IMG/VR virus record: IMGVR_UViG_3300028654_000009
Length of the DNA stretch: 64,000 nt
DNA from: a virus
Direction: 5' to 3' (one strand)
Within the stretch, counting starts at the first letter, position 1. Each line of letters starts with the position of its first letter. The notes below the pieces were generated by a model. That model had not been told where the DNA came from. It did not search any database and saw only the letters and a program-made list of their open reading frames with translations. Positions 1-64,000 of the stretch are shown piece by piece. The position numbers and the translations under genes are program-made.

Positions 1-772
1 TCGATTGGTCCTTCCACATGCAGAAGGCTAGGCGGAGGTCTCTTCCGGCTTTCGTCTTCTTGACGGCGTAATAGCTTTCGAGGAAGCGCTGGAGCTTTTG
101 GAATTGATACCAACCCGTGGTCTTAGCCACAATGCTTGGGTCGCCTACGCGGGCGTTGTCGACGTTCGAGTTGTTTGGGTCGAAGTCAGCGTTAGGATGA
201 ATGTTAGGGTTAGTAAGGGCTGTATTAGAAAAGGCTGAGAAAGCTGTAGCTACATCCTGCTTGACGATATTCAATTGCTGGACAGTCCCTCCGGCAATGG
301 TCTCGAAAAGAGAGAAGCCAAGCTGTTGAGCAGCTGAGCCACGTCCGGGGAGAACGCCCGTTGAACCACGGATTGAGAGCAGCTTAAAGGGAGCCCCGTT
401 GTGCTCCTCGATGATGCCACCCTGGGTGGCAGAAACGGTGATAGCGATTTGGTCGCTGACAGACAGAGACTCAGGGGACACAGGCAGGGTGAATTGATAG
501 CCCGGTTCGATCTGGTGGCTGGTGGTTCCGTCTGCAGCTGCTACTGCTCGCACTATCAATAGCTGGTAGGGCCTGAGCTGGTTCCAACGTGCGCTGTCGA
601 TATCATTCTGCACCCAAAAGGCTTCAGCTGCTGTCAGAGGGCTTTTGTTCTCTGAGGCAAGCTGGAGGAGCAGGTCGGAGTCTACAACGGCGTCCAGGCC
701 AGACACAGGCCTTGCCGAGCTAACGGAGGCTGTACCGGCCTGAGAAATCTGGTTGAAGAAGCTATCGCTCAC
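1..772 (-). CDS. Baseplate/tail-tube initiator-like structural protein (3' end runs off window)
   Basis: Not in ORF track. Hand translation from GTG at 772 gives MSDSFFNQ...YQFTLPVSPESLSVSDQIAITVSATQGGIIEEHNG...IRGSTG, typical of myophage tube-initiator proteins. AATCTT box 5 nt upstream. Confidence 0.65.
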   Translation of the reverse strand, partial: MSDSFFNQISQAGTASVSSARPVSGLDAVVDSDLLLQLASENKSPLTAAEAFWVQNDIDSARWNQLRPYQLLIVRAVAAADGTTSHQIEPGYQFTLPVSPESLSVSDQIAITVSATQGGIIEEHNGAPFKLLSIRGSTGVLPGRGSAAQQLGFSLFETIAGGTVQQLNIVKQDVATAFSAFSNTALTNPNIHPNADFDPNNSNVDNARVGDPSIVAKTTGWYQFQKLQRFLESYYAVKKTKAGRDLRLAFCMWKDQS

Positions 773-777
773 GATTG

Positions 778-783
778 AAGATT
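778..783 (-). promoter_or_regulatory. Late-promoter box AATCTT
   Basis: 5 nt before GTG 772. Confidence 0.75.
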
Positions 784-792
784 GCTAGCGGG

Positions 793-1461
793 TTATTGGG
801 TCGGGTACGGGGTGCAAGTACGCGGGTCGACCATGGGGCGAGACGGCTGAAAATACGACCACGAAAAGTCACACGCCCATTGCAGGGTGTCTCCGGCGGA
901 GCCGTGCAAGGTAATCCCGAACACGGAAGCGGCCACCGATGCCCAATCTGCGCTTGAGCGCTCCCCTGGAACCCCCGCCCCTATATCAATTGAAAAATCT
1001 GCCCCTGAAAGCTGGGGAGGCACTGCCGACATAATCGTCAACTCACTAAGTTTCTTCATCGTTCCGTGGTAGCCGGTCCCTGGGGTACAGAAAACGTTGT
1101 TCACCTTGAATAGGGCACGCTTCGTAATGAATGCCGGGTCCTTGCCTTCCGAAGATGCATGGCAGTTCACGACAACGTCAAGCGGGTCTCCTACTGCTGG
1201 CCTCGATGTTTGAATCCACACGGGTGGGTCAATGAACGCATTCCATAGTATGGGACATGACTGCACGGAGTAATAAAAGCCCCCCTTCGTCTGTGCTCCT
1301 ATAGTGACGATCCCCCCAGCCGGAATACCGGACGATGCAGAAAAAATGTCGCTGGGGGTGCTCATTGATGTCCGGCACTCTTGCGGAGTTACGGCGGCCT
1401 GGGCGAATACAACCCCGGGAACTAGTAACGACAGAAATAGGATCGCGATCCTGGTGTTCAT
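793..1461 (-). CDS. Exported Cys-rich protein with signal peptide
   Basis: ATG at 1461 preceded by AGGAG; MNTRIAILFLSLLVPGVVFAQA signal peptide; several Cys. Confidence 0.7.
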   Translation of the reverse strand: MNTRIAILFLSLLVPGVVFAQAAVTPQECRTSMSTPSDIFSASSGIPAGGIVTIGAQTKGGFYYSVQSCPILWNAFIDPPVWIQTSRPAVGDPLDVVVNCHASSEGKDPAFITKRALFKVNNVFCTPGTGYHGTMKKLSELTIMSAVPPQLSGADFSIDIGAGVPGERSSADWASVAASVFGITLHGSAGDTLQWACDFSWSYFQPSRPMVDPRTCTPYPTQ

Positions 1462-1475
1462 ATGAATTCTCCTAG

Positions 1476-3557
1476 TTATGGGTTTCCACTGCAAACAACT
1501 TCAGTTATGCACTGTTGTATCGTGATCACCTCGGAAGTCTGGGATTGAAGATGCAGAGAGATGAACTGCTGCGCGGTGGCCGAGTTCCATGTCGCCATGG
1601 TCGCGATCGTAAAGTCAATCGCCTTGGGACTAAACCCGGTCGTCGCCGCGTTGTGTGTCAGTTCGGAAGTTGCCACTCCCGCGCAGCTAGCGCCAAGTGG
1701 GCCACGTACGGTGAATTCAACGACTAGCCTCCCTTGGTCAGCCGCAGCCGTTGGGACGCTCGCATTCGTGAGTGTGGCAACGGTGGTGTCTGACGTTGTC
1801 CCGGTTGTTCCTATTTTTACAAACCACGATCTCGTGCTCGTGACCCCCGTTGCCGTCTTCGACATCGTCACTGTCCAGCGGAACACCGTCCCAATCTGGA
1901 ATCCCTGAGGCGGAACCCAGAGGAGCGAGCCTGTGATCAGCGTGAGCGTCGCCGCTGGGATTGCCTGGTCGGCTACACTGACCGATCGCGCGCCGTCGCG
2001 CCACCCACCGTTGGGGGTCCAGTCAAAAGCGGAATTCAACTCCGCCACAGGAACGGGAGCCCCATTCCCGAGCTGGTAAAGGTCCCAGTAGTTAGGCCCA
2101 GCCTGAGCTAGGAGGCGCGCGCCTGCGTTGGTAGCGCCCATGTTGCAAACCCCGCCGATTCCCGGGTCCCCTCCACGGAAGGTATTATTCCTTGAGGCCA
2201 GGGTCGCGGACACGATCGAACCGTTCAGGCGTACCCCAGGTTTTCTGACACGGTTGATTGCTCCGTCATTGGTGGCATTGCCGCCATTGATATAAAGCTG
2301 GATGGTGTCAATCGAATCGCTGTTGGAGAATTCTAGAGCTGCCGGCCCCCAAGTCGTGCCATGAGACAACTGGCCACCGATGAAAGTTCCACAGCAGGTA
2401 TTGGCAGTAGAGCCTCCATTGAAACGAACACAGTAAGCATTGCCCGGGACCGCTTGAACGATATTAGAGCCGCTTACTGTAGTAGGAGTATGGACCACAT
2501 CGTCGGCATTGACTGTACATCCAGTAAGAGTAGTCGTTCCTCCACCTCCGGTGTAGTTAACCAAGGTAGGCATACCAGCGGTGGTCATTACCCAGATATA
2601 CCCTGACGCCGGTAGCGTGTTTGCGGCGACGGTTAGCGACTGCCCAGACGCAGTAAGAACCACTGCCGAAGATGTGGTGATTGCGGTGGTTACAGGTGCC
2701 GGGGTTGCGGGATTGTCGAGCTGTCGACAGAACAACTCGGTCAAAAGGAATCGTGTCGTGTCTTTGGCCTCAGTTGGTGTTGTGCTGATTCCGAGACGAA
2801 TCGAACCCGCTAGAGAGTCACAAACGAAAACACTGTCAAGCCTCATTCCGGCGGCAGACGCTACCACCAGGCCATGGAGAGCCTGGTTTTGATCTCCATT
2901 GCGGCAGTCCAGAAAGATGTCACGTAAAGACGGCGCCTTTATCGTATTGATTCCAGTGGAGTTGAAAGCTAGCATCGCTCCGAAAGCGGTTCCCCCGTCA
3001 GAAGAAGTGCCCCACCAGGCCAAGCGGGTGCCGCCGAGCCGCGTGTAGTCTCCGACGTCGGCAGAATAACAGCTGCCAATCCCTCTGAGGCTAACCGGGC
3101 TTGTGAATATGGCACTGATTGGCCAACCATAAGAGTTGGTGGCCGACTGTCCGAACTCCACTACGGCCCCAGGAAAGGCGGCTCCGTTTAGGGTCGAAGT
3201 CATCAGCGTAATGGCCGCAGTATTGTCTGTGCCGAAGCTAACACCACAAGCTCCGGAAGTAGTGGACCCAGCAGTCGCTGACAACGTCACTACGCTCGAC
3301 GAAGTAAAGGCAGAAATGGTGGTTGTTAGTTGTGCCCCAGAAGCGCCAGCACGGGCCACCGTGACTCTCTTGCCGACATCCGTGGACTTGAATGGCGCGC
3401 TAGTCGCACAAGTCAACGTCGCTGATCCGGAGGTCATCGCACCATCGAACACTGTAATCAGATCGCCGACGAAGCCGAAGTCGTCTTGTGCGCTATAAAA
3501 AATCTCTCTGGTCAGTCCAGTCGAAAAGGGTCCAGCTTGGGGAGGGGAGAACGGCAT
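1476..3557 (-). CDS. Tail fibre/tailspike-like protein with probable beta-helix domain
   Basis: 693 aa, rich in G/T/S/A; GTDNTAAI motif typical of the start of pectin-lyase-like tailspike domains. Confidence 0.65.
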   Translation of the reverse strand: MPFSPPQAGPFSTGLTREIFYSAQDDFGFVGDLITVFDGAMTSGSATLTCATSAPFKSTDVGKRVTVARAGASGAQLTTTISAFTSSSVVTLSATAGSTTSGACGVSFGTDNTAAITLMTSTLNGAAFPGAVVEFGQSATNSYGWPISAIFTSPVSLRGIGSCYSADVGDYTRLGGTRLAWWGTSSDGGTAFGAMLAFNSTGINTIKAPSLRDIFLDCRNGDQNQALHGLVVASAAGMRLDSVFVCDSLAGSIRLGISTTPTEAKDTTRFLLTELFCRQLDNPATPAPVTTAITTSSAVVLTASGQSLTVAANTLPASGYIWVMTTAGMPTLVNYTGGGGTTTLTGCTVNADDVVHTPTTVSGSNIVQAVPGNAYCVRFNGGSTANTCCGTFIGGQLSHGTTWGPAALEFSNSDSIDTIQLYINGGNATNDGAINRVRKPGVRLNGSIVSATLASRNNTFRGGDPGIGGVCNMGATNAGARLLAQAGPNYWDLYQLGNGAPVPVAELNSAFDWTPNGGWRDGARSVSVADQAIPAATLTLITGSLLWVPPQGFQIGTVFRWTVTMSKTATGVTSTRSWFVKIGTTGTTSDTTVATLTNASVPTAAADQGRLVVEFTVRGPLGASCAGVATSELTHNAATTGFSPKAIDFTIATMATWNSATAQQFISLHLQSQTSEVITIQQCITEVVCSGNP

Positions 3558-4075
3558 TACGTGATCTCCTCAATACGTGCGTTCCCCGTGGCGGATGTCC
3601 AGATTCCGTTTATCTGGCCCGTGAAACACGGCTGGATGGCCTCATAAACCTGGTTAGGCAGAATAAGGATTGCTGAAGTCGCCGTCGCGGCAGTGCCCCT
3701 GCCAAGCCGAAGTGGAAATGCGGAGTCGTTCAGGATGACGAAAGACCGGCGTGCGGTGTTGCTGGCCAACAGCTGTACAGAGGTTAGCGAGGCAGCCACG
3801 GTAGATACAGTGGGATTCGTGGCAGACGCAGCAGCGGCCACTACCGAAGCGACGTTGATGACAGAGGCGTTACCAAGCCCAGCAGCAAGACCGTAAATAG
3901 ATTCATTGGTGACCTGCATAGGTTGTCCTAAGGGGGGAGCCGTACCAGTTGATTGAGTCACCCCCGAAGGGCCGATGATGCAGCCTCCCTGAGCAGAGAA
4001 CCAAATCGTCCCCGTCCCCGAGAAGATCAGGGTGGGGGTAGTATCATTGAGTGAGAAACTCGCTGAGGTTGCCAT
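3557..4075 (-). CDS. Small virion structural protein
   Basis: 172 aa beta-rich; coupled to 1476-3557 by TAATG overlap. Confidence 0.6.
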   Translation of the reverse strand: MATSASFSLNDTTPTLIFSGTGTIWFSAQGGCIIGPSGVTQSTGTAPPLGQPMQVTNESIYGLAAGLGNASVINVASVVAAAASATNPTVSTVAASLTSVQLLASNTARRSFVILNDSAFPLRLGRGTAATATSAILILPNQVYEAIQPCFTGQINGIWTSATGNARIEEIT

Positions 4076-4097
4076 TATCTAGTCCCCTTCATTATCA

Positions 4098-6875
4098 TTA
4101 ATTGCACCAGTGGGAAACGATGGTGACAAGGAACACTACGACACCGGCCGTGGTCACGGTCCCCATGTTTTTTGCACAAATAGCAAAGTGTTCGCCGGGC
4201 TGCACGAAGATATCCGGAGTCAAAATCTGGCCGCATTGGTTGGTAGGTATGAAACCTATCGCAGAGCCAGTAGGGATAGCGTGTAAGGACAAAGGCTTCC
4301 TTCGCGGTGCTTTTGTGTTAGCACTTTCGGCAGTAGCCAAAGAAGTGGCTGTGTGTCCCCAGGCGGCGGAGTAGTTGTATAGTACAGGGCCGCCAGTCAA
4401 AGCGGTGGTCACGATTGCTTCTATCTTGATAGAGTCGATAGCCAACGTTCTACCCGTTACTGTGCTGGAGCCGGCTGGGTTCGTGAAATCACAAACGATA
4501 CCGTCAGTACCTACAGTCAAGGTCGGTAGGCAGGCAAACTGTCCGCCCAAGCCGGTGCCCAAAGCTGCGGTGGTGTTGGTCATTGCGGCGCCGGCACCTG
4601 CCGCCTGGTTGTTGGCCAAGTTGGCCGTACTCCCCTGCGTCTGCCCACCAGCTCCTTGTGAACCCGTATTGCCATTCGAGCCCTGAGCCTCAACCCACGG
4701 CTGGTTTAGGTTCTGCCCAGCCATGTTAATGCCGTACTCGATGACCTTGAAGCTTAAAGCACCAGAAGCAGCTGAGCCGCCGATAGCGTGTCTGAAAGAG
4801 AATGGACACGAACCTGGACGGAACGGACGACCACTGGCGGCTGGCGAGTTAATTCGCCCCATCGACGTGTAGCCGTTACCGTCGCGCATGTCGAGCCAAA
4901 ACACACACACGTTCGGGTTGATATAAATCGATCCGTCGTACTCCACACCAGAGGTGGGAACAAAGTTGGCGCCGCCGAACACAGTTGCAAAAGCAGATGT
5001 CAGGGTTTCTGTGCCGGCGTTGTTGGCGACCCCGAACATGCCAGAAGAATTCAGACGGAAGTACGCCCCGTCGGTAGGAGCGTAAGGTGTCGAGGTGGGC
5101 CGCTGGAAGCAACCGAAGTCGATGGTGGTATTAGTGGCGTTCACCGTGCCCGTGAACATGAACTTAAAGTAGATGATCTGGGTACCCGAGGACCAGCAAG
5201 GGAAGAACCGCCGAGTAGAAAATGCAGCGCCGGTATTCGCAGTCGTGATCGATCCACCGTTGGTGGTCACTCCCGTACCTGGATAGGTCACCGTCATCGT
5301 GGTCGTATCGACCGTATGTTTACCTGTGTTTTGGGCGGTATAGCAGAAATTCTCCTGGTCGAACACGTTGTCAATGCTGACACGTGCGCTGAAGTCTTCG
5401 CTGGTTTCAGGAGAGAGAATCCACGGGAAGCCATTCGAGCTTCCGGCATCCGACTCAGTAAAGTTAGTAACCCTTAAAGCACCAGACTTGCCAGTATTGA
5501 GAGGGTTCGTTGTGCCCGGTGTGTAGGCGGGGTAGAATAGCGTGGCTGCCGCCTGATCGAGCCCACCAGACTGTCCAGCTGTAGTAGAGCCTTGAGCTAC
5601 TGCGCTTCCTCCACCTCCGCCAGCCGTAACGTTCACCCTCAGCGCTCCGGTGGTGTCTAACGAAAGCGGAGAGGTCTGGCCGCTGGTGTATGTAGGGCTG
5701 GCGGTGGCCACAGCTCCCTGCATAAGGGGACCCGACTGGCCAGAAGTGGTAGAGCCCTGGGCTAGAGGCAGCAGGGCCAACGTGGCCTGCGTAGCTATGG
5801 TGCCTATGGTGCCGATGTTGGCAGTGATGGTGCCAGAGACAGGTTGAGTAACGGCACTCCCGTCTACCTTCCATGCTACAGTGTTAGGCGTGTTGCCGGG
5901 TTGTACAGTCCAGGTGCCGGACTGAGAGGCCGGGATTGCCGACTGGTCAGACGCAATGGCTACGGCCAGCGAGGAGGCCATGACCTTCTGGCCGAGAGTG
6001 GCGGGGAGCTTCCCCGACATGGTGCTGACGGTAGCGTCCAGTGCCAATGAGCCTGAGGTGCCAATGTTGGCAGTGACAGTACCGGAGATGGTCGGGGTCC
6101 CGCTGATCGACACTGAGCCAGAGATCGGCTGGGTTACCGCACTACCGTCAACCTTCCAGGCTACGGTGTTGGCCGTGTTGCCGGGCTGGACTGTCCAGGT
6201 ACCGGACTGGGTTGCAGCTACGGTGCCCGATACAGGAACGGTACCCGAAATGGCGACTGTACCGCTGACGGGCTGTGTGGTGGCCGAGGCGTCTACCCTG
6301 AGAGCGCCAGCGGTCGTCAATGATAGCGGGGAGGTCTGGGCGGTGGTATAGGTGGGCGAACCGGTGGTGACTGCGCCTAGGGAAAGTCCGCCTTTTTGTC
6401 CGCTTGTCGTGGAGCCCTGAGAGACCTGAAGCCCAGTAACGGAGGCGTCTAGGGCGAGGGAGCCCGAGGTTCCAATGTTTGCCGTGACCGTGCCTGTGAC
6501 CGCCACGGAGCCCGTAATGGTAGTCGAGGTGAGGGAGACGGGGACCGTGTTGTTGGGGCTGATTGCCACCACGAGAGCTTTGTCGGTGGCGACAGCTGCT
6601 GTACTGGCGGCTTTGACAGTGGCAACGTTGGTGCCGTCAGTCAGCTTTGTCTGCTGCGTGCCACCGGTTAGGGTGGCGTCCAGGGCCAGGGTGCCGGCGG
6701 TCCCGATGTTAGCCGTAATCGTGCCAGAGACAGCCACAGGCGTCCCCGAGGCGATACCCTGAATGGTTATGACATCGGTCGAAGCGCTGCCGGCCGTCCC
6801 CAGGGCGGGCTGCTTGGCTGCGGTGGCTGCGCCCGTGGGGAGTACGCTCTGCTGCACCTGGGAAATTGTAAGCAC
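4098..6875 (-). CDS. Fibre-like structural protein with internal repeats
   Basis: 925 aa; repeats TANIGTxGxLALDA, QSGTWTVQPGNTxNTVAWKVDGSAVTQP and QGSTTSGQ; AATCTT box 5 nt upstream. Confidence 0.7.
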   Translation of the reverse strand: MLTISQVQQSVLPTGAATAAKQPALGTAGSASTDVITIQGIASGTPVAVSGTITANIGTAGTLALDATLTGGTQQTKLTDGTNVATVKAASTAAVATDKALVVAISPNNTVPVSLTSTTITGSVAVTGTVTANIGTSGSLALDASVTGLQVSQGSTTSGQKGGLSLGAVTTGSPTYTTAQTSPLSLTTAGALRVDASATTQPVSGTVAISGTVPVSGTVAATQSGTWTVQPGNTANTVAWKVDGSAVTQPISGSVSISGTPTISGTVTANIGTSGSLALDATVSTMSGKLPATLGQKVMASSLAVAIASDQSAIPASQSGTWTVQPGNTPNTVAWKVDGSAVTQPVSGTITANIGTIGTIATQATLALLPLAQGSTTSGQSGPLMQGAVATASPTYTSGQTSPLSLDTTGALRVNVTAGGGGGSAVAQGSTTAGQSGGLDQAAATLFYPAYTPGTTNPLNTGKSGALRVTNFTESDAGSSNGFPWILSPETSEDFSARVSIDNVFDQENFCYTAQNTGKHTVDTTTMTVTYPGTGVTTNGGSITTANTGAAFSTRRFFPCWSSGTQIIYFKFMFTGTVNATNTTIDFGCFQRPTSTPYAPTDGAYFRLNSSGMFGVANNAGTETLTSAFATVFGGANFVPTSGVEYDGSIYINPNVCVFWLDMRDGNGYTSMGRINSPAASGRPFRPGSCPFSFRHAIGGSAASGALSFKVIEYGINMAGQNLNQPWVEAQGSNGNTGSQGAGGQTQGSTANLANNQAAGAGAAMTNTTAALGTGLGGQFACLPTLTVGTDGIVCDFTNPAGSSTVTGRTLAIDSIKIEAIVTTALTGGPVLYNYSAAWGHTATSLATAESANTKAPRRKPLSLHAIPTGSAIGFIPTNQCGQILTPDIFVQPGEHFAICAKNMGTVTTAGVVVFLVTIVSHWCN

Positions 6876-6880
6876 ATCCC

Positions 6881-6886
6881 AAGATT
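6881..6886 (-). promoter_or_regulatory. Late-promoter box AATCTT
   Basis: 5 nt before GTG 6875. Confidence 0.75.
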
Positions 6887-6925
6887 GCTCTTGACGGATT
6901 CCAAGGTTCGGCTATCATCGACTTT

Positions 6926-7180
6926 ATGGCAAAAATGACCATCAACTCGACCACCCCCGAAATCGAACAAGCCCGCGCTCACTACTGGAAAGTCATGAAC
7001 ATCTGGCTTGCCCTGAAGGAAGCGCACGAGAGGCTTACCGCCCAGCTTACAAAGGTTGACGGGCAGGTCCAGGCGGCCCTGGAGGAGCTGAAAGAGGCAC
7101 AGGCTGACCTGGCGTATTCGGCCGAGTACCAAGCAGCATGGGAGGCCGAGCTGGCGGCGAGAAAGGCGCGGGGAGAGTAA
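6926..7180 (+). CDS. Hypothetical coiled-coil protein (early)
   Basis: ORF just downstream of TTGACG...TATCAT promoter (6891-6918). Confidence 0.6.
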   Translation: MAKMTINSTTPEIEQARAHYWKVMNIWLALKEAHERLTAQLTKVDGQVQAALEELKEAQADLAYSAEYQAAWEAELAARKARGE

Positions 7181-7605
7181 TGGCCTGGATCGTATTCGCG
7201 TTCATTCTTCTGTTCTTCGTGTTTGTTCTCGCCCTCGGTGCGATGTTTAGTCGCTACCGAAAATTCGGAGGGGTTCTCGGCATAGTCCTGTCGCTTTTCT
7301 TGCTCTTGCGGCCCATCGGGGCGATCGCTGGGTTCGTGATCGGCAGGTGCTATCAGATGGATGCTATTGAAGCAGTAGAGCTGCGGGCGTTGAAAGCTGA
7401 CTCTCTGCCCCCACTGCCTCCAGGCTTCCACTTAGACACTTCTGTACCGTCAGTCGGCGGCTGGATGAATCCGGCCGGGCTAGTGATTGGCTGGTCTCTA
7501 GGCGCTATTACGGATCTCGTAGCAGGAACGCTTTTCGCCCTTGCGTTTGGATGGGAAGAGTTTAACGCGAGAGCCCAAAGCAGACGCAAGTACAAGAAAT
7601 TTTAG
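7180..7605 (+). CDS. Hypothetical membrane protein
   Basis: TAATG-coupled start at 7180; several hydrophobic segments. Confidence 0.6.
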   Translation: MAWIVFAFILLFFVFVLALGAMFSRYRKFGGVLGIVLSLFLLLRPIGAIAGFVIGRCYQMDAIEAVELRALKADSLPPLPPGFHLDTSVPSVGGWMNPAGLVIGWSLGAITDLVAGTLFALAFGWEEFNARAQSRRKYKKF

Positions 7606-7641
7606 ACTTGACAGGGCGTGTAAAACCCCTAATCTGTTGGC

Positions 7642-7911
7642 ATGAGTATAATCCTAGCGTTAATTCAATTGGTACCTGCGGTCGTTCTGGTGTGGTCTAC
7701 GATTTCTGACCGTAAAAGGGCAAGGATTGCCAAGGAGGAAGAGTTCAAGCGGATCAAGTGGGAGGCGGCACATTGGGCAAACGACAAAGATGCGTATGTG
7801 CCCCAAGGGGACCGCTACCTGTACTGCGAAAGAGATTCTCAAACCATGACCTTGATAATCAAGGGCGAGTACCCCATAAAACGCGCTCCTCACTTACCCA
7901 AGCTCAAGTAG
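7642..7911 (+). CDS. Hypothetical protein with N-terminal membrane anchor
   Basis: TTGACA...TAATCT promoter 6 nt upstream of ATG. Confidence 0.55.
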   Translation: MSIILALIQLVPAVVLVWSTISDRKRARIAKEEEFKRIKWEAAHWANDKDAYVPQGDRYLYCERDSQTMTLIIKGEYPIKRAPHLPKLK

Positions 7912-7924
7912 TTCTCGGGTCTGG

Positions 7925-9922
7925 TTAAATATCCCTAGTGGAAACCGCCCCACTCAAAATCGATCCCGAATAGCTCGGCGTAATTGTAATCTGGCCTACA
8001 ATTGTGGTTCCAGGGGTGTCGTACACCTTCCTTCGCTCTTGGGTCAAAAGCCCTGAGCTGTAGGTGTACGAAATCGTCTTTATCAGGTTGGTGGTAGCAG
8101 TGTTCGTCCAGCTTTCGAAGGTGATAGCCCCCGAGGTGTAGGTCACCGTCAGGGTCACGCCAACGGTAACGGGGTCGACTTCCAGCAGTGTGTCGATGCT
8201 TTGCGTGGTCGAGAGGCCCACGTCGCGAGTCATGGTGTAGCCCGTCAAGACGCCCGAGCTATAGATAAAGGCGTATGTGATCTGAGCCTGCACAACTCCT
8301 GAGGTGTCGTAAGCCTTTACGATCTGTGTCGAAACTAACCCCGAGGAGTAGGTGTAATCCACAGTTTTGATTGTCTGTGGCACCACGTTGGCCCAGGTCT
8401 CGTTCATAAGTAAACCGGAGGAGTAGGTCGGTGTCCAATTGATAGTTGGAGTCGCCGGATCGTTCATCAAGATCGCATTGTAGTCCACCCCACCGCCGCC
8501 CCCACCAGCTGGAGCAGCCCAGGTGCCGTCAGCTCTGAGGAAGTTTGTGGTGCCTCCCCCTGAGGCCGGCGTAAGGCCTTGCAGGAGCGAGGTGAACAGG
8601 TTGAGGTCAGCCGTCAGTTGGGTCGAGGTGACGTCAATCGGCGTAGCCGAGGAGCCCGTGTTGTTGCCCTTGTAGGTGTGGGCAGCCATATTGGCTAGCT
8701 TGGCGTTCGTTACCGAGCTGGCGGTTAGGTCCGTCCCCGAGCCCGAGGTAGCAATGGTGGCAAGACCTGAGACTGCCCCTGCGGCGATAGCAATTGATAC
8801 GGACGAAGCAGCTGTTATCAATCCTTTGCCGTTGACGGTGAAACTGCCAACGTGTGAAGCATCGCCAAAGGTCCCTGTGTTCGAGTTGACCGTGGCCAGG
8901 GTGGTGGCCAGCGCGCCGGCAACGGTCGTTATATCTCCCGTCAAGGCCGGGAACCGGCCAGCTGGGAGGGTACCTGCCACAAGGTCAGAAGCGGACCCCG
9001 AGGTAGCAATAGCTGCTAACCCAGACACAGCCCCAGCCGCTATCGAAATGGCCACGCTGGCAACAGCTGTGACGAGGCCCTTCCCATTTACCGTCAGTTG
9101 CGCAACGTGTGCAACATCCCCAAACGAGCCAACATTGGAGTTGACCGTGGCAAGGGTTGTCGCGTAAGACCCACCAGGCGTCGTTATGTCGCCAGTAAAT
9201 GTACCCTGGCGAGCTGCGGGAATGGTACCGGCCACCAGGTCAGAAGCCGACCCCGAGGTGGCAATGGTGGCGAGCCCCGAAACCGCTCCAGCTGCGATGG
9301 AGATAGCGACACTGGAAGCGGCCGTCACCAGGCCCTTCCCGTTGACCGTGAAGCTCCCTACGTGGCTGGCGTCGCCCCAGGAGCCTACGTTGGCATTTAC
9401 GGTGGCCAGGGTGGTGGCCAGGCCCCCTGCGGCGGTTGTCAGGTCACCTGTCAGGGCAGGGAACCGGCCCGCCGGCAAAGTCCCCGCCACAAGGTCTGTG
9501 GCTGAGCCTGAGGTGGCGATAGCGGCGAGGCCCGACACGTCCGAGGCCGAGATGGCCAAAAGAGTCTTGACCTGCGTAGCGGTCAAATCAAGAGCATTGG
9601 CGGTGCCCGCCGTATTGTTGCCCTTGAGCGTAAAGGCGGCCATCTGGGCCAGCTTGGCATTGCTAACCGCGTTAGACGCTATGGTGGCGACCTGGGAGCC
9701 GGTACCGGGCCCGGCCAGGACATCTCCCGTGAGCTGCGTAATCCCGCCGGCTGTCCCTGGGTGGACGTGGTCAATCGCTGCAGCTAGGAGGCTGGTACCC
9801 GCGCTAGCCGTGCCGTTGGCTAGGGGCAGCGTAGAGTTGTCGACATACGCCGCATCTCGGAAGGCGGTGGGAGTGCCCAAATCCGAGATGCGAATTAGGC
9901 CGGCTGACTTAGATGCGCTCAC
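7925..9922 (-). CDS. Tail fibre-like protein with tandem repeats
   Basis: Repeats LTGDxTT...[29 protein letters not shown]...AVSGLAxIATSGS; duplicated C-terminal YTYSSG domain; AATCTT box 6 nt upstream. Confidence 0.75.
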
Positions 9923-9928
9923 TCAGTC

Positions 9929-9934
9929 AAGATT
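9929..9934 (-). promoter_or_regulatory. Late-promoter box AATCTT
   Basis: 6 nt before GTG 9922. Confidence 0.75.
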
Positions 9935-9939
9935 GCGGT

Positions 9940-10188
9940 CTACGCGGGCGTTGGAGCCCTTTCATCCGTTTCCAGAACACAATGCATGCAATAGCCCATT
10001 TTTCTCCCAGCCGCGTTCTCTTCCAAATAATAGTTCGAGGTAGCGCAATTGGGACACGTTCTCAAACTAGGCGCCTTGGGTGGTTGCCACTCGGCCTGCC
10101 TCGGAGCAAATTCCTCTCTGTCGAAGGTGTTATTGAAAATGTCACGCCGGTTGTCGTTCGCTTCCGAACCATACCCCCGGGTGTCCAC
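9940..10188 (-). CDS. Small zinc-ribbon protein
   Basis: CPNC...CMHC. Confidence 0.5.
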   Translation of the reverse strand: MDTRGYGSEANDNRRDIFNNTFDREEFAPRQAEWQPPKAPSLRTCPNCATSNYYLEENAAGRKMGYCMHCVLETDERAPTPA

Positions 10189-10224
10189 CCGGTCCCTCTT
10201 CTGCGCTCTTGGAATTTGGCCTCC

Positions 10225-10908
10225 TTACATGTGCTTCGCTTTGATATCCTCAGCCAGGTGTTTTACTCGTGAGAGGTACGGAGTCATCACGACCTTTTCG
10301 TCGCGAAGGTCCTCCAAGAACTTGAGAAAGCGGTTGCGCACGGTCTTCTTGAACGGCCACATCCAGTAGTAGTTCCCCGTGGTGAACTCAGAAGTCAGCC
10401 AGTCCAGGTAATAGTCCTGGTAGTTGGTATCAATGTCGTGTGCCCAAAAGGTGGCTGCCATGCTGACCTTGTATGCTTCGAATTCGATTATAGCACGGCC
10501 GAGGGCAGGGAGGGGAGCAAAGAAGACCAGGCCGAGCAATCCCCACAACGCACCGATTCCCACGAAGGGAATCAGGATAGGTGAGAACAGCGCCAGGATG
10601 GCCAAAATCTGCGGGAACAGGTACCAGGCGCTCATCAGGCCTGTGGAATACTTTTGAGACTGCAGGGCGTGGTAGCCCTCGTGCAGGATGACAGCGAAGT
10701 CGCCCGAGGTGGGAGACGCGTCTGTACAGGTCGGCTGAGCTGTCCAGCGACCGAGCGTGGTCCAGAACGAGTTCATGTAGCCTTTGTTGCCCAAACGCGC
10801 GAACAGCCAGCCGATAGCCCGGTGGAGCTTCGAAGCTGACTTCTGGGTTACCTCGTAGCTGGGGACGAACTCTTGAACCAGCTCGATGGCTTCCTCGACG
10901 CCAGTCAT
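10225..10908 (-). CDS. Membrane-associated zincin-like metallopeptidase
   Basis: ILHEGYH (HExxH), downstream EFEAY, hydrophobic hairpin between them. Confidence 0.65.
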   Translation of the reverse strand: MTGVEEAIELVQEFVPSYEVTQKSASKLHRAIGWLFARLGNKGYMNSFWTTLGRWTAQPTCTDASPTSGDFAVILHEGYHALQSQKYSTGLMSAWYLFPQILAILALFSPILIPFVGIGALWGLLGLVFFAPLPALGRAIIEFEAYKVSMAATFWAHDIDTNYQDYYLDWLTSEFTTGNYYWMWPFKKTVRNRFLKFLEDLRDEKVVMTPYLSRVKHLAEDIKAKHM

Positions 10909-11150
10909 TACTTCTTCCCCAGCAATGCGAGCTTGGCTCGGCGTGCTTGTTCTTCGGCTGCGTTCTTGATGCGGGTGGCATCATTAACGGCCACGTCGTA
11001 AGCCTTCTTGGCTTCAATCAGCTGAGCATCCACGGCCTTCTCGACGGCCTTGACTCCACCCTGCTTTGATAGCCAGTGTGCAAAGACAGAGTAAGCCAGC
11101 GACAGAACGGACAGAATCAGGGCCATGCAGCTAATCGTCAAAGCGTCCAT
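10908..11150 (-). CDS. Single-TM coiled-coil protein (spanin/holin-associated?)
   Basis: N-terminal TM plus coiled coil; translationally coupled on both sides. Confidence 0.5.
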   Translation of the reverse strand: MDALTISCMALILSVLSLAYSVFAHWLSKQGGVKAVEKAVDAQLIEAKKAYDVAVNDATRIKNAAEEQARRAKLALLGKK

Positions 11151-11389
11151 TACTTGGCCTCGGTCGAGTCGTTGACGGTTACGTCGGTGGCAACCAGCGT
11201 GGGAGCCTGGAAGGACGGGTGGCCGGACACAACGTTCCCAGCGCAGTAGATCCCGTAGAGCGCTGGGAGAGCCGTTGCGAGGGTCCCGTAAGCTGTGGCC
11301 GGCACGAAGATGGCAGCAGCGATCAGCACGCTTACGGCGATGATAAACCCGATGAACTTAGTTGAGCCTAGCTTGGGGATGAAATCCAT
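11150..11389 (-). CDS. Putative holin (2 TM)
   Basis: Likely start ATG 11389, 6 nt after AATCTT; 79 aa with two TM segments. Confidence 0.55.
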   Translation of the reverse strand: MDFIPKLGSTKFIGFIIAVSVLIAAAIFVPATAYGTLATALPALYGIYCAGNVVSGHPSFQAPTLVATDVTVNDSTEAK

Positions 11390-11395
11390 ATTCCC

Positions 11396-11401
11396 AAGAT
11401 T
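11396..11401 (-). promoter_or_regulatory. Late-promoter box AATCTT
   Basis: 6 nt before ATG 11389. Confidence 0.75.
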
Positions 11402-11630
11402 AGGAGGAGACCTTGACAGGTCCGGTGGAGGTTCCTGCTCCACTTACGGTAACGGCCGGATTGCAAATGAAATCTGGCTGGTACCACGGAGTGTACTTAT
11501 ACGGCACAGAGGAAGCGGGCAGCGGCTGGAAATAGAACGGGCTGCCCATCGCAGCCAACATGCTTCCAATCTCCTGCGGGGTTCCCTCGACCTCGATATC
11601 AATCCCCTGGACTTTGGTCTTCAGCTTCAT
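11400..11630 (-). CDS. Hypothetical protein
   Basis: ORF in tightly packed minus-strand run. Confidence 0.45.
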   Translation of the reverse strand: MKLKTKVQGIDIEVEGTPQEIGSMLAAMGSPFYFQPLPASSVPYKYTPWYQPDFICNPAVTVSGAGTSTGPVKVSS

Positions 11631-11796
11631 GCCTGGAAGATTCAGTCTTAGGGCGCATCAACTCGGCAATGCGGACCTTTGCTCGCTCAATCCTGCGGTC
11701 CATTTCCTCACGTGAACACCCACGTTCGAGGTCGCGCAGGAGACGTTCGGCGTCCTCCCCATACAGGGTCGGAGTCGCCACGATCGGGAGGCTCAT
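11599..11796 (-). CDS. Hypothetical protein
   Basis: PIVATPTLYGEDAERLL, a recurrent small phage protein pattern. Confidence 0.5.
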   Translation of the reverse strand: MSLPIVATPTLYGEDAERLLRDLERGCSREEMDRRIERAKVRIAELMRPKTESSRHEAEDQSPGD

Positions 11797-11943
11797 TGTT
11801 CGCTCTCTGCTTCCTTGCGGTCAGCCTGGCGGGCCCGGCGCTTCGCTGCGCGGCCTTCTAGGCGGTTCTTGCGGTGCGGGCCTAGATACCGCTTGCAGCC
11901 ACGACAATTGATATCGCAGTTCTTGCATTCAATCCGATATCTG

Positions 11944-12156
11944 TCAAACGTCGTCATCTTCCCAGCCCTCTCTGATAAAGTCCATTACCGAGGCATTGTA
12001 ATCGATGATGGTACGCTCAATCTCACGGACATCTTGCTGCCTGGCCGAGCGCTTCTCTCGGCGCCCGTTACGCCGGTCCTTGTGGTCGAAGCGGTCTTCG
12101 CGCCAGTCGTAAGTAGCCCGCTTGAGGCCAGCCCGGTAGGTATCAAACTGTGCCAT
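11944..12156 (-). CDS. Hypothetical basic protein
   Basis: Starts immediately after the stop of 12157-12534. Confidence 0.5.
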   Translation of the reverse strand: MAQFDTYRAGLKRATYDWREDRFDHKDRRNGRREKRSARQQDVREIERTIIDYNASVMDFIREGWEDDDV

Positions 12157-12534
12157 TTACTTGCTCCCATTCCACCCCAAGAAAAAAGAAAGAGCAGCCA
12201 CGATGGCAGCTCCGACAATGCTGTAAACCATTTTTTTGATATCTCGCTTTTGTTCTACCCTGTTCGCCTCTGCTTGTCGCAGGTTATGCAGGTCAGATTT
12301 GGCTTCCTGCCGGTATTGCTTCAGCTCCTCTACGTCGCGCTTCAACGTACCTAACTCTTCCTTGACCTCAGTAGTATCCTCTTTAATACTCGACACCGCG
12401 CTTTCAAGCCTAGCCATGGAGGGCGCCATCTCCATTAGAATTTCCTCCAGCCTCCACAAGCGGTCAGCGTGCTCGTTCGTCACTCTGCCCATTGGTGTAT
12501 CGTCGTTTACATAATGCGGAGCCGGCTTTGCCAT
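12157..12534 (-). CDS. Coiled-coil protein with C-terminal TM (XhlA/holin-like)
   Basis: ATG 12534 is 6 nt after AATCTT; long coiled coil and C-terminal hydrophobic helix. Confidence 0.6.
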   Translation of the reverse strand: MAKPAPHYVNDDTPMGRVTNEHADRLWRLEEILMEMAPSMARLESAVSSIKEDTTEVKEELGTLKRDVEELKQYRQEAKSDLHNLRQAEANRVEQKRDIKKMVYSIVGAAIVAALSFFLGWNGSK

Positions 12535-12540
12535 AGAAAC

Positions 12541-12554
12541 AAGATTACAATCTA
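12541..12554. promoter_or_regulatory. Divergent pair of late boxes (AATCTT minus, AATCTA plus)
   Basis: 6 nt before ATG 12534 and 5 nt before ATG 12560. Confidence 0.7.
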
Positions 12555-12559
12555 CAGTG

Positions 12560-13033
12560 ATGGCTCTTTCACAAAGCAAGCTACAACAAGGCCTCCTTCA
12601 GGCGTTTTCGTCTCCAGGTGGAGCTGTCGGCGGGGCCCGGGCGTTGGCTCAGGCTTACTCGAAGTATGCCTTAGATGCCAACAGTTGTGCGGCTGGCACT
12701 ATCCTGCCGGCGGTGTTGGTCCCCAAAACGGCCGGCCTGACCCAGTCTTTGATAGCAGCGTTCAGCTCGGGGCTGGCGCCGGCTACTCAGAATTTGATAG
12801 CAACGGCCTTGTCTTTGTTCTGGCTCGGAGTCCCCTTCACCGCAGCGATCCCGGGGGCGGTTACCGCAGCCATCCCGGGATCGCTTGCTATCGCGTTGCT
12901 TTCGATTTCTGGTGTTCCTAGCTCGTCTGTAGTGTCTTCGAAGCTTTGGGCCACAGCCCTCCACACCTGGACTACCACCTCCGTAATAGCTACTCACACC
13001 GGCATCGGAGCGTGCGTTAGCCCTATTTTCTAA
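12560..13033 (+). CDS. Probable baseplate/spike-associated structural protein
   Basis: Ala-rich 157 aa; variant late box AATCTA 5 nt upstream. Confidence 0.5.
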   Translation: MALSQSKLQQGLLQAFSSPGGAVGGARALAQAYSKYALDANSCAAGTILPAVLVPKTAGLTQSLIAAFSSGLAPATQNLIATALSLFWLGVPFTAAIPGAVTAAIPGSLAIALLSISGVPSSSVVSSKLWATALHTWTTTSVIATHTGIGACVSPIF

Positions 13034-13781
13034 GCTGGACTACCGTGCCGACGTCTTGGAAGACGTCCTCGAAATCCCTATACCAATCCCCGCAATACAC
13101 CAGAGCATTCGCCATGACTGCCGGACCTTCCACCGCACCCCGAAACTTGAGCCGGCCCTTGACGAAGCAGACCGACTGAGCCCTCTGGAACACAAGCTCC
13201 TGCCAGTGAGCCGTATCGGTGGCCACAGGAATCAGAGAGATGCTGTTGACGTGGTCTTTTTCGTACGAGACGATAGCCTTCTCGACCCAGTCGTAGATGG
13301 TGGTAGCCTTAAAGCGCTGGGCAGCAGCGGGGCTGATTGCAAGGCCTTTGACTGTCGTGAAAATATCATCCGGCTGACCCTTGTCGAGCCCTCGAAGGGC
13401 TGTCCAAAGCTTCTTGGCGTCAGAGAACTCCTTTTGAGAGTACACATGCAGCCTGTCGTCGCTGAGGTAGGTGCGGCCGTAAGGCGGATTGCTAAAGGCG
13501 TTGGTGTTATGGTCCTCGGTGACATCCCAGCTGTCCTCAAGACCGTTGTTCTTGGGGAGCATGAACTCCACCGTAGCCTTGACGATGGAGTTAGGTCCCG
13601 AGCATGGGTCGAGGTCAATTGTCCCATGGAAGAACTTCCGCACGGGCTTCAGAATCTGCTCAGGCGTGCCCCAATGCATGGACGCGCCCACATCGATATG
13701 ATCGCTACTCAAACTTTCCTCCTTTGATGTCTTCAAGACGTTGTGAGATTCGACGAAGAGCTTCGGTAGGTCCCCTTTCAA
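13023..13781 (-). CDS. Phage DNA N6-adenine methyltransferase
   Basis: WGTP, IDLDPC, NPPY, LIPVATDTAHWQ, GRLKF motifs. Confidence 0.9.
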   Translation of the reverse strand: MKGDLPKLFVESHNVLKTSKEESLSSDHIDVGASMHWGTPEQILKPVRKFFHGTIDLDPCSGPNSIVKATVEFMLPKNNGLEDSWDVTEDHNTNAFSNPPYGRTYLSDDRLHVYSQKEFSDAKKLWTALRGLDKGQPDDIFTTVKGLAISPAAAQRFKATTIYDWVEKAIVSYEKDHVNSISLIPVATDTAHWQELVFQRAQSVCFVKGRLKFRGAVEGPAVMANALVYCGDWYRDFEDVFQDVGTVVQLRK

Positions 13782-13947
13782 GTAGAGTTTGCACGGCCCA
13801 GTCGCCGAACTCGATCATGGCGCGCGTGGCACTTTCGCGGTGCTCACAGCAACGCTCGGAATGCCCGAACTTATCGTCACCAGCCCCGACGTAGCATTGA
13901 AGCCGGTCCAAGCATTCCTCATGCGCAAGCTTACGTGGCGTCTTCAC
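13705..13947 (-). CDS. Hypothetical protein
   Basis: Coupled ORF in early run. Confidence 0.45.
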   Translation of the reverse strand: MKTPRKLAHEECLDRLQCYVGAGDDKFGHSERCCEHRESATRAMIEFGDWAVQTLLERGPTEALRRISQRLEDIKGGKFE

Positions 13948-14330
13948 TTGCTTCCCTCATCCATCCGCAACAGCGCCCGAACAGTCCGGAGGTCGTCCAG
14001 GGTGACGCCCCTGGGGAAGCTATACCGGCAGCGGTCATAGTCCTTGCGGAAGCGTGACCATTCCTCGATCATCTCCTGCTCGGCTGCGTAAGCCTCCCGT
14101 GAGGGGTAGCCTCGTCCGTCGATTGGGTTGCCTTCTTTGCTGCTGAGGTTATCCATGCGGAGATTCCACTGCAACGGCCGGCCCACGAAGTCTGCCTTTT
14201 CCGCCTCTTCCACCGTCATGTAAATGCGACCCACCGCAACCACCCGCACGTCGAAGATGGACACCTCGCGCCAGCGGTGGGTGCGGACCACAATCAGCTT
14301 GTCGCCAACCGAATACTTTGCCTTGGACAT
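13944..14330 (-). CDS. Hypothetical protein (N-terminal SH3/KOW-like beta barrel)
   Basis: SD AAGGAG; TTGACG promoter at 14371-14376. Confidence 0.6.
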   Translation of the reverse strand: MSKAKYSVGDKLIVVRTHRWREVSIFDVRVVAVGRIYMTVEEAEKADFVGRPLQWNLRMDNLSSKEGNPIDGRGYPSREAYAAEQEMIEEWSRFRKDYDRCRYSFPRGVTLDDLRTVRALLRMDEGSK

Positions 14331-14381
14331 GTCAAACTCCTTAATGTGAAGATACCACAGCTCTGCGGGCCGTCAAGGCCG

Positions 14382-14387
14382 AATCTT
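14382..14387 (+). promoter_or_regulatory. Late-promoter box AATCTT
   Basis: 6 nt before ATG 14394. Confidence 0.75.
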
Positions 14388-14393
14388 GGGAAA

Positions 14394-15308
14394 ATGGAAG
14401 TCATCCCGTCTTTTCACCAAACCCGCAAGGTGGGGGCCCACGAGGCCAACAACCGTGGCTTCGATAACACAATGCTCCGGGCGGGCGAGGTCAAGGCTAT
14501 CATTTATCCGGAAGACACCAACTCCAGGTCGAAAAAGTGGATTGAATACGACGTGTTAGTCTCTCACCGCGAGAACGGGACCAGCGTCACCAAGCTCTAT
14601 CATAATTGTATTCTAGCTAACGATTTGCAGGGCCTGGCAGACAGCTCGTTCAGGACACTGCGCGTAGACGTGCCTCCTCCAGGAAGCATCACAGACAGTT
14701 TCTCCCAGCTTAAGCCCGGGGACGGGTCGAGAGTTCTGCTCCTTTGCATCAACGGCGACACAGCTAACGCGGTGATTATTTCGGGGTTGCGGAACAGCTC
14801 GGAGGACGACCTGGGGGTCAAGGACCTGGGCCACCACCTGGACTATGAATTCAACGGCGTGCACCTGAGCATCCAGGATGACGGTAGCTTCTCGATTACG
14901 AAGAATGGGCCCACCACCCCTGCCGGCGATTTCGATAGCGCCAGGGGCACGGCAGAGGCCAATGGCACAGTTGTAGAGGTAGACGTAGACGGCTCTTTCC
15001 GGGTCTCGACCAAGGACAACGCCCAGTCGGTAGTCATCGACAACAAGGCCGGCACGATTACGGTATCGGGGGACCAGGACCTGACGCTTAACGCCGACAC
15101 GATTCACATCGGGACCAAGGCTACAGAGGCGGCCGTGCTGGGCAACACTCTAGTGTCGCTGCTAAGCAGCATGGTGGACGCGATTACTGCCATCACCCAT
15201 ATCTGCCCGGTGGGCACCTCGGGGCCGCCAGTGAACACGCCGGCTTTTAAGGCTTTACAGGCCCAGCTTCAGACGGCTCTGTCGTCGTTCGTGACCGTGG
15301 GAAAGTAA
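14394..15308 (+). CDS. Baseplate central spike protein (gpV/gp138-like)
   Basis: OB-fold-like N-terminus, beta-helical strands, AVLGNTL...THICPVGTSGPPVN apex motif; ATG 6 nt after AATCTT. Confidence 0.8.
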   Translation: MEVIPSFHQTRKVGAHEANNRGFDNTMLRAGEVKAIIYPEDTNSRSKKWIEYDVLVSHRENGTSVTKLYHNCILANDLQGLADSSFRTLRVDVPPPGSITDSFSQLKPGDGSRVLLLCINGDTANAVIISGLRNSSEDDLGVKDLGHHLDYEFNGVHLSIQDDGSFSITKNGPTTPAGDFDSARGTAEANGTVVEVDVDGSFRVSTKDNAQSVVIDNKAGTITVSGDQDLTLNADTIHIGTKATEAAVLGNTLVSLLSSMVDAITAITHICPVGTSGPPVNTPAFKALQAQLQTALSSFVTVGK

Positions 15309-15537
15309 CCGCCCACGCCTTTTGGAGATTCTCATTCGCTTCCAGAAGCGCCGCGTAAGCCGCATCGACTTTGTTGTCTGCGTTATGCAGTAACTGCCAT
15401 CGCCGGTCTCGGTCTATGTGCCTAGTGAACCGAATATCGTCTCTCTCATTGCAGGCAATGATGAGGTCATCGAGCTTTTCGGACTGGGCCTGCTCTAGGT
15501 CTTCCAGATGTTCCATCTCCGCTTCTGTTATCGGCAT
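15247..15537 (-). CDS. Hypothetical helical protein
   Basis: Coupled early ORF. Confidence 0.5.
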   Translation of the reverse strand: MPITEAEMEHLEDLEQAQSEKLDDLIIACNERDDIRFTRHIDRDRRWQLLHNADNKVDAAYAALLEANENLQKAWAVTFPRSRTTTEPSEAGPVKP

Positions 15538-15833
15538 CAGACTCGCTTCCCCTGTTCTTGGGCCCGGTCACTTGCCTCTGCAAAAGCGGCGTAGGCCTGG
15601 CCGCGCAAGCGCACCGCTTCCTTGAAGTCTTCCGTCGCTCGGTCGAAACTGTCCAGCGGGAAAACCCTGCCGTAGCCATAGATAGAAGAGTGTATGGCGT
15701 GGATCAGGGCAGTCGAACGTTCCAGGCAAACTCGGTCAGCTTCGTTAAACGCTTCCGAGGCTTCGTAAAGCGCCTCGGTGTCCCTGGTGAGGTCAGAGCC
15801 GGGCTTGTTGTTGGGAGTCACCGTGTCACTCAT
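15537..15833 (-). CDS. Hypothetical helical protein
   Basis: Start MSDTVTP with GGAG SD. Confidence 0.5.
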   Translation of the reverse strand: MSDTVTPNNKPGSDLTRDTEALYEASEAFNEADRVCLERSTALIHAIHSSIYGYGRVFPLDSFDRATEDFKEAVRLRGQAYAAFAEASDRAQEQGKRV

Positions 15834-16116
15834 CTTTCGTCTCCACTTCGTCAGAAGGATACGCGCACTCGATTCGGTCGCAGCACTCGGCGCACTCCAT
15901 GTGCATGTCTTCCCAGTTGGCATCGCATCCTACGACGCGGTACATCTGGCCGTCCCTGTCACGGGTGGCCCGGCCAATGCGCAGGACCTCGACCTTGACG
16001 CAGTCCGGGCAAAGAGTCTCGCCGGTCCCCATCAGGAAGAACAGCGGATAGCTCCCGATGGGGGTGAACTTCCCCATACGCAGGTCTCGAATCAGGTGGT
16101 GGTAGGTGTAGGTCAT
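15826..16116 (-). CDS. Zinc-binding hypothetical protein
   Basis: CPDC...CAECC. Confidence 0.6.
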   Translation of the reverse strand: MTYTYHHLIRDLRMGKFTPIGSYPLFFLMGTGETLCPDCVKVEVLRIGRATRDRDGQMYRVVGCDANWEDMHMECAECCDRIECAYPSDEVETKDE

Positions 16117-16403
16117 GATTGGTCGCCCTTCAGGAAGTTCTGGTAGGTCGTCTCGGCGGCGTCGCGGGCGCAGAGGAACTTGACGACACTGTCGTACTTC
16201 GCGTTCAGAGCGCTGATCCCTTTGGGGCCGACGTAGTCCTGCTTGTTCACGCCGGCCAGAGCCTGATTCAGCTCTACGACCGCAAGCTGGTAGCGCTCGT
16301 CAGCCTCGAACCAGATATCCGCCAAGAGCTGGCGCTCCTGGTAGAAGTCTTCCTCCCCCAGAAGTCGGGTTGTTTTCGATGCCCAGCTGTCCGATTGGCT
16401 CAT
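16113..16403 (-). CDS. Hypothetical protein, first gene of early cassette
   Basis: Directly after repeated promoter/leader cassette with AGGAG. Confidence 0.65.
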   Translation of the reverse strand: MSQSDSWASKTTRLLGEEDFYQERQLLADIWFEADERYQLAVVELNQALAGVNKQDYVGPKGISALNAKYDSVVKFLCARDAAETTYQNFLKGDQS

Positions 16404-16472
16404 GGGATTCTCCTAGAAAGGGTTTTCGTCGGGACAAGAATTACTCTATGATACTCCACCGGAGTCGTCAAG
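16401..16472 (-). promoter_or_regulatory. Repeated early promoter/leader cassette, copy 1
   Basis: TTGACG-17nt-TAGAGT-AATTCTTGTCCCGACGAAAACCC...AGGAG. Confidence 0.8.
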
Positions 16473-16649
16473 CTGAATTTTAAGAATAATGAGAGCTTCC
16501 TCTTCTACCGCAACGCGCAGCATGGGCGTCTCAACGTCGAGCATGGCAGTTACGGCCATTTTTACCGCCGTTTCTGGTTGGGTCCCACGTCGCCTGACGT
16601 AAAACGCGGCCAGCCGGAACACGGCGTCTACCAGGTCGTGGAAGGTCAT
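16446..16649 (-). CDS. Hypothetical protein
   Basis: ATGA-coupled ORF. Confidence 0.5.
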   Translation of the reverse strand: MTFHDLVDAVFRLAAFYVRRRGTQPETAVKMAVTAMLDVETPMLRVAVEEEALIILKIQLDDSGGVS

Positions 16650-16915
16650 GACCCCATCTGGCTTCCAGCCGACCAGTCAGCGTCCGATCGGGCCTTATCG
16701 GCCTCCTTCTGGAGGGCGTTTATCCAGTCGCGGGCCTGGTTCAGCTGGCCACGCAGACGTTTAATTTCGGCGTCACGATTGATGATGATCTCCCGGGCCA
16801 GTCTCAGAGATTGCTCTAGCTCGTCAAGCTGATTGCCCAGGCTTAAAATTTCCGCTTCCGGGTCGCCATCCCCAAGGCCAACGTTGGTCCAATCTGGGCC
16901 TGCTGGGCACATCAC
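16646..16915 (-). CDS. Hypothetical coiled-coil protein
   Basis: Coupled ORF. Confidence 0.5.
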   Translation of the reverse strand: MMCPAGPDWTNVGLGDGDPEAEILSLGNQLDELEQSLRLAREIIINRDAEIKRLRGQLNQARDWINALQKEADKARSDADWSAGSQMGS

Positions 16916-17199
16916 ACACCAACCTTCGCGGCTTCAATGACACCAGCCGAAATGACGTCCTGGGCCACCGAAGCGACCTCCTGGACGTAGTCGAACCAGC
17001 CCTCCACACGGTCGGAGTCTGCACCCCGCAAACACGACGTCAGCAGCTGCTCGTTGGTGAAGTCGCCGGCAACCAGCTGGGTCAGGTCGAGGTCCGGGTC
17101 GATGCCCACCTCGTCGATATTCGCCTGCGCAAGCTCGGTGAAGCGCCAGGGGCGGTGGGAGGGAGGGGTGAACACGAAAGCCATATTGGAAGCGGTCAT
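16912..17199 (-). CDS. Hypothetical acidic protein
   Basis: SD AGGAG. Confidence 0.6.
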   Translation of the reverse strand: MTASNMAFVFTPPSHRPWRFTELAQANIDEVGIDPDLDLTQLVAGDFTNEQLLTSCLRGADSDRVEGWFDYVQEVASVAQDVISAGVIEAAKVGV

Positions 17200-17219
17200 G
17201 GTGTCTCCTGTGAAAGGGG

Positions 17220-17414
17220 TTAGTAAATCGCCAAATCTTTCGGAATCCGATTATCATAGTTCGAGTTCCAGCAGGGCCCGCAGAAGCCATTGCGGTAATT
17301 CGTTGGCGTGTCGCACAGGCGACACTTGCCGTTGTCGCGCCGGTCGGGGAAACGAGCCTCCAGGTCCTTCTGGCGCTGCGACTTGGAGAGCGAAGTAGAC
17401 GATTTGTTCTTCAT
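17220..17414 (-). CDS. Small zinc-finger protein
   Basis: CRLC...CGPC. Confidence 0.55.
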   Translation of the reverse strand: MKNKSSTSLSKSQRQKDLEARFPDRRDNGKCRLCDTPTNYRNGFCGPCWNSNYDNRIPKDLAIY

Positions 17415-17421
17415 TGGTTGG

Positions 17422-17601
17422 CTACCGGTTGACGGACCGCGAGAGCCGCTCCGACGGGGTCTCAGCGGCGGACTTTTCGATCTGCTCTCGGATTGCGGGG
17501 ATAGACTTGAGCACCGCCCGAGCGATGATGAGCCAGAAAAGCGCGACGCAGAAGAAAAAACACGCGAAGAGGGACAAAAGAATGATAATCACGGTTGCCA
17601 T
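17422..17601 (-). CDS. 59-aa membrane protein (below ORF-track cutoff)
   Basis: MATVIIILLSLFACFFFCVALFWLIIAR...; follows promoter cassette with AGGAG. Confidence 0.6.
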   Translation of the reverse strand: MATVIIILLSLFACFFFCVALFWLIIARAVLKSIPAIREQIEKSAAETPSERLSRSVNR

Positions 17602-17668
17602 GGGATTCTCCTAGAGAGGTTTTCGTCGGGACAAGAATTACTCTACCAGGGTTTTGAGAGTCGTCAAG
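17599..17668 (-). promoter_or_regulatory. Repeated early promoter/leader cassette, copy 2
   Basis: TTGACG-16nt-TAGAGT-AATTCTTGTCCCGACGAAAACC...AGGAG. Confidence 0.8.
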
Positions 17669-17673
17669 AACTT

Positions 17674-18144
17674 TCAACCGAATTTCTTCTGATTCCGGCG
17701 GTGGCGGGCAAGGTGCCCCTTCTCCAGCTTGAGGAACTTTTTGGCCTCCTCGGGGGTCCTCAGGACTTGTGACGCAAAAGGCGAAAGCTCGTGAACCTTC
17801 TTGGCGCAGGCCTCGCCCAGCGAGAACCAGCCCTTCGGAAGCTCCTTCTCGGGGTCGAACCCGTAGAGAACCAGGCCCTCGGCGGTGTAGTCCGCCACGT
17901 GGGCGAACGCCTCCAGCTCTTCGTCCGTGATCCCGGCCGCATGAGCCTTGGGGCGGTCCATCATGAACAGGTCCATAAGCGTCATGCTGCTGGCCACCGG
18001 CGTTCCTACATACTGGGCGGGGAGAAACCACTCGTTGGCAATGATATTCTCCCAGTACGCGATATACCGGAGGTCGTTGGCGATCTCCTTGTCGTAGTCG
18101 ATTTTGTGGGACCAGGGGTTCTTCTTGCTGAATGAGTAGCTCAT
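17674..18144 (-). CDS. Hypothetical protein (near-leaderless early gene)
   Basis: ATG 7 nt after TAGAGT -10 box. Confidence 0.6.
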   Translation of the reverse strand: MSYSFSKKNPWSHKIDYDKEIANDLRYIAYWENIIANEWFLPAQYVGTPVASSMTLMDLFMMDRPKAHAAGITDEELEAFAHVADYTAEGLVLYGFDPEKELPKGWFSLGEACAKKVHELSPFASQVLRTPEEAKKFLKLEKGHLARHRRNQKKFG

Positions 18145-18184
18145 GTCAATCACTCTACCAGACTATCAAAAGGTGTCAAGGAAC

Positions 18185-18190
18185 AATCTT
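18185..18190 (+). promoter_or_regulatory. Late-promoter box AATCTT
   Basis: 5 nt before ATG 18196. Confidence 0.75.
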
Positions 18191-18195
18191 AGGGT

Positions 18196-18636
18196 ATGCG
18201 TTTTCAGCCTGACGGATACTCTTGCGGCCCCGTGGCAGCAATGAACGTTATCCAGGCAATGACAGGGCGAAGACCCCACCGGGCGACCTTCCTGAAAGAC
18301 TCGGGGACCTCCAAAACCAACGGGACAACCCACTTCGGGCTCCAGCAAGCTATCGAGCGGGCCGGGTTCAAGCCGGTGGAGATCGCAGGGGCGTTTGATA
18401 CCGCTTACGAAACGCTCCAGGACTGCTTGGCGAAGGGCTGGGGAGCCGTTTTGCTGACCGAGCGAGGGAACCACTGGATAGCGGCTGTGGGTCGCCTGGG
18501 AGAGCGCGTAGCGGTGTTTGACAGCTTCCCCCACAGCGGCCACCCGGGCGTCCATGTGTATTCCAGGGCCCAGCTCCGAAGAGTCTGGACTCCCTGCGGC
18601 CCGGGTGGCCGCTACGCTATTGCCGTTACGCGCTAA
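18196..18636 (+). CDS. Peptidase C39-like cysteine protease
   Basis: QPDGYSCG, NHW, FDS (Gln/Cys/His/Asp); AATCTT box 5 nt upstream. Confidence 0.8.
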   Translation: MRFQPDGYSCGPVAAMNVIQAMTGRRPHRATFLKDSGTSKTNGTTHFGLQQAIERAGFKPVEIAGAFDTAYETLQDCLAKGWGAVLLTERGNHWIAAVGRLGERVAVFDSFPHSGHPGVHVYSRAQLRRVWTPCGPGGRYAIAVTR

Positions 18637-18751
18637 TCGCCGTCCTCGTCGTCGCCTGGGTCCCATTCAATCATCGCCACCGTAACCAACATTGCGATTG
18701 CCCCGCAAACCACTCCGATAGCGAACAAGACGGTACCAGCCAAGGGGTCCA

Positions 18752-19828
18752 TTAAAACCCGTCCAGGTCGGGGTGGTGGTTGTGCGGATTGCCCCAATGA
18801 ACCAGCTCGCACAGGGTCCGGTCAATAGCGACCCGGTCAGGCCCGTGTGGCAGCTTCGAGGTCTGGTAGGCGGACTCGATTAGCTGGTCGGTGCTGGCTG
18901 CATACTCAATCAGCCTGTCGTAGCTCCAGGCTCCATTGCGAATCGCCAACAGCTCCTCGGCGTCTGGCCTCTTTACGATGCAACCCTTCCCTTCAAGGAT
19001 TTCCTTGCACATCCGCATCAGCCGCACGAGGTGGGCCCCGTGCTTGGCGTCGTAACCAGACTGAGCTTCCAGAGCGGCCCTGGCCGGGTTGCGCTCGGTC
19101 TTCCACTTCTGATAGCTGACGTACTCACGCATGGCGGACCCGTACTTGCGCTCAGCGATAACGATGGGGATCAGGGCAGCCGACACGATCCCGTCAATGG
19201 CCTGGTGAATGAGATGCTCGTCTAAGATTTGGCCCTTGGTCGCTCCCAGCCCGCCGGCCACGTCTTCCAGCTTCTGGACCTTGGAGTTGATGAGCCCCAT
19301 TTCCTCCTTCGGGATTGTGGAATGCTCGGGGAGGTTGAAGTCAGCTCGCTCGGGCTTGCGGTCTCGGGGCTGCAGCAAGAAGCTCCGATGGGTCTTGATG
19401 CGCTTGAGCTGCGAATAAGCGTACCCAGAGAAACGGTGTCGAGCGGCCTTGGTCAGGAACAAGTCTCGAATGCCATACAGGCGCATCCAGTTGAAGTCGT
19501 CGCCTTCTTGCGGGTACAACCAATCGCTCTCGTCAGTGAACAACAGCTCAATGACGTTGGGGTTACACTCGGTAGCCAGAGCTACGAACTTGCGGATATC
19601 ATAAATCACGCAATCGATGTCGCCCTTGATTTCGGCTTGCTCGAACTTGTTGAGGAAGCCGTAGAAGTACCGCAGGGGCGGGATGGCCACGCCCCTGATG
19701 TCGAGGTCGGACGCAGGCGTGTTGGTCCCGTAAGCGTGGCTGCCGGCCTTGCACAAAAAGATGGTGCCGTTCTTGAGCCAGTCTAGGTTGCCCTTGTAAT
19801 GGGACCAATCGAATTTATCGGTAGACAA
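18752..19828 (-). CDS. Pol-beta-superfamily nucleotidyltransferase (Nuc-transf/RlaP-like)
   Basis: GSHAYGTNTPASDLDIRGV, NPNVIELLF, GYDAKHGAHLVRL, LLAIRNG. Confidence 0.9.
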   Translation of the reverse strand: MSTDKFDWSHYKGNLDWLKNGTIFLCKAGSHAYGTNTPASDLDIRGVAIPPLRYFYGFLNKFEQAEIKGDIDCVIYDIRKFVALATECNPNVIELLFTDESDWLYPQEGDDFNWMRLYGIRDLFLTKAARHRFSGYAYSQLKRIKTHRSFLLQPRDRKPERADFNLPEHSTIPKEEMGLINSKVQKLEDVAGGLGATKGQILDEHLIHQAIDGIVSAALIPIVIAERKYGSAMREYVSYQKWKTERNPARAALEAQSGYDAKHGAHLVRLMRMCKEILEGKGCIVKRPDAEELLAIRNGAWSYDRLIEYAASTDQLIESAYQTSKLPHGPDRVAIDRTLCELVHWGNPHNHHPDLDGF

Positions 19829-19997
19829 GGTCCTTCTCCTCCCAAGTTTGCACCGAGCACAGATTCTTAATGCTCTTCTGCTTCTCTTGATGGTACAGAA
19901 TCGTCAAAACCTTCAGGTCAAAGGTGAGCTTCTCGACTTCCTTTTTGAGGGCGAGGTTCTCTTCCTGGACCTCGTCTAAATGCTTCCAGCCCATCAT
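19815..19997 (-). CDS. Hypothetical coiled-coil protein
   Basis: Coupled ORF. Confidence 0.45.
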   Translation of the reverse strand: MMGWKHLDEVQEENLALKKEVEKLTFDLKVLTILYHQEKQKSIKNLCSVQTWEEKDLVYR

Positions 19998-20242
19998 TCA
20001 GTCCATTCCAGCTCTTCGTGCTCATTCCCAAGCTCTCGGGCCTGCGCAAGAATCATCTCCTCGGCCTCGATGAGGGCCTGTGCCATCCTGAGGATGTGTT
20101 CTTGTAATCGCTCCACCAAGACCTGCGCCTCCCAGGCCTCGTGCGAGCGGTCTTGGTAAGCGAGCCACAGTCGGTCGTATTCCGGCTGAGGCACATTTTC
20201 TAGCCGATAAGGTACCCTCTGGAAACGGTGTTGGGTGGGCAT
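19994..20242 (-). CDS. Hypothetical protein
   Basis: Start MPTQHRF with AGGAG. Confidence 0.5.
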   Translation of the reverse strand: MPTQHRFQRVPYRLENVPQPEYDRLWLAYQDRSHEAWEAQVLVERLQEHILRMAQALIEAEEMILAQARELGNEHEELEWTE

Positions 20243-20250
20243 GGAGTCTC

Positions 20251-20580
20251 CTATTCGAAGTCGCTGAGGTCTTTTCCGTCGAAGATTAAAGCGTGGATCT
20301 TTTGCAGGGTCGGGGTCCCTAGCTTCCTGAGCCCGTGTTTTGTTACGGCCCTGATGTTGGAAACCAGCTTGGTGCGAAGACGTTCTTCTCGGTCGTGTGC
20401 GGTGTACGGACGGGCGAAGGAGTTGCTTCCCAGAAGGGCTCCCGTCTCTGGGTTGATGCTGTAAGGTCCGGCCACAATCATCGTAGGCAAACGTGAACTC
20501 ACCGTCGCCACCACCTCCCACGAGTTGTGGTCGATGACAACCTTGTCACCCACCTTCAGTGCTGCCAGCCAGCCAGCCAT
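20251..20580 (-). CDS. Hypothetical protein (SH3/KOW-like N-terminus)
   Basis: LKVGDKVVI; resembles 13944-14330. Confidence 0.55.
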   Translation of the reverse strand: MAGWLAALKVGDKVVIDHNSWEVVATVSSRLPTMIVAGPYSINPETGALLGSNSFARPYTAHDREERLRTKLVSNIRAVTKHGLRKLGTPTLQKIHALIFDGKDLSDFE

Positions 20581-20816
20581 CAGTTCCTCTTTTCCATCCC
20601 CTTTGGAAGCCGGTACCAAAAAGCCTGGTGGTCAATCATCACCACATCGCCCAGCTCGATGGAAGAAACAAACAGGTCAATCAGCAGAGAGTGCAGGGAC
20701 CCCCGGCGGATACCCATGTCGAGGTCTTTCGTTCCGACCCGCTTGGTGACGTCGTAAATCGATTCAAGGTCGGCGGGGTCGAAGTAGCGGGTATCAATAT
20801 TCCAGTAAGTTGCCAT
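20580..20816 (-). CDS. Hypothetical protein
   Basis: SD AAGGA; coupled. Confidence 0.5.
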   Translation of the reverse strand: MATYWNIDTRYFDPADLESIYDVTKRVGTKDLDMGIRRGSLHSLLIDLFVSSIELGDVVMIDHQAFWYRLPKGMEKRN

Positions 20817-20825
20817 GTATTCCTT

Positions 20826-21095
20826 TCAGGACAAGATCAGGTCGAGAGATTCAGAGAGTCCTACCTTGATGACGACCAAGAAGAAGTCGTCCATCTTTCT
20901 GGGGAGTACGTCCTCAGAGTAGCGTTCTGCAAACACCTTGATTGCAATGCGCTTGCCGGCGTCGTCAGAAACCACCTCGGCGGCAGCAAACCACGTTTCT
21001 CCCCCGTATCGAAAGTAGACCTCACTTAGGGCGTCTTCAAAAGGGTCGCTGGGCTTATCGGTGCTGAAACCTTCTCGTAACGGATTTTTGCTCAT
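20826..21095 (-). CDS. Hypothetical protein
   Basis: Coupled ORF. Confidence 0.5.
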   Translation of the reverse strand: MSKNPLREGFSTDKPSDPFEDALSEVYFRYGGETWFAAAEVVSDDAGKRIAIKVFAERYSEDVLPRKMDDFFLVVIKVGLSESLDLILS

Positions 21096-21487
21096 TGTCT
21101 CTCCAGTAGGTACGCAAGAGTTTTAAGGCCTTCCGACAGTTCAATCTTCCTTTTGATACCGGACAGCTTGTTGACCTTTTCGAGGTCCCACAAACACAAG
21201 GCCACGTCGAGGTCTTCTCCGATGAGGGCTCGCATGGTTTCTTCCGAGTCCACCCACCTGGGCTGCCAGGCCTTGCGCCCTTCCATCTTGAATCGCATGG
21301 TACGCAACGTCCCTCGAAGGCCAGCCTCGACGATTACGTAGCCAATGATATCGACTGGGTGGCCGTCAACCGAGAACACCTTGCTGCGGCCCACGTTGGA
21401 CAGGTTCAACTGCCCTTTGAAGACCCGCAAAGAAACCTTCTTAGCTGCTTCCGCCAGCTTCTGACGGTTCAAACGGAACAGGGACAT
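21092..21487 (-). CDS. Hypothetical protein
   Basis: Start MSLFRL with GGAGG. Confidence 0.5.
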   Translation of the reverse strand: MSLFRLNRQKLAEAAKKVSLRVFKGQLNLSNVGRSKVFSVDGHPVDIIGYVIVEAGLRGTLRTMRFKMEGRKAWQPRWVDSEETMRALIGEDLDVALCLWDLEKVNKLSGIKRKIELSEGLKTLAYLLERQ

Positions 21488-21653
21488 CGGAGACCTCCAC
21501 TTTGTAGTCGGTACTGAGGAAGTTGCCGTCCGCCAGTCCGTCTTCGTATCCTTCATCGTAAGCGTGGTCATGGATGTCTTTCAAGACGATTACGAGCATC
21601 AAGACCCCGATCACCAGCCCAACGATAGCAATGTACAACAACAGTCCGGTCAT
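21441..21653 (-). CDS. Small membrane protein
   Basis: N-terminal TM then YDEGYEDG. Confidence 0.5.
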   Translation of the reverse strand: MTGLLLYIAIVGLVIGVLMLVIVLKDIHDHAYDEGYEDGLADGNFLSTDYKVEVSDVPVPFEPSEAGGSS

Positions 21654-21863
21654 TTTGACTCTCTTTCTTTTGTTATCAGTTCAATGTTTCAGGCTTGTGG
21701 ATACGCTGGGTGGTCTCCAGGAGCAAACGCTCCTCTTCATTCTCACGAGCCTGAATCCGAGCTGCCAGCTCGGCGCGGACGAACTCCAGTCGGGCCCGTT
21801 CACGACCGATAAAAAAGAACCCCAGGTTGGTCACCAAGAACAACAAGAAGGTCGCCAGAAAAA

Positions 21864-22178
21864 TCACTGCAGCACCGGGGTCTTGTCGTCGTCTTCGTAG
21901 TTCAGCTCGCAACTGTCCCAGCCGTTACGATAGCCGTTTCCGTAGCCCGTCCGGTAGCCTTCGTCATGGGCCTCTTGCTCTTCGGCCGTGAACTCCTCGA
22001 AGGTATCCTCCATGCCCTGGATGTGCCCATACACATAGCCGAGGAGGCCGACGCCCAAGAAGACAACCGCACCGATGAGGGCCACGAGGACCCACACGTG
22101 GCTTACCACGAGGGGGAGCAGCAAGAACCCGAAGAGACCACCAAACAGGACGGCCAGGAAGTTATCATTTATCTTCAC
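21864..22178 (-). CDS. Membrane protein with GxxxG (Yae1/FliH-like) tail
   Basis: Two TMs then EGYRTGYGNGYRNG. Confidence 0.5.
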   Translation of the reverse strand: MKINDNFLAVLFGGLFGFLLLPLVVSHVWVLVALIGAVVFLGVGLLGYVYGHIQGMEDTFEEFTAEEQEAHDEGYRTGYGNGYRNGWDSCELNYEDDDKTPVLQ

Positions 22179-22519
22179 TTCGCGTCCGCCTTGTCTCGCC
22201 CAGCCAGGGCGTTCTCGACCTGCTGGATACGCTGGTGGAAGTCGCCCACCGAGGTCAGCCGAGCGGCCACCCGCTTGGACTCGACGTGAGCCAGGAACCG
22301 GCGCCCCTTGGGGTTGAAGTCGTGCTCCTGCAGAGCATACAGGACGGTCTTGCCGCACCGATTGTGCTGGCTCCGGAAGACCGTCCGGTTGAGAGCCTCA
22401 CGCTGGCTCGCCAGCTCTCGGTGGGCCTGGTCAAGCGTCTCATAGAACGCTTGACGCTGGGCCTTGGTGGGGACGCCCCCTTTGGTTACCACGGTATCGT
22501 AAAGCTGATTGAATGTCAT
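22175..22519 (-). CDS. Hypothetical protein
   Basis: SD AAGGAG. Confidence 0.6.
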   Translation of the reverse strand: MTFNQLYDTVVTKGGVPTKAQRQAFYETLDQAHRELASQREALNRTVFRSQHNRCGKTVLYALQEHDFNPKGRRFLAHVESKRVAARLTSVGDFHQRIQQVENALAGRDKADAK

Positions 22520-22529
22520 GGGTCTCCTT

Positions 22530-22916
22530 TCAGTCGATTTTGATGGAGGTAACGGTGAAGTCGTATTCTTCGGCCAGCTGGCGCAGCTTGCACACCTCAG
22601 TCGCGGTCATGAGCAGAGTGCCGCCGTCCATGTGGTGCAGGAAGCGCTTGATCGCTTCGGGCTGAAACGATGGGACAATCATGCTGACAGCCTTCACAAG
22701 CTCGAAGACCACGCGATCCTCGACCGGGGTGTCATAAACCGCAACGCGGTAAGTATCCTCGTCGAAGCGCTCTTCGTCGGACTTCTCTTCGGGCTGCGGA
22801 TTGGTCAGCTGGTCCTCGTCAAGAAGCTGAAGGACCAGTGAAGCCACCTTGGCCTGGTCACTCTCGGAAAGGAAACCGAAATTGGCCTGGACGATGTCGA
22901 GCTGCTTGCGAGACAT
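22530..22916 (-). CDS. Hypothetical protein, paralog of 22916-23290
   Basis: Shared N-terminus (QLDIVQANFGFLSESDQ vs KLDLIVAAFNTLSEAGQ). Confidence 0.6.
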   Translation of the reverse strand: MSRKQLDIVQANFGFLSESDQAKVASLVLQLLDEDQLTNPQPEEKSDEERFDEDTYRVAVYDTPVEDRVVFELVKAVSMIVPSFQPEAIKRFLHHMDGGTLLMTATEVCKLRQLAEEYDFTVTSIKID

Positions 22917-23290
22917 TACACCACCTCCTTAATGTTCGAGTAATTGCTGAGGAAATGCCTGAAGGCCAGCTCCTGGTCAGCATAAATGACGAAGGGGATT
23001 CCGTCAATCGCATCCTTAGCTCCCTTCAGCGAGAAGCCCAGAGCGGCACGGAAGGCCTTGATGGCGGGCAGAATGCCGTTCCCGGTGGGGTTGGTCCTGG
23101 TATCGTAGCGGTTCTCGAAAGAGAGGCGAACGGTGCGAGACGTGGACGTGGGCACGCCGGACTCACAACCGGCCGTGGCCGGCGGGCACAGCTCGCGAAG
23201 AGCTGCCTGGAACAGCGCCTCCTGGCCGGCCTCGGAGAGGGTGTTGAAGGCGGCAACGATGAGGTCGAGCTTTTGGGAAGAAGTGGCCAT
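22916..23290 (-). CDS. Protein with ribosomal bL12 (L7/L12) C-terminal-like domain
   Basis: ILPAIKAFRAALGFSLKGAKDAID matches the bL12 CTD helix-turn-helix consensus. Confidence 0.6.
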   Translation of the reverse strand: MATSSQKLDLIVAAFNTLSEAGQEALFQAALRELCPPATAGCESGVPTSTSRTVRLSFENRYDTRTNPTGNGILPAIKAFRAALGFSLKGAKDAIDGIPFVIYADQELAFRHFLSNYSNIKEVV

Positions 23291-23350
23291 TTGAAGTCTC
23301 CGTGGAAGGGGTTTGTGTCGAGATTCAAGATATCAGAGTCTGCGTGACTG

Positions 23351-23614
23351 TCAAACTTTATTTTTAGGATTCAGCTTGTCTGCGATGTGCTGAGCTTCGG
23401 CGAACTTCTGGAACCAAACGGAGTAGGCCTCGAACGCCACCCTCCAGTTCGCCAGGGCGTTGTCGCGGGCAGCCTTGGCACGGTCCAATGCCTTGCTCCG
23501 AATCAGTCTTCGGTCCAGGACCGTGAAGTGCTTCATCGCGACCTCGGCCTCCTGGGCGGCCCGATTCAGATTCTCTTCGACGGTCTGCTGCTCGGTCTTT
23601 TGGGTGTAAGACAT
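23351..23614 (-). CDS. Hypothetical helical protein
   Basis: GGAGG SD; TTGACG promoter at 23654-23659. Confidence 0.55.
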   Translation of the reverse strand: MSYTQKTEQQTVEENLNRAAQEAEVAMKHFTVLDRRLIRSKALDRAKAARDNALANWRVAFEAYSVWFQKFAEAQHIADKLNPKNKV

Positions 23615-23663
23615 AACGACCTCCAGGAACAATGATACTCGATTCCGGGCACTCGTCAACACT

Positions 23664-23669
23664 AATCTT
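23664..23669 (+). promoter_or_regulatory. Late-promoter box AATCTT
   Basis: 5 nt before ATG 23675. Confidence 0.75.
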
Positions 23670-23674
23670 CGGGC

Positions 23675-24064
23675 ATGGCTAACACGGTTCAGTTTGAGGT
23701 ATCCATCAAAGGGGAAAACACCGGCAAGACTTACTCGGGAGTCTTCGAGGTGAAGACAAATCTCAGTCTTCGTGACTCACTGCGTGAAGACCAGGTGCGT
23801 CGAAACACCCTGGGGACCAATCCCGGGGAAGCCTCCGACTACGCGACATCGATCGCGGGCGCCCTGGCCTATCTGGCCGTGCGTATCGTCAATGCTCCTG
23901 ACTTCTGGGCCAAGTCCAACGGTGGCGTTGATCTGGAAGACGAAAATGTCCTAGTCGAAGTGAATAACGCCTGCGTAAAGGCCATCCAGGATGAGCGGGA
24001 TAAGGTCAAGGCCTTGGCCACAGACGCCCAGAAAGCGCTCGCCACTAAGGCCGCAGGGGCCTAA
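23675..24064 (+). CDS. Tail assembly chaperone
   Basis: YSGVFEVK...ALAYLAVRIVNAPDFW pattern; AATCTT box 5 nt upstream. Confidence 0.7.
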   Translation: MANTVQFEVSIKGENTGKTYSGVFEVKTNLSLRDSLREDQVRRNTLGTNPGEASDYATSIAGALAYLAVRIVNAPDFWAKSNGGVDLEDENVLVEVNNACVKAIQDERDKVKALATDAQKALATKAAGA

Positions 24065-24567
24065 TGGACGACTTGTTCCGGCAGTGCCAGACATTGGCGC
24101 TGGCGGACGTCCTTGCCGAAAAGCCTTCGGCCGAGTATTCGCTCCGGCGAATCTTCCGAGCGTATTCCGAAAAGTTCCACACACCCCTCCACCTGGTGGA
24201 CGACATTCCCTTGGTGGACGTTTTGACGCACTACTACGAGACCTGCTTTGAGTCAATGCTGGACGGCGACGATGCAGCCCAAAACGAGCTTGACGAGCTG
24301 ACCAAGACCCTCTCTATGTCCGAGCAAGAGGCCGAGAAGGCCCGCGCCGAGAAGGCCAAGCAGCAATACCGAGACTACCTGTTCGAGCAAGAGCTTAAGC
24401 GAGAGGCGGCGTCCCAGGAAAAGCCCAAGGCCCAGGAAGTCCTCAAGAAGACAGAGGAACTCATCAACGCTTTGCAGAACGAAGAAATCAAGATGCAGTT
24501 CGTCAGCGAAGAAGAGATGGATGCACTATCCAATCAGGACGGCGTGGGCTCTCTGCTGGACCTGTAA
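24064..24567 (+). CDS. Second tail assembly chaperone-like protein
   Basis: TAATG-coupled; acidic; YSEKFHTPL. Confidence 0.55.
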   Translation: MDDLFRQCQTLALADVLAEKPSAEYSLRRIFRAYSEKFHTPLHLVDDIPLVDVLTHYYETCFESMLDGDDAAQNELDELTKTLSMSEQEAEKARAEKAKQQYRDYLFEQELKREAASQEKPKAQEVLKKTEELINALQNEEIKMQFVSEEEMDALSNQDGVGSLLDL

Positions 24568-25910
24568 TCCTCCCAAAGCTGCGCCCGGGCGAAAGCCTGA
24601 CACCGGCCCATAAACTGGGCTGGCGTATCGTCTGGGTTGTCTAGGGCTAGCTTACGGGCCGCAGTATCGTCCAGGGTGATTCTAATGCCGAGGCGAACCT
24701 TGGCTTCGAAGTCGATGGCCCCTATCTCTACGATTGAGTCGATCCGCCCAGGCCTGGTGGCCGTGCCGTCCTCTCGGACCTGTCCCAATGCGGGGTCGAT
24801 GTGTTTTAGGTGGTTGGTGGTTATGAGCAATATCCTGCCATGAGAAGGGGCCAAGCCGTCAATCGCGTTGAGAATGGTATCGAAGGTCAGCTCGGAACCG
24901 GGTACCTGGTTTTCGCGACCATGAAAAACTGCGTCGAAGTCTTCCAACAGTATGATGTGCGGGGAGGGGAAAGAATCGGCGTACTCAATAACACTTCTGA
25001 AACCCTGGTTATCGATAGCCGCAAGATCGACGGTGAGTACAGTTAGGCCAAAGCGCTGGGATACAGCCCGGACCAGAGAGGTTTTGCCCGTACCCGGAGG
25101 ACCGTAAAGCAGGGCGCCATAGTTCCAGGGTACCCCTCGCTTTTTGTGCCATTCTTCGTGGTCTATGAAGAACTCCAATTCGCGCTCGATTCGCACCATG
25201 CCTGGCGACAGCTCAATGTTTGAGAAAGGGTCGGAGGTGGGATCAATGTCAACTTCCTCCTCGGAGGCCCCCATCCAAACCTGTCCGTTGTTGATATTCA
25301 ATCGCTTGAACTTGGCCGGACCCATAGCTCGGGTCAGCAATTTGTTGTTAGGGATGATGCTCCCGTGCTTGTCAACATTGCATCTTACAAACATGACGTT
25401 TTTGCTTGTGCCGGCGGCGCTGTCCGCCTTTTCAATAAGCTCCTTCGTCTCTAGGCCGATCCTGCGTACCAGTTTCCCCCAGTCAAAGGTAAACCGGAAG
25501 AAGATGAATGAGCCCACTATGGTATCGGGGACGTCGCCTCTCCCGCTTTCCCCAGGCTTCTTGAAGAACAGTGGCCTGCCCTCGAACAAAAAGAACATGT
25601 CTCCGGAGGTCAGCTCATGCGCGGTAACGTCGGTAAGCTGTTGCGATATCATCACCCTCATGGGGCTAACGCTTTTGGTTCCAAACGGAATGCGCACCCT
25701 GGAATTCCTATAGAAATATGAAAGCAACTCCTGGTTTGTGCCTTCTGAGCCGTACTTGATTTCCTCGAACAATAGGGTTTTCAGCACCCCAAGCGCAAAC
25801 GCCCCTATGTCCCGCAGGCTTGAGGCAACAACAGAGCCTATGAAGCCTGCGGCGCCGAGTTCGAACAGAAGCTTGTGAGCGAAAATGAAGGCTAGCACGG
25901 TTCCTCCCAA
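24534..25910 (-). CDS. BCS1-like AAA+ ATPase with N-terminal membrane anchor
   Basis: GALLYGPPGTGKTS, LLEDFD, LNAIDG, TTNH..IDPAL...RPGRID. Confidence 0.85.
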   Translation of the reverse strand: MGGTVLAFIFAHKLLFELGAAGFIGSVVASSLRDIGAFALGVLKTLLFEEIKYGSEGTNQELLSYFYRNSRVRIPFGTKSVSPMRVMISQQLTDVTAHELTSGDMFFLFEGRPLFFKKPGESGRGDVPDTIVGSFIFFRFTFDWGKLVRRIGLETKELIEKADSAAGTSKNVMFVRCNVDKHGSIIPNNKLLTRAMGPAKFKRLNINNGQVWMGASEEEVDIDPTSDPFSNIELSPGMVRIERELEFFIDHEEWHKKRGVPWNYGALLYGPPGTGKTSLVRAVSQRFGLTVLTVDLAAIDNQGFRSVIEYADSFPSPHIILLEDFDAVFHGRENQVPGSELTFDTILNAIDGLAPSHGRILLITTNHLKHIDPALGQVREDGTATRPGRIDSIVEIGAIDFEAKVRLGIRITLDDTAARKLALDNPDDTPAQFMGRCQAFARAQLWEDYRSSREPTPS

Positions 25911-26137
25911 AACTCGATGTATTGGAATCCGTTCCGGAATCCCAGGGAGCGAAAGCGTTCCTTGGTGGGGAAGGACTCGGGTATTGCGGGCTCATACTCC
26001 GGCCACGCTTTACAGCGTCCACCGTCGCAGCCGTTGGCGTCGCAGTCACGACAGTAGCCGTTGAGAAGCAGGTCCTCGTCGAAGCAGCTGGGGCAAGCGC
26101 AATGGATTTCCATGTGGTTCCTTAGTTGGGGAGACAA
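25892..26137 (-). CDS. Cys-rich small protein
   Basis: CPSC, CRDC and further Cys. Confidence 0.45.
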   Translation of the reverse strand: MSPQLRNHMEIHCACPSCFDEDLLLNGYCRDCDANGCDGGRCKAWPEYEPAIPESFPTKERFRSLGFRNGFQYIEFWEEPC

Positions 26138-26667
26138 GGGGCCGTATGGGTGGCGTCGCAGACATGGAGCCCTACCGGCTCAAGGCCGAACATGGCATCT
26201 ACACCCTTCTGTAGCGTCGATCCGGTCGGGTCGCTACAGGTGGTCGGGTCAGAGCCGTAAAACTCGACCGGATGGTCGTGGACACCCAGGACCTCTTCGT
26301 TGTGGATTAGCTCGTGGGCGAGGGCCGACGGCCACAGAGCCCAGGAAGAATCGGGTGCCATTACGATGGTGAGGTCGCCCTCGGTCAACCCAGTGACGCA
26401 TTCCCCCGTCTGGGGATTGGTGAATCCTTGCCAGGGGAGACCCTGAAGGCGTCCGCCGTGATTGCAGGTGCCCGTACAGGTAACCGCCTTGGGGCCATAC
26501 CAGTGGACCTCGGGCTTGGCGTTTGGCTTCCCATAAGCGGTGAGCGCTGCCTGCAGGTTCTCGGCCGCCATCACTGGGGCGGGTACCTCGAACTCAGGAT
26601 TCACGACCAGCTGGGAACACCCCTGAAGGAGGAAAGCTGCCAGGGCGACAGTCATCAAGTTCTTCAT
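26122..26667 (-). CDS. Lipoprotein with zincin metallopeptidase motif
   Basis: Lipobox LQGC; LAHELIH. Confidence 0.7.
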   Translation of the reverse strand: MKNLMTVALAAFLLQGCSQLVVNPEFEVPAPVMAAENLQAALTAYGKPNAKPEVHWYGPKAVTCTGTCNHGGRLQGLPWQGFTNPQTGECVTGLTEGDLTIVMAPDSSWALWPSALAHELIHNEEVLGVHDHPVEFYGSDPTTCSDPTGSTLQKGVDAMFGLEPVGLHVCDATHTAPCLPN

Positions 26668-26889
26668 GATTTAATGATACTCGTCTTGGCAGCTTTGTCA
26701 AAGTCTATTTGTTCTTTGGGACGTAATTCTTCCAAAAAGAATCAGGGGGCGGACTGGTTCCTAGCTCTTTCCAGGTCCCGTCCGCCTCCAAGATAAAGCC
26801 CCGCGTCTCGTCGCCCTGGAACACCCATTTTAGGTCTCCAGGGCCGCAAGGCCGGCCGGAACAGACTACAAACAGTGTCCTGAAATAGC

Positions 26890-27240
26890 TCAACGGTCTC
26901 CGCCGCCTTTGATACGAAATGGAGAGTTTGCGGAGCGACGGGCGGCCCACTCCGGGAATCGCAGGGCTTGCAGCTTGAGGATGCCCAGGTCCGCCTTGCC
27001 GTGGTAGGTTTCCGACCCGATCGAAATGTCCTCCAGCTTGCCGCCGATGCGGGTGCGCTTGACGATTCGGAAAGCCTTGATTCCGACACGAATCATGTAG
27101 CCTTCCTTGTCCTGACCACGAACGCCGTAATAGCTGAAACGATTGCCCCCGGCCACCCGGAACAGCCCGGCGTCACGCAGGGTGGCCTCGACGGCGGTGC
27201 GCTTGTCGTTCTGGTTGCTGCGGGAAGTGATGGAAGTCAT
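26890..27240 (-). CDS. Hypothetical protein, first gene of early cassette
   Basis: Follows promoter cassette with AAGGAG. Confidence 0.65.
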   Translation of the reverse strand: MTSITSRSNQNDKRTAVEATLRDAGLFRVAGGNRFSYYGVRGQDKEGYMIRVGIKAFRIVKRTRIGGKLEDISIGSETYHGKADLGILKLQALRFPEWAARRSANSPFRIKGGGDR

Positions 27241-27309
27241 TGGCGGCTCCTTGAGAGGGTTTTCGTTCGGGACAAGAATTACTCTACCAGAGTTTTGAGA
27301 GTCGTCAAG
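27238..27309 (-). promoter_or_regulatory. Repeated early promoter/leader cassette, copy 3
   Basis: TTGACG-16nt-TAGAGT-AATTCTTGTCCCGAACGAAAACCC...AAGGAG. Confidence 0.8.
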
Positions 27310-27311
27310 AG

Positions 27312-27638
27312 CTATTTCTTCGCTGCCCGCTTGCCGGCGTCCAGAAGGTACTTGCCGGTCGCCGCGATCATCTTCTCGCGCTCGGTGAAGTATTGCGTCT
27401 TTTGAGACGCGCCGTAGTCCTCCCCGTTGCGGGTGGAATGGGTCACCAGGGTGAAGTAGTGGCCCGGAGCGAGCCTATACCCCCAGCTTTCATTCTCATC
27501 GGTCAGCTCTTCGGAAACCATGTCGCAGGTCCCCTGGGTAATGCGCACCCCGATCTGGCGCCCCTTGGCATCCAAGAACCCGAGGTCGAAGTAAGCCGTT
27601 GCCTTGTCGTCATTCTTCTTTACAACGATGGAAGTCAT
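27312..27638 (-). CDS. Hypothetical protein
   Basis: AAGGAG SD; RBS and first codons identical to 26890-27240. Confidence 0.65.
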   Translation of the reverse strand: MTSIVVKKNDDKATAYFDLGFLDAKGRQIGVRITQGTCDMVSEELTDENESWGYRLAPGHYFTLVTHSTRNGEDYGASQKTQYFTEREKMIAATGKYLLDAGKRAAKK

Positions 27639-27667
27639 TGGCGGCTCCTTGAGAAGGTTTGAACAAA

Positions 27668-27781
27668 TGAGCGGGGCGGAGACCGGGGTGTCAATCGTAG
27701 GGCTGCAGTCCCTACAAGGTCCTCCGGGCGTTTAAGTCTCGGCTAACCGTTAGGCGCTTATCTTCATTTCCGCCCCGCTCA
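27668..27781 (-). ncRNA. Unclassified structured RNA in 5' leader
   Basis: 13-bp perfect terminal inverted repeat enclosing internal hairpins, directly after early promoter. Confidence 0.55.
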
Positions 27782-27821
27782 CAGAATTACTCTACCAGAC
27801 TATCAAAAGGTGTCAAGGCCG

Positions 27822-27827
27822 AATCTT
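27822..27827 (+). promoter_or_regulatory. Late-promoter box AATCTT
   Basis: 5 nt before GTG 27833. Confidence 0.75.
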
Positions 27828-27832
27828 ACTTT

Positions 27833-30421
27833 GTGAGCGATCAGAGCAAAACAATCAAAATCGGCGTTGCGATGGACGAGCAGGCCGCCCGGCGCACCGA
27901 GCGGACCCTCAACGATTTGATGCGGGCAGCCGAGAAGACCGGCTCGGCCTTCGCGGGGCTCCAAAGGAGCATGAATGGCGGGAGCGGGGGCAGCTTCACG
28001 GCGAACAAGACCGTTCCGGGTGTGGCCGGCGGACCCGGTAGCCAGTTCGCCGCAAAGACGGCCACAGCTCGGGGAGGCATCTTCGGGAACCTCCTCGGCG
28101 TCCAGGACACGGGGGCCATGCGCGGGCTGGTTTCGGGGACTCAGTCGGCATTTTCTTCTATCGGGACCGGCGTCAAGTCGTTCGTAGACCGGGCAATAGG
28201 AGATATTGGTCGACTATCGAGGGCAATTGCTGGGCTGGGGGCGGCTGGTGGTGGAGCTGGTGGTGGAGCTGGTGGGGGCGGTGGCGGGGGCGGCAGCAGT
28301 GGGGGAACAGGAGGAGGCAGTGGGCGGGGGCGACGGGGGACGGGGGTCATAGGCGGAATCAATGCGGCGAATGCTCTGGTTGGCGGCAACGTTATGGGAT
28401 TCCTGCAGTCCGGGGCCGGTACTTTGGGTCTGGCTGGGGCAGCTCTCTACGGCGGTTTCAAGCTCGGAGAAACTGTCAATACAGTGGTCTCGGGCGAACG
28501 CCAGGCGCGCATCGACTACACCACCGGAGACCCCTTCGCTGTCATGAGCCGCAAGGTGGCCATGGCGCAGCCGTTCCTGCAAATGCACGGAGCTGTCCAA
28601 GGCCGTGACGTATCCTCAATGTACGCCTTTCAGCGAGCAATGGCCAACAAGGGATTGCAAAAATCCCTCAACCAGATTGACCTTCGTACCGAGAGAGAGA
28701 TGCGGGGGATCGGGGCCGGCACGGCAACGTACGGTATAAAAAGCGGTATCAATGCGCTGAGGGGCTACGTACCCTCCCACAATGGCGTCATGGACCTAGT
28801 GACCAGAGGGCTCAACCAGACCTGGAATACCCTCAGCGGAGGCATGTGGGGAAAGGCTGTTTCAGCCGGTGGCTCCTATCTCAACAATACTGAGGGAACC
28901 ACTTCGGAAACCAAATTCGACCTAGAGCGCAAAGCTGCCCTAAACAACGTGGACGCCCAGTCGGCTGCACAGATGTCGGCCGCTATGGCCGCAGAGCGCG
29001 CGTTGATGAACCCAGTAATCGCTGACCAAGCCAACAAGATTTACGGTGGGGCGATGGGGCGCGTAGGCGCTATGCGGTCGATGGGAATGTCAGCTGGAGA
29101 GGTCACCCGACGGGGGCCTAACGGCCAGACCTATACCACCTCCCGGTTTGAAGAGATGGAGGCCAAGCTCATGAAGGGTGGGTGGACACACGGAGACGCT
29201 TCTTCTAACTGGCAACAAACATTGGGAATCGGCGCTGGATATTCCAGGATCACAGGGGGCGGCGGCCCTAATCCAATGCTGGTTTCTGCGGGCATGGCCG
29301 GATTCACCAACGCGGCATCTTTGATTCGAGCCGGAGGGGCTATGACTGGTTCTGTGGCTGGAGCTGGGGCGATGTATCGCGCGGCGCAATCTTCTATGGG
29401 GACTGGCGGGCTCGACGTTGCAGTAGGAAGAGACCTGTTCGGTGAGGTGGCGTCTTCGGCTGCCGCTTCTGGCAACTACGGGGGCTCGTCGGCCGCACAG
29501 AATTACGCTTCTGCAGCTACCGGGTTGATAGGTGGGTCTGGAGCCGATGTTGGCGGCCAGCAGAGAATGGCAGGTCAACTCTCGGGAGGCATGAATGACT
29601 TCGGGGCATTCACGTCAGGGGCCAAAGCACCACTTTATAAGGCTACTTCTCTTATGGCTGCTATCGGAGCTATGGGCGGCTACTCTCTTGGGGCTGAAGA
29701 GCTTCGGCGCCTCGATCCGAAACAGCTCACCGCCATAGCCCGTGGAGAGAAGGGGGCTGTGTCCCCAGCTCTTGCTTCTTTGGGTATCACCCCAGAAATC
29801 GCCGCCAAGTATCTCAAGGCCTCCGGCTCTGCTCCTTTGATGGAGGTGAACGCTTCTCGTGTTGGAGGCTCGGCGGGGGCTGTCGTCGCCGCATACCAAA
29901 AGGAAGTATCGACAGGTGGTACTGTTCAGACCATGGTAGAAAAAGCGGTGGGTCCGAGAGGCCATAATGAGAAAGCCTCCGACTACGCCAAGCGACGCTG
30001 GGCAAAGGTCCAAGAGATTACTGGACAGCTTGGCGCCGCCGCTCACGCCGCAGGGCTTGCCACTTCACTTGAGAGCGGTGCGGGTATGTTTTTGGGGCAA
30101 TTTACTCAATCCAAAGGCTGGGCGTCCGCACTCCACGGCAAGGGCGTAGGTGCTGCGGCTCCGACTGGGCTCGAAAAGGAGGCGCTTACAAAAACAGCAG
30201 AAGTGGTGGCTGACGACGGCAAGCAGGCTAAGGGCGCAGCTGACATCATCAAGAACGTCGATCCTCTAGCTCTCAGGAAAAAGGCGGCTGGCAGTGTGGC
30301 TTTGCTCGGGTCCGAAAGCTATGGGGCTGGTATCAACGGCTCGGTAGGCGCCCTCATCGGGGCGCTACAGGCGTTCGCGAAGGAAATTTCGAAGGACACT
30401 GGCCTCCAGAAGGTGAAGTAA
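27833..30421 (+). CDS. Tape measure protein
   Basis: 862 aa Ala/Gly-rich helical; precedes hub gene; AATCTT box 5 nt upstream. Confidence 0.7.
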   Translation: MSDQSKTIKIGVAMDEQAARRTERTLNDLMRAAEKTGSAFAGLQRSMNGGSGGSFTANKTVPGVAGGPGSQFAAKTATARGGIFGNLLGVQDTGAMRGLVSGTQSAFSSIGTGVKSFVDRAIGDIGRLSRAIAGLGAAGGGAGGGAGGGGGGGGSSGGTGGGSGRGRRGTGVIGGINAANALVGGNVMGFLQSGAGTLGLAGAALYGGFKLGETVNTVVSGERQARIDYTTGDPFAVMSRKVAMAQPFLQMHGAVQGRDVSSMYAFQRAMANKGLQKSLNQIDLRTEREMRGIGAGTATYGIKSGINALRGYVPSHNGVMDLVTRGLNQTWNTLSGGMWGKAVSAGGSYLNNTEGTTSETKFDLERKAALNNVDAQSAAQMSAAMAAERALMNPVIADQANKIYGGAMGRVGAMRSMGMSAGEVTRRGPNGQTYTTSRFEEMEAKLMKGGWTHGDASSNWQQTLGIGAGYSRITGGGGPNPMLVSAGMAGFTNAASLIRAGGAMTGSVAGAGAMYRAAQSSMGTGGLDVAVGRDLFGEVASSAAASGNYGGSSAAQNYASAATGLIGGSGADVGGQQRMAGQLSGGMNDFGAFTSGAKAPLYKATSLMAAIGAMGGYSLGAEELRRLDPKQLTAIARGEKGAVSPALASLGITPEIAAKYLKASGSAPLMEVNASRVGGSAGAVVAAYQKEVSTGGTVQTMVEKAVGPRGHNEKASDYAKRRWAKVQEITGQLGAAAHAAGLATSLESGAGMFLGQFTQSKGWASALHGKGVGAAAPTGLEKEALTKTAEVVADDGKQAKGAADIIKNVDPLALRKKAAGSVALLGSESYGAGINGSVGALIGALQAFAKEISKDTGLQKVK

Positions 30422-32430
30422 TGGCCTCCAAAGCTGCGCGCTATGATTTGATTCGGGAGTACCAGGCCTCCCTGAAGGACGACCTCAATGGAGTCAGCGA
30501 CCAGAGGTACATCTCACTGTCGCCAGCGTGGCTGATCGCTGTCATTCGGTTAGGGAAGCCTATCAGCTTTTCTCGACGCGAGTACAAGAGCGTAGGAGAC
30601 GTCAAAGAAGGCGCGTTCACCCGGAACGATATCCCCCTGCTGATTGACGAAGACTGCGTCCAGCTGTCGATCAGTAACCCCAAGGGCAGCCACACCAAAC
30701 ACCTGAATGCGACTCTCAAGAACTCTGGCACCAACTACCTAAACCAAGACGTACTGCTGCCAGGCGATTGGGTGATGGCCTGGATGTTCAATAACCGGGA
30801 AGACCTGTCTCGCATCAGGCAGCAGGTTTTGGACCGCAAGCCTTGCAACAACTTCACCGACGGACTCAAGTTCGTAGGCCGGGCCCACTCGATTCGCAAG
30901 CACATATCTGTGTCAGCCGAGGGCCAACGTGACTCCGGGTTTTCTCTGCAGTGTGTTGGTTTCGAAGAATTGGACAGCAACTTCTTTTATGACATGGCGC
31001 TGGCCACCAGCGCTGGCGTAAGCAACGAAATCTCTCTCTTCATGGCCCAACTTGGGCTCGACTTTAGTAAGTGGGCGAACCAGGAAGAACAGGCCGCAGG
31101 CGTTCTCAAAGACAACGCTGACCGACTAATTGAGACGATGATTGATACCATTGTCGGCAAGGGCGTGTCTGCAGAGGTCAACGCCCCAATCGAAGAGGGC
31201 GCAGCCCGTGCACACGCGCTAGACTCTTCGGCGACCTCGGGATTCTCGGAACTAAAGATAGCTCCACAGGCCAACAAAGAGGCGCCTTACGCCTACCTGG
31301 TCCCCCGGGACGTGGGCTCACTTTTGGGCCTCAGCACCATCGAGGCAACGAAGTCCGGCATCTATGGTTACGCCGATATTCTGGAAACGCTCATCGGGGT
31401 CCAGAAGTACGACCCGAGCGTCAACAACGCCTCGGGGATCTTCGTGCCCGCCTTGTTCTATCCCGAGGTCACCGGCACACAGTCTCGACGCAGGACCGAC
31501 ATCAAGCTGAAGGGCACCTTCTTGCCCGTCAATCCGTCGTTCGTCAATAGACCTCTGTGGACCTTGCTACAGCAATTCCTAAACGACACCATCAATGAGA
31601 TGTATACTGCCCTGAAAGTGAACCCTGACGGGGCGGTGGTGCCCACCGTGGTTGTCAGGCAGATTCCTTTCACGACCGAGTCCCTGGTGGAGCGCCCCGA
31701 GTTCCCTGTCACGCGGTTTATGGAGCTGCCCAGGTGGGTTGTCTCCCCCACCATGATTTGGAACATTGATGTGGGAAGGTCCAACGCGACACGAGCCAAC
31801 ATGATCCATGTCTACGGAGAGGCCACCACATCGGGGACCTCCATCGGGGACGTCACGACCCAAATGGTCCGCAACCCACCCATTTTTGACAGCACGGATA
31901 TCCAGCGCTCGGGCATCCACGCCATGATGAAGACTGTGAACTGTGCCCTGGAAGACGCCCAGCGCACCGATGGCGCACGAATCTGGATGGAGGCCATCGC
32001 AGACTGGACTTTCGGCTCTCACCTCACCTTGAACGGCTCCGTAAGCCTGGTGGGCATCCAGAGTCCAATAGCCGAAGGCGATAACTGCGAAATTGACGGC
32101 ATGGTCTACCACATCGAGGAAGTGTCCCACACCTGCTCAGTCGCAGCTGGTGGCCAGAAGCAATTCCGGACTAACCTCCACTTGTCAAACGGCATGCCGG
32201 CGAACCAGGACGGCGCCACCGCTGACTTCCCGGTCTACCCCGGATTCACCAACGCGGGCTCTATTCAGGGCTCCAAGAAACACGCCGTGAACGTCGAACA
32301 TGACACGGGCCAGGGTTTCACGTGGACCGAAGAAGTCCAACAGGAAACCGCTGGCGATGTCGATACCAAGACGGTCGGAGACGACTCGATTCTAGAGTCT
32401 CAGGACCCCGGGTTCACTTCGTCTCGGTAA
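30421..32430 (+). CDS. Baseplate hub protein
   Basis: Coupled to tape measure; NEMY, C-terminal LNGSVSLVG...YHIEEVSH...TNLHLS typical of hub proteins. Confidence 0.75.
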   Translation: MASKAARYDLIREYQASLKDDLNGVSDQRYISLSPAWLIAVIRLGKPISFSRREYKSVGDVKEGAFTRNDIPLLIDEDCVQLSISNPKGSHTKHLNATLKNSGTNYLNQDVLLPGDWVMAWMFNNREDLSRIRQQVLDRKPCNNFTDGLKFVGRAHSIRKHISVSAEGQRDSGFSLQCVGFEELDSNFFYDMALATSAGVSNEISLFMAQLGLDFSKWANQEEQAAGVLKDNADRLIETMIDTIVGKGVSAEVNAPIEEGAARAHALDSSATSGFSELKIAPQANKEAPYAYLVPRDVGSLLGLSTIEATKSGIYGYADILETLIGVQKYDPSVNNASGIFVPALFYPEVTGTQSRRRTDIKLKGTFLPVNPSFVNRPLWTLLQQFLNDTINEMYTALKVNPDGAVVPTVVVRQIPFTTESLVERPEFPVTRFMELPRWVVSPTMIWNIDVGRSNATRANMIHVYGEATTSGTSIGDVTTQMVRNPPIFDSTDIQRSGIHAMMKTVNCALEDAQRTDGARIWMEAIADWTFGSHLTLNGSVSLVGIQSPIAEGDNCEIDGMVYHIEEVSHTCSVAAGGQKQFRTNLHLSNGMPANQDGATADFPVYPGFTNAGSIQGSKKHAVNVEHDTGQGFTWTEEVQQETAGDVDTKTVGDDSILESQDPGFTSSR

Positions 32431-32742
32431 TTACAGCAAGCCCTCCTTGAAGGCCTGCTCCAGCTCGTCTCTCGAAAACACAGCGCCGGCAGGCTTACCG
32501 GCCAGAAGCTTCATCCGTGCCTGGACAAAGAGGTCATGCTGCCAATCTCTCACGACCGCCTCCAGAAGCGCCAGCTTGGTGGCTAGGGCTTCGGCGTTTT
32601 CTTCGCTCAGCACGTTGGCCACTGCCGCCTGCAAGCAATCGGCGTGTGTCACACGGTTTTCTCTTCGAGCCCTGTCCAGGCTGTTATTCTGGATGGTCGC
32701 CTGCGTGGCAAACATCCCGCCATTGCGTGTCCCGTTTTCCAT
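32431..32742 (-). CDS. Hypothetical protein
   Basis: GGAGG SD. Confidence 0.5.
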   Translation of the reverse strand: MENGTRNGGMFATQATIQNNSLDRARRENRVTHADCLQAAVANVLSEENAEALATKLALLEAVVRDWQHDLFVQARMKLLAGKPAGAVFSRDELEQAFKEGLL

Positions 32743-32743
32743 C

Positions 32744-32941
32744 TCAATCCTCCAAGTCTGTGTCCCATCCCGACATATCGGGCAATCTTTTCCTTGGTTC
32801 CTCCAGCCGCTTCTTTACCGCCATCGGCGAATAAACAGCGACTGGTTCCGGATGAACGTGATCGTCCATGCCCTCTAATTGCGGGCTGCAGCCACCACCC
32901 AGAATCGCCCAACACACCGCAAAAATCAAAGCTTTTTTCAT
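32744..32941 (-). CDS. Small lipoprotein
   Basis: MKKALIFAVCWAILGGGC; GGAGG SD. Confidence 0.55.
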   Translation of the reverse strand: MKKALIFAVCWAILGGGCSPQLEGMDDHVHPEPVAVYSPMAVKKRLEEPRKRLPDMSGWDTDLED

Positions 32942-32991
32942 TGATGTCCTCCCGACCGGCAGCGGCCGGGGGAACATGCTCTCGACTTTTG

Positions 32992-34083
32992 CTAGTGTCG
33001 CTCCGTTCCTCCCTTACGGAGGAGATAGTCCGACCCTACTAGCTTAAGCACCAAACGCGGCTTGTCAAGGGTTTCATGTACCCTACGGACTACAACCCCC
33101 TCCCGAATGTGACTCCCGCGACCCAGATTCGTCTTGCCATTCTGCAGTGACTCGATAAAGGCCTTGTTGAAGGAGCCCAGGTACATTTCGGGGACCAATG
33201 AAAGCCCAGCCTCCCAAACCGCCTCGTTCCGGTCGCGCAGGCTCAACCAGCACTTGTTGACGGTGTCATAAACGTCGAACACCTTCATCCCAAGCCGCGT
33301 ATCGTACGCAAGGTCCTGGACACCATTGCCATAGATTTCGGCGTAGAAGGCGAGGCCCAGGGGGAGAGCCTTATCGAGCTTCAGCTCGCGCACGGCTCGC
33401 CAGTAAACAGAGTTGTCTTCCTTGCGAATGACCTTGTGTGAAGATACCACCAGCTCGCCCTTCTTGCCGACCCGCCCGAATACAAAGTTGGTCCCGTGGA
33501 TTTTTTCGGTAACCTCCACCAGCTCTCCAGGCTCGAACAGCCCATGGTACTTCCGAAAATTGTCGAGGTCATAGACGGGGAAGGGTCGGGGCTGGGCCTT
33601 GCGGCGCTTCTGGGGGAGACCCAGGAAACGGCGGACACGCCAAGCCAAGCGCTCCCAAAACGTCGGTGGCTCCTTTGGCTCGGGGACGAATTCCTCAGGC
33701 TCTTCGTACTTGGTGATTTTGAGAGCCTCAGCCAGCCTGACAGACCCCTCCAGGGCCTGGAGGAAGGAACCCCTCACGCTGTCACCGGTCTCCACCCGGG
33801 GCCCGATCAGAATCCCCATCGAGAACACGCCGCGAAGCTTCTTGGCCTTGACCCGGTGCTTTCCGCTCTTGAATTCCAGGAAGCTGAGGTGGTTCTTCAC
33901 CCAGGGCTCGTTCTCGGGGATGACAGCCTCGACCGGGATGTAGATCGCCAGGTCACCCTCCTTGAAGTCGCCAGTACGAAACACGACGGGCTGGCCTTCG
34001 ACCTCGGTAATCGAAAGGGTGTCAGCGTTAGGATGCTTGGTGATGGCGCCGATTCGGACGCACGGTACGACAAACTCAGACAT
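32992..34083 (-). CDS. RNA ligase (Rnl2-like, DRB0094 family)
   Basis: N-terminal HPNAD OB-like domain; TEKIHGTN, AEIYG, FDV, REGVVV, LKL motifs. Confidence 0.9.
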   Translation of the reverse strand: MSEFVVPCVRIGAITKHPNADTLSITEVEGQPVVFRTGDFKEGDLAIYIPVEAVIPENEPWVKNHLSFLEFKSGKHRVKAKKLRGVFSMGILIGPRVETGDSVRGSFLQALEGSVRLAEALKITKYEEPEEFVPEPKEPPTFWERLAWRVRRFLGLPQKRRKAQPRPFPVYDLDNFRKYHGLFEPGELVEVTEKIHGTNFVFGRVGKKGELVVSSHKVIRKEDNSVYWRAVRELKLDKALPLGLAFYAEIYGNGVQDLAYDTRLGMKVFDVYDTVNKCWLSLRDRNEAVWEAGLSLVPEMYLGSFNKAFIESLQNGKTNLGRGSHIREGVVVRRVHETLDKPRLVLKLVGSDYLLRKGGTERH

Positions 34084-34095
34084 GGGGACCTTCCT

Positions 34096-34329
34096 TTACT
34101 TCTTGCCGGCAGAAGCCGCCGTCGGGCAGTAGAAGTCACAGAACAAAGTGATGGCCGGAGCGAAAAGGGTCCCGATGAAAATCGCCCCCATGGCCACGTT
34201 CCGGGCCGACACCTTATACCCCTCGTGTGGGTCTTGAACGCCGACACACTCTCCATATTCGTTGGAGCTGGTGCAGGCGGAGGTGGACAGGGCGAGAACG
34301 AGACTGAGGGCGAGAGCAAGCTTCTTCAT
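34096..34329 (-). CDS. Small lipoprotein
   Basis: Signal peptide ending TSAC; YGECVG. Confidence 0.65.
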   Translation of the reverse strand: MKKLALALSLVLALSTSACTSSNEYGECVGVQDPHEGYKVSARNVAMGAIFIGTLFAPAITLFCDFYCPTAASAGKK

Positions 34330-34377
34330 GGGATCTCCTTTGGTTTTCGATCTTGGTCGGGATCATGATACATCAGG

Positions 34378-34665
34378 TTATCGAGTTGTCAAGCGCTCCT
34401 CTTCGATAAGCTCGTCGATAATTTGGTTCGAGAGGGCGACCTCATCGTAAAAACGCTCGATCGCCTTCCTGGCCAGCAGGAAGTTTGGGTAAGACTCGGT
34501 GTTAATGGCTTCCCACGGGGTCCAGGTGCCGCATACAGCCTCGCAGCGGTCAATCCTCCACCCACCGGCCTCCTTGATGCCACGGACAGCGTGCGTCGCC
34601 TTGCCAACCTTGACGAAGCCGAACATGTACTTGTCGGAGCGGGGCTCGAACTTGATGCTTGACAT
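34378..34665 (-). CDS. Hypothetical protein (leaderless early)
   Basis: TTGACG...TAGGAT promoter 6 nt upstream of ATG. Confidence 0.55.
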   Translation of the reverse strand: MSSIKFEPRSDKYMFGFVKVGKATHAVRGIKEAGGWRIDRCEAVCGTWTPWEAINTESYPNFLLARKAIERFYDEVALSNQIIDELIEEERLTTR

Positions 34666-34711
34666 AGACTCATCCTACCATTCTTTTGAGAGTCGTCAAG
34701 TACTTTTAGGC

Positions 34712-34808
34712 GCTCACCCTCCTCCGCACATCAAACCAGGCGATAACCAAAAGGTTTCGTGATTCCTGGTTACCAACGTTTTATGGCACCAAATGCAGGG
34801 AGGAGAGC
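34712..34808 (-). ncRNA. Unclassified structured RNA abutting tRNA-Tyr 3' end
   Basis: Complementary ends and internal AACCAGG/CCTGGTT stem; no ORF. Confidence 0.4.
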
Positions 34809-34892
34809 TGGTTGGTGAGGCAGGACTCGAACCTGCGAAGCCGAAGCGCGGGATTTACAGTCACGACCCTTTGCCACTCGGGTCACTCACCA
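34809..34892 (-). tRNA. tRNA-Tyr(GUA), slightly atypical
   Basis: Cloverleaf with CTGTAAA loop, long variable arm, GGTTCGAGTCC T-arm, encoded CCA. Confidence 0.85.
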
Positions 34893-34898
34893 GTAAGG

Positions 34899-35087
34899 TT
34901 AATAGTCGCGCCCGGTACCTTTGGGCGCGTTGAGGTCCGCGAAATCTTGGGCCACCAGGCCGGCAGCGATATGGAGGTCGGCGGCCAGGTCCATCAAGGT
35001 CTGGAGGTCGTCTCCGTAGTATTCGTCAGCCGCTTTGACTGCTTGGGCCAAGAGCTTAACAGACTCTTTCATCTTCATGTCGATCAT
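34899..35087 (-). CDS. Hypothetical protein
   Basis: ORF between RNA genes with AAAGG SD. Confidence 0.5.
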   Translation of the reverse strand: MIDMKMKESVKLLAQAVKAADEYYGDDLQTLMDLAADLHIAAGLVAQDFADLNAPKGTGRDY

Positions 35088-35109
35088 TGGGTGCCTTTCT
35101 TAAAAAAAT

Positions 35110-35232
35110 GAATAGACCTGCGTTTTAGCAGTGGGGCTAGCGACTTCCCCTCACTTTCACTTGTACGTTTGGGTTGCTATCCCAGGGTCCTTCTCTGAGG
35201 TGCCCGCGCAAGTCTTAGCTCCAGGTCTATTC
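35110..35232 (-). ncRNA. Unclassified structured RNA
   Basis: 11-bp terminal inverted repeat GAATAGACCTG/CAGGTCTATTC followed by U7. Confidence 0.5.
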
Positions 35233-35235
35233 AAA

Positions 35236-35305
35236 GGTCCCCGGGGCGAGCGTTAAACTCGCGTCTCCGCGCCCATGCACGGTGTCCTTACTAGACGACC
35301 CAGGA
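35236..35305 (-). tRNA. Aberrant tRNA-like gene (6-nt anticodon loop CATGGG)
   Basis: All four stems pair; T-loop is TTTAACG. Confidence 0.5.
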
Positions 35306-35315
35306 AATTGAGTGT

Positions 35316-35389
35316 TTGTGCTGGCAGGAGTCGAACCTGCAACAATCCGCCAATAAGGCGGTCGTTTTGCCAGTTGAAACTACAACACA
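35316..35389 (-). tRNA. Aberrant tRNA, nominal anticodon UAU (Ile)
   Basis: Canonical acceptor, D and T arms; loop CTTATTG. Confidence 0.65.
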
Positions 35390-35396
35390 AACATCG

Positions 35397-35467
35397 GGGA
35401 CCCGGCAGGATTCGACCCTGCACCTCAGGCCTTAACGGCTTGAGTTCTACCATTAAACTACGGGTCC
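35397..35467 (-). tRNA. Aberrant tRNA, nominal anticodon UUA (or shifted Asn GUU)
   Basis: Perfect acceptor stem GGACCCG/CGGGTCC; loop CGTTAAG; T-loop GTCGAAT. Confidence 0.6.
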
Positions 35468-35473
35468 CGTAAC

Positions 35474-35755
35474 TCAGTAACGATAAGAGCTGCTATCAAA
35501 GGCCACAGCAGCCACCTGGACTTCGCTCGTTAGTCTATCAACCTGATCTTGAAGCTCGCGGATTTGAGCCCGCATGGTATCCAAAAGTGGAACTACAGCC
35601 GCCAGAGCGGTCGAACCAGCGGGGGCAAAGCTGGCGACACAGTCGCTGCACCAATACCGGTTCACTCCGTCAGAGTCTTGCCGGACGACATAACAATCCG
35701 CGTCGGGTGGTGTTCTGTAGACGTACACCTGCTTCCCACAAAGCCCGTGACTCAC
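35474..35755 (-). CDS. Zinc-finger/coiled-coil hypothetical protein
   Basis: GTGA-coupled start; CSDC. Confidence 0.5.
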   Translation of the reverse strand: MSHGLCGKQVYVYRTPPDADCYVVRQDSDGVNRYWCSDCVASFAPAGSTALAAVVPLLDTMRAQIRELQDQVDRLTSEVQVAAVAFDSSSYRY

Positions 35756-35973
35756 AGCGGCCTCCAGCAAGCGTGGCAGTCGTGGAGGCCCATACGGCGG
35801 GCCAGCTCGAAGCCCACGGCCGCCAGCTCGTCGTGATAGAAGCCCAGCTTCGGGGTGTGATACCCTGCTGCGTTCAAGCGCTCCTGGATGTGGATGACCT
35901 CCAAGAGGTCCTTGCGGACGTACAGGAGGGAATCGGTCGACATCTTCTTGGCAGACTCTTGAGTGATTGGCAT
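35752..35973 (-). CDS. Hypothetical protein (leaderless early)
   Basis: TTGACA...TATCAT promoter just upstream. Confidence 0.6.
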   Translation of the reverse strand: MPITQESAKKMSTDSLLYVRKDLLEVIHIQERLNAAGYHTPKLGFYHDELAAVGFELARRMGLHDCHACWRPL

Positions 35974-36009
35974 AAGAGAATGATACCTCGTGTTTTGAGA
36001 CTGTCAAAT

Positions 36010-36282
36010 TTATTCTTCGGTGGCTTCTGCAACGTCAACTTCCGCAATCAGAAAAGCCCGGCGCGCGGCTTCGTTTTGGGTAAGGACCCCCAAAAACCCT
36101 GGATCATCCTCGGCGAAGACATAGTCAAACGGCGAAGAGACGATCGTCCTTATAAACTCTTCCCCGGCGTCCTTGACCCAAGCCAGGGCAAGAACGGGAA
36201 TGGAATGCACCTCGCCATCTTCACGGAAGAAGGCTTCGAGACCGGCTGGGGGCGGAAGAAGCTGTTGGATTCTGTTTGCCAT
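36010..36282 (-). CDS. Hypothetical protein
   Basis: ORF with AAGGG SD. Confidence 0.55.
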   Translation of the reverse strand: MANRIQQLLPPPAGLEAFFREDGEVHSIPVLALAWVKDAGEEFIRTIVSSPFDYVFAEDDPGFLGVLTQNEAARRAFLIAEVDVAEATEE

Positions 36283-36425
36283 TTTATACCCTTGCGTAGC
36301 GGGGGCCCGAATAAAAACACACGCATCTTACCAACCCGGTGGCCAATCCAGGGCAAGCGGTCCTCCGGCCGGAGGACCTTTGCGGCGTGTCTGCATCTTG
36401 ACCCGGTTTTGTGCCGGATCGAAAG

Positions 36426-36774
36426 TGGAGATGTGGGGAGTCGAACCCCAGTGTTGAAGAGCTACAAACTTGCTACTACGTGTGTTTCTCGCGCTTTATT
36501 TTCGTCACCCGGGACCCCACGAGAAGGAGCCTGGACGCTTTGTCCGCCTATTCTCGCCCCAATCATGGCAGACAGGTTCTTGGGGCATATCCCTGTGAAT
36601 GACCAATCCCTAGAGTACGGGCACCCTCTAGTTCATGGGCTCGGCGGTTCTTTAGGCCGCGAGAGCGAACGACTGCTCGTTAGCAGGTATTACTTTGTCC
36701 GTTTTTACGAGGCCTCGGACACCTCGACACGCAACTCATTTTTCACTTACTTCAGTCGAAACCAGTTCATCCCC
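36426..36774 (-). ncRNA. ssrA: tmRNA, tag peptide ANEQSFALAA*
   Basis: 5' GGGGATGAACTGGTTTCGAC, 3' GGTTCGACTCCCCACATCTCCA with G3.U70 pair; tag ORF at 36652-36684. Confidence 0.97.
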
Positions 36775-36973
36775 GTACATACTGGGTACCGGGCTGCTCC
36801 AGCACCAGAAAACAGCCCGGTACCACTCTCAAAATTTCCACAAATTTACCTGATACCAAAAGGTTTGAAGGTATGGGCCAGGCCCTCTGCGCTTACATCT
36901 CTTCCCTCCTTGTGCACTAGACTCTTCGTCTGGAGAAAGAGATTAGCACGCCCATAGGGGTTGTCAAATAAAA

Positions 36974-38464
36974 TCAAACGAGTCTCCACTTCACCTTCCC
37001 GATATCCCAAACCCGGGCAAACCCATTGCGTTCAGTACACTCCCGTTCCGTCTCGCCCTTGTTCAACAAACCCTTCGCTCTAAGGCCGTCTTTCCGAAAA
37101 CCAAACCGATGGTAGCGCTTTGTTCCCTTAAAGTACCAATACCTGGGAGGAACCGCTCCGACCTTTTGAAAACCCGTAGCTTCATAAAGCCTGCCATTGC
37201 TAAACCGTAGATCGGAAAACGTAAAGACAGGCTCGGGATGGGCCCTCCGGAAGGCGGCGATCAGCCTGCTCAACCCCCCAACCACCGCGTTTTCGCCAAC
37301 ACAGTATCTCGTCAGATTCCATTCTCCTGATTTATGGGCCACAAAGGTCGCAGCGGCCACAGCGATTCCCTGGTGGACCAACCGTAGAGTGGTCCCCGCC
37401 GGGCCAGCCCCCTGAATATGGTTTTTGTCTATGAAATCTGTGCCCCCGGATTGAATTTCACACTTCCTAGCTCCAATTTTGGGCTTGACACCCAGAATGC
37501 CCTTTATGAATCCCTCCACCGCGCTTCGCCGCTCCCTCCATTCGTCCTCGAAGAGGAACAAGGAACTGGGGATTCCGGCAGCAACAAGTAAGGCGTGTTT
37601 CTGCTGCATGGTCACCTTCTCTTTACCCTCCTGGTGCCAATACATCCCATTCAATTCAATCGCTAGCTTACCTGGAACAAAAACGTCGATTTCGTAAGGT
37701 GCGATCACTTTCCTGGTGTTGTGGACTGTGTCTGGGGCCACGTTTTTTACGAAGTCAAATAATTCAAGCTCTATGCCGGATTTGGTGCAGCCGCAATAGA
37801 GGGTGCGGCGCAGGGCTATGTACTGTGCGGTCGTTGTGAATTCTCTCCCACACTTACAAAGGCAAACACAGGGCCAGCGGGTATGGACCTTGTCCGGGAT
37901 GGGCTCCTTCAGTTTCCCACCGACGGAAGCAAGGACCTCTCCGACCTGACCCGAGGTAAGGGAGTATCGATTTACAGAACTGGCCTTTTGTGCGGCAGTG
38001 TATTTGCCGCGTTTGGCGATGCCGCTCGCGATCGCTCCACTTACAAACGCGCACCCACACGAAGTCGTGTTCCCCGAGAGAACGGCCTTGAGGGTGCAGG
38101 TCTGTCCAAATTCATTGCTACAGCGACACCGAAAGCGCCATGCACCGGGTTTTGTGACCTTGGTTAAGGGGTCCTCTGGAGATACCTCTGACACGAGGAC
38201 AACCTGCCGCTCCGCAAGCACTCCCGAGATGTCGGCCCAGGTGCGTTTGGAGGGATTCGCCCGAGCGGCGACCTGTTTCTGTAGACAGCCGCAAGACTGA
38301 GTCACACCATACCAAACGGCGCGGGATTTGGCTTCAAAATAGGAACCGCACAGCGGACAGGTTAGCCCGACGACCGCTTGCGTATTGAACTTTTTACCAC
38401 CGAAAGTTGGGGCGAACTTCGAGCATCTCTGCTGGAATTCTTCCCAAGTTATCGGCCGAGACAT
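36974..38464 (-). CDS. Hef-like homing endonuclease (Zn-ribbon repeats, PD-(D/E)XK/Vsr-like domain, C-terminal GNAT-like domain)
   Basis: TQSCGC/TTSCGC repeats; EIDVF...AIELNGMYWH; FEDEW; IGARKC...FSDLRFSNGRLYEATGF. Confidence 0.75.
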   Translation of the reverse strand: MSRPITWEEFQQRCSKFAPTFGGKKFNTQAVVGLTCPLCGSYFEAKSRAVWYGVTQSCGCLQKQVAARANPSKRTWADISGVLAERQVVLVSEVSPEDPLTKVTKPGAWRFRCRCSNEFGQTCTLKAVLSGNTTSCGCAFVSGAIASGIAKRGKYTAAQKASSVNRYSLTSGQVGEVLASVGGKLKEPIPDKVHTRWPCVCLCKCGREFTTTAQYIALRRTLYCGCTKSGIELELFDFVKNVAPDTVHNTRKVIAPYEIDVFVPGKLAIELNGMYWHQEGKEKVTMQQKHALLVAAGIPSSLFLFEDEWRERRSAVEGFIKGILGVKPKIGARKCEIQSGGTDFIDKNHIQGAGPAGTTLRLVHQGIAVAAATFVAHKSGEWNLTRYCVGENAVVGGLSRLIAAFRRAHPEPVFTFSDLRFSNGRLYEATGFQKVGAVPPRYWYFKGTKRYHRFGFRKDGLRAKGLLNKGETERECTERNGFARVWDIGKVKWRLV

Positions 38465-38579
38465 ATAGGAACTATATCAGATGTTAGGCGGGCACTCAAG
38501 GCAAACCTGCATCCCAACGTTCTGAAATGTTCCTAATCTTCTTAAACTGTGATTGGAGGCCGCTAATTACTTGAAATAG

Positions 38580-39068
38580 TTACGGAAGATTGGCCGCAGT
38601 CGGGTGCTCATCATTGATAACCGACTCGTCGTCCACAAGGAGCCCTACGTATGAGAACGTAGCCTCGGAAAGCTGGCGAGCCGCGAAACCGCCCGAGCCC
38701 GAGGTGGGTCGAACGTTTCGGATTTTGGCGATACGGGGCTCCTGGCCAAGGGCCTCGGCCTGGCGGTCGATGATAACCATCTCCAGGTACTCGTGCAGCA
38801 AGAGGTCCTGCACCCGGGGCACCCGTCCGTCGGTGTGCCAGCCGTGACCAATAACGCGCCAGCCAGAGCAGGTGATCTGCACGACGTCGACCGAGGTGTA
38901 GTCAATCTCTGCCGCCGAATAGCGACCGAGGATGAATGCAGGCGAAACCTCGTACGTCACGCCATAGCTGACGTTCGAAAAAAGGCCAATTACCTTGGCT
39001 TCTCCGGTGTTCGGGTCTACCATCGCAACCTTGGCGCGAGCGCCACTCATTACTTTCGGAGCGGCCAT
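38580..39068 (-). CDS. Tail tube protein
   Basis: 162 aa; VMSGARAKV...NVSYGVTY...FILGRYSAAEI pattern of myophage tube proteins. Confidence 0.8.
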   Translation of the reverse strand: MAAPKVMSGARAKVAMVDPNTGEAKVIGLFSNVSYGVTYEVSPAFILGRYSAAEIDYTSVDVVQITCSGWRVIGHGWHTDGRVPRVQDLLLHEYLEMVIIDRQAEALGQEPRIAKIRNVRPTSGSGGFAARQLSEATFSYVGLLVDDESVINDEHPTAANLP

Positions 39069-39094
39069 TAGCTGTTCACCTTGCTATTGTACAT
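39068..39094 (-). CDS. 8-codon upstream mini-ORF MYNSKVNS coupled to tail tube
   Basis: ATG 6 nt after AATCTT; stop overlaps tube start (TAATG). Confidence 0.5.
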   Translation of the reverse strand: MYNSKVNS

Positions 39095-39100
39095 GGACAA

Positions 39101-39106
39101 AAGATT
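39101..39106 (-). promoter_or_regulatory. Late-promoter box AATCTT
   Basis: 6 nt before mini-ORF ATG 39094. Confidence 0.7.
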
Positions 39107-39162
39107 ATGACTGTGTCCTTTGTTCTTGACGGCTCTCAAAACAAATGCTAGGCTGCCCTCAA

Positions 39163-39429
39163 ATGGCAAAATTCCCTCTCAAATGGCACAAAGAAGTCCA
39201 CAAGCTCTCCGAAAACTGGGTACAGGTCAACAAACGGGACCTGGAGGTGTATATCGCCACCAAAAGCGCGGAAATAGAAGGCGCCGAACGTAAAAATGCG
39301 CGCCACGCTGCGCAAATCGCTCGGGCGGAAGCGGAGGGCATCGAGGAATTTGATAGAGACAATTTTCTGCCGGTCACCAAGAGCATGGCCCGGCGCCTGA
39401 AAGCTCAAAAAGTTCTTGACCAAGTTTGA
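39163..39429 (+). CDS. Hypothetical protein
   Basis: TTGACG...TAGGCT promoter immediately upstream. Confidence 0.55.
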   Translation: MAKFPLKWHKEVHKLSENWVQVNKRDLEVYIATKSAEIEGAERKNARHAAQIARAEAEGIEEFDRDNFLPVTKSMARRLKAQKVLDQV

Positions 39430-39486
39430 TAGTCTGGTAGAGTAATTCTTGTCCCGAACGCAAACCCCTTCTAGGAGAACCCCATG
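39415..39486 (+). promoter_or_regulatory. Repeated early promoter/leader cassette, copy 4
   Basis: TTGACC-16nt-TAGAGT-AATTCTTGTCCCGAACGCAAACCC...AGGAG. Confidence 0.8.
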
Positions 39487-40275
39487 AGCGCGAACCTCGA
39501 CAAAGTCATCGACCGCATCCGCAAGCTTCTGGCCCTGGCCTCTTCGGCCAACGAGAACGAGGCCCAGGCTGCCGCTGCCGCTGCCGCCAAGCTTCAGGAA
39601 GAGTACCAGATCGAAGCCGCCCAGATCGAGCTGGAGACGGGCGAAGGCATCGACGACGACATCGTCGCGGACGCCTGGGAGGCGGAGGGGGCGAACCGAT
39701 CCCGGTGGGAGGACGCCATCCTCCTCGGCTTGTGCAAGCTGCACAACGTCAAGGTGTTTGTCACCAAGAAGCGCACCCTGGCCGGCAAGAAGGTCGCTGT
39801 CTCGAACCTGTTCGGGCGGACCTCGTCCATCCAGACCGTCAAGTACACCCTTGCCTTCCTGACGAATATCGGCGAGCGCCTGTCCCGCGAGGGGTACGCG
39901 GCTTACCTGCGGAACGCCTCGACCCTCGGCTACATCGAAAACGGGAAGGCTTGGGGCAACAGCTTCCGCGTCGGCTTCGGGCACCGCGTCCACCAGCGGC
40001 TGTGCGAGCTGGAGAACGCGAATCGGAAATACCGAGAGCAGGGCATCAACAACGGCAACCAGGCCCTGGTGATCGTCGCCAAGAACGACCTGGCCGTGCG
40101 CGACGCTTACGCGGCGTACCTGCGTGACGGGAAGATCAAGCTGCGCACGAGCAGCGCTACTGGCCGAGTCAGCAATGGCAACGGCTACGCTGCGGGCCAG
40201 GCTGCCGGTAGCGGCGTCAACCTCTCCGGCGGTGGCCGGGGACAGCTGGGCGCGGGCCCGGGGCTGCTCCGATGA
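39484..40275 (+). CDS. DUF2786-domain protein
   Basis: DKVIDRIRKLLALASSANENEAQAA; SFRVGF; GYAAGQAAG. Confidence 0.85.
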   Translation: MSANLDKVIDRIRKLLALASSANENEAQAAAAAAAKLQEEYQIEAAQIELETGEGIDDDIVADAWEAEGANRSRWEDAILLGLCKLHNVKVFVTKKRTLAGKKVAVSNLFGRTSSIQTVKYTLAFLTNIGERLSREGYAAYLRNASTLGYIENGKAWGNSFRVGFGHRVHQRLCELENANRKYREQGINNGNQALVIVAKNDLAVRDAYAAYLRDGKIKLRTSSATGRVSNGNGYAAGQAAGSGVNLSGGGRGQLGAGPGLLR

Positions 40276-40526
40276 AGCCCGACAATGAGGCCATGGCCAG
40301 GTCCTTCGGGCTCCTGCTGCAGCTGCAGGAGCTGGTGGCGGAGTACCTGGTGGCGACCGACACCAGGAAGAAGGACGTGGATTACATCCTCGGCAAGCCT
40401 AAAGGATGGACTAAGCGGCTCTTGCGAGAGTCCGAGCCCTCGAAGGTCAGCGTGGAGGATATCGCAAAGGTCTTCTGGGTCCTCGGGCTTCGGCTTGACA
40501 TCAAGGTCAGTCTGGGCCATGAATAG
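40272..40526 (+). CDS. XRE/Cro-like HTH protein
   Basis: HTH-like pattern ending IAKVFWVLGLRLDI. Confidence 0.6.
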   Translation: MKPDNEAMARSFGLLLQLQELVAEYLVATDTRKKDVDYILGKPKGWTKRLLRESEPSKVSVEDIAKVFWVLGLRLDIKVSLGHE

Positions 40527-40678
40527 AGACCAGGCGCTGTTCCTTTTCTGGCTGCCCCTGATTTTGGCGGGGGTGATGGTCGACCGCTTCATCAATGGGC
40601 CAGAGGAACCTGGGACTGTGAGGGAAACCCTGGAGCGACACTATCGATACCTTGGCGAGCGAGACAAAAAGGAATAGT

Positions 40679-41032
40679 GTGAAGCCCTGGGTCAAAAACG
40701 TGGCCGTCAAACTGGCAGCCACCTCGTCCTATCCCAGGTACCAGCACGGGGCTGCGATTGAACGCGGCGGCAATATCCTAGCACTGGGCGTGAATAGCGC
40801 CAAACCTCACAGGCTCAATACGGCGCGCTCTACGACCCATGCCGAGGAGCACGCACTAAAGCTCGCTGGAGAGGCCGCATCAGGGGCCAGCCTGTACGTT
40901 GCGCGGGTCACGAAGGGCAAAATAGCCCACAGTAGACCCTGCGAAGAGTGCCAAGCGCTGATTCGGGAAGCTGGAGTGCGACGAGTGTATTACTCAATCG
41001 ACGCCCAGACTTGGGCAGAATTCGAACTCTAA
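40679..41032 (+). CDS. CMP/dCMP-type zinc deaminase
   Basis: HGAAI, HAE, PCEEC, VYYS. Confidence 0.85.
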   Translation: MKPWVKNVAVKLAATSSYPRYQHGAAIERGGNILALGVNSAKPHRLNTARSTTHAEEHALKLAGEAASGASLYVARVTKGKIAHSRPCEECQALIREAGVRRVYYSIDAQTWAEFEL

Positions 41033-41064
41033 AAGAGACGCCCCCAGCGTGAGCCAGGGGCGTC
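41031..41064 (-). terminator. Rho-independent terminator of sheath operon
   Basis: GACGCCCC/GGGGCGTC stem followed by TCTTTT on minus strand, between convergent genes. Confidence 0.7.
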
Positions 41065-41091
41065 GGGCAAGGGATGCTATCCCAGGCGGGG

Positions 41092-41412
41092 TTAGGCCTT
41101 TAGAATCCCAACGTTCTTGAGAGCCAACACGACGTCGCCGATGCGGTAGGCCGTGGTGCCGGTGTTGCCGGTGAAGGTTGAGTCGTTGAACACAGCGCCC
41201 GTCGAACCGGCGGTAAAACCAGCCGAGGTGCCCGTGGTCGATTGCTGGCCTACCGGGTTGACGCCCCAAAAGGCAATCAGGTCGGTGGTAGCGCCGCCCA
41301 GCTTGATGCTGGTGCCGTCGACAGTGAAGAACTCCTGGTCCTTGGCTCCATAATTTCGCGGACGCCCGCGAACCTCGAAGATATCGCCTTCCGAAGCAAT
41401 GATACGTGGCAT
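41092..41412 (-). CDS. Small virion protein (head decoration/fibre-like)
   Basis: AFWGVNPVGQQ...VLALKNVGIL; AATCTT box plus AAGGA SD. Confidence 0.6.
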   Translation of the reverse strand: MPRIIASEGDIFEVRGRPRNYGAKDQEFFTVDGTSIKLGGATTDLIAFWGVNPVGQQSTTGTSAGFTAGSTGAVFNDSTFTGNTGTTAYRIGDVVLALKNVGILKA

Positions 41413-41451
41413 GTTTCTTGATTTTCCTTTACGTTAGTGGTTGGTGATAGA

Positions 41452-41457
41452 AAGATT
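41452..41457 (-). promoter_or_regulatory. Late-promoter box AATCTT (leadered)
   Basis: Overlaps sheath stop; 39 nt before ATG 41412. Confidence 0.6.
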
Positions 41458-43993
41458 ACCCCGCCGAACTTACGACAGGGGTGGCCAAGAAATTGATAGT
41501 GATGAAGTAGATCGCGCCTGCCAGCTTGATTTCGACCGAGCAAGCCATGGCGGGCCCACTGATCTTGATGACCGGCTTCCTGTAGCCCTTGGGAGCGTCA
41601 TCAGACGCCGCCAGGAGTTTCAGCCGCTTCAAGTCAGACAGAATCCCCTCAAACGCCGTCAAAGCGATAGAGGCAGAGATGTCCGCTACGGACTGACCCA
41701 CAAACATCCCCTCCATGCGAGTCTGGCAGGTGGTGTTTACCTGGTCAGCGTCATACATGGCCTGGATGCTGTTGTACACGAAATTGTTGTCCTTCGTGTA
41801 GGTGGTCTGGTCCGAAACCCAGCGGTACCCACCCGTGATATCCCGAACGATAGGACAAAGACCGTAGGTCAGGGCTGCCTCGGCACTCGAATCGAGCTGG
41901 TCATTGTAGTCGCCGGCAGCCTGGAGGGCTCCCGAGATGTCGATGAACTTGGACACGATAGCCCGGTAGAACCCAGCAGCCTGCATCCCGGCCGCCTTGA
42001 CGGCCGCCATCCAAGGCTGGAACTGGACGATGGTGCCGACCGAGTTTACCTGCTTGATGTCCTGGAAGAACATCGCGCATCGGCTGGAGGCCATATTGCC
42101 GGCCTTTGTCTGGGCGTCCTTGAAGGTTCCCCGATACGACAGGAAGGCCTGCCGAGGGCGACGGCGCTTGAGCTGGCTCATCTTAAGCACATGGGAGCGA
42201 GCCAGGGCATGAACCGCGTCAATGGTGTAGGTCGAGGACGAATCAGTCGTACCGGCCGCAATGTCCAGCGTAGCGTCCCTGGAGAACAGTGGCACCACGA
42301 AATTCCCTCGGACGCCCTCCAGAGCCGTAAAGGCTGCGGACACGTCTGCGGCGAGCGTAGGGCCCTTGGCGCCACCAGCGAGGAAGGCCATGCTGTTGAC
42401 GTCCGGAAGGCCCGAGGGCTGGATTGCAGGGGAAATCGCGCCCACGGTCACCAAAGTGCTGCCCGCATTCACGTCACGCTGGAAGTTCACGCCGTCAGCC
42501 TTGATACGGCCGGGACCGCTAACGGTGTTGACGAAGGTGGCTCCGATGCCCACCGCAGTTACCTGGTCGAGGTCGAGCGGCGAGGCTTGACCCAAAGACA
42601 CGGACCCAGGGGCCGCAAAATACAGCGACTGGGTGTTGATGTAGGCCACCAGGTCATTGATAGTGGCGTAGTCCGACAGGCGAATGCTCAGGTTCGTGCC
42701 ACCCGAAGAAATCGAGGTGGTGAGGAAGCCATTGGAGACCGTGGCGGTCGCAGTCGGCACCATAGATCCACCGTTGAACCCCAGGGTCAGATAAATGTCT
42801 CCGCCCGTGATGACATCCTGGGAGAGGCTATCGCTCTGTCGAGCGACATTGATATCAACAGCCTGCTCGGCCGTAGAGGTGATAATTTTCCCCGCGCCAG
42901 CAACAGAAATCATGGGGCTGGTGGAAGCAGGAGGAGTGGAAGAGGCTCCGCTGAACACGAAGCAGAGGCCTGAAACCGAGGTGACTGGAGACGTGTTCCC
43001 GTTCGAAATTTCCAGCGACTTGCCCACGCCCTGGATAGCCGCGCCGGCTTCCAGAGTGATAACGAGCGGCGAGAACGCCTGGATGTCCGTAGTGGCGGCA
43101 ATCGTCTGTCCAGCCTGAGTGGTAGGAGCAGAAAGAACAGTTCCCGCGCCGGCAGCATCCAGCAGCTTATAAGCATCAATCCGAGTGCTGGTGGCAGCCG
43201 TAACAACGTACGTTCCCTCGTTGTTGGCAGTCAGCGGGCTGGTGGAGGGCAGATACAGGATATCGCCCACCGTAGGAACGTTTACGAAAGTATTGCCAGC
43301 GACAGTAAAGTGAACTTGATTACCGGAGTCCACGGTGATGGCCAAGGTACCAGCCGCAGAGGTCAAGATAGAGCGATTGACGCCTCCCGTACAGGCTACC
43401 CCGGCGAGAGCATCAATAGCCGTCTTCATCGCCGAAGGCAGCATGCCAACCGTCAAAGTCGCGCTTACCGGCACGCCACCGTTAACACCGAACAACGGGT
43501 TGGCAGTCACCTGCGGAGGGCAGATGATGAGGGGGCCCGTGGTCGGGAGAGATTCGGCAGTAGAGATGGTCGTGGTGTAGCTGATAAAATTGCCCGTGCG
43601 ACCATTGCTGGCGTCCAGTAGGTAAGCATAAGGAGACGCACCCGGAGCGAGCAAAGTAGCCTTCGCGCGGGTCGGGGTGTTGGTCTTTACGGCAATGATA
43701 CTGCTGAAGCTCCCCGAGATGTTGGGATCGTTGGCAGCCGAGGCGGCGCCACGAAAGGCGTCCACGAGCGGGCCCGAGCCATACTTCTTGGTGAAGTCTA
43801 CGATCTGGTCGGGGCCGAAAGCGTTCAGAGAGAGGTCGGACTCGTCGCTGAATCGAGGACCCGAATCAGACTCGCCAACAAGGAGAATAACCCCCGAGGT
43901 GCCGAGGTTGGTCGGGTTGTTCTGGACCTGAACTTGTCCATATGCGCCAGGTACAATCAGTACCCCATTGTCGGTAACATCTTGCTGTGCCAT
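41456..43993 (-). CDS. Tail sheath protein with large insertion domain
   Basis: LIVPGAY, VILLVGESDSGP, YGSGPLVDA, WMAAVKAAG, RWVSDQTTY, IYFITINF. Confidence 0.9.
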   Translation of the reverse strand: MAQQDVTDNGVLIVPGAYGQVQVQNNPTNLGTSGVILLVGESDSGPRFSDESDLSLNAFGPDQIVDFTKKYGSGPLVDAFRGAASAANDPNISGSFSSIIAVKTNTPTRAKATLLAPGASPYAYLLDASNGRTGNFISYTTTISTAESLPTTGPLIICPPQVTANPLFGVNGGVPVSATLTVGMLPSAMKTAIDALAGVACTGGVNRSILTSAAGTLAITVDSGNQVHFTVAGNTFVNVPTVGDILYLPSTSPLTANNEGTYVVTAATSTRIDAYKLLDAAGAGTVLSAPTTQAGQTIAATTDIQAFSPLVITLEAGAAIQGVGKSLEISNGNTSPVTSVSGLCFVFSGASSTPPASTSPMISVAGAGKIITSTAEQAVDINVARQSDSLSQDVITGGDIYLTLGFNGGSMVPTATATVSNGFLTTSISSGGTNLSIRLSDYATINDLVAYINTQSLYFAAPGSVSLGQASPLDLDQVTAVGIGATFVNTVSGPGRIKADGVNFQRDVNAGSTLVTVGAISPAIQPSGLPDVNSMAFLAGGAKGPTLAADVSAAFTALEGVRGNFVVPLFSRDATLDIAAGTTDSSSTYTIDAVHALARSHVLKMSQLKRRRPRQAFLSYRGTFKDAQTKAGNMASSRCAMFFQDIKQVNSVGTIVQFQPWMAAVKAAGMQAAGFYRAIVSKFIDISGALQAAGDYNDQLDSSAEAALTYGLCPIVRDITGGYRWVSDQTTYTKDNNFVYNSIQAMYDADQVNTTCQTRMEGMFVGQSVADISASIALTAFEGILSDLKRLKLLAASDDAPKGYRKPVIKISGPAMACSVEIKLAGAIYFITINFLATPVVSSAG

Positions 43994-44005
43994 GAAAAGT
44001 TCTCC

Positions 44006-46057
44006 TTAGGGCTTGAATGATGGTTTGGGAGCGGAACCTGGAAGAGCGGTAGAGGGCACGCCGGCCTTCACACCTGGAAGCTTGGGGGTCTTGGGGGCTG
44101 CCGGAGGGGCAGCAGCAGGAGCGGCCACAGCGGCAGCGCCAGGGGCCTTGGGCATCGCAGGCTTTGAGGCTGGTAGACCGGCCTTATCGAGGCCAGGCAT
44201 CGACATCGCATCGTTGCCGGTGCCTCCGCCCATGCCCATTTCGTCCTTCTGGGTGCGCTGCCATGGACGCCTGAGAGCCTGCCCCTGCACGCGCTTGGTC
44301 TCGGCGGCATATACGTCACGCCGGCCCTGTACGGCCTTCTTGGCAGGCTTAGGGTCGACGACCTCTTTAGAGGGTTCCTTCTCTGCAGGCTTGGGATCGA
44401 CGACCTCTTTAGAGGGCTCCTTCTCTGCCAAAGCCATACGGGTGCCCATTGCGCGGGTGGCACCAGCGAGAGATGAATGCTCGCTAGGAGCCGACCATCC
44501 CTTGTTGCCGATGCCCTTGAACTTAGCAATCAGCCCCGAGAGGAAGCCTACACCAGCAGCGTGCTTGTCGGCCTTGAGCTGTGCAGCCTCGTCCACCTTG
44601 GGCTTCATTGTGCCCTGGTCGGGATGAGAGGGCTTGCGGAGGAAGCCGCCGGTCGGGATAGGCGCCGAGGTAGGCATGGCCGGGCTTGGCGGAGCACTGC
44701 GCTTAGGCGGAGCGGTGATGCCCGGAAGGCGTGGGCCAGGGGACTGGGTGTGGTCCACGCTCATCTGGGCATAGTCGGCCTTGATAATGCGCTTGCCGTT
44801 ACAAACAGCATCCGACTCGGGCTTATCGTGGGTCACAAGCTCACCGTCCTGGCGAACCTTCGCGTGTGCTCCACAGAGAGAACACTTCTTGGTCTTTGGG
44901 CCGGTATCTTTCTTCTCTGCCTTCTTTGTCACCTTGCCGCCCGAACCCTCTGCTTCAATTACCTTCTCTTTCTTGTCGTCGGGAAGTACGGCGCCCTTGG
45001 TGGGCTTCTCGGTAGCAGACTCAACCTCGGCGATCTCCTTCGAGGCAGGTTTTTCTTCCTTGCGGACGCTGTTGTCAACCGACTGCTTGTTTTCCTCAAC
45101 AGGGGTACTAGCCATGATGCCGCAAGTATGACAAGCGAAGTGATCTCGATTGCCGAGAGAGCCGATGTGGGCATATCTTTCGGACTCGCCACATCCCGGG
45201 CACTGGCGACCCAAAGCCTGGCTGTCAGTCTCGGTTTCGGGATTGCCAAACTCGTCCTTCTTAAACTTGTCCTTAATCATGCCAGCCACATGCTGAATAG
45301 CCGGCTTGGCAGTAGCCAAAGCCACACCCACGCCGTGAGCAACGGCGGACATGTCGGCTTTCTTGAGAGCGACAGCCGCTTCCTTGGCCAGGACAAACTT
45401 TACCTCTTGCTCATGCTTATCCAGAGCTGCACCCAGCGCCTTAGCGAGGCCTTGAGTGATATCTTTGCGAGTGGGTGAATTGTCCATTTTTTGTCTTTCA
45501 ATAGATTGGGTTTGGAGTTGTGGATACAAATTGTGTTTCTTGATCCCCACAGGCAAGGGAGTAGCGCTGTTCAAAGGCGCTTTGTAAAGCTTGTTCTCAT
45601 CGAAATGCAGCCGCACATAGTCAGGGCGCTCTTGGTTGCCAATACTGGTGTAGTAATCCTCTGGCGGCTGGGTCGGATGGTACCCATAGACAGGCAGGCT
45701 AGGATGAAAACTCCCGTCCTTGTCTCCATTAGAGTAAAGCATCTCTGCGTGCTTGTGGCCGCGTCCGAAAACTACTGACTCTTGCCCATAAGCCTTCGCC
45801 AGCCCATACATCTGCTCGCGAGTAGGATTCCGCACCGTAAAGCCAGATTCGGGCGCTCCATAATGGCCCTGGTGTTTTTGGTACTGCAAACCTAACTGCT
45901 GCAGATTCCGCTCTAAAGACGGATTACCTCCCTGAGCCTGCACGGGAAACCTGGGGTTCTCGGCAGTGATCAGCCCGAACGTGCCCGAAGGGTCGAAAAT
46001 GGGATGACTCCGAAGCTCGGGTAGAGGCTCGGAGTAAGTGGGCATGTCCTGTGGCAT
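44006..46057 (-). CDS. Late multidomain protein (DUF3293-like N-terminus, two Zn ribbons, low-complexity spacers); probable internal head protein
   Basis: LITAENP...GHYGAPESGF...YGQESV; CPGC/CHTC; CSLC/H-C; AATCTT box; many hydrophobic-x-K|A/D/E motifs. Confidence 0.6.
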   Translation of the reverse strand: MPQDMPTYSEPLPELRSHPIFDPSGTFGLITAENPRFPVQAQGGNPSLERNLQQLGLQYQKHQGHYGAPESGFTVRNPTREQMYGLAKAYGQESVVFGRGHKHAEMLYSNGDKDGSFHPSLPVYGYHPTQPPEDYYTSIGNQERPDYVRLHFDENKLYKAPLNSATPLPVGIKKHNLYPQLQTQSIERQKMDNSPTRKDITQGLAKALGAALDKHEQEVKFVLAKEAAVALKKADMSAVAHGVGVALATAKPAIQHVAGMIKDKFKKDEFGNPETETDSQALGRQCPGCGESERYAHIGSLGNRDHFACHTCGIMASTPVEENKQSVDNSVRKEEKPASKEIAEVESATEKPTKGAVLPDDKKEKVIEAEGSGGKVTKKAEKKDTGPKTKKCSLCGAHAKVRQDGELVTHDKPESDAVCNGKRIIKADYAQMSVDHTQSPGPRLPGITAPPKRSAPPSPAMPTSAPIPTGGFLRKPSHPDQGTMKPKVDEAAQLKADKHAAGVGFLSGLIAKFKGIGNKGWSAPSEHSSLAGATRAMGTRMALAEKEPSKEVVDPKPAEKEPSKEVVDPKPAKKAVQGRRDVYAAETKRVQGQALRRPWQRTQKDEMGMGGGTGNDAMSMPGLDKAGLPASKPAMPKAPGAAAVAAPAAAPPAAPKTPKLPGVKAGVPSTALPGSAPKPSFKP
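44343..44428. repeat. 42-bp tandem duplication (EKEPSKEVVDPKPA x2)
   Basis: Visible in protein and DNA. Confidence 0.8.
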
Positions 46058-46065
46058 GTGGTACC

Positions 46066-46071
46066 AAGATT
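46066..46071 (-). promoter_or_regulatory. Late-promoter box AATCTT
   Basis: 8 nt before ATG 46057. Confidence 0.7.
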
Positions 46072-46429
46072 ACGCCACAGTGCCGGCCGGCAGAGCGCCA
46101 ATCGAAGACAGGTATGTTTCTATCGACTTGTTCTTCGCATTGATACCGTTGCCGGAAATGGCGGCCACCAAGTCCGTAAACCCGGTCGGAGTCTGAAGCC
46201 CGAAGTATTCAATAATATCCCCATACCCCAAAGGCGAAGCCTTCCCGCGAATGCCGGTTGAAGCTCCGTCTTGGATCGTTAGCTGATACGTGGACGCCCA
46301 AGGGAGGGCCCCTACGCCCTGAACCGCTACTGTCACCAGGGCTGTATTGGTATCGCCGTTTAGATCGACGACGGCCACGCGCATTTTGTTTAGGTTTGGA
46401 ACAGGGATGTTGACCGTAAGGTTGAGCAT
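46070..46429 (-). CDS. Fibre-associated protein/chaperone
   Basis: Directly downstream of long fibre; AAGGAGG SD. Confidence 0.55.
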   Translation of the reverse strand: MLNLTVNIPVPNLNKMRVAVVDLNGDTNTALVTVAVQGVGALPWASTYQLTIQDGASTGIRGKASPLGYGDIIEYFGLQTPTGFTDLVAAISGNGINAKNKSIETYLSSIGALPAGTVA

Positions 46430-46457
46430 TGACCTCCTTTAAGTGGTGAACGAACGA

Positions 46458-49400
46458 TTAAAAAAGGCTCCAAGTGCTTCCGTCATAAACTAGCATATAA
46501 GGGCTACCCAACACTGGCACAACTGGCGAGCCAGTCTTAGTCTTGATGCCTCCCGCCGACGCCGAGTGACCCAACGTGATAGAAGCAGAGTTGGGAATCA
46601 ACACGATAATCGAGCCCGATTGCCAGCCCGTAGTGGTGATAGCCGTAACGGGTGTCGTGCCGCTTAGAACAAAAACATTCCCGTCGTTGCCGAGGGTGAT
46701 GGTCGCGGCGCTGGCGACGGTCGCGCCCTTGCCCTGCTGGTGGCGCGTGTTGTGCTGAAGCCCGTTGGCGTTGACGTGGAATTGCTGAGTGGTCGCCGAC
46801 GCGAAGCCGATGTCACCAGCGCCGATGCGCCACATTCCCGTGCCGGTGTCAGCGTTGAACGAATAGGACGGGGTGGTGTTGCCGCCGCCGGCGTTTGCCA
46901 GGATCGAGGCGTTAAAGACCAACGTGGTCCCCGACACCTGCATCAGTACGGTGCCGCCGGTCTGGAGTCCGACAGCGGTCGTGGTCGCCTTGCCCATCCA
47001 GACCGAGACGTTGTTGACCGATAGGACCTGCCAGTTTCCGCCGCCGAGAGAGATGATCTCGGCCGAGTCTCCGATGTCCAGGAGGATGCCCTGGGCGCCG
47101 CCTGGACAGAGAAGGGACGTGGAATTGTGAGTGAAACCGACGGATGACGCGGTGGTGTTCCGAAGTGTCACCCGCCGCCCGTTGGTGACCGTTCCGAAAG
47201 AGGTGATGTTGACGGCACCGGCACCGGTGAGCAGGACGTATCCGCCCGAGACGGTCGAGAGGTCGGTGGTGGTGGCCGCCGCGATGGATGCGGACGAACT
47301 GCCGAGTGCATCGAACGCAGCGCCTGCCGAGGTCTGCCCCGTGCCTCCTTGGCTAAATCCGAGAGTTCCTGAGATGTTGCCGAACGTAGGCTGAGCAGAG
47401 TTGAACGTTCCGAAGGTTCCATCAAACGCAGTCAGGAATTGATTAGCAGGCGAGACGTATTGGAAAGCCATTGTGCACAAATTCGCTGAGCTGCGCCCGC
47501 GCAATGCGTGCGTTGTGCTGTCCGCCCAAACGCGCAGCGAACCGGCGCTAGGCGCGGCAGGCGCCGCAATTTCAGTGAACTGAATGTCCCCGGCCGCCGG
47601 TACGTCGTTCGGGATGTTGGCGAGGGTCTGCACCGTCGATCCGAGTGGCTTCGTGACATCTCCCGTGAAGGCCGGGAGTTGGCCCGCCGTGATGACGCCT
47701 GAGATGCCCGAGAACGATGGCTGAGCCGCCGAGACCACACCGTTGTCGGAGATGGCGAAAATAAAGTTGTTTGCCGGTGGGGTAATGCTGCGGACCCCGT
47801 GGTTAACGTTCCCAGCGTCGTCCTTTGAACAGAAGTTTTTAGAGGTGCTGTCTCCATAGATAAACAGCTTGCCAGCCGCCGGAGAAGACGGAGCCACCAC
47901 GGAAGTCACAAGGATATCACCGGTCATGGTAACGCCGTTTGATATATTCAACAGAGTCGTTACACCAGAGCCTGCGGAAGTTGTTACATCACCTCCCGTA
48001 AAAGCGGGCAAGCGCCCTACTGGCAACGTTCCAGAGGTTAGGTCTGTGGCGGAGCCCGAGGTTGCAACGGTAGCAAGGCCCGACACGGCTCCGGCAGCAA
48101 TTGCAATAGCCGTAGAACCGGCAGCCGTTATCAAACCCTTCCCGTTGACGGTGAAGGTTCCTACACTAGCTGCTCCACCGAAACTGCCTACGTTGGAGTT
48201 GACCGTAGCAAGGGTAGAGGCATAGCTTGAAGTCGTTATGTCTCCGGTCAGAGGACCAAACTGGGTGCCAGCAAGAGTGCCAGAAATGTCAGAAAATCCA
48301 GGCTGAGCCAACACAGAAGAACCGTCGTCCGCAACCGAAGTCAAGAACTGGTGGCTTACGGCGGCTTTGGTCTGGATTCCATGGTTGACGACGCCTGCAT
48401 CGCTTTTAACAGCGAAGTTCTTGGAAGTGGAATCCACATAAAGGCGGGCCTTGCCGGCACTTGGGGTAACCGGCGCAACTATGGTGGTGGCCAGGAGATC
48501 GCCAGCCATGGGCACATCATTGGGGATGTTGTTGAGGGTGGTGGCGTACGAAAACCCTCCACCGTTTCCTATGTCCCCAGTAAGAGTGCCGAATCGTGCT
48601 GCGGGCAAAATCCCTGTCGTTAGGTCAGCGGCGGACCCCGAGGTGGCGATAGCGGCGAGGCCCGACACGGCTCCGGCAGCAATAGAAATCGGGGCGGACG
48701 AAGCAGCTGTCACCAGACCCTTCCCATTAAGGGTGAAGCTTACTGCGTGTGAGGCATCGCCAAACGAGCCTACGTTGGAGTTGACCGTGGCCAGGGTAGA
48801 GACATAGCTCGAAGTGGTTACGTCTCCGGTCAGAGGCCCAAACTGGGTTCCCGCCAAAGTGCCTGAGATGTCCGCGAATGCCGGCCTGCTGGCGGTGAAC
48901 TGCCCGGTAGAACTATCGAACGAACGAAGCCAGTTCGAGGCCACGGGCGCGATAGTAAAGGCTGTACTGGCTACTGCCCCTGAAGAGTTTTTTGAAGCAA
49001 GCGCCAAACTGGTGGAGTCGATGTAGCAACGAGCAGACCCTACAGAAGGGGTGGCAGGAGAAGCTTGAAGACCCCAAGATGTAAGACCCGTAAAAAACGT
49101 CAACTCTTGGGTAGAGCCACTGATCGTCATGGCGAAAGCACCATTTGCGATCAGGTTCATATTGTTAGAGCCTGAGGTACCGACATTGAAGGCACCATTG
49201 GCCTTCAGAATGGTCTGTGTCGCCGCCTTATCTAGGCCTACGGCTACGTTTGTGAAGCCGCCGAGATTGCCTGCGCTAGATACCGTAACAGGAGGTCCTG
49301 CGGCAGGAGTATAGGCCCCTCCGATCCCTACAAGGAGGCGCTTATTCAGGTTGTCCCAAAATAAATTGGTATCATCGGCGTCCACCAGGTGGCCGGTAGC

Positions 49401-50192
49401 ATCGATGAACGCAACCGCTCCAGGAGTCTTCGTCCATAGACTCCCAGAGATGTCCGCAAAGGTCGGCTGTGCCAGAACAGAAGAACCGTCGTCGGCAATC
49501 GAGGTTAGAAACTGGTGAGCTACTGCTGTCTTTGTCTGGATTCCGTGGTTGACGATGCCCGCATCGTTTTTAGCTGCGAAGTTCTTGGAGGTCGAGTCAG
49601 TGTAGACCACTACCTTGCCGGCCGCAGGCGTTGATGGAGCCGCGATATTAGTGTGGAGAATGGTTCCCGCTGCCGTCACCCCGGTCGGTATATTCACAAG
49701 GGTGGTAGCGAGGGCACCCGCCGAAGTGGTCAGGTCACCTGTCAGGGCGGGGAACCGGCCGGCCGGGAGGGTGCCTGATATCAAAGCCGAAGCGTCGATG
49801 GCGATCGAAATATTAGAAACGCCAGTTACTAGCCCCTTAGCGTTGACCACAAGCTGGGGAGTATGGGATGCGTCACTCCAGGTGCCTACGTTGGAATTTA
49901 CCGTGGCAAGTGTGGCAACAACCGAACCGGTACCGGAAAAGGCCACATCTCCAGTAGCGGCCGTAACCCCGTTTGATAGAGCTACGCTCCAAAAGGAACT
50001 GTTAGAGGGGGCATTGCCGGTAGACTGCTGGAGGCAGACGTAAGTCGCGGCATTGTAAACCACCGCATCGTACGGCAGATAGGTTACATTGCTGGCGTAG
50101 GCGCCCTTCCAGGTAAAGCCGCGACCATCCTTACCATAAATTACGGTAGGTATGGAATACTGCCGGGGCCTATTTTCATCATTCGCTGCCAC
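46458..50192 (-). CDS. Long tail fibre protein
   Basis: 1244 aa; N-terminal WKGAY carbohydrate-binding-like module; repeats shared with 7925-9922; AATCTT box 6 nt upstream. Confidence 0.8.
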   Translation of the reverse strand: MAANDENRPRQYSIPTVIYGKDGRGFTWKGAYASNVTYLPYDAVVYNAATYVCLQQSTGNAPSNSSFWSVALSNGVTAATGDVAFSGTGSVVATLATVNSNVGTWSDASHTPQLVVNAKGLVTGVSNISIAIDASALISGTLPAGRFPALTGDLTTSAGALATTLVNIPTGVTAAGTILHTNIAAPSTPAAGKVVVYTDSTSKNFAAKNDAGIVNHGIQTKTAVAHQFLTSIADDGSSVLAQPTFADISGSLWTKTPGAVAFIDATGHLVDADDTNLFWDNLNKRLLVGIGGAYTPAAGPPVTVSSAGNLGGFTNVAVGLDKAATQTILKANGAFNVGTSGSNNMNLIANGAFAMTISGSTQELTFFTGLTSWGLQASPATPSVGSARCYIDSTSLALASKNSSGAVASTAFTIAPVASNWLRSFDSSTGQFTASRPAFADISGTLAGTQFGPLTGDVTTSSYVSTLATVNSNVGSFGDASHAVSFTLNGKGLVTAASSAPISIAAGAVSGLAAIATSGSAADLTTGILPAARFGTLTGDIGNGGGFSYATTLNNIPNDVPMAGDLLATTIVAPVTPSAGKARLYVDSTSKNFAVKSDAGVVNHGIQTKAAVSHQFLTSVADDGSSVLAQPGFSDISGTLAGTQFGPLTGDITTSSYASTLATVNSNVGSFGGAASVGTFTVNGKGLITAAGSTAIAIAAGAVSGLATVATSGSATDLTSGTLPVGRLPAFTGGDVTTSAGSGVTTLLNISNGVTMTGDILVTSVVAPSSPAAGKLFIYGDSTSKNFCSKDDAGNVNHGVRSITPPANNFIFAISDNGVVSAAQPSFSGISGVITAGQLPAFTGDVTKPLGSTVQTLANIPNDVPAAGDIQFTEIAAPAAPSAGSLRVWADSTTHALRGRSSANLCTMAFQYVSPANQFLTAFDGTFGTFNSAQPTFGNISGTLGFSQGGTGQTSAGAAFDALGSSSASIAAATTTDLSTVSGGYVLLTGAGAVNITSFGTVTNGRRVTLRNTTASSVGFTHNSTSLLCPGGAQGILLDIGDSAEIISLGGGNWQVLSVNNVSVWMGKATTTAVGLQTGGTVLMQVSGTTLVFNASILANAGGGNTTPSYSFNADTGTGMWRIGAGDIGFASATTQQFHVNANGLQHNTRHQQGKGATVASAATITLGNDGNVFVLSGTTPVTAITTTGWQSGSIIVLIPNSASITLGHSASAGGIKTKTGSPVVPVLGSPYMLVYDGSTWSLF

Positions 50193-50198
50193 GCTATC

Positions 50199-50204
50199 AA
50201 GATT
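50199..50204 (-). promoter_or_regulatory. Late-promoter box AATCTT
   Basis: 6 nt before GTG 50192. Confidence 0.75.
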
Positions 50205-50216
50205 AGCCTCATTGAC

Positions 50217-51251
50217 TTAAACCTTGTTGGAAGGCGGAACGGGCTGGGTAGCAAACCCATTCAGCTGGAAGTCCTCGTCGGCAAAAATGCCGTCGGATTC
50301 GTCATCAAAAGCAGAGAAAACCGGCTCAATCTGGATCGACTCAATCCGGTCATTGATAAACTTCGGCCAGCTCTGGCGAACGAACCCCGTCACGTTGACG
50401 AATCGGGTCCAGGCGTTCTCTCCGTTACCAAAGCGGAGGTCCTTGGCAAACTGGCTGCTAGAAATGGTGCTTCGCTCGAACCCTCGGGACTCCAAAAGGG
50501 TCTGCTTGTATCTCAGAAGACAGAACACAACAATCGAGTGGAGCCAGGTCAGGTAGAAAGGGTCTCCGTGGGAATGGGCACCAACCCTGTAGGTCTCCCG
50601 AAAATTGAGTGACTCAACTTGTTGGACCAGCCTGGGATTGTTGCCTCGAATCGTCGCGCCTCGGAAGTCGTCATTGGTACCTATGTCAACCTGGATGATT
50701 TCTCTCCCGATTACGCCTACGATAGGGTACGAAACGCCGGTCTTCGAAATTATCTGCATACGATTTGTCACGAGCAGGGCGTTTGATACGTCCTCTGGGA
50801 GCGTCAGCTGGCCCGTAGTGGGGTCCCAGGCCGTAGGAGTGAAAGGGCCAGCCAGGGCCGGCCAGGTGGCTTCTGAGGTCTCGCTAGGAACGTAGTGGAC
50901 GTCCCCTAGGGTTACGTCGGTCTCAACACTTTCGACCAGCGAAATCGAAATCATGGCGTAGTCGGGACTATCAAACCGATAGTCCATCACGACAGGGATG
51001 TCTGTCCGAAGGAACCAGCGCTTGGCTTGGTCGATCTCTTTTTGGCCGTAGGTTTGGGAGGTCAGGTCGTCGCGACGAAGCGAGGCGAAGCAATAGTCCA
51101 GCAAGTACGGATTAGCTCGGAGGTCCGCGATTGCCTCGACCAGGGCAGTGCGGATTATGATATCGCTCTGGTGGATACCAACAGCTTCGGTGGTATCAAA
51201 ATTCGGTTTGATAACCGAAAGAGACTGGTTGAGGTCTTGGGGGTCAAGCAC
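50217..51251 (-). CDS. Neck/tail-completion structural protein
   Basis: AATCTT box 5 nt upstream; tail-terminator-like pattern; structural context. Confidence 0.55.
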   Translation of the reverse strand: MLDPQDLNQSLSVIKPNFDTTEAVGIHQSDIIIRTALVEAIADLRANPYLLDYCFASLRRDDLTSQTYGQKEIDQAKRWFLRTDIPVVMDYRFDSPDYAMISISLVESVETDVTLGDVHYVPSETSEATWPALAGPFTPTAWDPTTGQLTLPEDVSNALLVTNRMQIISKTGVSYPIVGVIGREIIQVDIGTNDDFRGATIRGNNPRLVQQVESLNFRETYRVGAHSHGDPFYLTWLHSIVVFCLLRYKQTLLESRGFERSTISSSQFAKDLRFGNGENAWTRFVNVTGFVRQSWPKFINDRIESIQIEPVFSAFDDESDGIFADEDFQLNGFATQPVPPSNKV

Positions 51252-51256
51252 CTTTC

Positions 51257-51262
51257 AAGATT
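51257..51262 (-). promoter_or_regulatory. Late-promoter box AATCTT
   Basis: 5 nt before GTG 51251. Confidence 0.75.
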
Positions 51263-51296
51263 GCCAGCGAACGCGAGTCATGCTAAAGTCAAGTCC

Positions 51297-51707
51297 ATGC
51301 CAAACAACAAATTCGTACTTATCCCAGACAGCATGGCCCCAAATTTCCTAGGCCGACAGATCGCCCACAGCGATTACCTCGACACCAGCGACACCAAGTA
51401 CACGTTCGCAATGATCCCAGACACAGTGCAGGAGCTGGGTTCCGCGAACCTGGTTTCTTCGGTGTCGTTCGAGGATTCGAACAAGCACAAGCCGGCACTC
51501 GACATTGATATCCCGATGCACGTGTTCCCCTCCAGCACGAAGGGGTGCAACCACCTCTATTTCGACGTAGATATGACCTGGGACCAATACGTCAAGCTCC
51601 TCGACGTGATGGAGGAGGTCGGCATCCTTCAGGCGGGCTTCGTCAAGGCTTCCAAGAAGCGAGGGGCGACTTACCTGCGGCTGCCTTGGGTCAAGAAGAA
51701 GGTATGA
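51297..51707 (+). CDS. Conserved phage protein, possible minimal AEP/prim-pol-like domain
   Basis: HKPALDID...SSTKGCNHLY (DxD and SxxxGxH-like). Confidence 0.5.
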   Translation: MPNNKFVLIPDSMAPNFLGRQIAHSDYLDTSDTKYTFAMIPDTVQELGSANLVSSVSFEDSNKHKPALDIDIPMHVFPSSTKGCNHLYFDVDMTWDQYVKLLDVMEEVGILQAGFVKASKKRGATYLRLPWVKKKV

Positions 51708-52165
51708 TATCTCCCGAAGACTTGATATTCCTGCGGATTGCGATGGAGACAAGTGGGCGTTCCGTTGACCGCTCCACGCGCGTTGGCTCTGTCATAGTTA
51801 CAGAAAATGGACATATATTGGAAGCCCATAACGGTTTTCCGCGAGGTGTAAAGGAGTCGGACGCTCGACATACCAGGCCTGCGAAGTATCACTACTTTGA
51901 GCACGCTGAGAGGAACGCGATCTACCAGGCAGCTAGACGTGGCATTGCGACAGAAGGAGCTGCGCTCTATATGGCGGCAACTATGCCGGGCCCTCCGTGC
52001 TGTGACTGCTCAAGGGCATGCATTCAAGCGGGAATCTCCCGCGTGGTGTGCTCCTTCAGCGGGGGCGCCCTTACTTGGCGTGAAGACTGGCGAGCATCGA
52101 TGCTTGCCTCAGTTGAGATGCTCAAGGAGGCTGGCGTCTCGCTGGAGTTCGAGATCGAAGAGTGA
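51704..52165 (+). CDS. dCMP deaminase
   Basis: SVDRSTRVGSVIV, HNGFPRG, HAERNAI, PCCDC, IQAGI. Confidence 0.9.
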   Translation: MISPEDLIFLRIAMETSGRSVDRSTRVGSVIVTENGHILEAHNGFPRGVKESDARHTRPAKYHYFEHAERNAIYQAARRGIATEGAALYMAATMPGPPCCDCSRACIQAGISRVVCSFSGGALTWREDWRASMLASVEMLKEAGVSLEFEIEE

Positions 52166-52168
52166 CGT

Positions 52169-52981
52169 TTAAATCTTCGAGGCTATTCGCTCGATGAGAT
52201 CCGGCGTGATGTGTGACTCGACCTCCTCTAATGCCCAAGCGTATACCGAATCGAAGATGTGAACGGGCTGAAGACCCGGATGGAAGAACCCGTCTGGGTT
52301 CTTGGATGTGGCCACACGAAAGGTTAATACACTTTTTTTAGTGCCCCCAGAAGGTGTAGCCGACTGATACACAGAAACGCCCCTAAGGAACGGTATGCCT
52401 GTCTTGCCCTGCTTAACACCTCCCACTGGTCCGTGACCCTGCCCTGGACCTTCTCCGCTCTTGAGAGGTTTGTCCTCGATGTTGAACGAGTGAATCTTGC
52501 CCATCTTGGGACGGCCTTGTGCGTCCCGCTCGATTTTGGCTAGCGGAATCTTCCGCTTCTTCAGCTCGGCCCGAACGGTATCCACGGTCTCTTTGGAGGA
52601 CTCTGGAGTGTTCGTAGGGCCCTTCCCGGGGCCCACGTGCTGGAATGGTACCACCAGGTACTTATGCCCGTCCTTCGAGGTCTTGGCCGAAGGGCTGTTC
52701 AGCAATGCGTCCAGCATAGAATGCGGCTCCATGCCGTCGTCGATCCATACCGAACCTTGTGCAAGGGATAGGTAGTGCTCCCCGTTGCCTTCGTGGGTAA
52801 GACTCAGGGCTTCCACAAACATTTGCCTACGAGAATGCAGACGTTCGTTTGCTAGTTCTAAAGCTTTGGCGTGTACCTGTATGCTGAGGTCATTGGCGGC
52901 TTGCTCGGCTTCTTGCTTGATGATGTCTGCTAAGTCCTTGAAGCCAGCCAGGCAGCTGAGGTCGATATTGATGTTATACAT
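52169..52981 (-). CDS. Neck/tail-completion protein (HK97 gp10-like role)
   Basis: KDGHKYLVVPF, TFRVATS...FFHPG; TAATG-coupled to upstream giant ORF. Confidence 0.6.
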   Translation of the reverse strand: MYNINIDLSCLAGFKDLADIIKQEAEQAANDLSIQVHAKALELANERLHSRRQMFVEALSLTHEGNGEHYLSLAQGSVWIDDGMEPHSMLDALLNSPSAKTSKDGHKYLVVPFQHVGPGKGPTNTPESSKETVDTVRAELKKRKIPLAKIERDAQGRPKMGKIHSFNIEDKPLKSGEGPGQGHGPVGGVKQGKTGIPFLRGVSVYQSATPSGGTKKSVLTFRVATSKNPDGFFHPGLQPVHIFDSVYAWALEEVESHITPDLIERIASKI

Positions 52982-55900
52982 TACGGGCTATTCGGCTCCC
53001 TACTTGAGACAGCGTGACTGTTGGCCCCTCCGCCACCCGCGCCTCCGGGCTCAAGTCCCTGAATGAGGCCGGCTGTAACACCTTTCCACCCCACCGTGCC
53101 GTCCGCATGTTGCACCTTCAAGTGTCCATTGTGTAGCGAGCCCACAGGCAGCTCCAGGTCCTTGTGGGTCGGAGGCATGGACTCCTTGTTTAGCTCCTTC
53201 TCGGGCGGGAATTTCTCGTTGGGTTCGATTTCTTCTTTGGCTACATGGTGGGAGCAGTCTGGGCCACAAATCAAAAGGTCGTCCTCCTTCTCGGCCGGGA
53301 ATTCGCCCTTGAGGGTGTATTGGTAGGGCCCATGCCATTTAACGCCCCGGTTATCAACATAGTCGTCTGGCTCTGGGTTGTAACTCATCCCGTGCTTCTC
53401 GGCCAAGGACTGATGAACCCTGTGAGCCATTTCAGAATGGCTGCCTCCTTGAACGTCTTTGATCCCAAGCTTGTTCTTGGCGTGCGAGTAAAGAGCCTCG
53501 TACATGGCCTTCCCCAGACCTCGCCCCCGGAGACTGCTGCTCAGAAAAGAATGGGGGGTCAGCATCCCTTCCCATTTCTCTTTTTCCGCACCTGTGCCTA
53601 GGCTACGGTTGCGATAGTGAACGTCCGAATGGACATCTCCGTCTGTCATATGTTGAGCATCGTTGTGCAGCTCGGCAACGATATGATGGACATTGTACTT
53701 CCCTCCGACTCCATGCCGGCGCTCCTGCACAACCAGGCTGTGGGTCTTGCGCATCTCCTCGGGCAGCAGGTGTGAGTAGTTGTAGTTTCTGGCTACCACC
53801 GTCCCATGGAGGGTCCTGTCCACGTTTTGATACTTACCCACAGGAATGTCCTTGATGGCCTTCTCGACCTTTTGGTCATGACAGCCCTTCGGGCAAAGCA
53901 GAAGCTTTTCTTCGTCAACGTTCGGAGCCAGCTCGGCCTTGAGGGCATACTTATAAGGCATGTGTGAGATGTTCGAGCCATGGATTCCGGAACCGTCGGG
54001 ATTGATAGGATCGACTTTGTAGTCCAGGCCGTGTGTTGCCGCCAAGCTTCGATGTACAGCACTCGCCTGCGCAGAATGCATCCCTCCGGCAACCCCCTCG
54101 ACCCCCAGCTTGTTCTTTGCGTGGGAATACGTGGCTAGATACATCGCCTTCCCGAAGCCTTTCCCGTGGTGGGCCAGATCGAGGTCAGCATGGGGCTCGA
54201 TGTGCTTATTTTTGATATACCCCTGCACATTCCCGACCAACGGATTGTTGGACGATTCGTCGTTGATGTACGTGCTGAGGTAGTTTTTCGAAGGGTTGTG
54301 GCGGACGAACATCTTGAAGTTCGAAGGCGTACCTTGTGGGAGCAAATGGGAGTAGTCGTGTAGGTGGACGTCGTTGCCATTGGCGTCTTGGTAGGTGCTC
54401 ATATGTTTGCCGGTAGGAACGTCGGCGATGGCTTTCTCGATCTTCTGGTCGTGACAACCAGGAGGGCAAAGCAACAAAGTTTCCTCATCATGATCTGGGG
54501 CTAGCTCGCCTTTGAGTTGGTACTGGTAGCCGGCGTAAGGGTAACGTGTGGCCGAGATTTCAGGATCGTCAGAACCGTCCTCGGGACGAAGGACGTAGGG
54601 AACGTGTTCCAGGCCGTGTTTCTTCGACAGAGCGATATGGACCGCTTCTGCTTGTGGAGAATGAGGTCCGCCCTGTACGTGATCGATCCCCGCCACATGT
54701 TTTGCATGGGCGTAAAGAGCCTCATACATAGCTTTACCTAAACCCTGTCCGCGAAATTGCTCGTCTAGATCGGAGTGTGGTTCAAGCCTCGTAAATTTGG
54801 CGAAAGGATCGTACCCCTTAAAGGTTCTGACACTGTTGGGCGGCCGCACGTATCCAGTAACGGCTCCCACATATCTGGGGCGGTCTCGTCCTGGTCTCGT
54901 CAATCTCGCCACTATCCGCTCTTTGCCGTTTTCATTGTTTTGGAAAGAATGATGAACGTGGAGCGACAGGCCCTGCTCTTTTTGTTCTGGCGTCAAAAGA
55001 TGGCCGTAATCAAACTTCTTCTGAGTTACCGGGTCACCTGAATCATCGTCACCGTTAGGAAATGTGGTTTCCCCTTGAAACTTGCCCGGCTTCAGGTCAG
55101 AGATCGCTTTCTCGATCTTCTGGTCGTGACAGCCGGGCGGACAGAGCAACAGAGCCTCTTCATCATGATCGGGGGCCAGTTCATCTTTGAGTTGGTAATG
55201 GTAGCTATCATACGGGTACTGCTCCAAAGGCAGACCGAATCCGCTCTTGGGGTTTCTTTTCTTTGAAACGTAGTTTAGCCCCATTTCACCGGCTAGCGAT
55301 CGATGAACCCTGTCCGCCGCCGCTGAGTGTTCCCCTCCTACGACATGGTTCACCCCCAAAGTATGATGGACATGAGCATAGAGGGCCTTGTAAGCCGCCT
55401 TGCCCAGCCCCTTGCCACGATATTCCTTCTCTAACTGGGAGTGGGGCTCTAGGTATGGCTCCCCTTGGAGTTGATCTTGGAATTCGTACTCGGCATTTGT
55501 GGACGGATTAATGTGCCCATGGGCTCCACCGAGATTCTGCTGCACCCCGTAGTTGGATTTGCTCAGCCTTGCCTCGACCATAGATGGGAATTGTTTGTGC
55601 CCCTCCTTTCTCTGATGCACCTTCAGCGTAAGCCCCATCGAGCGCTGGGACGGGGTCAAAAGGTGGTTGTAGTCATAGACTTGGTTTACGATGTTTGTTT
55701 CAGGGATCGGTCGGTCTTCTTCATGGGGACCCGGAGAGATATCAGAGATAGCCTTCTCGATCTTCTGGTCATGGCAGCCAGGAGGACAAAGCAGCAGGGC
55801 TTCCTCATCATGATCTGGCGCTAACTCGCCTTTGATCTGGTAGTCGTAGTCCATATATGGATAACGCTGTACATGTTCGTCGTCCGGGTCTTCACCGTAT

Positions 55901-58278
55901 GCTTCCCTTTTTTCTGGGAAGTACCACAGCCCGTGTGCAACTGCCAAGGCTCGATGAACCTTAGAAGCGTCTTCTGAATGGACTCCCCCGGTTACGCGAT
56001 CGACTCCAGCTATGTGTTTAGCGTGCGTATATAACGCCTCATACATTTTTTTACCCAACCCCTGACCACGGTAGCTTGGTCCTAGAGAAGAATGGGGTTC
56101 TATAGAGCCTTCTACAATGTTCGCGTGTACCTGTCCCACACTACGTAACGGTGACGATGTTTCTGGCTGCCATGACCCACTCCCTGTGCTGTGATATACC
56201 CGAGATTTAATCTCGTCCTGCCGCCCAGGATGTACCATGTGCGACACTATCAGTTTGTAGCCCTGTTTTGTGTGTTCCGGGGTTAACATATGACTATAAT
56301 CATAGTTCTGCTGGGTAGAGCCTCTGGAGTTCAAAGGTGTGGGCTCCCCGACCGTCTTACCCGGCTTCAGGTCGGCGATAGCCTTCTTCAGCCCCGCCCG
56401 AACCACGTACGCCGGCAGGTGTGTCACGCCAGCGGCCTTAGCCGCCTCCACGCGGTGTGTCCCGTCCTTTACGGACCACGCCCCTGGGTTGCCAGGAGCG
56501 ACCACGATAGGGGGAACCTCGTCGCCAGCTCGGAGCATTTTGTGGTAAAGGGAATACCGGTCTTTATTGGCAGCCCCTCCACTGTTGCCCCCCTCTAGCA
56601 AAGCGACGGGCACCATAATCCGCTTCAGAGACTTGGTGTCGCCGTTGGTATAGTGACTAGCTACCGACGCCAGGTAGTTCTGGTCGAATGCTTGGCGGTC
56701 TGGGTGGTTCTTGCTGGGGATTTTTAGAGCCGACGTACCCCAGTCATCGGACGTCCATACTTTTGGGCGTTTTTCAGCCTTCTCCAATTCTTGGTCTCCT
56801 GTCTGGAGACCTCTCGCCAGCCCCACCACCGATTGAACCAAAGAAAGAATCGACTTGTACGTCTCGGGGAACTGCCCCTTCAGTTGGGTAATGACCGGTA
56901 ACTGCCCCTTCAGTTGGGTAAGGGACTCGGCCACACGCTGCTTAAGACTCTCCATCTCTTCCGAATTGCGAGCCGCAGACGCCCGGTCTTGCTTGTCCTG
57001 GGAGCCGGCCAGCTCATGGAATTGGTCTTCGGCGTCCTTGGCCTGGTGACTCATTTCGGGGGCGGGGCCCTGGTCGGCAATCGAATGTGCGACCTCTCCT
57101 TCGGAGTGTTCTTGCGTCTGAACGTGCGGGTGGACCTTCTTGGGGGGCGCCACCCCATGCTGGTGGCCGCCATGGGCGGCCGAGCCTTCGTTTTCGGCTT
57201 TGGTCATCTTAGGGATGGGCACCGTGGAGCTAGTAACGAAAAACTTGGGGTCGGAATTGACCTTGCCGTACATCGCCGTATGTGGGGGTCGCTTGGGTGG
57301 CGTTATAAGTTTGCGGATGTCGTGATCTGTAAGATCGCCATCGCTCTCGCCCATGTGGCCGAAAGCCGGGATCACAGGATTGCCAAATTGATGGTGCGTA
57401 GGGGCATACTTCATACGCCCCAAAAACATGTGCTGGTGTGAGCCAAACGGATGGTTGGTATACCCATGAGCCAAAATAACATTGGTACTCAACTTCGGGT
57501 TCTCATTAAGCCTGTCACGCAAATCGACTTCCAGTGGCGGGCCCTTCCAGCTTCCCTCTTTCCTTCCCCATTCGCCATCATCGAAAGCCATGCCCCCAAA
57601 TGGATTACCGTAAGCCTTGTTTATGGTATGAAGCTCGTCTAGACCGTGCGAGGGGTGCTCAAAGTCCTTGTGGTACTGGTCGTTGCCGGCCGATTTCCAT
57701 CCCTGCATCTCCAAAATCCCCGCAGCCTTCTCAGTGTCGGGGTGACCTGCCGGTAAGTAGGTCGTCGCGCGATACCTAGTTGCAGGCTGAGTGAATAGAG
57801 GGTCCTGGTCCCCAAAACTCTTGGCCAGCCCAATCTGGGGGCTCAGGTACTCGTCGGCAATTTTCTCGTCTTCCGTCTTGGGCTTATTCGCCTCGGCTAG
57901 GGTTTGGGGGACCGTTTCGTCGAAGAGCCGGACTCTATCGCGACCTTCTATTTTTCCTACCAAAAGGGCTTGCCCAGCTTCAGACATACGTCTCCCGATG
58001 CCGATAGTCAAAGTGGCTCCGGTTGCAGAATGATACTTCTGGCGGACGGATTCGACTTCTCCTAGTGCCGAGACCGGGATCTCGGCTAGATAACACTCAT
58101 CTCCCCCTTCCTCGACGACAGAGCCGCCGTGCTCAAGAGCCCAAGACACAAGAATCTGATTGCCAGCCTCGATCCTCTGGTTGATTCGGCGCACCTCTTC
58201 AACGTCATCTCTCTGGATGCTAGCTCCGATGAGATACCCGATTCGATCACCGTCGCAGGCTAGGAACAGTTTATCCAT
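52981..58278 (-). CDS. Modular polyprotein: mCpol-like cyclase + unknown domain(s) + ParB-like domain + 5 GNAT domains
   Basis: DGDRIG...GGDE; PPIVV...DGTHR; five (R/H)GxG(L/F)GKxxY motifs; repeated linker KxELAPDHDEExLLLCPPGCHDQKIEKAI; likely start ATG 58278. Confidence 0.85.
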   Translation of the reverse strand: MDKLFLACDGDRIGYLIGASIQRDDVEEVRRINQRIEAGNQILVSWALEHGGSVVEEGGDECYLAEIPVSALGEVESVRQKYHSATGATLTIGIGRRMSEAGQALLVGKIEGRDRVRLFDETVPQTLAEANKPKTEDEKIADEYLSPQIGLAKSFGDQDPLFTQPATRYRATTYLPAGHPDTEKAAGILEMQGWKSAGNDQYHKDFEHPSHGLDELHTINKAYGNPFGGMAFDDGEWGRKEGSWKGPPLEVDLRDRLNENPKLSTNVILAHGYTNHPFGSHQHMFLGRMKYAPTHHQFGNPVIPAFGHMGESDGDLTDHDIRKLITPPKRPPHTAMYGKVNSDPKFFVTSSTVPIPKMTKAENEGSAAHGGHQHGVAPPKKVHPHVQTQEHSEGEVAHSIADQGPAPEMSHQAKDAEDQFHELAGSQDKQDRASAARNSEEMESLKQRVAESLTQLKGQLPVITQLKGQFPETYKSILSLVQSVVGLARGLQTGDQELEKAEKRPKVWTSDDWGTSALKIPSKNHPDRQAFDQNYLASVASHYTNGDTKSLKRIMVPVALLEGGNSGGAANKDRYSLYHKMLRAGDEVPPIVVAPGNPGAWSVKDGTHRVEAAKAAGVTHLPAYVVRAGLKKAIADLKPGKTVGEPTPLNSRGSTQQNYDYSHMLTPEHTKQGYKLIVSHMVHPGRQDEIKSRVYHSTGSGSWQPETSSPLRSVGQVHANIVEGSIEPHSSLGPSYRGQGLGKKMYEALYTHAKHIAGVDRVTGGVHSEDASKVHRALAVAHGLWYFPEKREAYGEDPDDEHVQRYPYMDYDYQIKGELAPDHDEEALLLCPPGCHDQKIEKAISDISPGPHEEDRPIPETNIVNQVYDYNHLLTPSQRSMGLTLKVHQRKEGHKQFPSMVEARLSKSNYGVQQNLGGAHGHINPSTNAEYEFQDQLQGEPYLEPHSQLEKEYRGKGLGKAAYKALYAHVHHTLGVNHVVGGEHSAAADRVHRSLAGEMGLNYVSKKRNPKSGFGLPLEQYPYDSYHYQLKDELAPDHDEEALLLCPPGCHDQKIEKAISDLKPGKFQGETTFPNGDDDSGDPVTQKKFDYGHLLTPEQKEQGLSLHVHHSFQNNENGKERIVARLTRPGRDRPRYVGAVTGYVRPPNSVRTFKGYDPFAKFTRLEPHSDLDEQFRGQGLGKAMYEALYAHAKHVAGIDHVQGGPHSPQAEAVHIALSKKHGLEHVPYVLRPEDGSDDPEISATRYPYAGYQYQLKGELAPDHDEETLLLCPPGCHDQKIEKAIADVPTGKHMSTYQDANGNDVHLHDYSHLLPQGTPSNFKMFVRHNPSKNYLSTYINDESSNNPLVGNVQGYIKNKHIEPHADLDLAHHGKGFGKAMYLATYSHAKNKLGVEGVAGGMHSAQASAVHRSLAATHGLDYKVDPINPDGSGIHGSNISHMPYKYALKAELAPNVDEEKLLLCPKGCHDQKVEKAIKDIPVGKYQNVDRTLHGTVVARNYNYSHLLPEEMRKTHSLVVQERRHGVGGKYNVHHIVAELHNDAQHMTDGDVHSDVHYRNRSLGTGAEKEKWEGMLTPHSFLSSSLRGRGLGKAMYEALYSHAKNKLGIKDVQGGSHSEMAHRVHQSLAEKHGMSYNPEPDDYVDNRGVKWHGPYQYTLKGEFPAEKEDDLLICGPDCSHHVAKEEIEPNEKFPPEKELNKESMPPTHKDLELPVGSLHNGHLKVQHADGTVGWKGVTAGLIQGLEPGGAGGGGANSHAVSSREPNSP

Positions 58279-58861
58279 TGGGGAGCCTCGCACCCTTACG
58301 GCTGTTTTCTTCCACAGAAAGCGGCCTCAGGTTTGTATAGTGATTGACTCTCAAAAATCCTTCCCTATCATTCTCTAGGTCTACGGAAGACAGAGGTATG
58401 ATGTGGTCGATGCTCCAGACTGTTCCGTAGTTCTCCCAGGTCCACCCGGATTTGAATTGGGATTCAAGGTGGACCCTTGCTTGTTCTCCCGTGCACCCCA
58501 TATCTCTAACCGACGATCCCGCCCTGCTCCCCCTTTTGATAGCTTTCACAATTCTAGATCGGAGGTTGCATAGTATCCTAAATCCGGGGTCTATTTTTTT
58601 TCGAGCGATACGATATTGGTTGTTACTGTCAATCTCTTTTTTACGATTTCGCTCGTAGTGTTTCTTCCTGTTCGCTACAACCTGTTCCGGATTCTCTTCT
58701 TTCCACCGTTTCACACTAAGATATACTGTTCCCGAATTTTTGATCCGATATTGTTTGGCATAAAGGGCCGCACAGAGTTTGCAAGGATTTCCTTTTTTGC
58801 TAAATTCAATGATAGGCTTCTCGACCTTACATTTCGAACAAATCTTCTGTTGCGGCACCAC
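58271..58861 (-). CDS. HNH homing endonuclease
   Basis: CSKC...CKLC; WTWENYG..WSIDHIIPLS...HYTNLRPLSVEENSRK; AT-richer than flanks. Confidence 0.9.
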   Translation of the reverse strand: MVPQQKICSKCKVEKPIIEFSKKGNPCKLCAALYAKQYRIKNSGTVYLSVKRWKEENPEQVVANRKKHYERNRKKEIDSNNQYRIARKKIDPGFRILCNLRSRIVKAIKRGSRAGSSVRDMGCTGEQARVHLESQFKSGWTWENYGTVWSIDHIIPLSSVDLENDREGFLRVNHYTNLRPLSVEENSRKGARLPNG

Positions 58862-58904
58862 AATCTCCTTGACTTACCAAAATTTGATAGCTAATATAAA
58901 CCGA

Positions 58905-59741
58905 ATGAAGCCTCAAGACTTAGCCATCCTGCCATCCCCGCGTATCGCAAGTTCCTCTTTGGATAGCGGGGGGCGGCTTATTGTTATTGGTGACGTGCAT
59001 GGGTGCCTGGACGAGCTTGTGTCTCTTGTTGAAAGATTGGGCCTACGATCCACCGATAGAACGGTTTTTGTTGGTGACTTCGTCGATAGGGGTCCTTGCT
59101 CTGGTGAAGTGGTCTCCTGTGTCAAATTCAGCTGCGACGTCGGCCTGTCCAGTGCTGTGCTTGCGAACCACGAAGAAGTCGCCGTTCGCTGGAGGGCCCA
59201 CGAACTGGGCGTCAAAGCCGACCCGGAACACTATCGCAATCCGATGGCCCAAAAGCAAGGTCGGAAGGATACCGACCAGGCGCTGACAGACGACCAGGTC
59301 CTGTGGCTTGCCAGGCTGCCCGCCATTATCAAAGTCACTACTCCGGGTGGGGTTCGCCTTATCACGCACGCGGGGCTGCTTCCTGACGAAACTGGGCGCT
59401 ACCACCAGCCCACCAAAGCTCTCATCCGCAACCGCTACCTCAGGCAGCGACCGGACGGTCTCTGGAGGCCCACGGGCAGCCTCTTCCACGGCCCGGAAGA
59501 CAGATTCTGGACGACCCTCTGGACGGGGCCCAGGGTCATCTACGGGCACGAAGTCGTCGCCGACAGGGCTACCCCTCGGGTAGAAAACAACACGTACGGG
59601 ATCGACACTGGGTGCGTTTTCGGGGGTCGTCTGACAGCCTACGTCGAAACGTTCGAAATGGACGGCTCGTCCAAGGTCGAATTCGTCCAGGTCCAGGCCC
59701 AGCGCGAATACTACGCCTATAATTCCACCGCAACGGTTTGA
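58905..59741 (+). CDS. Metallophosphoesterase (PPP/Pnkp-phosphatase/ApaH-like)
   Basis: GDVHGC, GDFVDRGP, NHE, HAG, YGH, IDTGCVFGGRLTA. Confidence 0.9.
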   Translation: MKPQDLAILPSPRIASSSLDSGGRLIVIGDVHGCLDELVSLVERLGLRSTDRTVFVGDFVDRGPCSGEVVSCVKFSCDVGLSSAVLANHEEVAVRWRAHELGVKADPEHYRNPMAQKQGRKDTDQALTDDQVLWLARLPAIIKVTTPGGVRLITHAGLLPDETGRYHQPTKALIRNRYLRQRPDGLWRPTGSLFHGPEDRFWTTLWTGPRVIYGHEVVADRATPRVENNTYGIDTGCVFGGRLTAYVETFEMDGSSKVEFVQVQAQREYYAYNSTATV

Positions 59742-59771
59742 CATTCCAGAAAAGAAAGGTAAGATTGAGAC

Positions 59772-60263
59772 ATGAACCTCACCTCTTTTGCGAATTCGGT
59801 CACCCCCGGAACCGCCCTGATTCTTCGGGGGTGTCAGGGGGCCGGCAAGTCGACTCTGGCCCACCTGGTAACCGGGCGTCTGACCGGCAAGATTTGTAGC
59901 GCCGACAAGTCCAGGATCGATACTTACGGCACCTACGTTTACAAGCCCGAGGAGAACGGTCTTCATCACGCCAATTGCCTCAAGGCCTTCATCTCTGCCG
60001 CGCAGAACGACACCCTCCGCGAGAAGGGCGTGTTGGTCTGCGACAACACCAACGTCACGGTCGAGGAGATCACGCCGTATCGGGCCATCGCTACGGCCTT
60101 CGGGTGGGCGCCGCTGGTCGTCACCCTGATGCCCAATGACCCATTCCTTGCTGCCGAGCGGCAGCTGCACGGAGTGCCTGTCAAAAAGGTCATCAACGTC
60201 GCAGACCGTGTCTGTGACATCAAGCTTCCTTCAAACTGGGCTCACATCACCATTCAGGACTAA
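59772..60263 (+). CDS. P-loop kinase (AAA_33/polynucleotide kinase-like)
   Basis: LRGCQGAGKST, SAD, DNTN, RQLHGVP. Confidence 0.85.
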   Translation: MNLTSFANSVTPGTALILRGCQGAGKSTLAHLVTGRLTGKICSADKSRIDTYGTYVYKPEENGLHHANCLKAFISAAQNDTLREKGVLVCDNTNVTVEEITPYRAIATAFGWAPLVVTLMPNDPFLAAERQLHGVPVKKVINVADRVCDIKLPSNWAHITIQD

Positions 60264-60277
60264 CACAAAGGAGACAC

Positions 60278-60529
60278 ATGCGCATCCATGCCGAGAAGAC
60301 CGCCGAACGAGAAACCTTCGCTTACACCTATTTCCTGGACAACCCCCAGGGCTCCGTCAAGGAGCTGAACGACAAGCTGTCAGCCAAGGACGGCCGTCGC
60401 CTGAATCTGGGGCGGGCGTACGCAATCAAGGCCGCTGCTGCCCAGCGCTTGGGCATTCCTCCCAAGGTGTCGACCAAGAAGGTCAAGCTGTACCCAATCG
60501 GGACCTCCCAGAGCGAGGATACTAAGTAA
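60278..60529 (+). CDS. Hypothetical basic protein
   Basis: AAGGAG SD. Confidence 0.6.
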   Translation: MRIHAEKTAERETFAYTYFLDNPQGSVKELNDKLSAKDGRRLNLGRAYAIKAAAAQRLGIPPKVSTKKVKLYPIGTSQSEDTK

Positions 60530-61272
60530 TGAGCTACCCCGGCCTCGTGCTGGCTGGCCATGCTGGGGCCGGGAAAGATACTGTCGGACATTTCATCGCT
60601 GACCGCTTTGACGGGACCTGTACCGCCTTTTCGGCACCCCTGAAAATCCTCGTAAACAACCTGTTCGGGTTTAGCTACGAGGTCCTGTATGGCGAGTCCG
60701 AGCTACGGAATCTCATTGACCCGTGGTTCGCCACACCAGACGGGCAATCTCACATCGGCAGCCTTCGAACCGGCGAAGACTATTTCCGGAAGGCGGTAGG
60801 CTTGCCACTGAAGGGTGGGCCCTTGCTTCACCAGGTCATTGAAAGCGAGATCAAGCCCTTCATTTCAAAAAAGGGGGGCCTGAGCGCTCGCAAGGCTCTG
60901 CAGGCGGTAGGTACCGAGTGGGGACGCGCCATCCAGACCAACGTGTGGGCCGACGCGGCCATGAGGGACTCAGACCTATGCCTCCATGATGGAGCCCGGC
61001 TCGTGATTCTGACGGACGGGCGCTTTGTGTCTGAGCTGGTGGCAGCAAAGGCCAGGGGATTCAAAATCTGCAAGGTCTTTCGGCCAGACTACGAAAAGGT
61101 GGCTCACCGCTCCGAAACCGAGCTAGACACCGTCCCGGATTGGTGGTTCGATTACATCATCCGCAACGACGGAGACCAGGAATCGCTACTTTTGAAGGCG
61201 TACAGCCTTGGGCTGCACCTGACCAGGTGGTACTACTCACGTGGCTCTTACGAGATGGGAGAATACCGATGA
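60529..61272 (+). CDS. Deoxynucleoside monophosphate kinase
   Basis: GHAGAGKDT, FSAPLK, RKALQAVGTEWGR, DGRF..E, HRSE. Confidence 0.9.
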   Translation: MSYPGLVLAGHAGAGKDTVGHFIADRFDGTCTAFSAPLKILVNNLFGFSYEVLYGESELRNLIDPWFATPDGQSHIGSLRTGEDYFRKAVGLPLKGGPLLHQVIESEIKPFISKKGGLSARKALQAVGTEWGRAIQTNVWADAAMRDSDLCLHDGARLVILTDGRFVSELVAAKARGFKICKVFRPDYEKVAHRSETELDTVPDWWFDYIIRNDGDQESLLLKAYSLGLHLTRWYYSRGSYEMGEYR

Positions 61273-62384
61273 AAGCATTTCCGACTCTGTACAAGCGTTC
61301 GAACACGGGGGCCATTCAACAATGGTCCATTGCCGTCGCAGGCCCGGCAATCACCGTGACCCACGGCCAGGTCGGGGGTAAGCTGCAGACGGGGATTGAT
61401 ATCATCAAGGAGGGCAAGAACCTGGGCAAGGCCAACGCCACGACCGCTGAAGAGCAGGCGGAGGCGGAGGCACTCGCCAAGTGGACCAAGCAGAAGGAGA
61501 GGAATCGCTACGTCGAAGACATTTCTCGTGCCGAAGGTGGCGAAACGGACGCGGCCGGCGGAATCCCTCCGATGCTGGCCCAGCCCGAAGAAGCCGGGAT
61601 GAAGAAAATCAAGTTCCCTGCCCATATCCAGAGGAAGTACAACGGCAATCGCTGCTTGGCGGTGATCGAAAACGGAGAGGTCTCTCTCTGGAGCCGAAAG
61701 CAAAAGCGGATTCTCGGCATGCCCCATATCGAAGCCGCCTATCGAGAGGCTTTCGCTAGGCTTGAAGGGGTCACTATTCTCGATGGCGAGCTTTACCGCC
61801 ATGGCTGGTCGCTCCAGAAGATCAGCGGTTTTTGCCGCAAGGAAGGGACCAAACCGGGCTTCAGGCAAATCAAGCACGTCGTTTACGACCTGCCATCTTC
61901 AGACGAGCCGGAACACAAGCGGAGAGCCGACCTCGCTTTTCTGTTTGCGGCAGTCGACTCCGATTGTCTGGAGCTGGCCCCTACCGAGGTCATCACGATG
62001 AGGGAAGCTGTCAAGCCCACGCACGACGCATATGTGAGCGAAGGATATGAGGGAGCCATTCTACGCAACCTCGAAGGGAAGTATGCGGCCGGCAAGAGGT
62101 CGTATGACCTTGTCAAGGTGAAAGACTTCAAGGAACTTGAGTTCCCCATCGTTGACATCTCCGAGGGCCGGGGTAAGTTCGCAGGTAAGGCGATTTTCAC
62201 CTGCCGGGCCGAGAACGGCAAGGAGTTCGATTGTTGCGCCCCAGGCACTCTCAAGGATCGGGCAGAGTTCTTCGAGCAGGGGACCGCGCTCATCGGGAAA
62301 CTGCTGACCGTGAAGTTCTTCGAGCGCACCGAAGACGGCATGCCCTCCCATGGGGTCGGACTTGTGGTAAGAGACTATGAATAA
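61269..62384 (+). CDS. ATP-dependent DNA ligase
   Basis: PMLA, KYNGNR, LDGELY, YD, GYEGAILR, KRS..LVKVK; WGR-like N-terminus. Confidence 0.92.
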   Translation: MKAFPTLYKRSNTGAIQQWSIAVAGPAITVTHGQVGGKLQTGIDIIKEGKNLGKANATTAEEQAEAEALAKWTKQKERNRYVEDISRAEGGETDAAGGIPPMLAQPEEAGMKKIKFPAHIQRKYNGNRCLAVIENGEVSLWSRKQKRILGMPHIEAAYREAFARLEGVTILDGELYRHGWSLQKISGFCRKEGTKPGFRQIKHVVYDLPSSDEPEHKRRADLAFLFAAVDSDCLELAPTEVITMREAVKPTHDAYVSEGYEGAILRNLEGKYAAGKRSYDLVKVKDFKELEFPIVDISEGRGKFAGKAIFTCRAENGKEFDCCAPGTLKDRAEFFEQGTALIGKLLTVKFFERTEDGMPSHGVGLVVRDYE

Positions 62385-63135
62385 GGACTCGCTGGGCGAC
62401 CGCATGAAGCGGTACGAAAATGTCACCCGAAACTACCTCGTCAGGCGCACGCCGGTCATTGTCCGGCTGGACGGGAAGGCGTTCCACACACTGACCGCCA
62501 AACATTGTGTAAAGCCTTTCGACGACCACTTCCACCATGCAATGGAGAAGACCTCCATTCGTCTTCTGGAGGAGGTCCAAGGGTGTACGTTCGTTTACAC
62601 ACAGTCCGACGAAATCAGCCTGCTGCTGTTTGACTACCAAAAGCTCGATACGCAGGCATGGTTCGACAACAACATCCAGAAAATGGTGTCCGTCTCGGCC
62701 TCCATCGCTAGCGTCACGTTTTCGACCGTATTCGGGGAGCAAGGGTTCTTCGATGCCAGGGCCTTCAACCTTCCCGAGGCTGAGGTCTGCAACTACTTCG
62801 TATGGCGACAGAACGACGCAATCAGGAACAGCATCCAGGCTGTAGGCCAGGCCCATTTCAGCCAGAAGGAGCTTCACAAGCTGAACGTGGACCAAATCAA
62901 GGCCAAGCTGCTGAGCGAGCATGGCGTAAACTGGGACTTGCACATCAAGACCAAGTTCAAGCGCGGCCTGGCGGTGTCTCGGGTGCCCAATATCGTCGAC
63001 AGCGGCGTAACCGCGAATTTTGCTCACTGGATCGCCCTAGGTTATCCGAACTACAAACCTGTAGTTGACGAAGAAATCCCCATATTCTCTCAAAATCGCG
63101 AGTTCGTGGAACGCCACCTCCCAAAAACAATCTAG
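62377..63135 (+). CDS. thg1: tRNA(His) guanylyltransferase Thg1-like 3'-5' polymerase
   Basis: RMKRYE, VRLDGKAFH, YTQSDEISL, FDAR, YFVWRQNDAIRNS. Confidence 0.93.
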   Translation: MNKDSLGDRMKRYENVTRNYLVRRTPVIVRLDGKAFHTLTAKHCVKPFDDHFHHAMEKTSIRLLEEVQGCTFVYTQSDEISLLLFDYQKLDTQAWFDNNIQKMVSVSASIASVTFSTVFGEQGFFDARAFNLPEAEVCNYFVWRQNDAIRNSIQAVGQAHFSQKELHKLNVDQIKAKLLSEHGVNWDLHIKTKFKRGLAVSRVPNIVDSGVTANFAHWIALGYPNYKPVVDEEIPIFSQNREFVERHLPKTI

Positions 63136-63142
63136 GAGAAAC

Positions 63143-63553
63143 ATGACCCCAGCGCGCACACAATACCTGGTAGACGCAGCAGAGAAACTGGCACAGGTGT
63201 TGCCAGCTGACCAAAGAGACCGCTTCAAGATCGACTACATCAAGGTCATGTCGTCTTTAAACGAGACAGTGGACGCAAACATGGAGGAGCTTGAAATCGG
63301 TGTCACCGAACTGTTGGTTGCATTTTTCCCGGAACAACCTGGGCCAGTCAACGAGACGACGCTCAAGATCGTAAACGACGTCCGAAACATAGCCTACTTA
63401 TTCCACACCCTGATGGCCGGAGTCGATGTCGCCAGCATCCGCCAGTTGATTTACTCTTCGGTGCAAAAAGCCCTCGCTGCCAGCTACCAAGCGTGCCAGC
63501 AAAACGACGAAAACATCCGCGACCGAACGTCCCGAACAAAGGAGCTTTGCTAA
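63143..63553 (+). CDS. Hypothetical protein
   Basis: AGGAG SD. Confidence 0.6.
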   Translation: MTPARTQYLVDAAEKLAQVLPADQRDRFKIDYIKVMSSLNETVDANMEELEIGVTELLVAFFPEQPGPVNETTLKIVNDVRNIAYLFHTLMAGVDVASIRQLIYSSVQKALAASYQACQQNDENIRDRTSRTKELC

Positions 63554-63759
63554 TGACCTGCTGTATCTTGATTTTGGTAGTTGGGCTGGTTCTGGTTTAC
63601 ATCAGTCCTGACTGTCACTGGAGCGGATTTTTCGAGCCCGAGGACCCAGAGCGCGGCATCGTACCACCCGGGCCTGAGGATATCGAAGAGGCTAATTCAG
63701 TCCTGGAGGACAATAAATCGAACCATGGCGCTATCCTCGACGTCGAGGATCATTCTTAG
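63553..63759 (+). CDS. Small membrane protein
   Basis: TAATG-coupled; N-terminal hydrophobic segment. Confidence 0.45.
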   Translation: MTCCILILVVGLVLVYISPDCHWSGFFEPEDPERGIVPPGPEDIEEANSVLEDNKSNHGAILDVEDHS

Positions 63760-64000
63760 GCACCCCGTACACTTCAAGTACCTTCTGCACCATAGATTTA
63801 TTTGAAGTTGCGCCGAGGGCCAGCAGTTTAGAGATTCGTTCATGTGGGGTTGACTTCTTCAGGCCTTGGGCTCGCAGGTACCTTTCTTCATGTGCCGTCA
63901 AAGGTCGTACGTTTTTGAGAGATTCCGGAGTCATGGCAGCTGCGTAGTTACGCATGTGCCGCATTGCACTTTTGATAGCTGAGGAGGTTCGGCGAGCCAC
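63731..64000 (-). CDS. Hypothetical protein (may start outside window)
   Basis: Open frame to window edge. Confidence 0.35.
   Translation of the reverse strand: MARRTSSAIKSAMRHMRNYAAAMTPESLKNVRPLTAHEERYLRAQGLKKSTPHERISKLLALGATSNKSMVQKVLEVYGVPKNDPRRRG

Follow-up and report, generated by a model that had tools for sequence, protein, structure and literature searches.

Phages can carry many unrelated effector domains on a single polypeptide. Such polyvalent proteins were described by Iyer, Burroughs, Anand, de Souza and Aravind in 2017 and are encoded among the late or virion genes of phages with a portal and terminase, are predicted to be packaged and injected, and frequently but not obligatorily contain an embedded zincin-like peptidase, the MPTase, to process themselves (PMC5512222). 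Cleavage of internal proteins by a prohead protease is established for T4 and for phiKZ/SPN3US (PMC10052503). There, a protease of assemblin fold cleaves capsid protein, scaffold and packaged internal proteins at one short P3-x-P1 motif. In T4 it is gp21, with IPI-III and Alt as internal substrates, and in phiKZ/SPN3US it is gp175/gp245, acting on inner-body and ejection proteins. The products are ejected, and the proteases cut after Glu, mostly removing N-terminal propeptides from single-function proteins (PMC10052503). In bacteria, OptS, the minimal CRISPR polymerase (mCpol) of Panoptes, serves host defence as a stand-alone enzyme whose partner is a 2TM-beta or CARF-TM effector; its Cas10-like palm of ~120 aa has a metal-binding Asp pair and a GGDE-type loop (9mnr, 9nwn; PMC12657230, PMC12657218).

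Here, we have analysed a window of 64,000 nt, the whole stretch of virus DNA under IMG/VR record IMGVR_UViG_3300028654_000009, and describe in it a 1765-aa late protein that joins an mCpol head to a chain of further modules. Since each joint of the chain shares a lysine motif with the capsid, scaffold and protease proteins of the phage, the head protease probably cuts the chain into separate enzymes. In T4 and phiKZ/SPN3US the residue at P1 is Glu, whereas the predicted P1 here is Lys, and the sites, as read from the sequence alone, would dissect a chain of ten pieces.

The gene lies in a minus-strand open reading frame at 52981-58293, and translation from the ATG at 58278 gives the 1765 aa; the reading frame bears out the span of 52981-58278 (-) assigned in the preliminary description. 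Its start overlaps the upstream HNH/endonuclease VII-like gene by 8 nt, ATGGATAA, and its stop overlaps the start of the downstream 270-aa gene in the sequence TAATG. The coupling that had been claimed for these two genes holds in this overlap. For the 270-aa gene the only family match is phrog_16819, which has no assigned function, and the label 'neck/tail-completion-like' is at most putative. The element that hosts the gene is a 166-kb Mx1-like myophage from soil, related to Myxococcus phage Mx1. The order on the minus strand is the 1765-aa gene, genes for 270, 344, 1244 and 683 aa, and the tail sheath, which is thus downstream on the same strand; the gene sits in the late block. Mx1 has counterparts in the same order: WNM70341, WNM70343 and WNM70344 for the genes of 270, 344 and 683 aa, followed by its own sheath. 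The portal, a 1237-aa protease fusion, the scaffold and the capsid protein are encoded on the same contig. The protease fusion also carries a GGDEF cyclase, and non-structural genes occur within the late block both here (the HNH-like gene and a deaminase) and in Mx1 (ThyA and a dNMP kinase). A Panoptes defence locus was rejected as an explanation, given that neither neighbour, the HNH-like gene on one side and the conserved 270-aa late gene on the other, is an effector, and that the element is a phage.

Table 1. Positions in the window of the modules of the 1765-aa protein and of its two neighbouring genes
Feature	Coordinates	Strand	Basis or remark
HNH/endonuclease VII-like gene, upstream of the 1765-aa gene	58271..58861	(-)	phrog_1035, E 4e-17
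mCpol (minimal CRISPR polymerase), aa 1-135	57874..58278	(-)	Pfam PF18182; DGD and GGDE present
Lys153 codon, candidate cut site GLAK|S after mCpol	57820..57822	(-)	motif listing
Orphan region X, aa 154-360, MTK|A at end	57199..57819	(-)	without relatives
His-rich stretch and helical segment, aa 361-500, LEK|A at end	56779..57198	(-)	conserved in orthologs
ParB/Srx-like domain, aa 501-632, LKK|A at end	56383..56778	(-)	phrog_1033 match, DGTHR motif
GNAT R1, aa 633-842	55753..56382	(-)	includes C-terminal 25-aa spacer and IEK|A
GNAT R2, aa 843-1057	55108..55752	(-)	AF2 fold starts at A843 (P1')
GNAT R3, aa 1058-1282	54433..55107	(-)	repeat-unit comparison
GNAT R4, aa 1283-1473	53860..54432	(-)	VEK|A
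GNAT R5, aa 1474-1681	53236..53859	(-)	degenerate spacer, VAK|E
C-terminal tail, aa 1682-1765	52984..53235	(-)	conserved in orthologs
270-aa gene, coupled via TAATG	52169..52981	(-)	phrog_16819; 35% identical to Mx1 WNM70341

The mCpol, the orphan region, the His-rich helical segment, the ParB-like domain and the five GNAT domains of the preliminary description were all found, and this content lies within the two to fifteen distinct domains that define polyvalent proteins. The mCpol domain matches Pfam PF18182 with an E value of 2e-9 (38.2 bits; cut-off 26.4) and aligns over its full length to Panoptes OptS 9mnr/9nwn with DGD and GGDE intact. It is N-terminal in orthologs P0002-P0006 and in Mx1 WNM70340 as well. 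Unlike the stand-alone Panoptes enzyme, it heads a phage late polyprotein. Orphan region X, which follows, has no relative in the protein family, none among 1.84 billion representative proteins except itself, and no atlas match. The helical segment is kept in P0002, P0003, P0004, P0006 and WNM70340, at varying positions in the chain. For the ParB-like domain, the only profile match of its own is a weak one to phrog_1033 (E 9.7e-5), with the DGTHR motif present, and BLASTP links the segment to ParB_N-bearing homologs (E 1e-21 to 1e-10), P0002 and others of which carry PF02195.

The GNAT units match Pfam Acetyltransf_1 (E 6e-16) and are 32-51% identical to one another. The R/Q-x-x-G-x-G/A acetyl-CoA loop is kept in five of five, and the units are apparently five diverged, competent acetyltransferases. 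An AF2 model of a GNAT unit has a pLDDT of 82.5, with values higher than 90 between A843 and the Y-x-Y-x-L-K end, and Foldseek matched it to YncA, Naa60 and RimI at probability 1.0. The C-terminal tail shares 51% identity with the corresponding end of P0002, is also present in P0004, P0006 and WNM70340, and has no second copy in either of two genomes; it is a possible anchoring or targeting piece. Among Pfam or PHROG matches to the 1765-aa protein there is no peptidase domain, so that in place of the MPTase of the published polyvalent model (PMC5512222) we find the lysine motif.

Comparison with relatives suggests which parts of the chain are constant. Across orthologs the conserved frame consists of the mCpol head, the helical segment and the C-terminal tail, and the cargo between head and tail is reshuffled. 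In Mx1 (OR576727), the positional ortholog WNM70340 (468 aa) directly precedes WNM70341, the homolog of the 270-aa gene, and mCpol head, helix and C-terminal tail make up the whole protein. In its mCpol the DGD and GGDE residues are no longer present, whereas that of the 1765-aa protein retains both. While the Mx1 mCpol protein is without cargo, GNAT and ParB-like modules of the same kind, with the same lysine motif, belong to a different polyprotein, WNM70333 ('NUDIX hydrolase', 1479 aa), encoded close to the capsid gene. Whether homologs swap cargo between the motifs was a question raised in the preliminary description, and they indeed reorder or replace GNAT, ParB, NUDIX, kinase, PBECR5, ART and radical SAM modules between them. 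The published repertoire of polyvalent proteins (PMC5512222) overlaps with this one in GNAT and DdrB-like ParB and, through the homologs, in NUDIX, ART-PolyVal, PBECR5 and kinases. In the text of that paper the terms mCpol, Cas10 and 'tandem' have no occurrence, and an mCpol head with five tandem GNATs of a distinct 'DYSHLL' subfamily goes unmentioned. The earlier claim of novelty therefore divides: GNAT/ParB polyvalent proteins were already published (PMC5512222), and the novel element is the putative lysine code at every joint of a multi-enzyme chain.

All ten hydrophobic-x-K motifs that had been listed at the joints are present. The strict form, Phi-x-K-[ASM]-[EDIA] (Phi, hydrophobic), occurs eight times in the 1765-aa protein against 0.9 expected from shuffling. 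The four IEK/VEK|A joints are not independent because they are copies of one repeat unit, and VAK|E and LNK|E deviate from the family consensus, in which P1' is A or S. At the Lys153 site, orthologs have VK|AE or LNK|AE. Folds also contain a loose form of the motif: the acetyl-CoA loop of four GNAT units reads GLGK|A or GFGK|A, and two other such copies are at residues 221 (INK|A) and 907 (LSK|S). As loose copies lie within folded GNAT cores, the motif alone is insufficient to define cutting. The modelled GNAT fold begins exactly at P1'. Motif and spacer are selectively conserved: the 25-aa spacer with its AI-x-D is near-identical at four joints, although 11-16 of 33 codons differ synonymously there and the modules between are only 32-51% identical.

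In 34 related polyvalent proteins the motif is 4-5x over-represented, the strict form being found 169 times family-wide against 32.9 expected and, outside GNAT modules, 94 times against 23.2 (z 14.6), in homolog counts that include phylogenetically non-independent sequences; an Arg version and a reversed motif, used as controls, were both at expectation. The enrichment follows head-module proteins. In Mx1, Phi-x-K-[AS]-E occurs in them 15 times against 1.4 expected and in the remaining genome 4 times against 5.1, and in the phage's own genome the loose motif is found 55 times (21.8 expected) in head-module proteins and 36 times (29.3 expected) elsewhere. The preliminary description hinged on whether homologs, too, have the motif enriched at domain boundaries, and they do, with sites at 29 of 51 GNAT starts against 9.0 +/- 2.7 at random. 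In 26 GNAT modules P1' coincides with profile position 1 or is adjacent to it; sites also occur at 25 of 50 GNAT ends (random 12.6) and at eight of nine NUDIX ends (random 2.2). About half of the homologs' GNAT modules are without a recognisable site at a given boundary.

The motif recurs in the head proteins. A comparison of the joints with the capsid cleavage site had been proposed, and the phage's own capsid protein has LKK|ALEAG, a Phi-x-K|A site at residue 12 and its sole Phi-x-K|[A/S] site. In five phages, namely this one, Mx1 and another three relatives, the capsid N-terminus reads L-x-K|A-[L/M]-E-A-G around residues 11-15, and the residue-12 site is a predicted cleavage site. The scaffold-like protein has nine sites, and Phi-x-K|[A/S] is found in the Mx1 portal as well. 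The protease itself, whose family has no Pfam match and no PDB match by sequence, gave an AF2 model with a pLDDT of 82.6, and its top-50 Foldseek matches are all herpesvirus assemblins or T4 gp21; by this model the phage encodes an assemblin-fold capsid protease. H54, S135 and K229 are invariant in 71 aligned homologs. K229 follows the protease domain, and the Lys of the motif after that domain keeps a constant distance from it in 95 of the 102 homologs that could be anchored, with L/M/V/I at P3 in 98% and A/T/S at P1'. This conservation points to a P1-Lys specificity. Sites of assemblin-family proteases have a hydrophobic P3, a specific P1 and a small P1', as in V/L-x-A|S of herpesviruses and L/I-x-E| of T4, and by analogy this is the grammar of Phi-x-K|[A/S]. 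The prohead protease site of SPN3US is A-x-E| (PMC10052503). Two features of internal head proteins processed by a prohead protease are seen here: the phage encodes an assemblin-fold protease and, at the level of sequence, the 1765-aa chain has the short motif of the capsid protein, scaffold and protease.

The analysis shows which domains the chain contains, that its gene lies in the late block, how the protease folds, and that the motif is shared with head proteins, placed at boundaries and selectively conserved. With moderate confidence, we lean towards a late-expressed polyvalent effector of an Mx1-like myophage that is packaged, cut at Phi-x-K|[A/S] by the head protease and ejected; these three steps, and what the enzymes act on, are what we infer. 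The chain would be made alongside the head proteins and taken into the prohead, where the assemblin-type serine protease would cut after Lys at the Phi-x-K|[A/S] sites of the module boundaries, the identical code serving to trim the N-terminus of the capsid protein and to dismantle the scaffold. Some seven individual enzymes, along with small spacer peptides, would be left in the mature head, and the released enzymes would be ejected together with the DNA to work on the host as soon as infection begins. As to a capsid-targeting signal, no shared tag was recognised, the C-terminal tail and the helical segment being confined to the mCpol protein.

Each of these steps up to cleavage is also compatible with a chain that is packaged or delivered uncut, as a full-length polyvalent protein whose motif and spacer would be structural linkers, domain caps or docking peptides. 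We consider this unlikely, although it has points in its favour. The N4 virion RNA polymerase is packaged uncut, and some plasmid polyvalent proteins are transferred at full length (PMC5512222). The residues that follow the Lys, AI-x-D-I-x-x-G, are part of the modelled GNAT fold, and in homologs no site is present at many of the module boundaries. The 25 conserved residues of the spacer far exceed what a cut site requires. Their H...C-x3-C-H pattern could form a small metal-binding element, and the conservation together with the His/Cys pattern would suit a structural or metal-binding role. The spacer has a pLDDT of 51-59 in the AF2 model, which may reflect a shallow alignment there instead of disorder. 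Against an uncut chain, the motif with its invariant Lys is also found at the capsid N-terminus and after the protease domain, where a cap for a GNAT fold makes no sense. It flanks unrelated domains such as NUDIX, its enrichment is limited to head-module proteins, and reversing the motif, which leaves its composition unchanged, abolishes the enrichment.

A non-virion enzyme array, working late in the cytoplasm, for example to acetylate phage or host components at assembly, whether processed or not, is distinctly improbable. The late-block position would then reflect timing only, which would fit the absence of a recognised targeting signal, the non-structural genes interspersed in the late block and a natural variant truncated at codon 469. 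That variant is found on one contig, as against 13 with the exact full-length form. In known systems the prohead protease is present inside the prohead alone, and as the candidate code is shared with capsid protein, scaffold and portal, a common location with them is argued for. The gene is moreover translationally coupled to a conserved partner, and the block with both of them continues on one strand as far as the tail sheath; the domains of the protein family are those of proteins for which delivery from the capsid is predicted (PMC5512222). Very improbable is a structural accessory of the head-neck whose tail anchors it at portal or neck with the enzymes displayed or held there: the conserved mCpol head, helix and tail and the constant position just before the 270-aa partner, upstream of the sheath, would suit it, but these are cytoplasmic-type enzymes without substrate outside a cell, as GNAT needs acetyl-CoA and mCpol needs NTPs, the motif evidence favours cleavage, and the cargo is highly variable.

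Returning to a packaged and cleaved effector, we would like to point out a bolder extension, which we regard as quite doubtful. Mx1-like phages might run a plug-and-play code in which any Phi-x-K|[A/S]-flanked module of a head polyprotein is loaded, cut free and injected; the kit would include the intact mCpol and the GGDEF cyclase, and the 25-aa spacers would be address or exosite by-products. If this is true, the virion would deliver ready-made second-messenger synthases at entry, and these could replenish the decoy nucleotides of a Panoptes-type guard or otherwise rewire host signalling.

The large minus-strand gene of the window encodes, from its first ATG, a protein whose residues 1-135 match the Pfam mCpol family at 38.2 bits (curated cut-off 26.4), align over their whole length with the Panoptes OptS mCpol structures (9mnr, 9nwn), and in that alignment keep the DGD pair and the GGDE loop. 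Residues 136-365 form an orphan region, X, with no relative in the protein family and no atlas match; a search against 1.84 billion representative proteins returned only itself plus one unrelated repeat protein, dismissed as a chance match. A His-rich and then helical stretch (366-500) leads into a ParB/Srx-like domain (501-632; phrog_1033 at E 1e-4, DGTHR motif), the corresponding segments of which in relatives carry PF02195. Five units in tandem, 191-225 aa long, make up residues 633-1681; they are mutually 32-51% identical and each carries the R/Q-x-x-G-x-G acetyl-CoA loop. Residues 1682-1765 are a C-terminal tail kept in orthologs. The AlphaFold model of unit 2 with its flanks (57-row alignment, mean pLDDT 82.5) matches the GNAT acetyltransferases YncA, Naa60 and RimI (Foldseek probability 1.0). 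The profile matches and this model support the build given in the preliminary description, namely mCpol, an unknown domain, a His-rich spacer, a ParB-like domain and five GNATs. The ten boundary motifs named there, of the type Phi-x-K↓(small or acidic residue) with the arrow marking the candidate cut, are all found in the protein, the four IEK/VEK↓A joints counting as dependent because all belong to one repeated unit.

Four joints share an almost identical 25-aa spacer (ELAPDHDEEALLLCPPGCHDQKIEK) with AI-x-D after it. Since the peptide is nearly unchanged despite synonymous differences at 11-16 of 33 codons, between modules whose bodies are only 32-51% identical, the spacer is under strong purifying selection; the many synonymous differences rule out recent gene conversion as the cause. 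A cut site alone does not sufficiently explain conservation over 25 residues. The spacer has the pattern H…C-x3-C-H and could be a metal-binding zinc knuckle or a docking or address peptide. In the own contig and in Mx1, no further copies were found outside the big gene, and nothing similar was seen among the 23 homolog sequences inspected. In the model of unit 2, the confident fold runs from the residue right after the Lys to Y-x-Y-x-L-K, and the spacers have pLDDT values of 51-59, which are weak evidence for disorder because the alignment is shallow there.

Cargo swapping among relatives, anticipated in the preliminary description, was observed. In 33 homologs on 100-170-kb contigs, the same GNAT module is combined with ParB, mCpol, NUDIX, PI3/4-kinase-like, PBECR5, ART-PolyVal and radical-SAM domains, and in five mCpol-headed orthologs the stretch from the mCpol head to the tail holds the helix, ParB and GNAT in differing orders. 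Such mixing and reordering make the protein a conserved frame with swappable cargo, an organisation described for polyvalent proteins by Iyer et al. 2017 (PMC5512222). Thirteen contigs from several samples encode exactly the same 1765-aa protein. A contig from another sample (JGI 3300028653) is 99.987% identical; its one mismatch in 7.7 kb, near the end of that contig, turns codon 469 of the big gene into a stop and so removes ParB, the five GNATs and the tail. We rejected this 468-aa form as a cargo-free natural variant, since one nonsense change accounts for it and only one contig has it, compared with 13 for the full form; the stop could reflect true dispensability or simply be an error. 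A word-index search for shorter mCpol-headed forms returned only this variant of the same gene. The phage's own contig also encodes a second polyvalent protein with NUDIX and two kinase-like domains and the motifs GLAK↓A, GLNK↓A, RMAK↓A, MMSK↓A and SLMK↓A; as in Mx1, only a few genes separate it from the capsid gene upstream.

That the lysine motif is enriched at domain boundaries in homologs was borne out by its placement, and counts show it enriched in the proteins as a whole. A site is present at 29 of 51 GNAT starts (9.0 ± 2.7 under random placement; 500 trials, maximum 17), with P1' on or beside GNAT profile position 1 in 26 modules, at 25 of 50 GNAT ends (12.6 expected) and at 8 of 9 NUDIX ends (2.2 expected). 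In whole proteins of the 34 family members, the strict form Phi-x-K-[ASM]-[EDIA] was observed 169 times against 32.9 expected, and outside the GNAT modules 94 times against 23.2 (z 14.6). Because the homologs are related, these counts and those at boundaries overstate independence. In the same members and outside the GNAT modules, the Arg-for-Lys control gave 24 against 23.8 and the reversed motif 24 against 23.5. The enrichment extends to head-module proteins. In Mx1 these carry Phi-x-K-[AS]-E 15 times (1.4 expected), as against 4 (5.1 expected) in the other 150 ORFs; on the phage's own contig they carry the loose Phi-x-K-[AS] 55 times (21.8 expected), as against 36 (29.3 expected) elsewhere.

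Comparison of the joint motif with the N-terminus of the capsid protein placed Phi-x-K↓A at residues 11-15 in the phage's own protein and in those of four relatives. In the own capsid protein (463 aa, phrog_752, 58% identical to that of Mx1), Phi-x-K-[ASM] occurs just once, at residue 12 (TELKK↓ALEAGNYDAAPSTL); Mx1 has LRK↓AMEAG at residue 14, and three more relatives have LLK↓A, LKK↓A and LKK↓A. A capsid-like context, VRK↓AIEAG…APSSLTGG, directly follows the N-terminal domain of a protease fusion, and a scaffold-like protein has nine lysine-motif sites. Pfam, PHROG and PDB sequence searches with this N-terminal domain gave no family match. Its AlphaFold model (71-row alignment, pLDDT 82.6) has only herpesvirus assemblins and T4 gp21 among its top 50 PDB matches, and His54, Ser135 and Lys229 are invariant across the 71 homologs; the model predicts an assemblin-fold prohead protease. 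More than 268 homologs have the same domain fused to GGDEF, PI3/4-kinase-like, ParB or other cargo, and these fusions, together with dozens of polyproteins, are found on 100-180-kb contigs. Among the 120 protease-cargo homologs listed, 102 have the anchor APSxLTGG, and in 95 of these 102 a Lys lies 9 residues ahead of it, with L/M/V/I at P3 in 98% and A/T/S at P1'. Assemblin-type proteases share a grammar of hydrophobic P3, specific P1 and small P1', the herpesvirus site being V/L-x-A↓S and the T4 site L/I-x-E↓. The cleavage motif in SPN3US is A-x-E↓ (PMC10052503).

How could such a chain be used? Packaging of the window protein, its cutting and ejection and its targets are all inferred, and we lean slightly towards a reading in which this late protein is taken into the prohead, where the assemblin-type protease cleaves the joints after Lys. 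The products would be an mCpol cyclase, a ParB-like protein, five acetyltransferases, the orphan piece and small spacer peptides, and they would leave with the phage DNA on ejection. That the protein instead stays whole, as an uncut polyvalent protein in the manner of the N4 virion RNA polymerase, is rather unlikely; about half of the module boundaries, however, carry no site, and loose copies of the motif also lie within GNAT cores (GLGK↓A). Somewhat less likely again is a late enzyme array in the cytoplasm. A search for a targeting tag gave none: the C-terminal tail, helix and spacer have no extra copies in the own contig or Mx1 outside the big gene and its ortholog.

The metagenome contig to which the window belongs is 165,848 bp long (ENA ERZ27245396). 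Against the phage collection, megablast of 20 kb gave no match and tblastn of the window protein gave Mx1 only. The minus-strand order is the big gene, genes for 270, 344, 1244 and 683 aa, the tail sheath and a putative tube; the 270-aa, 344-aa, 683-aa, sheath and putative tube proteins match WNM70341, WNM70343, WNM70344, the Mx1 sheath and WNM70096 in conserved order, and the 1244-aa gene is the only one in this late run without an Mx1 match there. The Ser/Thr/Ala/Gly-rich product of the latter, with internal repeats such as DSTSKNFA-x-K-x-DAG-x-VNHG, looks like a fibre. In the 683-aa protein, two CxxC…CxxC-type ribbons are accompanied by a long tail rich in Lys, Ala and Pro; the protein is partly homologous to WNM70344, and like it has the lysine motif above expectation. 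In Mx1, WNM70340 (468 aa) precedes WNM70341 and has only the mCpol domain, a helical segment and the C-terminal tail, while the GNAT and ParB-like modules are in a separate polyprotein, WNM70333, close to the capsid gene. Since the mCpol domain of WNM70340 has lost the DGD and GGDE residues (IDH…, LGAVG) yet is still N-terminal, the domain may have a structural or targeting rather than a catalytic role in some lineages.

The open frame and its TAATG coupling to the downstream gene were read in the DNA: the big-gene stop and the ATG of the 270-aa gene have one A in common (…CCGTAATGTAT…). The neck/tail-completion-like character ascribed to this neighbour did not hold; it is phrog_16819, Pfam and PDB sequence searches gave no neck/tail-completion match, and Pfam, PHROG and PDB sequence searches with the 270-aa and 344-aa proteins gave no usable match, a faint hit of the former to P22 Inj_translocase (E 0.019) being under the cut-off. 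Nor is the upstream 196-aa gene a neck gene, its stop overlapping the big-gene ATG by 8 nt, since phrog_1035 makes it HNH/endonuclease VII-like. That the window protein is a neck-anchored accessory is very improbable. As Mx1 has no match to the HNH gene within the corresponding 70 kb, this gene may have entered the late block as an insertion of the homing-endonuclease type. A 375-aa ORF considered as a capsid gene was rejected; it is Arg/Gly/Pro/Val-rich, has no matches, lies over two genuine plus-strand genes and is almost certainly spurious.

Coordinates of the features discussed (L012, the phage's own contig outside the window; L001, Mx1; L010 and L015, the JGI 3300028653 contig)
Feature	Sequence	Coordinates	Strand	Remark
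Big gene, open frame	window	52981-58293	-	first ATG 58278; 1765 residues
25-aa spacer ELAPDHDEE-x-LLLCPPGCHDQKIEK	window	55753-55827, 55108-55182, 54433-54507, 53860-53934	-	
HNH/endonuclease VII-like gene	window	58271-58861	-	196 aa; phrog_1035, E 4e-17
dCMP-deaminase/MafB19-type deaminase gene	window	~51705-52165	+	inside late block, directly after 270-aa gene, opposite strand
1244-aa protein	window	46458-50192	-	between 344-aa and 683-aa genes
683-aa protein	window	44006-46057	-	just upstream of sheath gene
375-aa ORF	window	59043-60170	-	rejected
Metallophos gene	window	58905-59741	+	
AAA_33 kinase gene	window	59772-60263	+	
Protease fusion	L012	3561-7274		1237 aa; C-terminal GGDEF; ~20 kb past window end
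Second polyvalent protein	L012	14921-18955		1344 aa
WNM70340	L001	17212-18618		
Codon-469 stop variant	L010 / L015	637-2043 / 6001-7407		

Published work already describes polyvalent proteins that contain GNAT and ParB domains, with predicted delivery from the capsid (PMC5512222), as well as the trimming of internal proteins by prohead protease (PMC10052503). What is new here is a candidate lysine code common to capsid protein, scaffold and protease, which would dissect a ten-piece chain, together with an apparently active phage-borne mCpol heading a polyprotein and a tandem array of five paralogous GNATs. Neither mCpol nor Cas10 nor tandem repeats appear in the main text of the polyvalent-protein paper, and two Panoptes papers are silent on virion, polyvalent or phage-borne mCpol.

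Since Mx1 is a cultured Myxococcus phage, the prediction is directly testable. If virion proteomics confirm the cuts, capsid maturation proteases, in a phage group that is large and common in the environment, would also serve as dispensers, and one late gene would yield several ready-made enzymes that travel with the DNA. The cargo would then be readable from sequence by a simple rule, as the modules between Phi-x-K↓[A/S] sites, and this rule would flag the phage-borne mCpol and the five paralogous acetyltransferases as candidates for early host takeover or counter-defence.

What the first reader, a model, noticed from the sequence alone, without database searches (positions are those of the whole stretch)
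53235..55845. Conserved Cys/His linker cassette between cargo domains: putative packaging tag flanked by cleavage sites
Seen: the peptide Y(Q/A)(L/I)K|xELAPDHDEExLLLCPPGCHDQKIEK|AI recurs at ~55748-55840, 55101-55200, 54427-54525 and 53853-53950, with a degenerate copy at ~53235-53320. It is far more conserved than the GNAT domains it separates, and DNA differences between copies are largely synonymous, so selection acts on the peptide. It is bounded by Lys motifs on both sides and holds C-x3-C-H. Inference: an excisable metal-binding or scaffold-binding tag, analogous to the T4 capsid-targeting sequence. It may also serve as a recombination handle for adding or swapping cargo, and could be an engineering tool for loading proteins into capsids.
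Basis: partly seen in the sequence, partly recalled or inferred. Interest (0 to 1): 0.72.

Follow-up and report, generated by a model that had tools for sequence, protein, structure and literature searches.

The report
Conserved spacer peptide between phage GNAT modules
A large uncultured phage related to Myxococcus phage Mx1 strings five acetyltransferase-like modules into one giant protein, and joins them with a nearly identical 26-residue acidic Cys/His peptide that sits between two probable head-protease cut sites and looks like a cut-out spacer belonging to each module, not a general capsid-loading tag.

Summary
ORF 52981-58278(-) encodes a polyvalent protein: mCpol, a ParB-like domain, five GNAT-fold units and a conserved C-terminal tail. 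After each unit comes K|xE-LAPDHDEExLLLCPPGCHDQKIEK|AI, in four good copies and one degenerate copy. Copies 1-3 are 93% identical in protein, but their synonymous sites are saturated (pS 0.56-0.90, pN 0.03). The unit bodies are only 34-42% identical. This is selection on the peptide, not gene conversion.

- AlphaFold puts the peptide outside the fold, and many homologues stop exactly at Y.Y.LK.
- The flanking Lys motifs match a motif that is enriched in scaffold-like proteins and found at the capsid-protein N-terminus of Mx1 and four Mx1-like phages. Excision by the prohead protease is therefore plausible, but not shown.
- A T4-like packaging tag is not supported. The peptide occurs nowhere else in the window or in the databases searched. 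Its counterparts in relatives (a GPGxG segment or a Zn ribbon) almost always follow this GNAT unit. GNAT-less relatives keep mCpol, ParB and the tail without it.
- The Cys residues are not conserved in relatives, so metal binding would be specific to this lineage and remains untested.

Other first readers of this scan noted the same stretch in this genome.

The parts
52981..58278 (-). Polyvalent protein gene, 1765 aa from the ATG. An in-frame GTG at 58293 would give 1770 aa, and that numbering is used in this report.
   Evidence: Pfam and PHROGs find mCpol, ParB-like and GNAT domains.
57928..58266 (-). N-terminal mCpol (minimal CRISPR polymerase) domain, aa 10-122.
   Evidence: Pfam PF18182, E 2.1e-9, 38.2 bits against a cutoff of 26.4. 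Relatives P0075 and P0158 carry the same Pfam domain.
56386..56616 (-). ParB-like domain, about aa 560-636, ending in AGLKK|AI at the junction to GNAT unit 1.
   Evidence: phrog_1033, E 1e-4. Homologous region in P0075 and P0158.
55831..56382 (-). GNAT-fold unit 1, aa 638-821.
   Evidence: Unit alignment and Pfam Acetyltransf_1.
55753..55830 (-). Linker copy 1, aa 822-847: GELAPDHDEEALLLCPPGCHDQKIEK.
55186..55752 (-). GNAT-fold unit 2, aa 848-1036.
   Evidence: AlphaFold mean pLDDT 83-86, with most 10-residue blocks of the unit above 90. Foldseek hits to GNAT acetyltransferases.
55108..55185 (-). Linker copy 2, aa 1037-1062: DELAPDHDEEALLLCPPGCHDQKIEK.
   Evidence: pLDDT is below 50 in the two-unit model.
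54511..55107 (-). GNAT-fold unit 3, aa 1063-1261.
54433..54510 (-). Linker copy 3, aa 1262-1287: GELAPDHDEETLLLCPPGCHDQKIEK.
53938..54432 (-). GNAT-fold unit 4, aa 1288-1452.
53860..53937 (-). Linker copy 4, aa 1453-1478: AELAPNVDEEKLLLCPKGCHDQKVEK.
53308..53859 (-). GNAT-fold unit 5, aa 1479-1662.
53236..53307 (-). Degenerate linker copy 5, aa 1663-1686: GEFPAEKEDDLLICGPDCSHHVAK. It precedes the C-terminal tail.
52984..53181 (-). Conserved C-terminal tail module, aa 1705-1770 (..HKDLELPVGSLHNGHLKVQHADG..W..SSREP). It lies at the extreme C-terminus of many relatives, with or without GNAT units.
   Evidence: Weak likeness to a single beta-propeller blade.

Best explanation
The peptide is the spacer part of a repeated cargo cassette, [GNAT-fold unit + spacer], inside a late-expressed and probably virion-delivered polyvalent protein. 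That protein is built as mCpol, helical region, ParB-like domain, five cassettes and a C-terminal tail.

Each folded unit begins right after (I/V/K)-(E/K)-K|A-I and ends at Y-x-(L/I)-K|x-E. Both bonds fit the motif that the Mx1-group head-maturation protease most likely cuts, after Lys preceded by a hydrophobic residue and followed by a small residue and often Glu. Processing inside the prohead would then free five separate GNAT domains. It would either excise a 26-residue acidic peptide from each junction or, if only the downstream bond is cut, leave the peptide as a C-terminal tail on each domain.

The acidic-hydrophobic-CPPGCH core is this lineage's version of an element that relatives place at the same position. 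In them it is an acidic stretch followed by hh-GPGxG-hhF, or a CxxC...CxxC zinc ribbon. I read it as a small, compact turn or knuckle, possibly stabilised by metal. It would serve the cassette it belongs to, either by presenting the two scissile bonds or by acting on its own GNAT until it is cut. It would not be a general address label for the capsid.

Shown: the repeat, the selection on the peptide, its position outside the fold, its coupling to the GNAT unit, and the enrichment of the motif in head proteins of relatives.

Inferred: packaging, cleavage at either bond, any metal binding, and the spacer's role in processing.
For: - Repeat and selection.
- Domain content.
- Outside the fold: the linker has pLDDT below 50 and pTM is 0.54 in the two-unit model, while KAIxD and Y.Y.LK have pLDDT above 90. 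Nine of 168 homologous units end the protein at Y.Y.LK.
- Cassette behaviour: P0158 and P0159 have mCpol, ParB and the tail with no GNAT and no spacer. P0075 has one GNAT plus a GPGxG spacer. This phage has five.
- Counterparts in relatives: 28 of 34 GPGxG-type motif matches lie directly after a GNAT unit end. After a stricter check of the GNAT core, 22 of 25 are closed by a second h-x-K-small site 22-37 residues after the first, against 26 residues here.
- The junction motif is independent of the GNAT fold. It follows the ParB domain (ELHK|SE in P0075, ELAK|EE in P0158). It is enriched in scaffold-like proteins of Mx1 (6 observed, 2.2 expected) and of four Mx1-like IMG/VR phages (6-10 observed, about 2 expected, including PTLK|GE). 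It also sits at the capsid-protein N-terminus (LRK|AME, LVK|ALE, LIK|AME, LMK|AME).
- P2' is Glu in 143 of 159 homologous junctions.
- Context: same strand as and just upstream of the tail-sheath block. The downstream phrog_16819 gene is syntenic in a relative.
Against: - No proteomic or biochemical evidence exists that this protein is packaged or cut. The protease, scaffold and capsid genes of this phage lie outside the window and could not be read, so the cut-site motif was tested only in relatives.
- LK-x-E and xK-A-I could simply be structural caps of the GNAT-fold unit, because they are conserved across the whole family.
- A mere spacer would not need 93% identity. In relatives with two copies of the spacer, it is not generally better conserved than the unit body. 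So this phage's peptide must do something more specific than I can name.
- A low pLDDT may reflect the shallow alignment for this lineage-specific peptide. The single-unit model gave it pLDDT 60-80 with two short helices.
Confidence: 0.45

Rival explanations
1. An uncleaved structural or regulatory extension. The peptide stays attached and acts as a small metal-binding or disulfide-forming knuckle (C-x3-C-H plus acidic residues). It might pair with other copies as half-sites, in the manner of a zinc hook, to compact or oligomerise the array. Or it might fold back on its own GNAT as an autoinhibitory C-terminal tail. Self-pairing would explain why the copies are kept identical.
For: - Cys and His are invariant in all five copies and are placed across a PPG turn.
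- Relatives carry true CxxC...CxxC ribbons at the same position (P0019, P0045, L020, L023, L026).
- The single-unit AlphaFold model gives the downstream linker pLDDT 60-80, while the orphan upstream copy scores below 50.
- Conservation is unusually high for a spacer.
Against: - The Cys positions are Gly in the homologous GPGxG spacers.
- Only three ligands are conserved in all copies.
- The two-unit model gives pLDDT below 50 and no fixed domain arrangement.
- The GNAT unit exists without any extension in many homologues.
Confidence: 0.25
2. The peptide is a portable capsid-targeting or scaffold-binding tag, analogous to the T4 capsid-targeting sequence. It loads each cargo domain into the prohead and is then clipped off.
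For: - It is bracketed by two candidate protease sites.
- It is under strong purifying selection as a predicted flexible peptide, as expected for a short binding motif.
- It is acidic, like the internal peptides of T4 (from general knowledge, not tested here).
Against: - It is absent from every other ORF of the window and from all databases searched.
- Its counterpart in relatives nearly always follows this one domain type.
- Relatives with no GNAT keep mCpol, ParB and the tail and have no such peptide, so loading of the polyprotein does not depend on it.
- The domains are already tethered in one chain, so separate tags are redundant.
- The conserved C-terminal tail is a better candidate address.
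Confidence: 0.12
3. A DNA-level phenomenon. The similarity is maintained by gene conversion, or the repeat serves as a recombination handle for gaining and losing cassettes.
For: - The cassette number varies among relatives: 0, 1 or 5.
- Copies 2 and 3 share one exact run of 26 nt.
Against: - Synonymous sites between copies are saturated (pS 0.56-0.90) while pN is 0.03.
- DNA identity is 74-79% over the 123-nt junction and 79-86% over the linker itself.
- Other exact runs are 17-18 nt or shorter.
- Conversion would give near-identical DNA.
Confidence: 0.03

Closest known systems
Polyvalent proteins of phages and conjugative elements (Iyer, Burroughs, Anand, de Souza, Aravind 2017, PMC5512222)
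   Same: Many enzymatic domains of the conflict type sit in one phage polypeptide. GNAT and ParB (DdrB-like) domains are listed among typical components. The paper predicts packaging into the head and proteolytic release of the domains.
   Different: That paper proposes release mostly by built-in metallopeptidase domains, and the word 'linker' does not occur in its main text (0 occurrences). Here no peptidase domain was detected in the protein. The junctions carry the motif of the head-maturation protease and a repeated 26-residue spacer. mCpol is also not mentioned in that paper's main text (0 occurrences).
Myxococcus phage Mx1 polyvalent protein WNM70333 ('NUDIX hydrolase') and its head module (OR576727.2)
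   Same: This is the only relative in the phage collection, at 32% identity over 55% of the query. It has the same GNAT-fold unit ending in YALK|SE and a ParB-like end. The same K|S/A-E motif is found in its scaffold-like protein, at its capsid N-terminus and in its protease polyprotein.
   Different: Mx1 has one GNAT unit and no Cys/His or GPGxG spacer. Its other modules (Nudix and others) differ.
T4 capsid-targeting sequence of the internal proteins (IPIII), and the protease-processed ejection proteins of phiKZ/SPN3US-type phages (PMC10052503, PMC7411985)
   Same: A short peptide is removed by the prohead protease from proteins that travel in the head. Multiple head proteins are trimmed at one consensus motif.
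   Different: The T4 sequence is N-terminal, is shared by several different proteins and is cut after Glu. The phiKZ-group sites are also after Glu (from my own knowledge). Here the peptide is internal, repeated within one protein, restricted to one domain type, and the candidate cut is after Lys. Targeting activity is not supported.
GPGxG-type spacers and zinc-ribbon spacers in homologous GNAT-bearing phage proteins (P0007, P0009, P0031, P0037, P0075; P0019, P0045, L020)
   Same: They occupy the same position after Y.Y.LK-x-E, have the same acidic start and a similar length (22-37 aa), and are closed by a second h-x-K-small site.
   Different: The Cys-Pro-Pro-Gly-Cys-His core is unique to this phage. 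Only here are the copies within one protein kept almost identical.

Membership tests
Phage polyvalent protein (Iyer et al. 2017) | Several distinct enzymatic or effector domains in one polypeptide of a phage or conjugative element | tested here: met
   mCpol (PF18182), a ParB-like domain and five GNAT-fold units in one 1765-1770 aa ORF.
Phage polyvalent protein (Iyer et al. 2017) | Encoded in a tailed-phage genome with head and tail genes | tested here: met
   Tail sheath phrog_279 lies on the same strand. Relatives lie in Mx1-like phage contigs whose capsid protein is 57-61% identical to that of Mx1.
Phage polyvalent protein (Iyer et al. 2017) | Packaged in the virion and delivered with the DNA | not testable with these tools
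   No virion proteome exists for this phage or for Mx1 in the papers searched.
T4-type capsid-targeting sequence | Short N-terminal peptide of the cargo | tested here: not met
   The peptide is internal and lies C-terminal to each GNAT unit.
T4-type capsid-targeting sequence | Shared by several different head-internal proteins of the same phage | tested here: not met
   It is found only in this ORF within the 64-kb window. The rest of the genome could not be read. No hit in protein or contig collections.
T4-type capsid-targeting sequence | Removed by the prohead protease at its consensus site | tested here: inconclusive
   Both flanks fit the motif that is enriched in scaffold-like proteins and at the capsid N-terminus of relatives. 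No cleavage data exist.
T4-type capsid-targeting sequence | Sufficient to load a foreign protein into the capsid | not testable with these tools
   This needs a fusion experiment.
Zinc knuckle or ribbon | Four Cys/His ligands at fixed spacing in every copy | tested here: inconclusive
   H-x7-C-x3-C-H is present in copies 1-3. Only C-x3-C plus a nearby His is present in all five copies.
Zinc knuckle or ribbon | Ligands conserved in homologues | tested here: not met
   Homologous spacers read GPGxG at the Cys positions. Some relatives have unrelated CxxC...CxxC ribbons at that place instead.
Zinc knuckle or ribbon | Binds metal | not testable with these tools
   This needs ICP-MS or a colorimetric assay.
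Integral element of the GNAT fold | Required for, and packed into, the domain | tested here: not met
   Nine of 168 homologous units end the protein at Y.Y.LK, and others carry only 5-7 residue spacers. The linker has pLDDT below 50 in the two-unit model. Foldseek alignments to GNATs span roughly 130-210 columns, mostly about 135-165. Their ranges in the model were not printed, so this does not by itself show that the linker is excluded.

The most novel reading that the evidence does not exclude
The peptide is a new kind of modular adaptor for virion cargo. Each enzyme cassette would carry a protease-bracketed, self-pairing half metal site (CPPGCH). Before maturation these sites would bundle the five cassettes, or several polyproteins, inside the prohead. 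Cutting at both Lys sites would then dissolve the bundle and free the enzymes for ejection. If the peptide also proved sufficient to load or release foreign proteins, it would be a compact engineering handle for putting enzymes into capsids.
Probability: 0.1. Interest if true: 0.75.

Novelty: new variant of a known kind. Interest (0 to 1): 0.5.

Why it matters
How phages load, keep inactive and then release enzyme cargo that enters the next host is known in detail for only a few model phages.

This protein shows a clear cassette logic. The number of GNAT cassettes is 0, 1 or 5 among close relatives. Each cassette brings its own spacer, bracketed by sites that look like those of the head protease. 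One lineage holds that spacer almost invariant while everything around it drifts.

That gives a directly testable system with one protease, one substrate and five identical junctions. It can address how polyvalent proteins are cut up. It can also show whether short spacers do more than separate domains, for example by binding metal, docking the protease or inhibiting the enzyme.

The practical promise as a capsid-loading tag is not supported by the distribution data.

Tried and rejected
- Gene conversion and a DNA-level function were rejected: synonymous sites are saturated and exact runs are short.
- Other carriers of the peptide were sought and none found. Searches covered a six-frame motif scan of the window, two word-based searches of 5.8 billion proteins with the linker region (near and shorter lengths), IMG/VR, a back-translated CPPGCHDQK pattern in JGI metagenome contigs, the ESM Atlas and PDB sequences (best E 0.76).
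- No whole genome is held for the window. This phage's own protease, scaffold and capsid genes, which earlier notes place beyond the window's end, could not be read. I tested the cut-site motif in Mx1 and four IMG/VR relatives instead.
- I considered a heme c-type CxxxCH site or a Sco/CuA-like copper site, from memory only. There is no export signal or supporting context, and copy 5 breaks the CH. I did not pursue these.
- Internal promoters or terminators in the linkers: nothing above shuffled background.
- I asked whether spacers are generally better conserved than unit bodies in relatives that have two copies. They are not: one of four cases. The extreme conservation is specific to this phage.
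- The SSREP ending shared with ORF 24534-25910 is a chance-level five-residue match.
Full report
WHAT IS THERE

The finding lies inside one long minus-strand ORF, 52981-58293 from a GTG. The ATG five codons later, at 58278, is the start used in a public copy of the protein. I number residues from the GTG.

Pfam and PHROGs find these domains:
- an N-terminal mCpol domain (PF18182, E 2e-9);
- a ParB-like segment around aa 576-634;
- repeated partial matches to GNAT acetyltransferase models.

A self-alignment resolves five tandem units of 191-225 residues. Each starts KAIxD(L/I/V)xxG...DYSHLL, carries the acetyl-CoA motif R/HGxG(L/F)GK, and ends Y-x-Y-x-(L/I)-K. An AlphaFold model of one unit (mean pLDDT 83) matches GNAT acetyltransferases in the PDB.

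- copies 1-3: (G/D)ELAPDHDEE(A/T)LLLCPPGCHDQKIEK
- copy 4: AELAPNVDEEKLLLCPKGCHDQKVEK
- copy 5 (degenerate): GEFPAEKEDDLLICGPDCSHHVAK

The coordinates agree with the finding.

IS IT MORE THAN CHANCE, AND WHAT KEEPS IT?

Copies 1-3 are 93% identical in protein. The unit bodies are 29-42% identical, and even their best core is only 51-60%. Between linker copies 1-3 the nonsynonymous difference is 0.029 per site. The synonymous difference is 0.56-0.90, which is saturated.

DNA identity is 79-86% over the linker and 74-79% over the 123-nt junction. The longest exact runs are 17-26 nt. So the peptide is held by purifying selection. It is not homogenised by gene conversion, and it is a poor recombination substrate.

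IS IT PART OF THE FOLD?

In the two-unit model (U2-spacer-U3, mean pLDDT 86):
- the segments KAIxD and Y.Y.LK have pLDDT above 90;
- residues 1039-1060 fall below 50;
- pTM is 0.54, so there is no fixed arrangement of the two units.

In the single-unit model the downstream spacer scored 60-80 with two short helices, and the orphan upstream copy scored below 50.

The homologues give evidence that does not depend on any model. A full HMMER scan of 1.84 billion representative proteins gave 406 hits, many with 2-6 units. Among 168 unit ends in the best 150 hits, nine are the protein's own C-terminus at Y.Y.LK. Forty-six are followed by a spacer of only 5-7 residues. The unit therefore does not need the peptide.

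WHAT DO RELATIVES HAVE AT THIS PLACE?

None of the 150 best hits has the Cys version. Two word-based searches of 5.8 billion proteins with the linker region, IMG/VR and a back-translated pattern in JGI metagenome contigs also found nothing.

A subfamily carries a clearly homologous spacer at the same position: an acidic stretch, then (I/L/M/F)(I/M)GPG(K/R/H)G(V/I)(V/I)F, then (L)x(E/D)K.
- Twenty-eight of 34 motif matches lie directly after a GNAT unit end.
- After a stricter check of the GNAT core, 22 of 25 are closed by a second hydrophobic-x-K-small site 22-37 residues after the first. The distance here is 26 residues.
- The two Cys of this phage align with two Gly.

Other relatives have genuine CxxC...CxxC ribbons at the same place (P0019, P0045, L020, L023, L026). 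So the position regularly hosts a small compact element, but the Cys/His chemistry is specific to this lineage.

THE CASSETTE

A search with the C-terminal 71 residues found the closest architectures:
- P0158 and P0159: mCpol, helical region, ParB-like domain and the same tail, with no GNAT and no spacer.
- P0075: the same frame with one GNAT unit plus one GPGxG spacer.
- This phage: five units, each with a spacer.

So the spacer travels with the GNAT unit as one cassette. It does not travel with the tail or the frame. A polyprotein without it keeps everything else. This is the main argument against a general packaging tag.

A conserved tail, H(H/K)LxLPxGS..NGKxKVxHxDG..W...SSREP, sits at the extreme C-terminus of many relatives with diverse upstream content. 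It is a better candidate for an address or anchoring element.

ARE THE LYS FLANKS CUT SITES?

This phage's head genes lie beyond the window, and no genome is held. Earlier notes of this scan (unchecked AI notes) proposed a motif [LMV]-x-K-[AS] for this genome. I tested the idea on other DNA.

In Myxococcus phage Mx1, the only relative in the phage collection:
- The scaffold-like protein upstream of the capsid gene carries LAK|AE, ALK|SE, LAK|SE twice, and LKK|SD. That is 6 matches against 2.2 expected, and 19 of 1000 shuffles reached 6.
- The capsid protein starts ...ELRK|AMEAGNFNA.
- The 1240-aa protease polyprotein repeats FAK|AMEAGNFNA.

Four Mx1-like IMG/VR phages also encode this GNAT family, and their capsid proteins are 57-61% identical to that of Mx1. 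In them:
- The ORF upstream of the capsid gene has 6-10 matches against about 2 expected, including PTLK|GE, PAMK|GE and LSK|SE.
- The capsid N-termini read LVK|ALE, LVK|ALE, LIK|AME and LMK|AME.

The same motif follows the ParB domain in P0075 and P0158. P2' is Glu in 143 of 159 GNAT junctions.

In this protein the motif also brackets the His-rich helical region (MTK|AE, LEK|AE) and the ParB end (LKK|AI). The count is 19 matches against 8 expected, though the repeated units are not independent, and four of the matches are the buried GLGK(A) acetyl-CoA motif.

This makes cutting at YQLK|GE and at IEK|AI plausible. It is not proof. Both motifs could also be structural caps of the unit.

MECHANISM I COMMIT TO (confidence about 0.45)

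The protein is a late, probably head-loaded polyvalent protein. The head protease separates its modules at the Lys sites. The 26-residue acidic Cys/His peptide is the cassette's own spacer. It is either excised or left as a C-terminal tail, and its compact turn (possibly metal-stabilised) serves processing or control of its own GNAT.

What remains unexplained is why this lineage keeps the copies at 93% identity. Relatives with two copies do not do this. That points to a specific partner: the protease, a metal, or other copies of the same peptide.

RIVALS
- An uncleaved metal-binding, self-pairing or autoinhibitory extension: 0.25.
- A DNA-level repeat: 0.03.

COMPARISON WITH WHAT IS KNOWN

The protein fits the polyvalent proteins of Iyer et al. 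2017 (PMC5512222). That paper lists GNAT and ParB domains and predicts packaging and proteolytic release, mostly by built-in metallopeptidases. The word 'linker' does not occur in its main text, and neither does mCpol (0 occurrences each).

Processing of head-internal and ejection proteins by the prohead protease is established in T4 and in phiKZ/SPN3US-type phages (PMC10052503, PMC7411985). There the cut is after Glu, and the T4 targeting sequence is N-terminal and shared among different proteins. That last point is from my own knowledge.

The present case is a new variant of this known kind. The spacer itself is new as a sequence.

LIMITS
- No cleavage, packaging or metal data exist.
- The same stretch was noted by other first readers of this scan in the same genome.

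Noticed in passing
window 52984-53181 (-), aa 1705-1770: A conserved C-terminal tail, H(H/K)LxLPxGS..NGKxKVxHxDG..W..AG.I....SSREP, lies at the very C-terminus of many relatives, with or without GNAT units. It weakly resembles a single PQQ-type beta-propeller blade (the designed 'Cake' proteins). Each repeat scores only 6-7 bits, so the summed E-value is inflated. A lone blade would have to oligomerise, so this may be the anchoring or loading element.
   Followed up: partly
P0158, P0159, P0075 (relatives): Close relatives share the frame mCpol, helical region, ParB-like domain and tail, with 0 or 1 GNAT cassettes against 5 here. The GNAT array is therefore a recent, lineage-specific expansion by cassette duplication.
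   Followed up: partly
L017:9003-12722 and L001:2952-4352 (Myxococcus phage Mx1): The 1240-aa Mx1 'putative prohead protease' carries, right after its protease part, a near copy of the capsid protein's N-terminal segment (FAK|AMEAGNFNAAPSTL against LRK|AMEAGNFNAKPSTL). The copy starts at the candidate cut site.
   Followed up: partly
window 56782-57198 (-), aa 366-504: A His-rich, low-complexity stretch plus a helical segment (...SLKQRVAESLTQLKGQLPVITQLKGQFPETYKSILSLVQSVVGLARGL) is bracketed by MTK|AE and LEK|AE. The helical part is conserved in P0075, P0158, P0159 and P0007, so it could be a scaffold-like or docking region.
   Followed up: no
P0019, P0045; L020 about 5800-6000; L023; L026: In several relatives the spacer position after the GNAT unit, or before the tail, is occupied by a CxxC...CxxC zinc-ribbon-like element in place of the GPGxG segment.
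   Followed up: partly
window 52169-52981 (-) and L002:11412-12254: The gene directly downstream of the polyvalent gene belongs to phrog_16819 (unknown function). It holds the same position in an IMG/VR relative, so this gene pair is conserved.
   Followed up: no
window 44006-46057 (-): A 683-aa ORF next to the tail sheath has a weak DUF3293 match at its N-terminus. It also has more hydrophobic-x-K-small motifs than expected (7 against 3.2), so it may be another processed virion protein.
   Followed up: no
window 24534-25910 (-): An ATPase-like ORF ends ...SSREPTPS, like the polyvalent protein's ...SSREPNSP. Only five residues match (BLASTP E 0.87), so this is probably chance.
   Followed up: yes

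Follow-up and report, generated by a model that had tools for sequence, protein, structure and literature searches.

An mCpol-type palm domain heads a putative polyvalent protein in the structural module of large Mx1-like phages

Why does a phage genome carry, at the head of a very long protein encoded among structural genes, an mCpol palm domain? So far, mCpol has been investigated solely as the bacterial half of the anti-phage guard Panoptes, which was described in 2025-2026. The domain itself was reportedly first described by Burroughs et al. in 2015. The question was raised by a 64,000-nucleotide stretch of viral DNA (IMG/VR record IMGVR_UViG_3300028654_000009; hereafter the window), for which an earlier note had quoted a peptide as an mCpol domain with both acidic motifs intact and had proposed a decoy cyclic-nucleotide synthase. 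The peptide is present and constitutes the N-terminus of an open reading frame on the minus strand (52981..58293). This frame is open from a GTG at 58293, where the P0001 residue numbering used here begins. The likely start codon, judged from a GAGG 7 nt upstream and from the start shared by family members and called in a JGI contig, is the ATG at 58278, which delimits a polyvalent protein gene of 1765 aa (52981..58278, minus strand; ORF list and translation). As the note had assumed, the domain is phage-encoded: the window also carries a tail sheath gene and genes for RNA ligase, DNA ligase, Thg1 and dNMP kinase, and in its structural module it shows synteny with Myxococcus phage Mx1.

The palm domain lies at 57913..58278 (minus strand; residues 6-127, with DGD at 14-16 and GGDE at 63-66), and the range 57920-58278 singled out in the note, from M6 to about V125, represents the entire domain. 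Its match to the Pfam mCpol profile PF18182 (E 5.2e-11, profile positions 1-112 of 114) scored 43.4 bits against a gathering score of 26.4 bits, which by profile comparison is far above chance level. In a PDB sequence search, the domain matched only two Panoptes mCpol proteins, 9mnr and 9nwn, while the Pfam search gave no match to the GGDEF model PF00990 at E<=1. The note had named a best structural match other than a palm cyclase as the result that would speak against it; the best match is a palm cyclase. The NCBIfam mCpol model NF033576 gave 31.1 bits for the window copy, below its cut-off of 40, and 49.5 bits for the sibling P0019; this shortfall reflects a stricter threshold and not another fold. 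Cas10 palm 2 (PF22335, Cas10-Cmr2_palm2) reached 20.7 bits, below its gathering score of 27, and PADLOC returned weak matches only (CARF_HEPN_mCpol, E 0.0015; Cas10, E 0.022). The domain has the minimal Cas10-like palm fold of mCpol and, in the structure model, no template- or primer-binding additions. It resembles Cas10 palm 2 and GGDEF diguanylate cyclases in its RRM-like palm, GGD(E/D) hairpin, N-terminal metal-binding Asp and predicted catalysis across a two-fold interface, but has no sensor, I-site or Cas10 accessory domains. The acidic motifs D14/D16 and G63-G64-D65-E66 are intact, and at an identity of 21-23% to KpOptS, D14 and D65 align with its catalytic residues Asp6 and Asp57 (PMC12657218), so that both acidic positions are occupied. 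By these alignments, the window domain is a genuine palm domain of the mCpol type whose catalytic residues are intact.

The domain belongs to a large, uncharacterised family of phage proteins. An exhaustive HMMER search (E<=1e-3) yielded 831 clusters at 50% identity; in nearly all of them, mCpol stands at the N-terminus of a protein of 300-1300 aa. The phage mCpol domains are 40-50% identical to one another and form the most constant part of the carrier protein. Pfam detected mCpol in 54/54 long members, GNAT in 17, DUF5661 in 7, ParB_N in 3 (best E 5.9e-7) and a PI3/PI4-type kinase in 1. As delimited by alignment, the family frame is an mCpol domain with a helical extension, a middle part of long helices and a small C-terminal beta module, the last being absent from the copy in locus L007. 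Predicted enzymes that differ by phage are inserted between these constant modules, and the protein is accordingly polyvalent by the usage of Iyer et al. 2017. The window protein carries the largest insert load seen (insert 1, a ParB-like domain and five GNAT modules), and its three blocks collinear with the 360-aa core member P0019 show 42%, 48% and 62% identity. None of 50,697 GenBank phage records contained near-identical DNA, and the only protein-level relative among them was Mx1. Word-based searches with residues 1-560 against proteins of similar length, and with the palm domain against proteins of stand-alone size, gave no homologue. A locus search in IMG/VR with a single protein found nothing, and one with a tighter alignment recovered 9 loci, on contigs of 168-169 kb. 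Scanning 185,579 species genomes by two peptide patterns revealed no copies, an absence that is weak evidence given the limited sensitivity of the scan. Sequence comparison places the lineage among large (about 168-170 kb) Mx1-like myoviruses. In Mx1 the orthologous carrier is WNM70340.1 (468 aa, annotated as hypothetical protein), which comprises palm, middle helices and C-terminal module, shares 27% identity in the palm domain and, in contrast to the window protein, has no ParB or GNAT inserts.

All modules following the palm domain are encoded on the minus strand. The helical extension of the mCpol module (57814..57912, residues 128-160) is conserved in the family, with E136, K139 and Y144 nearly invariant; HMMER family matches extend to about residue 152, and the structure model has helices at 123-130 and 136-145. 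It ends with ...EYLSPQIGLAK|SF, a putative cut site. Insert 1 (57178..57813, residues 161-372), for which no family could be assigned, lies between collinear blocks common with P0019 and is missing from minimal family members; it had no match in Pfam, PHROG or PDB sequences. The conserved middle module (56770..57177, residues 373-508) contains an EHSEGEVA motif and long helices, ends with ...ELEK|AEK and is 48% identical to P0019 150-278 (E 3e-24), in whose model the middle part likewise forms long helices (171-291); it is kept in Logan and IMG/VR relatives. We considered whether these helices could span a membrane, as in an S-2TMbeta-like effector fused to its synthase, and rejected this because they carry conserved charges and are modelled as long and soluble. 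The ParB/sulfiredoxin-like domain (56374..56769, residues 509-640; containing ...DGTHRVEAAKAAG...) matched phrog_1033 (E 9.7e-5) and, weakly, Pfam ParB_N (E 0.28); its region is 30% identical to part of a 1479-aa 'NUDIX hydrolase' protein of Mx1. A PDB sequence search with the ParB and first GNAT region gave no match. Five tandem GNAT acetyltransferase-like modules follow (53227..56373, residues 641-1689), linked by near-identical Cys/His linkers of the form ...ELAPDHDEE.LLLCPPGCHDQKIEK|AI.D... and supported by Pfam Acetyltransf_1 (E 6.2e-16 over three stretches), phrog_1249, five copies of motif A (R/HG.G(L/F)GK) and four complete linkers. The chain closes with the conserved C-terminal module (52984..53226, residues 1690-1770; ...LPVGS..NG.LKVQHADG..GWKGV.AG.IQG... 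...SSREP..), which is 62% identical to the P0019 C-terminus (E 5e-17), is modelled as a small beta domain and occurs in 90/150 representatives as well as in Mx1 and the IMG/VR loci. A BFVD search with the whole core model left the helical and C-terminal modules without an assignment; it returned a single full-length relative, itself uncharacterised, and some GGDEF proteins of phages.

The gene heads a leftward operon of virion genes. Upstream lies an HNH / endonuclease VII-like gene (58271..58861, minus strand; phrog_1035, E 3.7e-17), whose stop overlaps the polyprotein start by 8 nt; a homologue is located elsewhere in locus L016, consistent with a mobile endonuclease. Downstream, the polyprotein stop overlaps the start of a neck-type protein gene (52169..52981, minus strand; 270 aa, phrog_16819) as TAATG, an arrangement of translational coupling. 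In locus L002, the gene that follows P0028 shares 40% identity with this neck gene, which also comes after the mCpol gene in Mx1 and in 11/11 other loci tested. A resemblance of the neck protein to HK97 gp10 was noticed as a lead only. Next comes a conserved tail-terminator / sheath-stabiliser-like gene (50217..51251, minus strand; 344 aa), which follows the neck gene also in Mx1 and in 10/11 other loci; ESM Atlas leads for it are SP10_terminator and T4 gp15. The downstream end of the operon is formed by the tail sheath gene (41456..43993, minus strand; phrog_279, E 3.6e-23), which is 40-48% identical to sheath genes of Mx1 and other relatives and follows in those loci long enough to reach it. 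In the window and 12 related loci, the mCpol gene immediately precedes the genes for neck, tail terminator and sheath, and in L007 a major head protein gene is situated 7.5 kb upstream, with sheath and tube genes downstream. As a multi-domain gene that heads a neck/tail operon which appears to be late, it makes delivery with the virion plausible.

This arrangement matches the polyvalent phage proteins surveyed by Iyer et al. 2017, which carry GNAT, ParB and, rarely, GGDEF domains, adjoin virion genes and include P1 DdrB, a protein that undergoes processing and is packaged in the head (PMC5512222). The window protein, like P1 DdrB/DarB and the GGDEF protein of an Acetonema prophage, combines unrelated catalytic domains (mCpol, ParB-like and five GNAT) in one giant chain, a single 1765-aa ORF encoded beside virion genes, for which processing and delivery with the DNA can be predicted; in both cases a nucleotide-cyclase domain is predicted to interfere with host signalling. 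It differs in that its cyclase is mCpol, which has 0 mentions in PMC5512222, and in that this domain is the constant module of the family, whereas the cyclase of the Iyer et al. set is a rare passenger. The frame of mCpol, helices and beta module is also distinct from the MuF, vRNAP and MPTase anchors described there (PMC5512222), and it is unusual to find five GNAT modules in a row, joined by Cys/His linkers.

Short motifs at the module borders may indicate how such a chain is taken apart. EYL-x-K-A/S/G follows the mCpol module in 125/150 members, and h-x-K-x precedes the C-terminal module in 82/90. Across the family, L[DE]K[ASG] occurs 4.3-fold more often than in shuffles, while the arginine version is not enriched, and the window protein has 13 such sites at module borders against 5.5 expected, an enrichment that is inflated by homology among family members and among the five repeats. 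The L-x-K|A/S/G motif found at module borders resembles the cut site of a protease; however, 3/13 sites in the window protein fall within GNAT motif A, and the K-A after EYL may, according to the model, simply be part of a structural helix.

Our favoured explanation, held with moderate confidence, is that the gene encodes a polyvalent protein, a core component of the neck/tail region, which is processed and loaded into the virion and whose mCpol domain makes a (cyclic) oligonucleotide. The polyprotein would be made late, along with the particle proteins, cut at the L-x-K|A/S/G motifs and then packed, and the carried enzymes would enter the next host together with the DNA. There, an mCpol homodimer would condense NTPs to a cyclic di- or oligonucleotide that disturbs the nucleotide signalling of the host, whether immune or physiological; the GNAT and ParB modules would meanwhile act on host proteins and DNA. 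As part of this explanation, and at the same moderate confidence, the aligned residues suggest that the window mCpol is a catalytically competent nucleotide cyclase of the mCpol type. A head protease, or a receptor or effector for the nucleotide product, was not identified in the 64-kb window.

It could be argued that the protein never enters the particle. Packaging is inferred, and a gene in a late-looking operon would supply its enzymes in the late phase anyway; GGDEF-type cyclases with no obvious structural role are also known from Bacillus phages G and SP-15 and from uncultured phages. The chain would then be a late cytoplasmic enzyme set, its co-transcription with the neck genes would be incidental, and the mCpol messenger would act in the producing cell, possibly in lysis timing, reprogramming of host physiology or superinfection exclusion. 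We regard this, including these uses of the messenger, as unlikely. A virion carrier accounts better for the translational coupling, for middle and C-terminal modules that are constant but not enzymatic, for the motifs at the module borders and for a position ahead of the neck and terminator genes that is strictly kept throughout the lineage, and the joining of unrelated enzymes in one chain is a hallmark of delivered polyvalent proteins.

If the favoured explanation of virion-loaded cargo is extended to immunity, it may be speculated that these phages deliver a cyclase that floods the host at entry with an immune-type cyclic nucleotide, alongside a battery of acetyltransferases. Guards such as Panoptes could thereby be kept silent while sponges or nucleases act, or CBASS, type III and other effectors could be desensitised or competed with. 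We consider both forms of this proposal rather improbable.

A narrower version had been put forward in the earlier note, namely that an injected mCpol tops up the nucleotide which silences the membrane effector of Panoptes, or makes a competing nucleotide by which CBASS or type III CRISPR effectors are jammed. Spelled out as a counter-counter-defence, the effector would be OptE or CARF-TM, and the topping up would take place while sponges or phosphodiesterases of the phage are active. The nearest characterised relatives are indeed Panoptes synthases, whose products hold effectors off (PMC12657218, PMC12657230, PMC13577387). Compared with Panoptes OptS/mCpol (types I and II; KpOptS 9mnr, 9pd0; mCpol 9nwn), the phage domain has the same two catalytic acidic positions, a catalytic core of equal size and a predicted homodimer. 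A phage countermeasure to Panoptes has yet to be described, the authors of the Panoptes papers anticipate one, and Iyer et al. predicted that cyclase domains of polyvalent proteins interfere with host nucleotide responses (PMC5512222). However, OptS is bacterial and stands alone at about 120 aa, whereas the phage domain is phage-encoded and fused at the N-terminus of a structural-module protein of 300-1765 aa. OptS also lacks the canonical GGDE motif (PMC12657218) and the extra 30-residue helical extension, both of which the phage domain possesses. Panoptes is a two-gene operon of mCpol and an S-2TMbeta OptE or CARF-TM effector, encoded by the bacterial host and often near CBASS; here, the window is a phage genome, no membrane effector gene is adjacent, the flanking HNH and neck genes have no effector-type family match, and the same neighbours recur in related loci. 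A decoy must match the ligand of the host effector, so that recent capture from a host would be expected, but the phage domains form a deep separate clade. This lineage-wide conservation, together with an identity to OptS of only 21%, argues against a host-matched decoy. Moreover, hundreds of divergent phages carry the domain as a fixed part of a core gene of the structural module, a breadth that would be surprising in a counter to a guard system of sporadic occurrence, and a non-exhaustive look at the 64-kb window, which is part of the genome, identified no sponge or phosphodiesterase. The copy of Mx1 has lost the acidic residues of DGD and GGDE and is, judged from these residues, probably inactive, while the protein is retained. 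The reported insensitivity of Mx1 to the CBASS/type III-B island of M. xanthus (PMC11506125) can therefore not be credited to mCpol catalysis. For the same reason, Mx1 was rejected as a test bed for cyclase function. On balance, we judge topping up or jamming to be very unlikely.

The metagenomic member P0160 also keeps the protein with a degenerate active site in which the acidic residues are lost. Together with Mx1, this indicates that the carrier can fulfil its role without catalysis; the palm domain may double as a structural or dimerising module. A symmetric homodimer of the mCpol domain was predicted with a score of 0.63 (best of three controls, 0.00), a mark reached by 20/30 proteins solved as same-chain pairs and by 1/23 solved as single chains. 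The runs showed 100% contact agreement, the partner pLDDT was >= 90, and the interface takes in the GGDE hairpin; the modelled dimer may, however, mirror the likeness to OptS, which was solved as dimer/tetramer. The confident dimer, the constancy of the domain and the two degenerate copies would fit a palm without any signalling role, either as a dimerising or assembly module of a neck-associated structural protein or in the transfer of nucleotides to proteins or nucleic-acid ends (priming, capping or end protection) in place of making a free cyclic nucleotide. We find this highly doubtful, as the acidic residues are retained in all but 2 of 161 inspected sequences, and D9, D11, G59, D60, E61, Y82 and K109 (counted from M6) do not vary among 56 aligned relatives. 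The near-invariance of the metal-binding Asp pair and the GDE hairpin indicates selection for catalysis; the nearest relatives by sequence and fold are cyclases that release free cyclic nucleotides, and additions for template or primer binding are lacking. A phage-borne guard or addiction module, in which the product silences a phage toxin until rival phages deplete the nucleotide and trigger it, is extremely improbable: all characterised mCpol proteins operate in this way, but no S-2TMbeta or CARF-TM effector adjoins, HNH and neck genes are the neighbours in every locus examined, the conserved middle helices are charged and not membrane-like, and the two-pattern scan, with its limited sensitivity, revealed no copies in bacterial genomes.

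The literature open to search contains no mention of mCpol in a phage structural-module protein. Here, hundreds of large uncultured phages carry the domain as a fixed component of such a protein, and strong purifying selection acts on its active site. Whatever its role, the family represents a modular cargo-delivery frame with constant ends, swappable enzymes and candidate cut sites. It also offers a new set of mCpol enzymes, probably with different products, and a five-fold GNAT array. If the domain is delivered and active, phages would make immune-type nucleotides and not only destroy them, which would call for a reinterpretation of signalling-based defences and their guards. Flooding of the host at entry, if it occurs, would be a first: a counter-defence based on making a signal instead of destroying one.

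The N-terminal domain of P0001, the 1765-aa polyvalent carrier protein of the window, is an mCpol. Its residues 10-122 span the full Pfam mCpol profile PF18182 (E 5.2e-11; 43.4 bits against a gathering score of 26.4), while in the same database the Cas10 palm-2 model scored under threshold and neither GGDEF nor GTP cyclohydrolase III matched P0001 at E<=1. The stricter NCBIfam mCpol model (cut-off 40 bits) gave 31.1 bits for P0001 and 49.5 bits for a sibling. Among all PDB sequences, only 9mnr (OptS) and 9nwn (mCpol), both enzymes of the bacterial anti-phage guard Panoptes, matched the palm, and both align with it end to end. D14 and D65 of P0001 align with Asp6 and Asp57, the catalytic residues of the characterised nucleotide synthase KpOptS (PMC12657218). 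An AF2 model of the palm domain based on an alignment of 56 relatives reached a pLDDT of 93, and its closest Foldseek matches were OptS/mCpol structures (TM by target 0.82-0.89, rmsd 1.4-2.3 A). The mCpol assignment of the earlier note, which a better structural match to something other than a palm cyclase would have spoken against, is therefore borne out by both profile and fold. The domain was furthermore predicted as a symmetric homodimer with a score of 0.63 (best of 3 controls 0.00). The mark that it passed was attained by 20 of 30 proteins whose solved structures pair two copies of one chain, compared with 1 of 23 whose structures hold a single chain; the pass may mirror likeness to known structures, as OptS has been solved as a dimer/tetramer. 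Contact agreement between runs was 100% with a partner pLDDT of at least 90, and the GGDE hairpin is part of the predicted interface.

The peptide quoted in the earlier note was recovered at the N-terminus of the P0001 open reading frame (52981..58293, minus strand), the longest of the window according to ORF listing and translation. Translation almost certainly begins at the ATG at 58278 (M6, when residues are counted from the GTG at 58293), since a GAGG lies 7 nt upstream, the start overlaps by 8 nt with the stop of the HNH/endonuclease VII-like gene before it and relatives start at the equivalent position. The frame terminates in TAATG, in which its stop codon and the start codon of the following gene overlap. 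The preceding gene (58271-58861, minus strand) is of the homing endonuclease type, as is a 496-aa HNH homing endonuclease gene at 36974-38464 (minus strand); a homologue of the former occurs at another place in the related locus L016.

To place the domain in a family, residues 1-165 were searched exhaustively with HMMER against 1.84 billion cluster representatives, yielding 831 clusters at E<=1e-3, of which 590 reached E<=1e-10; in nearly all of them mCpol forms the very N-terminus of a protein of 300-1300 residues. UniProt and BFVD together hold one member, labelled uncharacterised. No variation was seen among the 56 aligned relatives at D9, D11, G14, G59, D60, E61, Y82, G93, G95 and K109 (numbered from M6). 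Only two of the 161 sequences inspected lack the acidic residues, namely the metagenomic P0160 and the protein of Myxococcus phage Mx1, the sole cultured family member. In Mx1 (WNM70340.1; L001:5998-7404) DGD is changed to SID and the GGDE position reads GAVG, with the remainder of the carrier retained; the active site of P0160 is similarly degenerate. Retention of a protein with a dead active site indicates that the carrier has a role independent of catalysis. Mx1 has been reported to be insensitive to the CBASS/type III-B island of M. xanthus (PMC11506125), and, its active site being dead, this insensitivity cannot be put down to the mCpol enzyme.

Comparison of P0001 with P0019, a minimal family member of 360 aa, revealed three collinear blocks: mCpol with a helical extension (residues 3-171, 42% identity), an EHSEGEVA motif with long helices (373-508, 48%) and a small C-terminal module (1710-1769, 62%). 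The P0019 model shows the order palm, floppy linker, long helices, second floppy linker and small beta domain, and P0001 corresponds to such a frame with two insertions. For the first (residues about 161-372), no family was detected in Pfam, PHROG and PDB sequence searches. The second (about 509-1689) consists of a ParB/sulfiredoxin-like domain (phrog_1033, E 1e-4; weak in Pfam for P0001, clearer in siblings) and five tandem GNAT-like modules (Pfam Acetyltransf_1, E 6e-16) connected by a nearly invariant Cys/His linker. Pfam detected mCpol in all of 54 long relatives, GNAT in 17, DUF5661 in 7, ParB_N in 3 and a PI3/PI4-type kinase in 1; in some other relatives the inserts are located between palm and middle module. 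A constant frame loaded with such a mix of unrelated enzymes fits the definition of polyvalent proteins, whose survey covers GNAT, ParB and, rarely, GGDEF domains, whereas the mCpol heading P0001 is absent from its list (PMC5512222). In a distant member at L007:10001-11266 (ENA scaffold of 167,830 bp) the C-terminal beta module is missing, and there are instead five DDCQWC copies within an acidic, His-rich linker, which recalls the inter-GNAT linkers of the window (LLCPPGCHDQK); linkers of this Cys/His type may bind metal.

The borders between modules carry a recurrent motif. EYL-x-K-A/S/G closes the mCpol module in 125 of 150 members, hydrophobic-x-K-x (mostly L-D/E-K-A/G) stands just before the C-terminal module in 82 of 90, and every border in P0001 has a version of it (LAK|S, MTK|A, LEK|A, LKK|A and four (I/V)EK|A). 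P0001 contains 13 such sites against 5.5 expected, and L[DE]K[ASG] is enriched 4.3-fold over shuffles in the family as a whole, without enrichment of the arginine version; these counts are inflated by common ancestry. As, in addition, 3 of the 13 sites fall within GNAT motif A, we can only infer that P0001 is cleaved at the border motifs. Such processing would be in line with the precedent of P1 DdrB, a processed protein packaged in the head (PMC5512222).

The JGI contig Ga0265323_10000007 (137,734 bp) matches window positions 56236-64000 exactly but for base 56874, where codon 474 of P0001 is CAG (Gln) in the window and TAG in the contig. The gene is consequently called there as a 468-aa protein ending just past the middle helices, and the contig itself stops within the carrier gene, just short of the GNAT repeats. 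The TAG may represent a nonsense allele or a read-through site, or stem from a sequencing error. Elsewhere, the window encodes an ochre-type suppressor tRNA with anticodon UUA (35396-35467, minus strand; ARAGORN; Rfam tRNA, 52.6 bits) and a full-length tmRNA (36423-36774, minus strand; RF00023, 144 bits, E 1e-57; tag peptide ANEQSFALAA), adjoining tRNA-Ile(UAU) and tRNA-Tyr. A 456-aa ORF overlaps the tmRNA on the other strand and is for this reason probably not a gene.

The window is phage DNA; its genes include tail sheath, RNA ligase, DNA ligase, Thg1, CCA-type nucleotidyltransferase, dNMP kinase and homing endonucleases, and no near relative was found among GenBank phages. The proteins of its neck/tail module are collinear with those of Mx1: the carrier is followed by a 270-aa protein, a 344-aa protein, another one (683 aa in the window) and the sheath. 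As leads only, a resemblance to HK97 gp10-type neck proteins was noted for the 270-aa protein, and one to tail terminators or T4 gp15 for the 344-aa protein. Logan, ENA and IMG/VR contigs repeat the arrangement of carrier, neck and terminator, with the sheath as well where the locus extends that far; four of the IMG/VR contigs measure 168-169 kb, close to Mx1 at 169.6 kb. In L007 a major head protein gene lies 7.5 kb upstream of the family gene, and sheath and tube genes lie downstream. This recurring order across Mx1 and related contigs argues that the carrier gene is a core member of the morphogenesis region of the lineage and not a sporadic accessory gene.

The 683-aa late protein (44006-46057, minus strand, between terminator and sheath genes) may be a further processed cargo protein. 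It, too, is enriched in [LIVM]xK[ASG] (7 sites against 3.1 expected), conservation in Mx1 and further relatives covers its first 160 residues, and its N-terminus shows a weak, sub-threshold match to DUF3293 (E 3.8e-4). A nucleic-acid repair set at 58905-63135 (plus strand), 32992-34083 and 18752-19828 (both minus strand), comprising a metallophosphatase, a P-loop kinase (AAA_33/PNK-like), a dNMP kinase, an ATP-dependent DNA ligase, a Thg1-like 3'-5' polymerase, an RNA ligase and a CCA-type nucleotidyltransferase, looks like a kit against tRNA damage. In the related loci L002 and L005, HD_4 (RelA/SpoT-type hydrolase), NUDIX and GmrSD_N genes lie no more than a few kb from the mCpol gene, and the 1479-aa 'NUDIX hydrolase' protein of Mx1 includes a ParB-like domain of the P0001 type. 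The Mx1-like lineage seems rich in nucleotide-acting enzymes.

The best-supported account is that of a late, probably processed polyvalent protein that would be loaded into the virion, with a putatively active nucleotide cyclase as its constant first module. Both mCpol and polyvalent proteins are already known, and no description of an mCpol-headed polyvalent family within a phage morphogenesis module was found in the literature that could be searched. What the window contributes is the largest load seen (a ParB-like domain and five GNAT modules), a clearly defined frame of three blocks and family-wide border motif statistics, and its study adds the finding of a catalytically degenerate copy in Mx1. 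The proposal of the earlier note, that phage mCpol acts as a decoy synthase against Panoptes or jams CBASS or type III CRISPR, is compatible with these data, and no phage answer to Panoptes was found described in the literature searched. A host-matched decoy is made less likely by phage mCpol domains that form a deep separate clade only 21-23% identical to OptS, retain a GGDE motif and a helical extension, both missing in OptS, and are fixed within a structural-module gene. Together, these features favour a more general, lineage-wide role of the phage mCpol.
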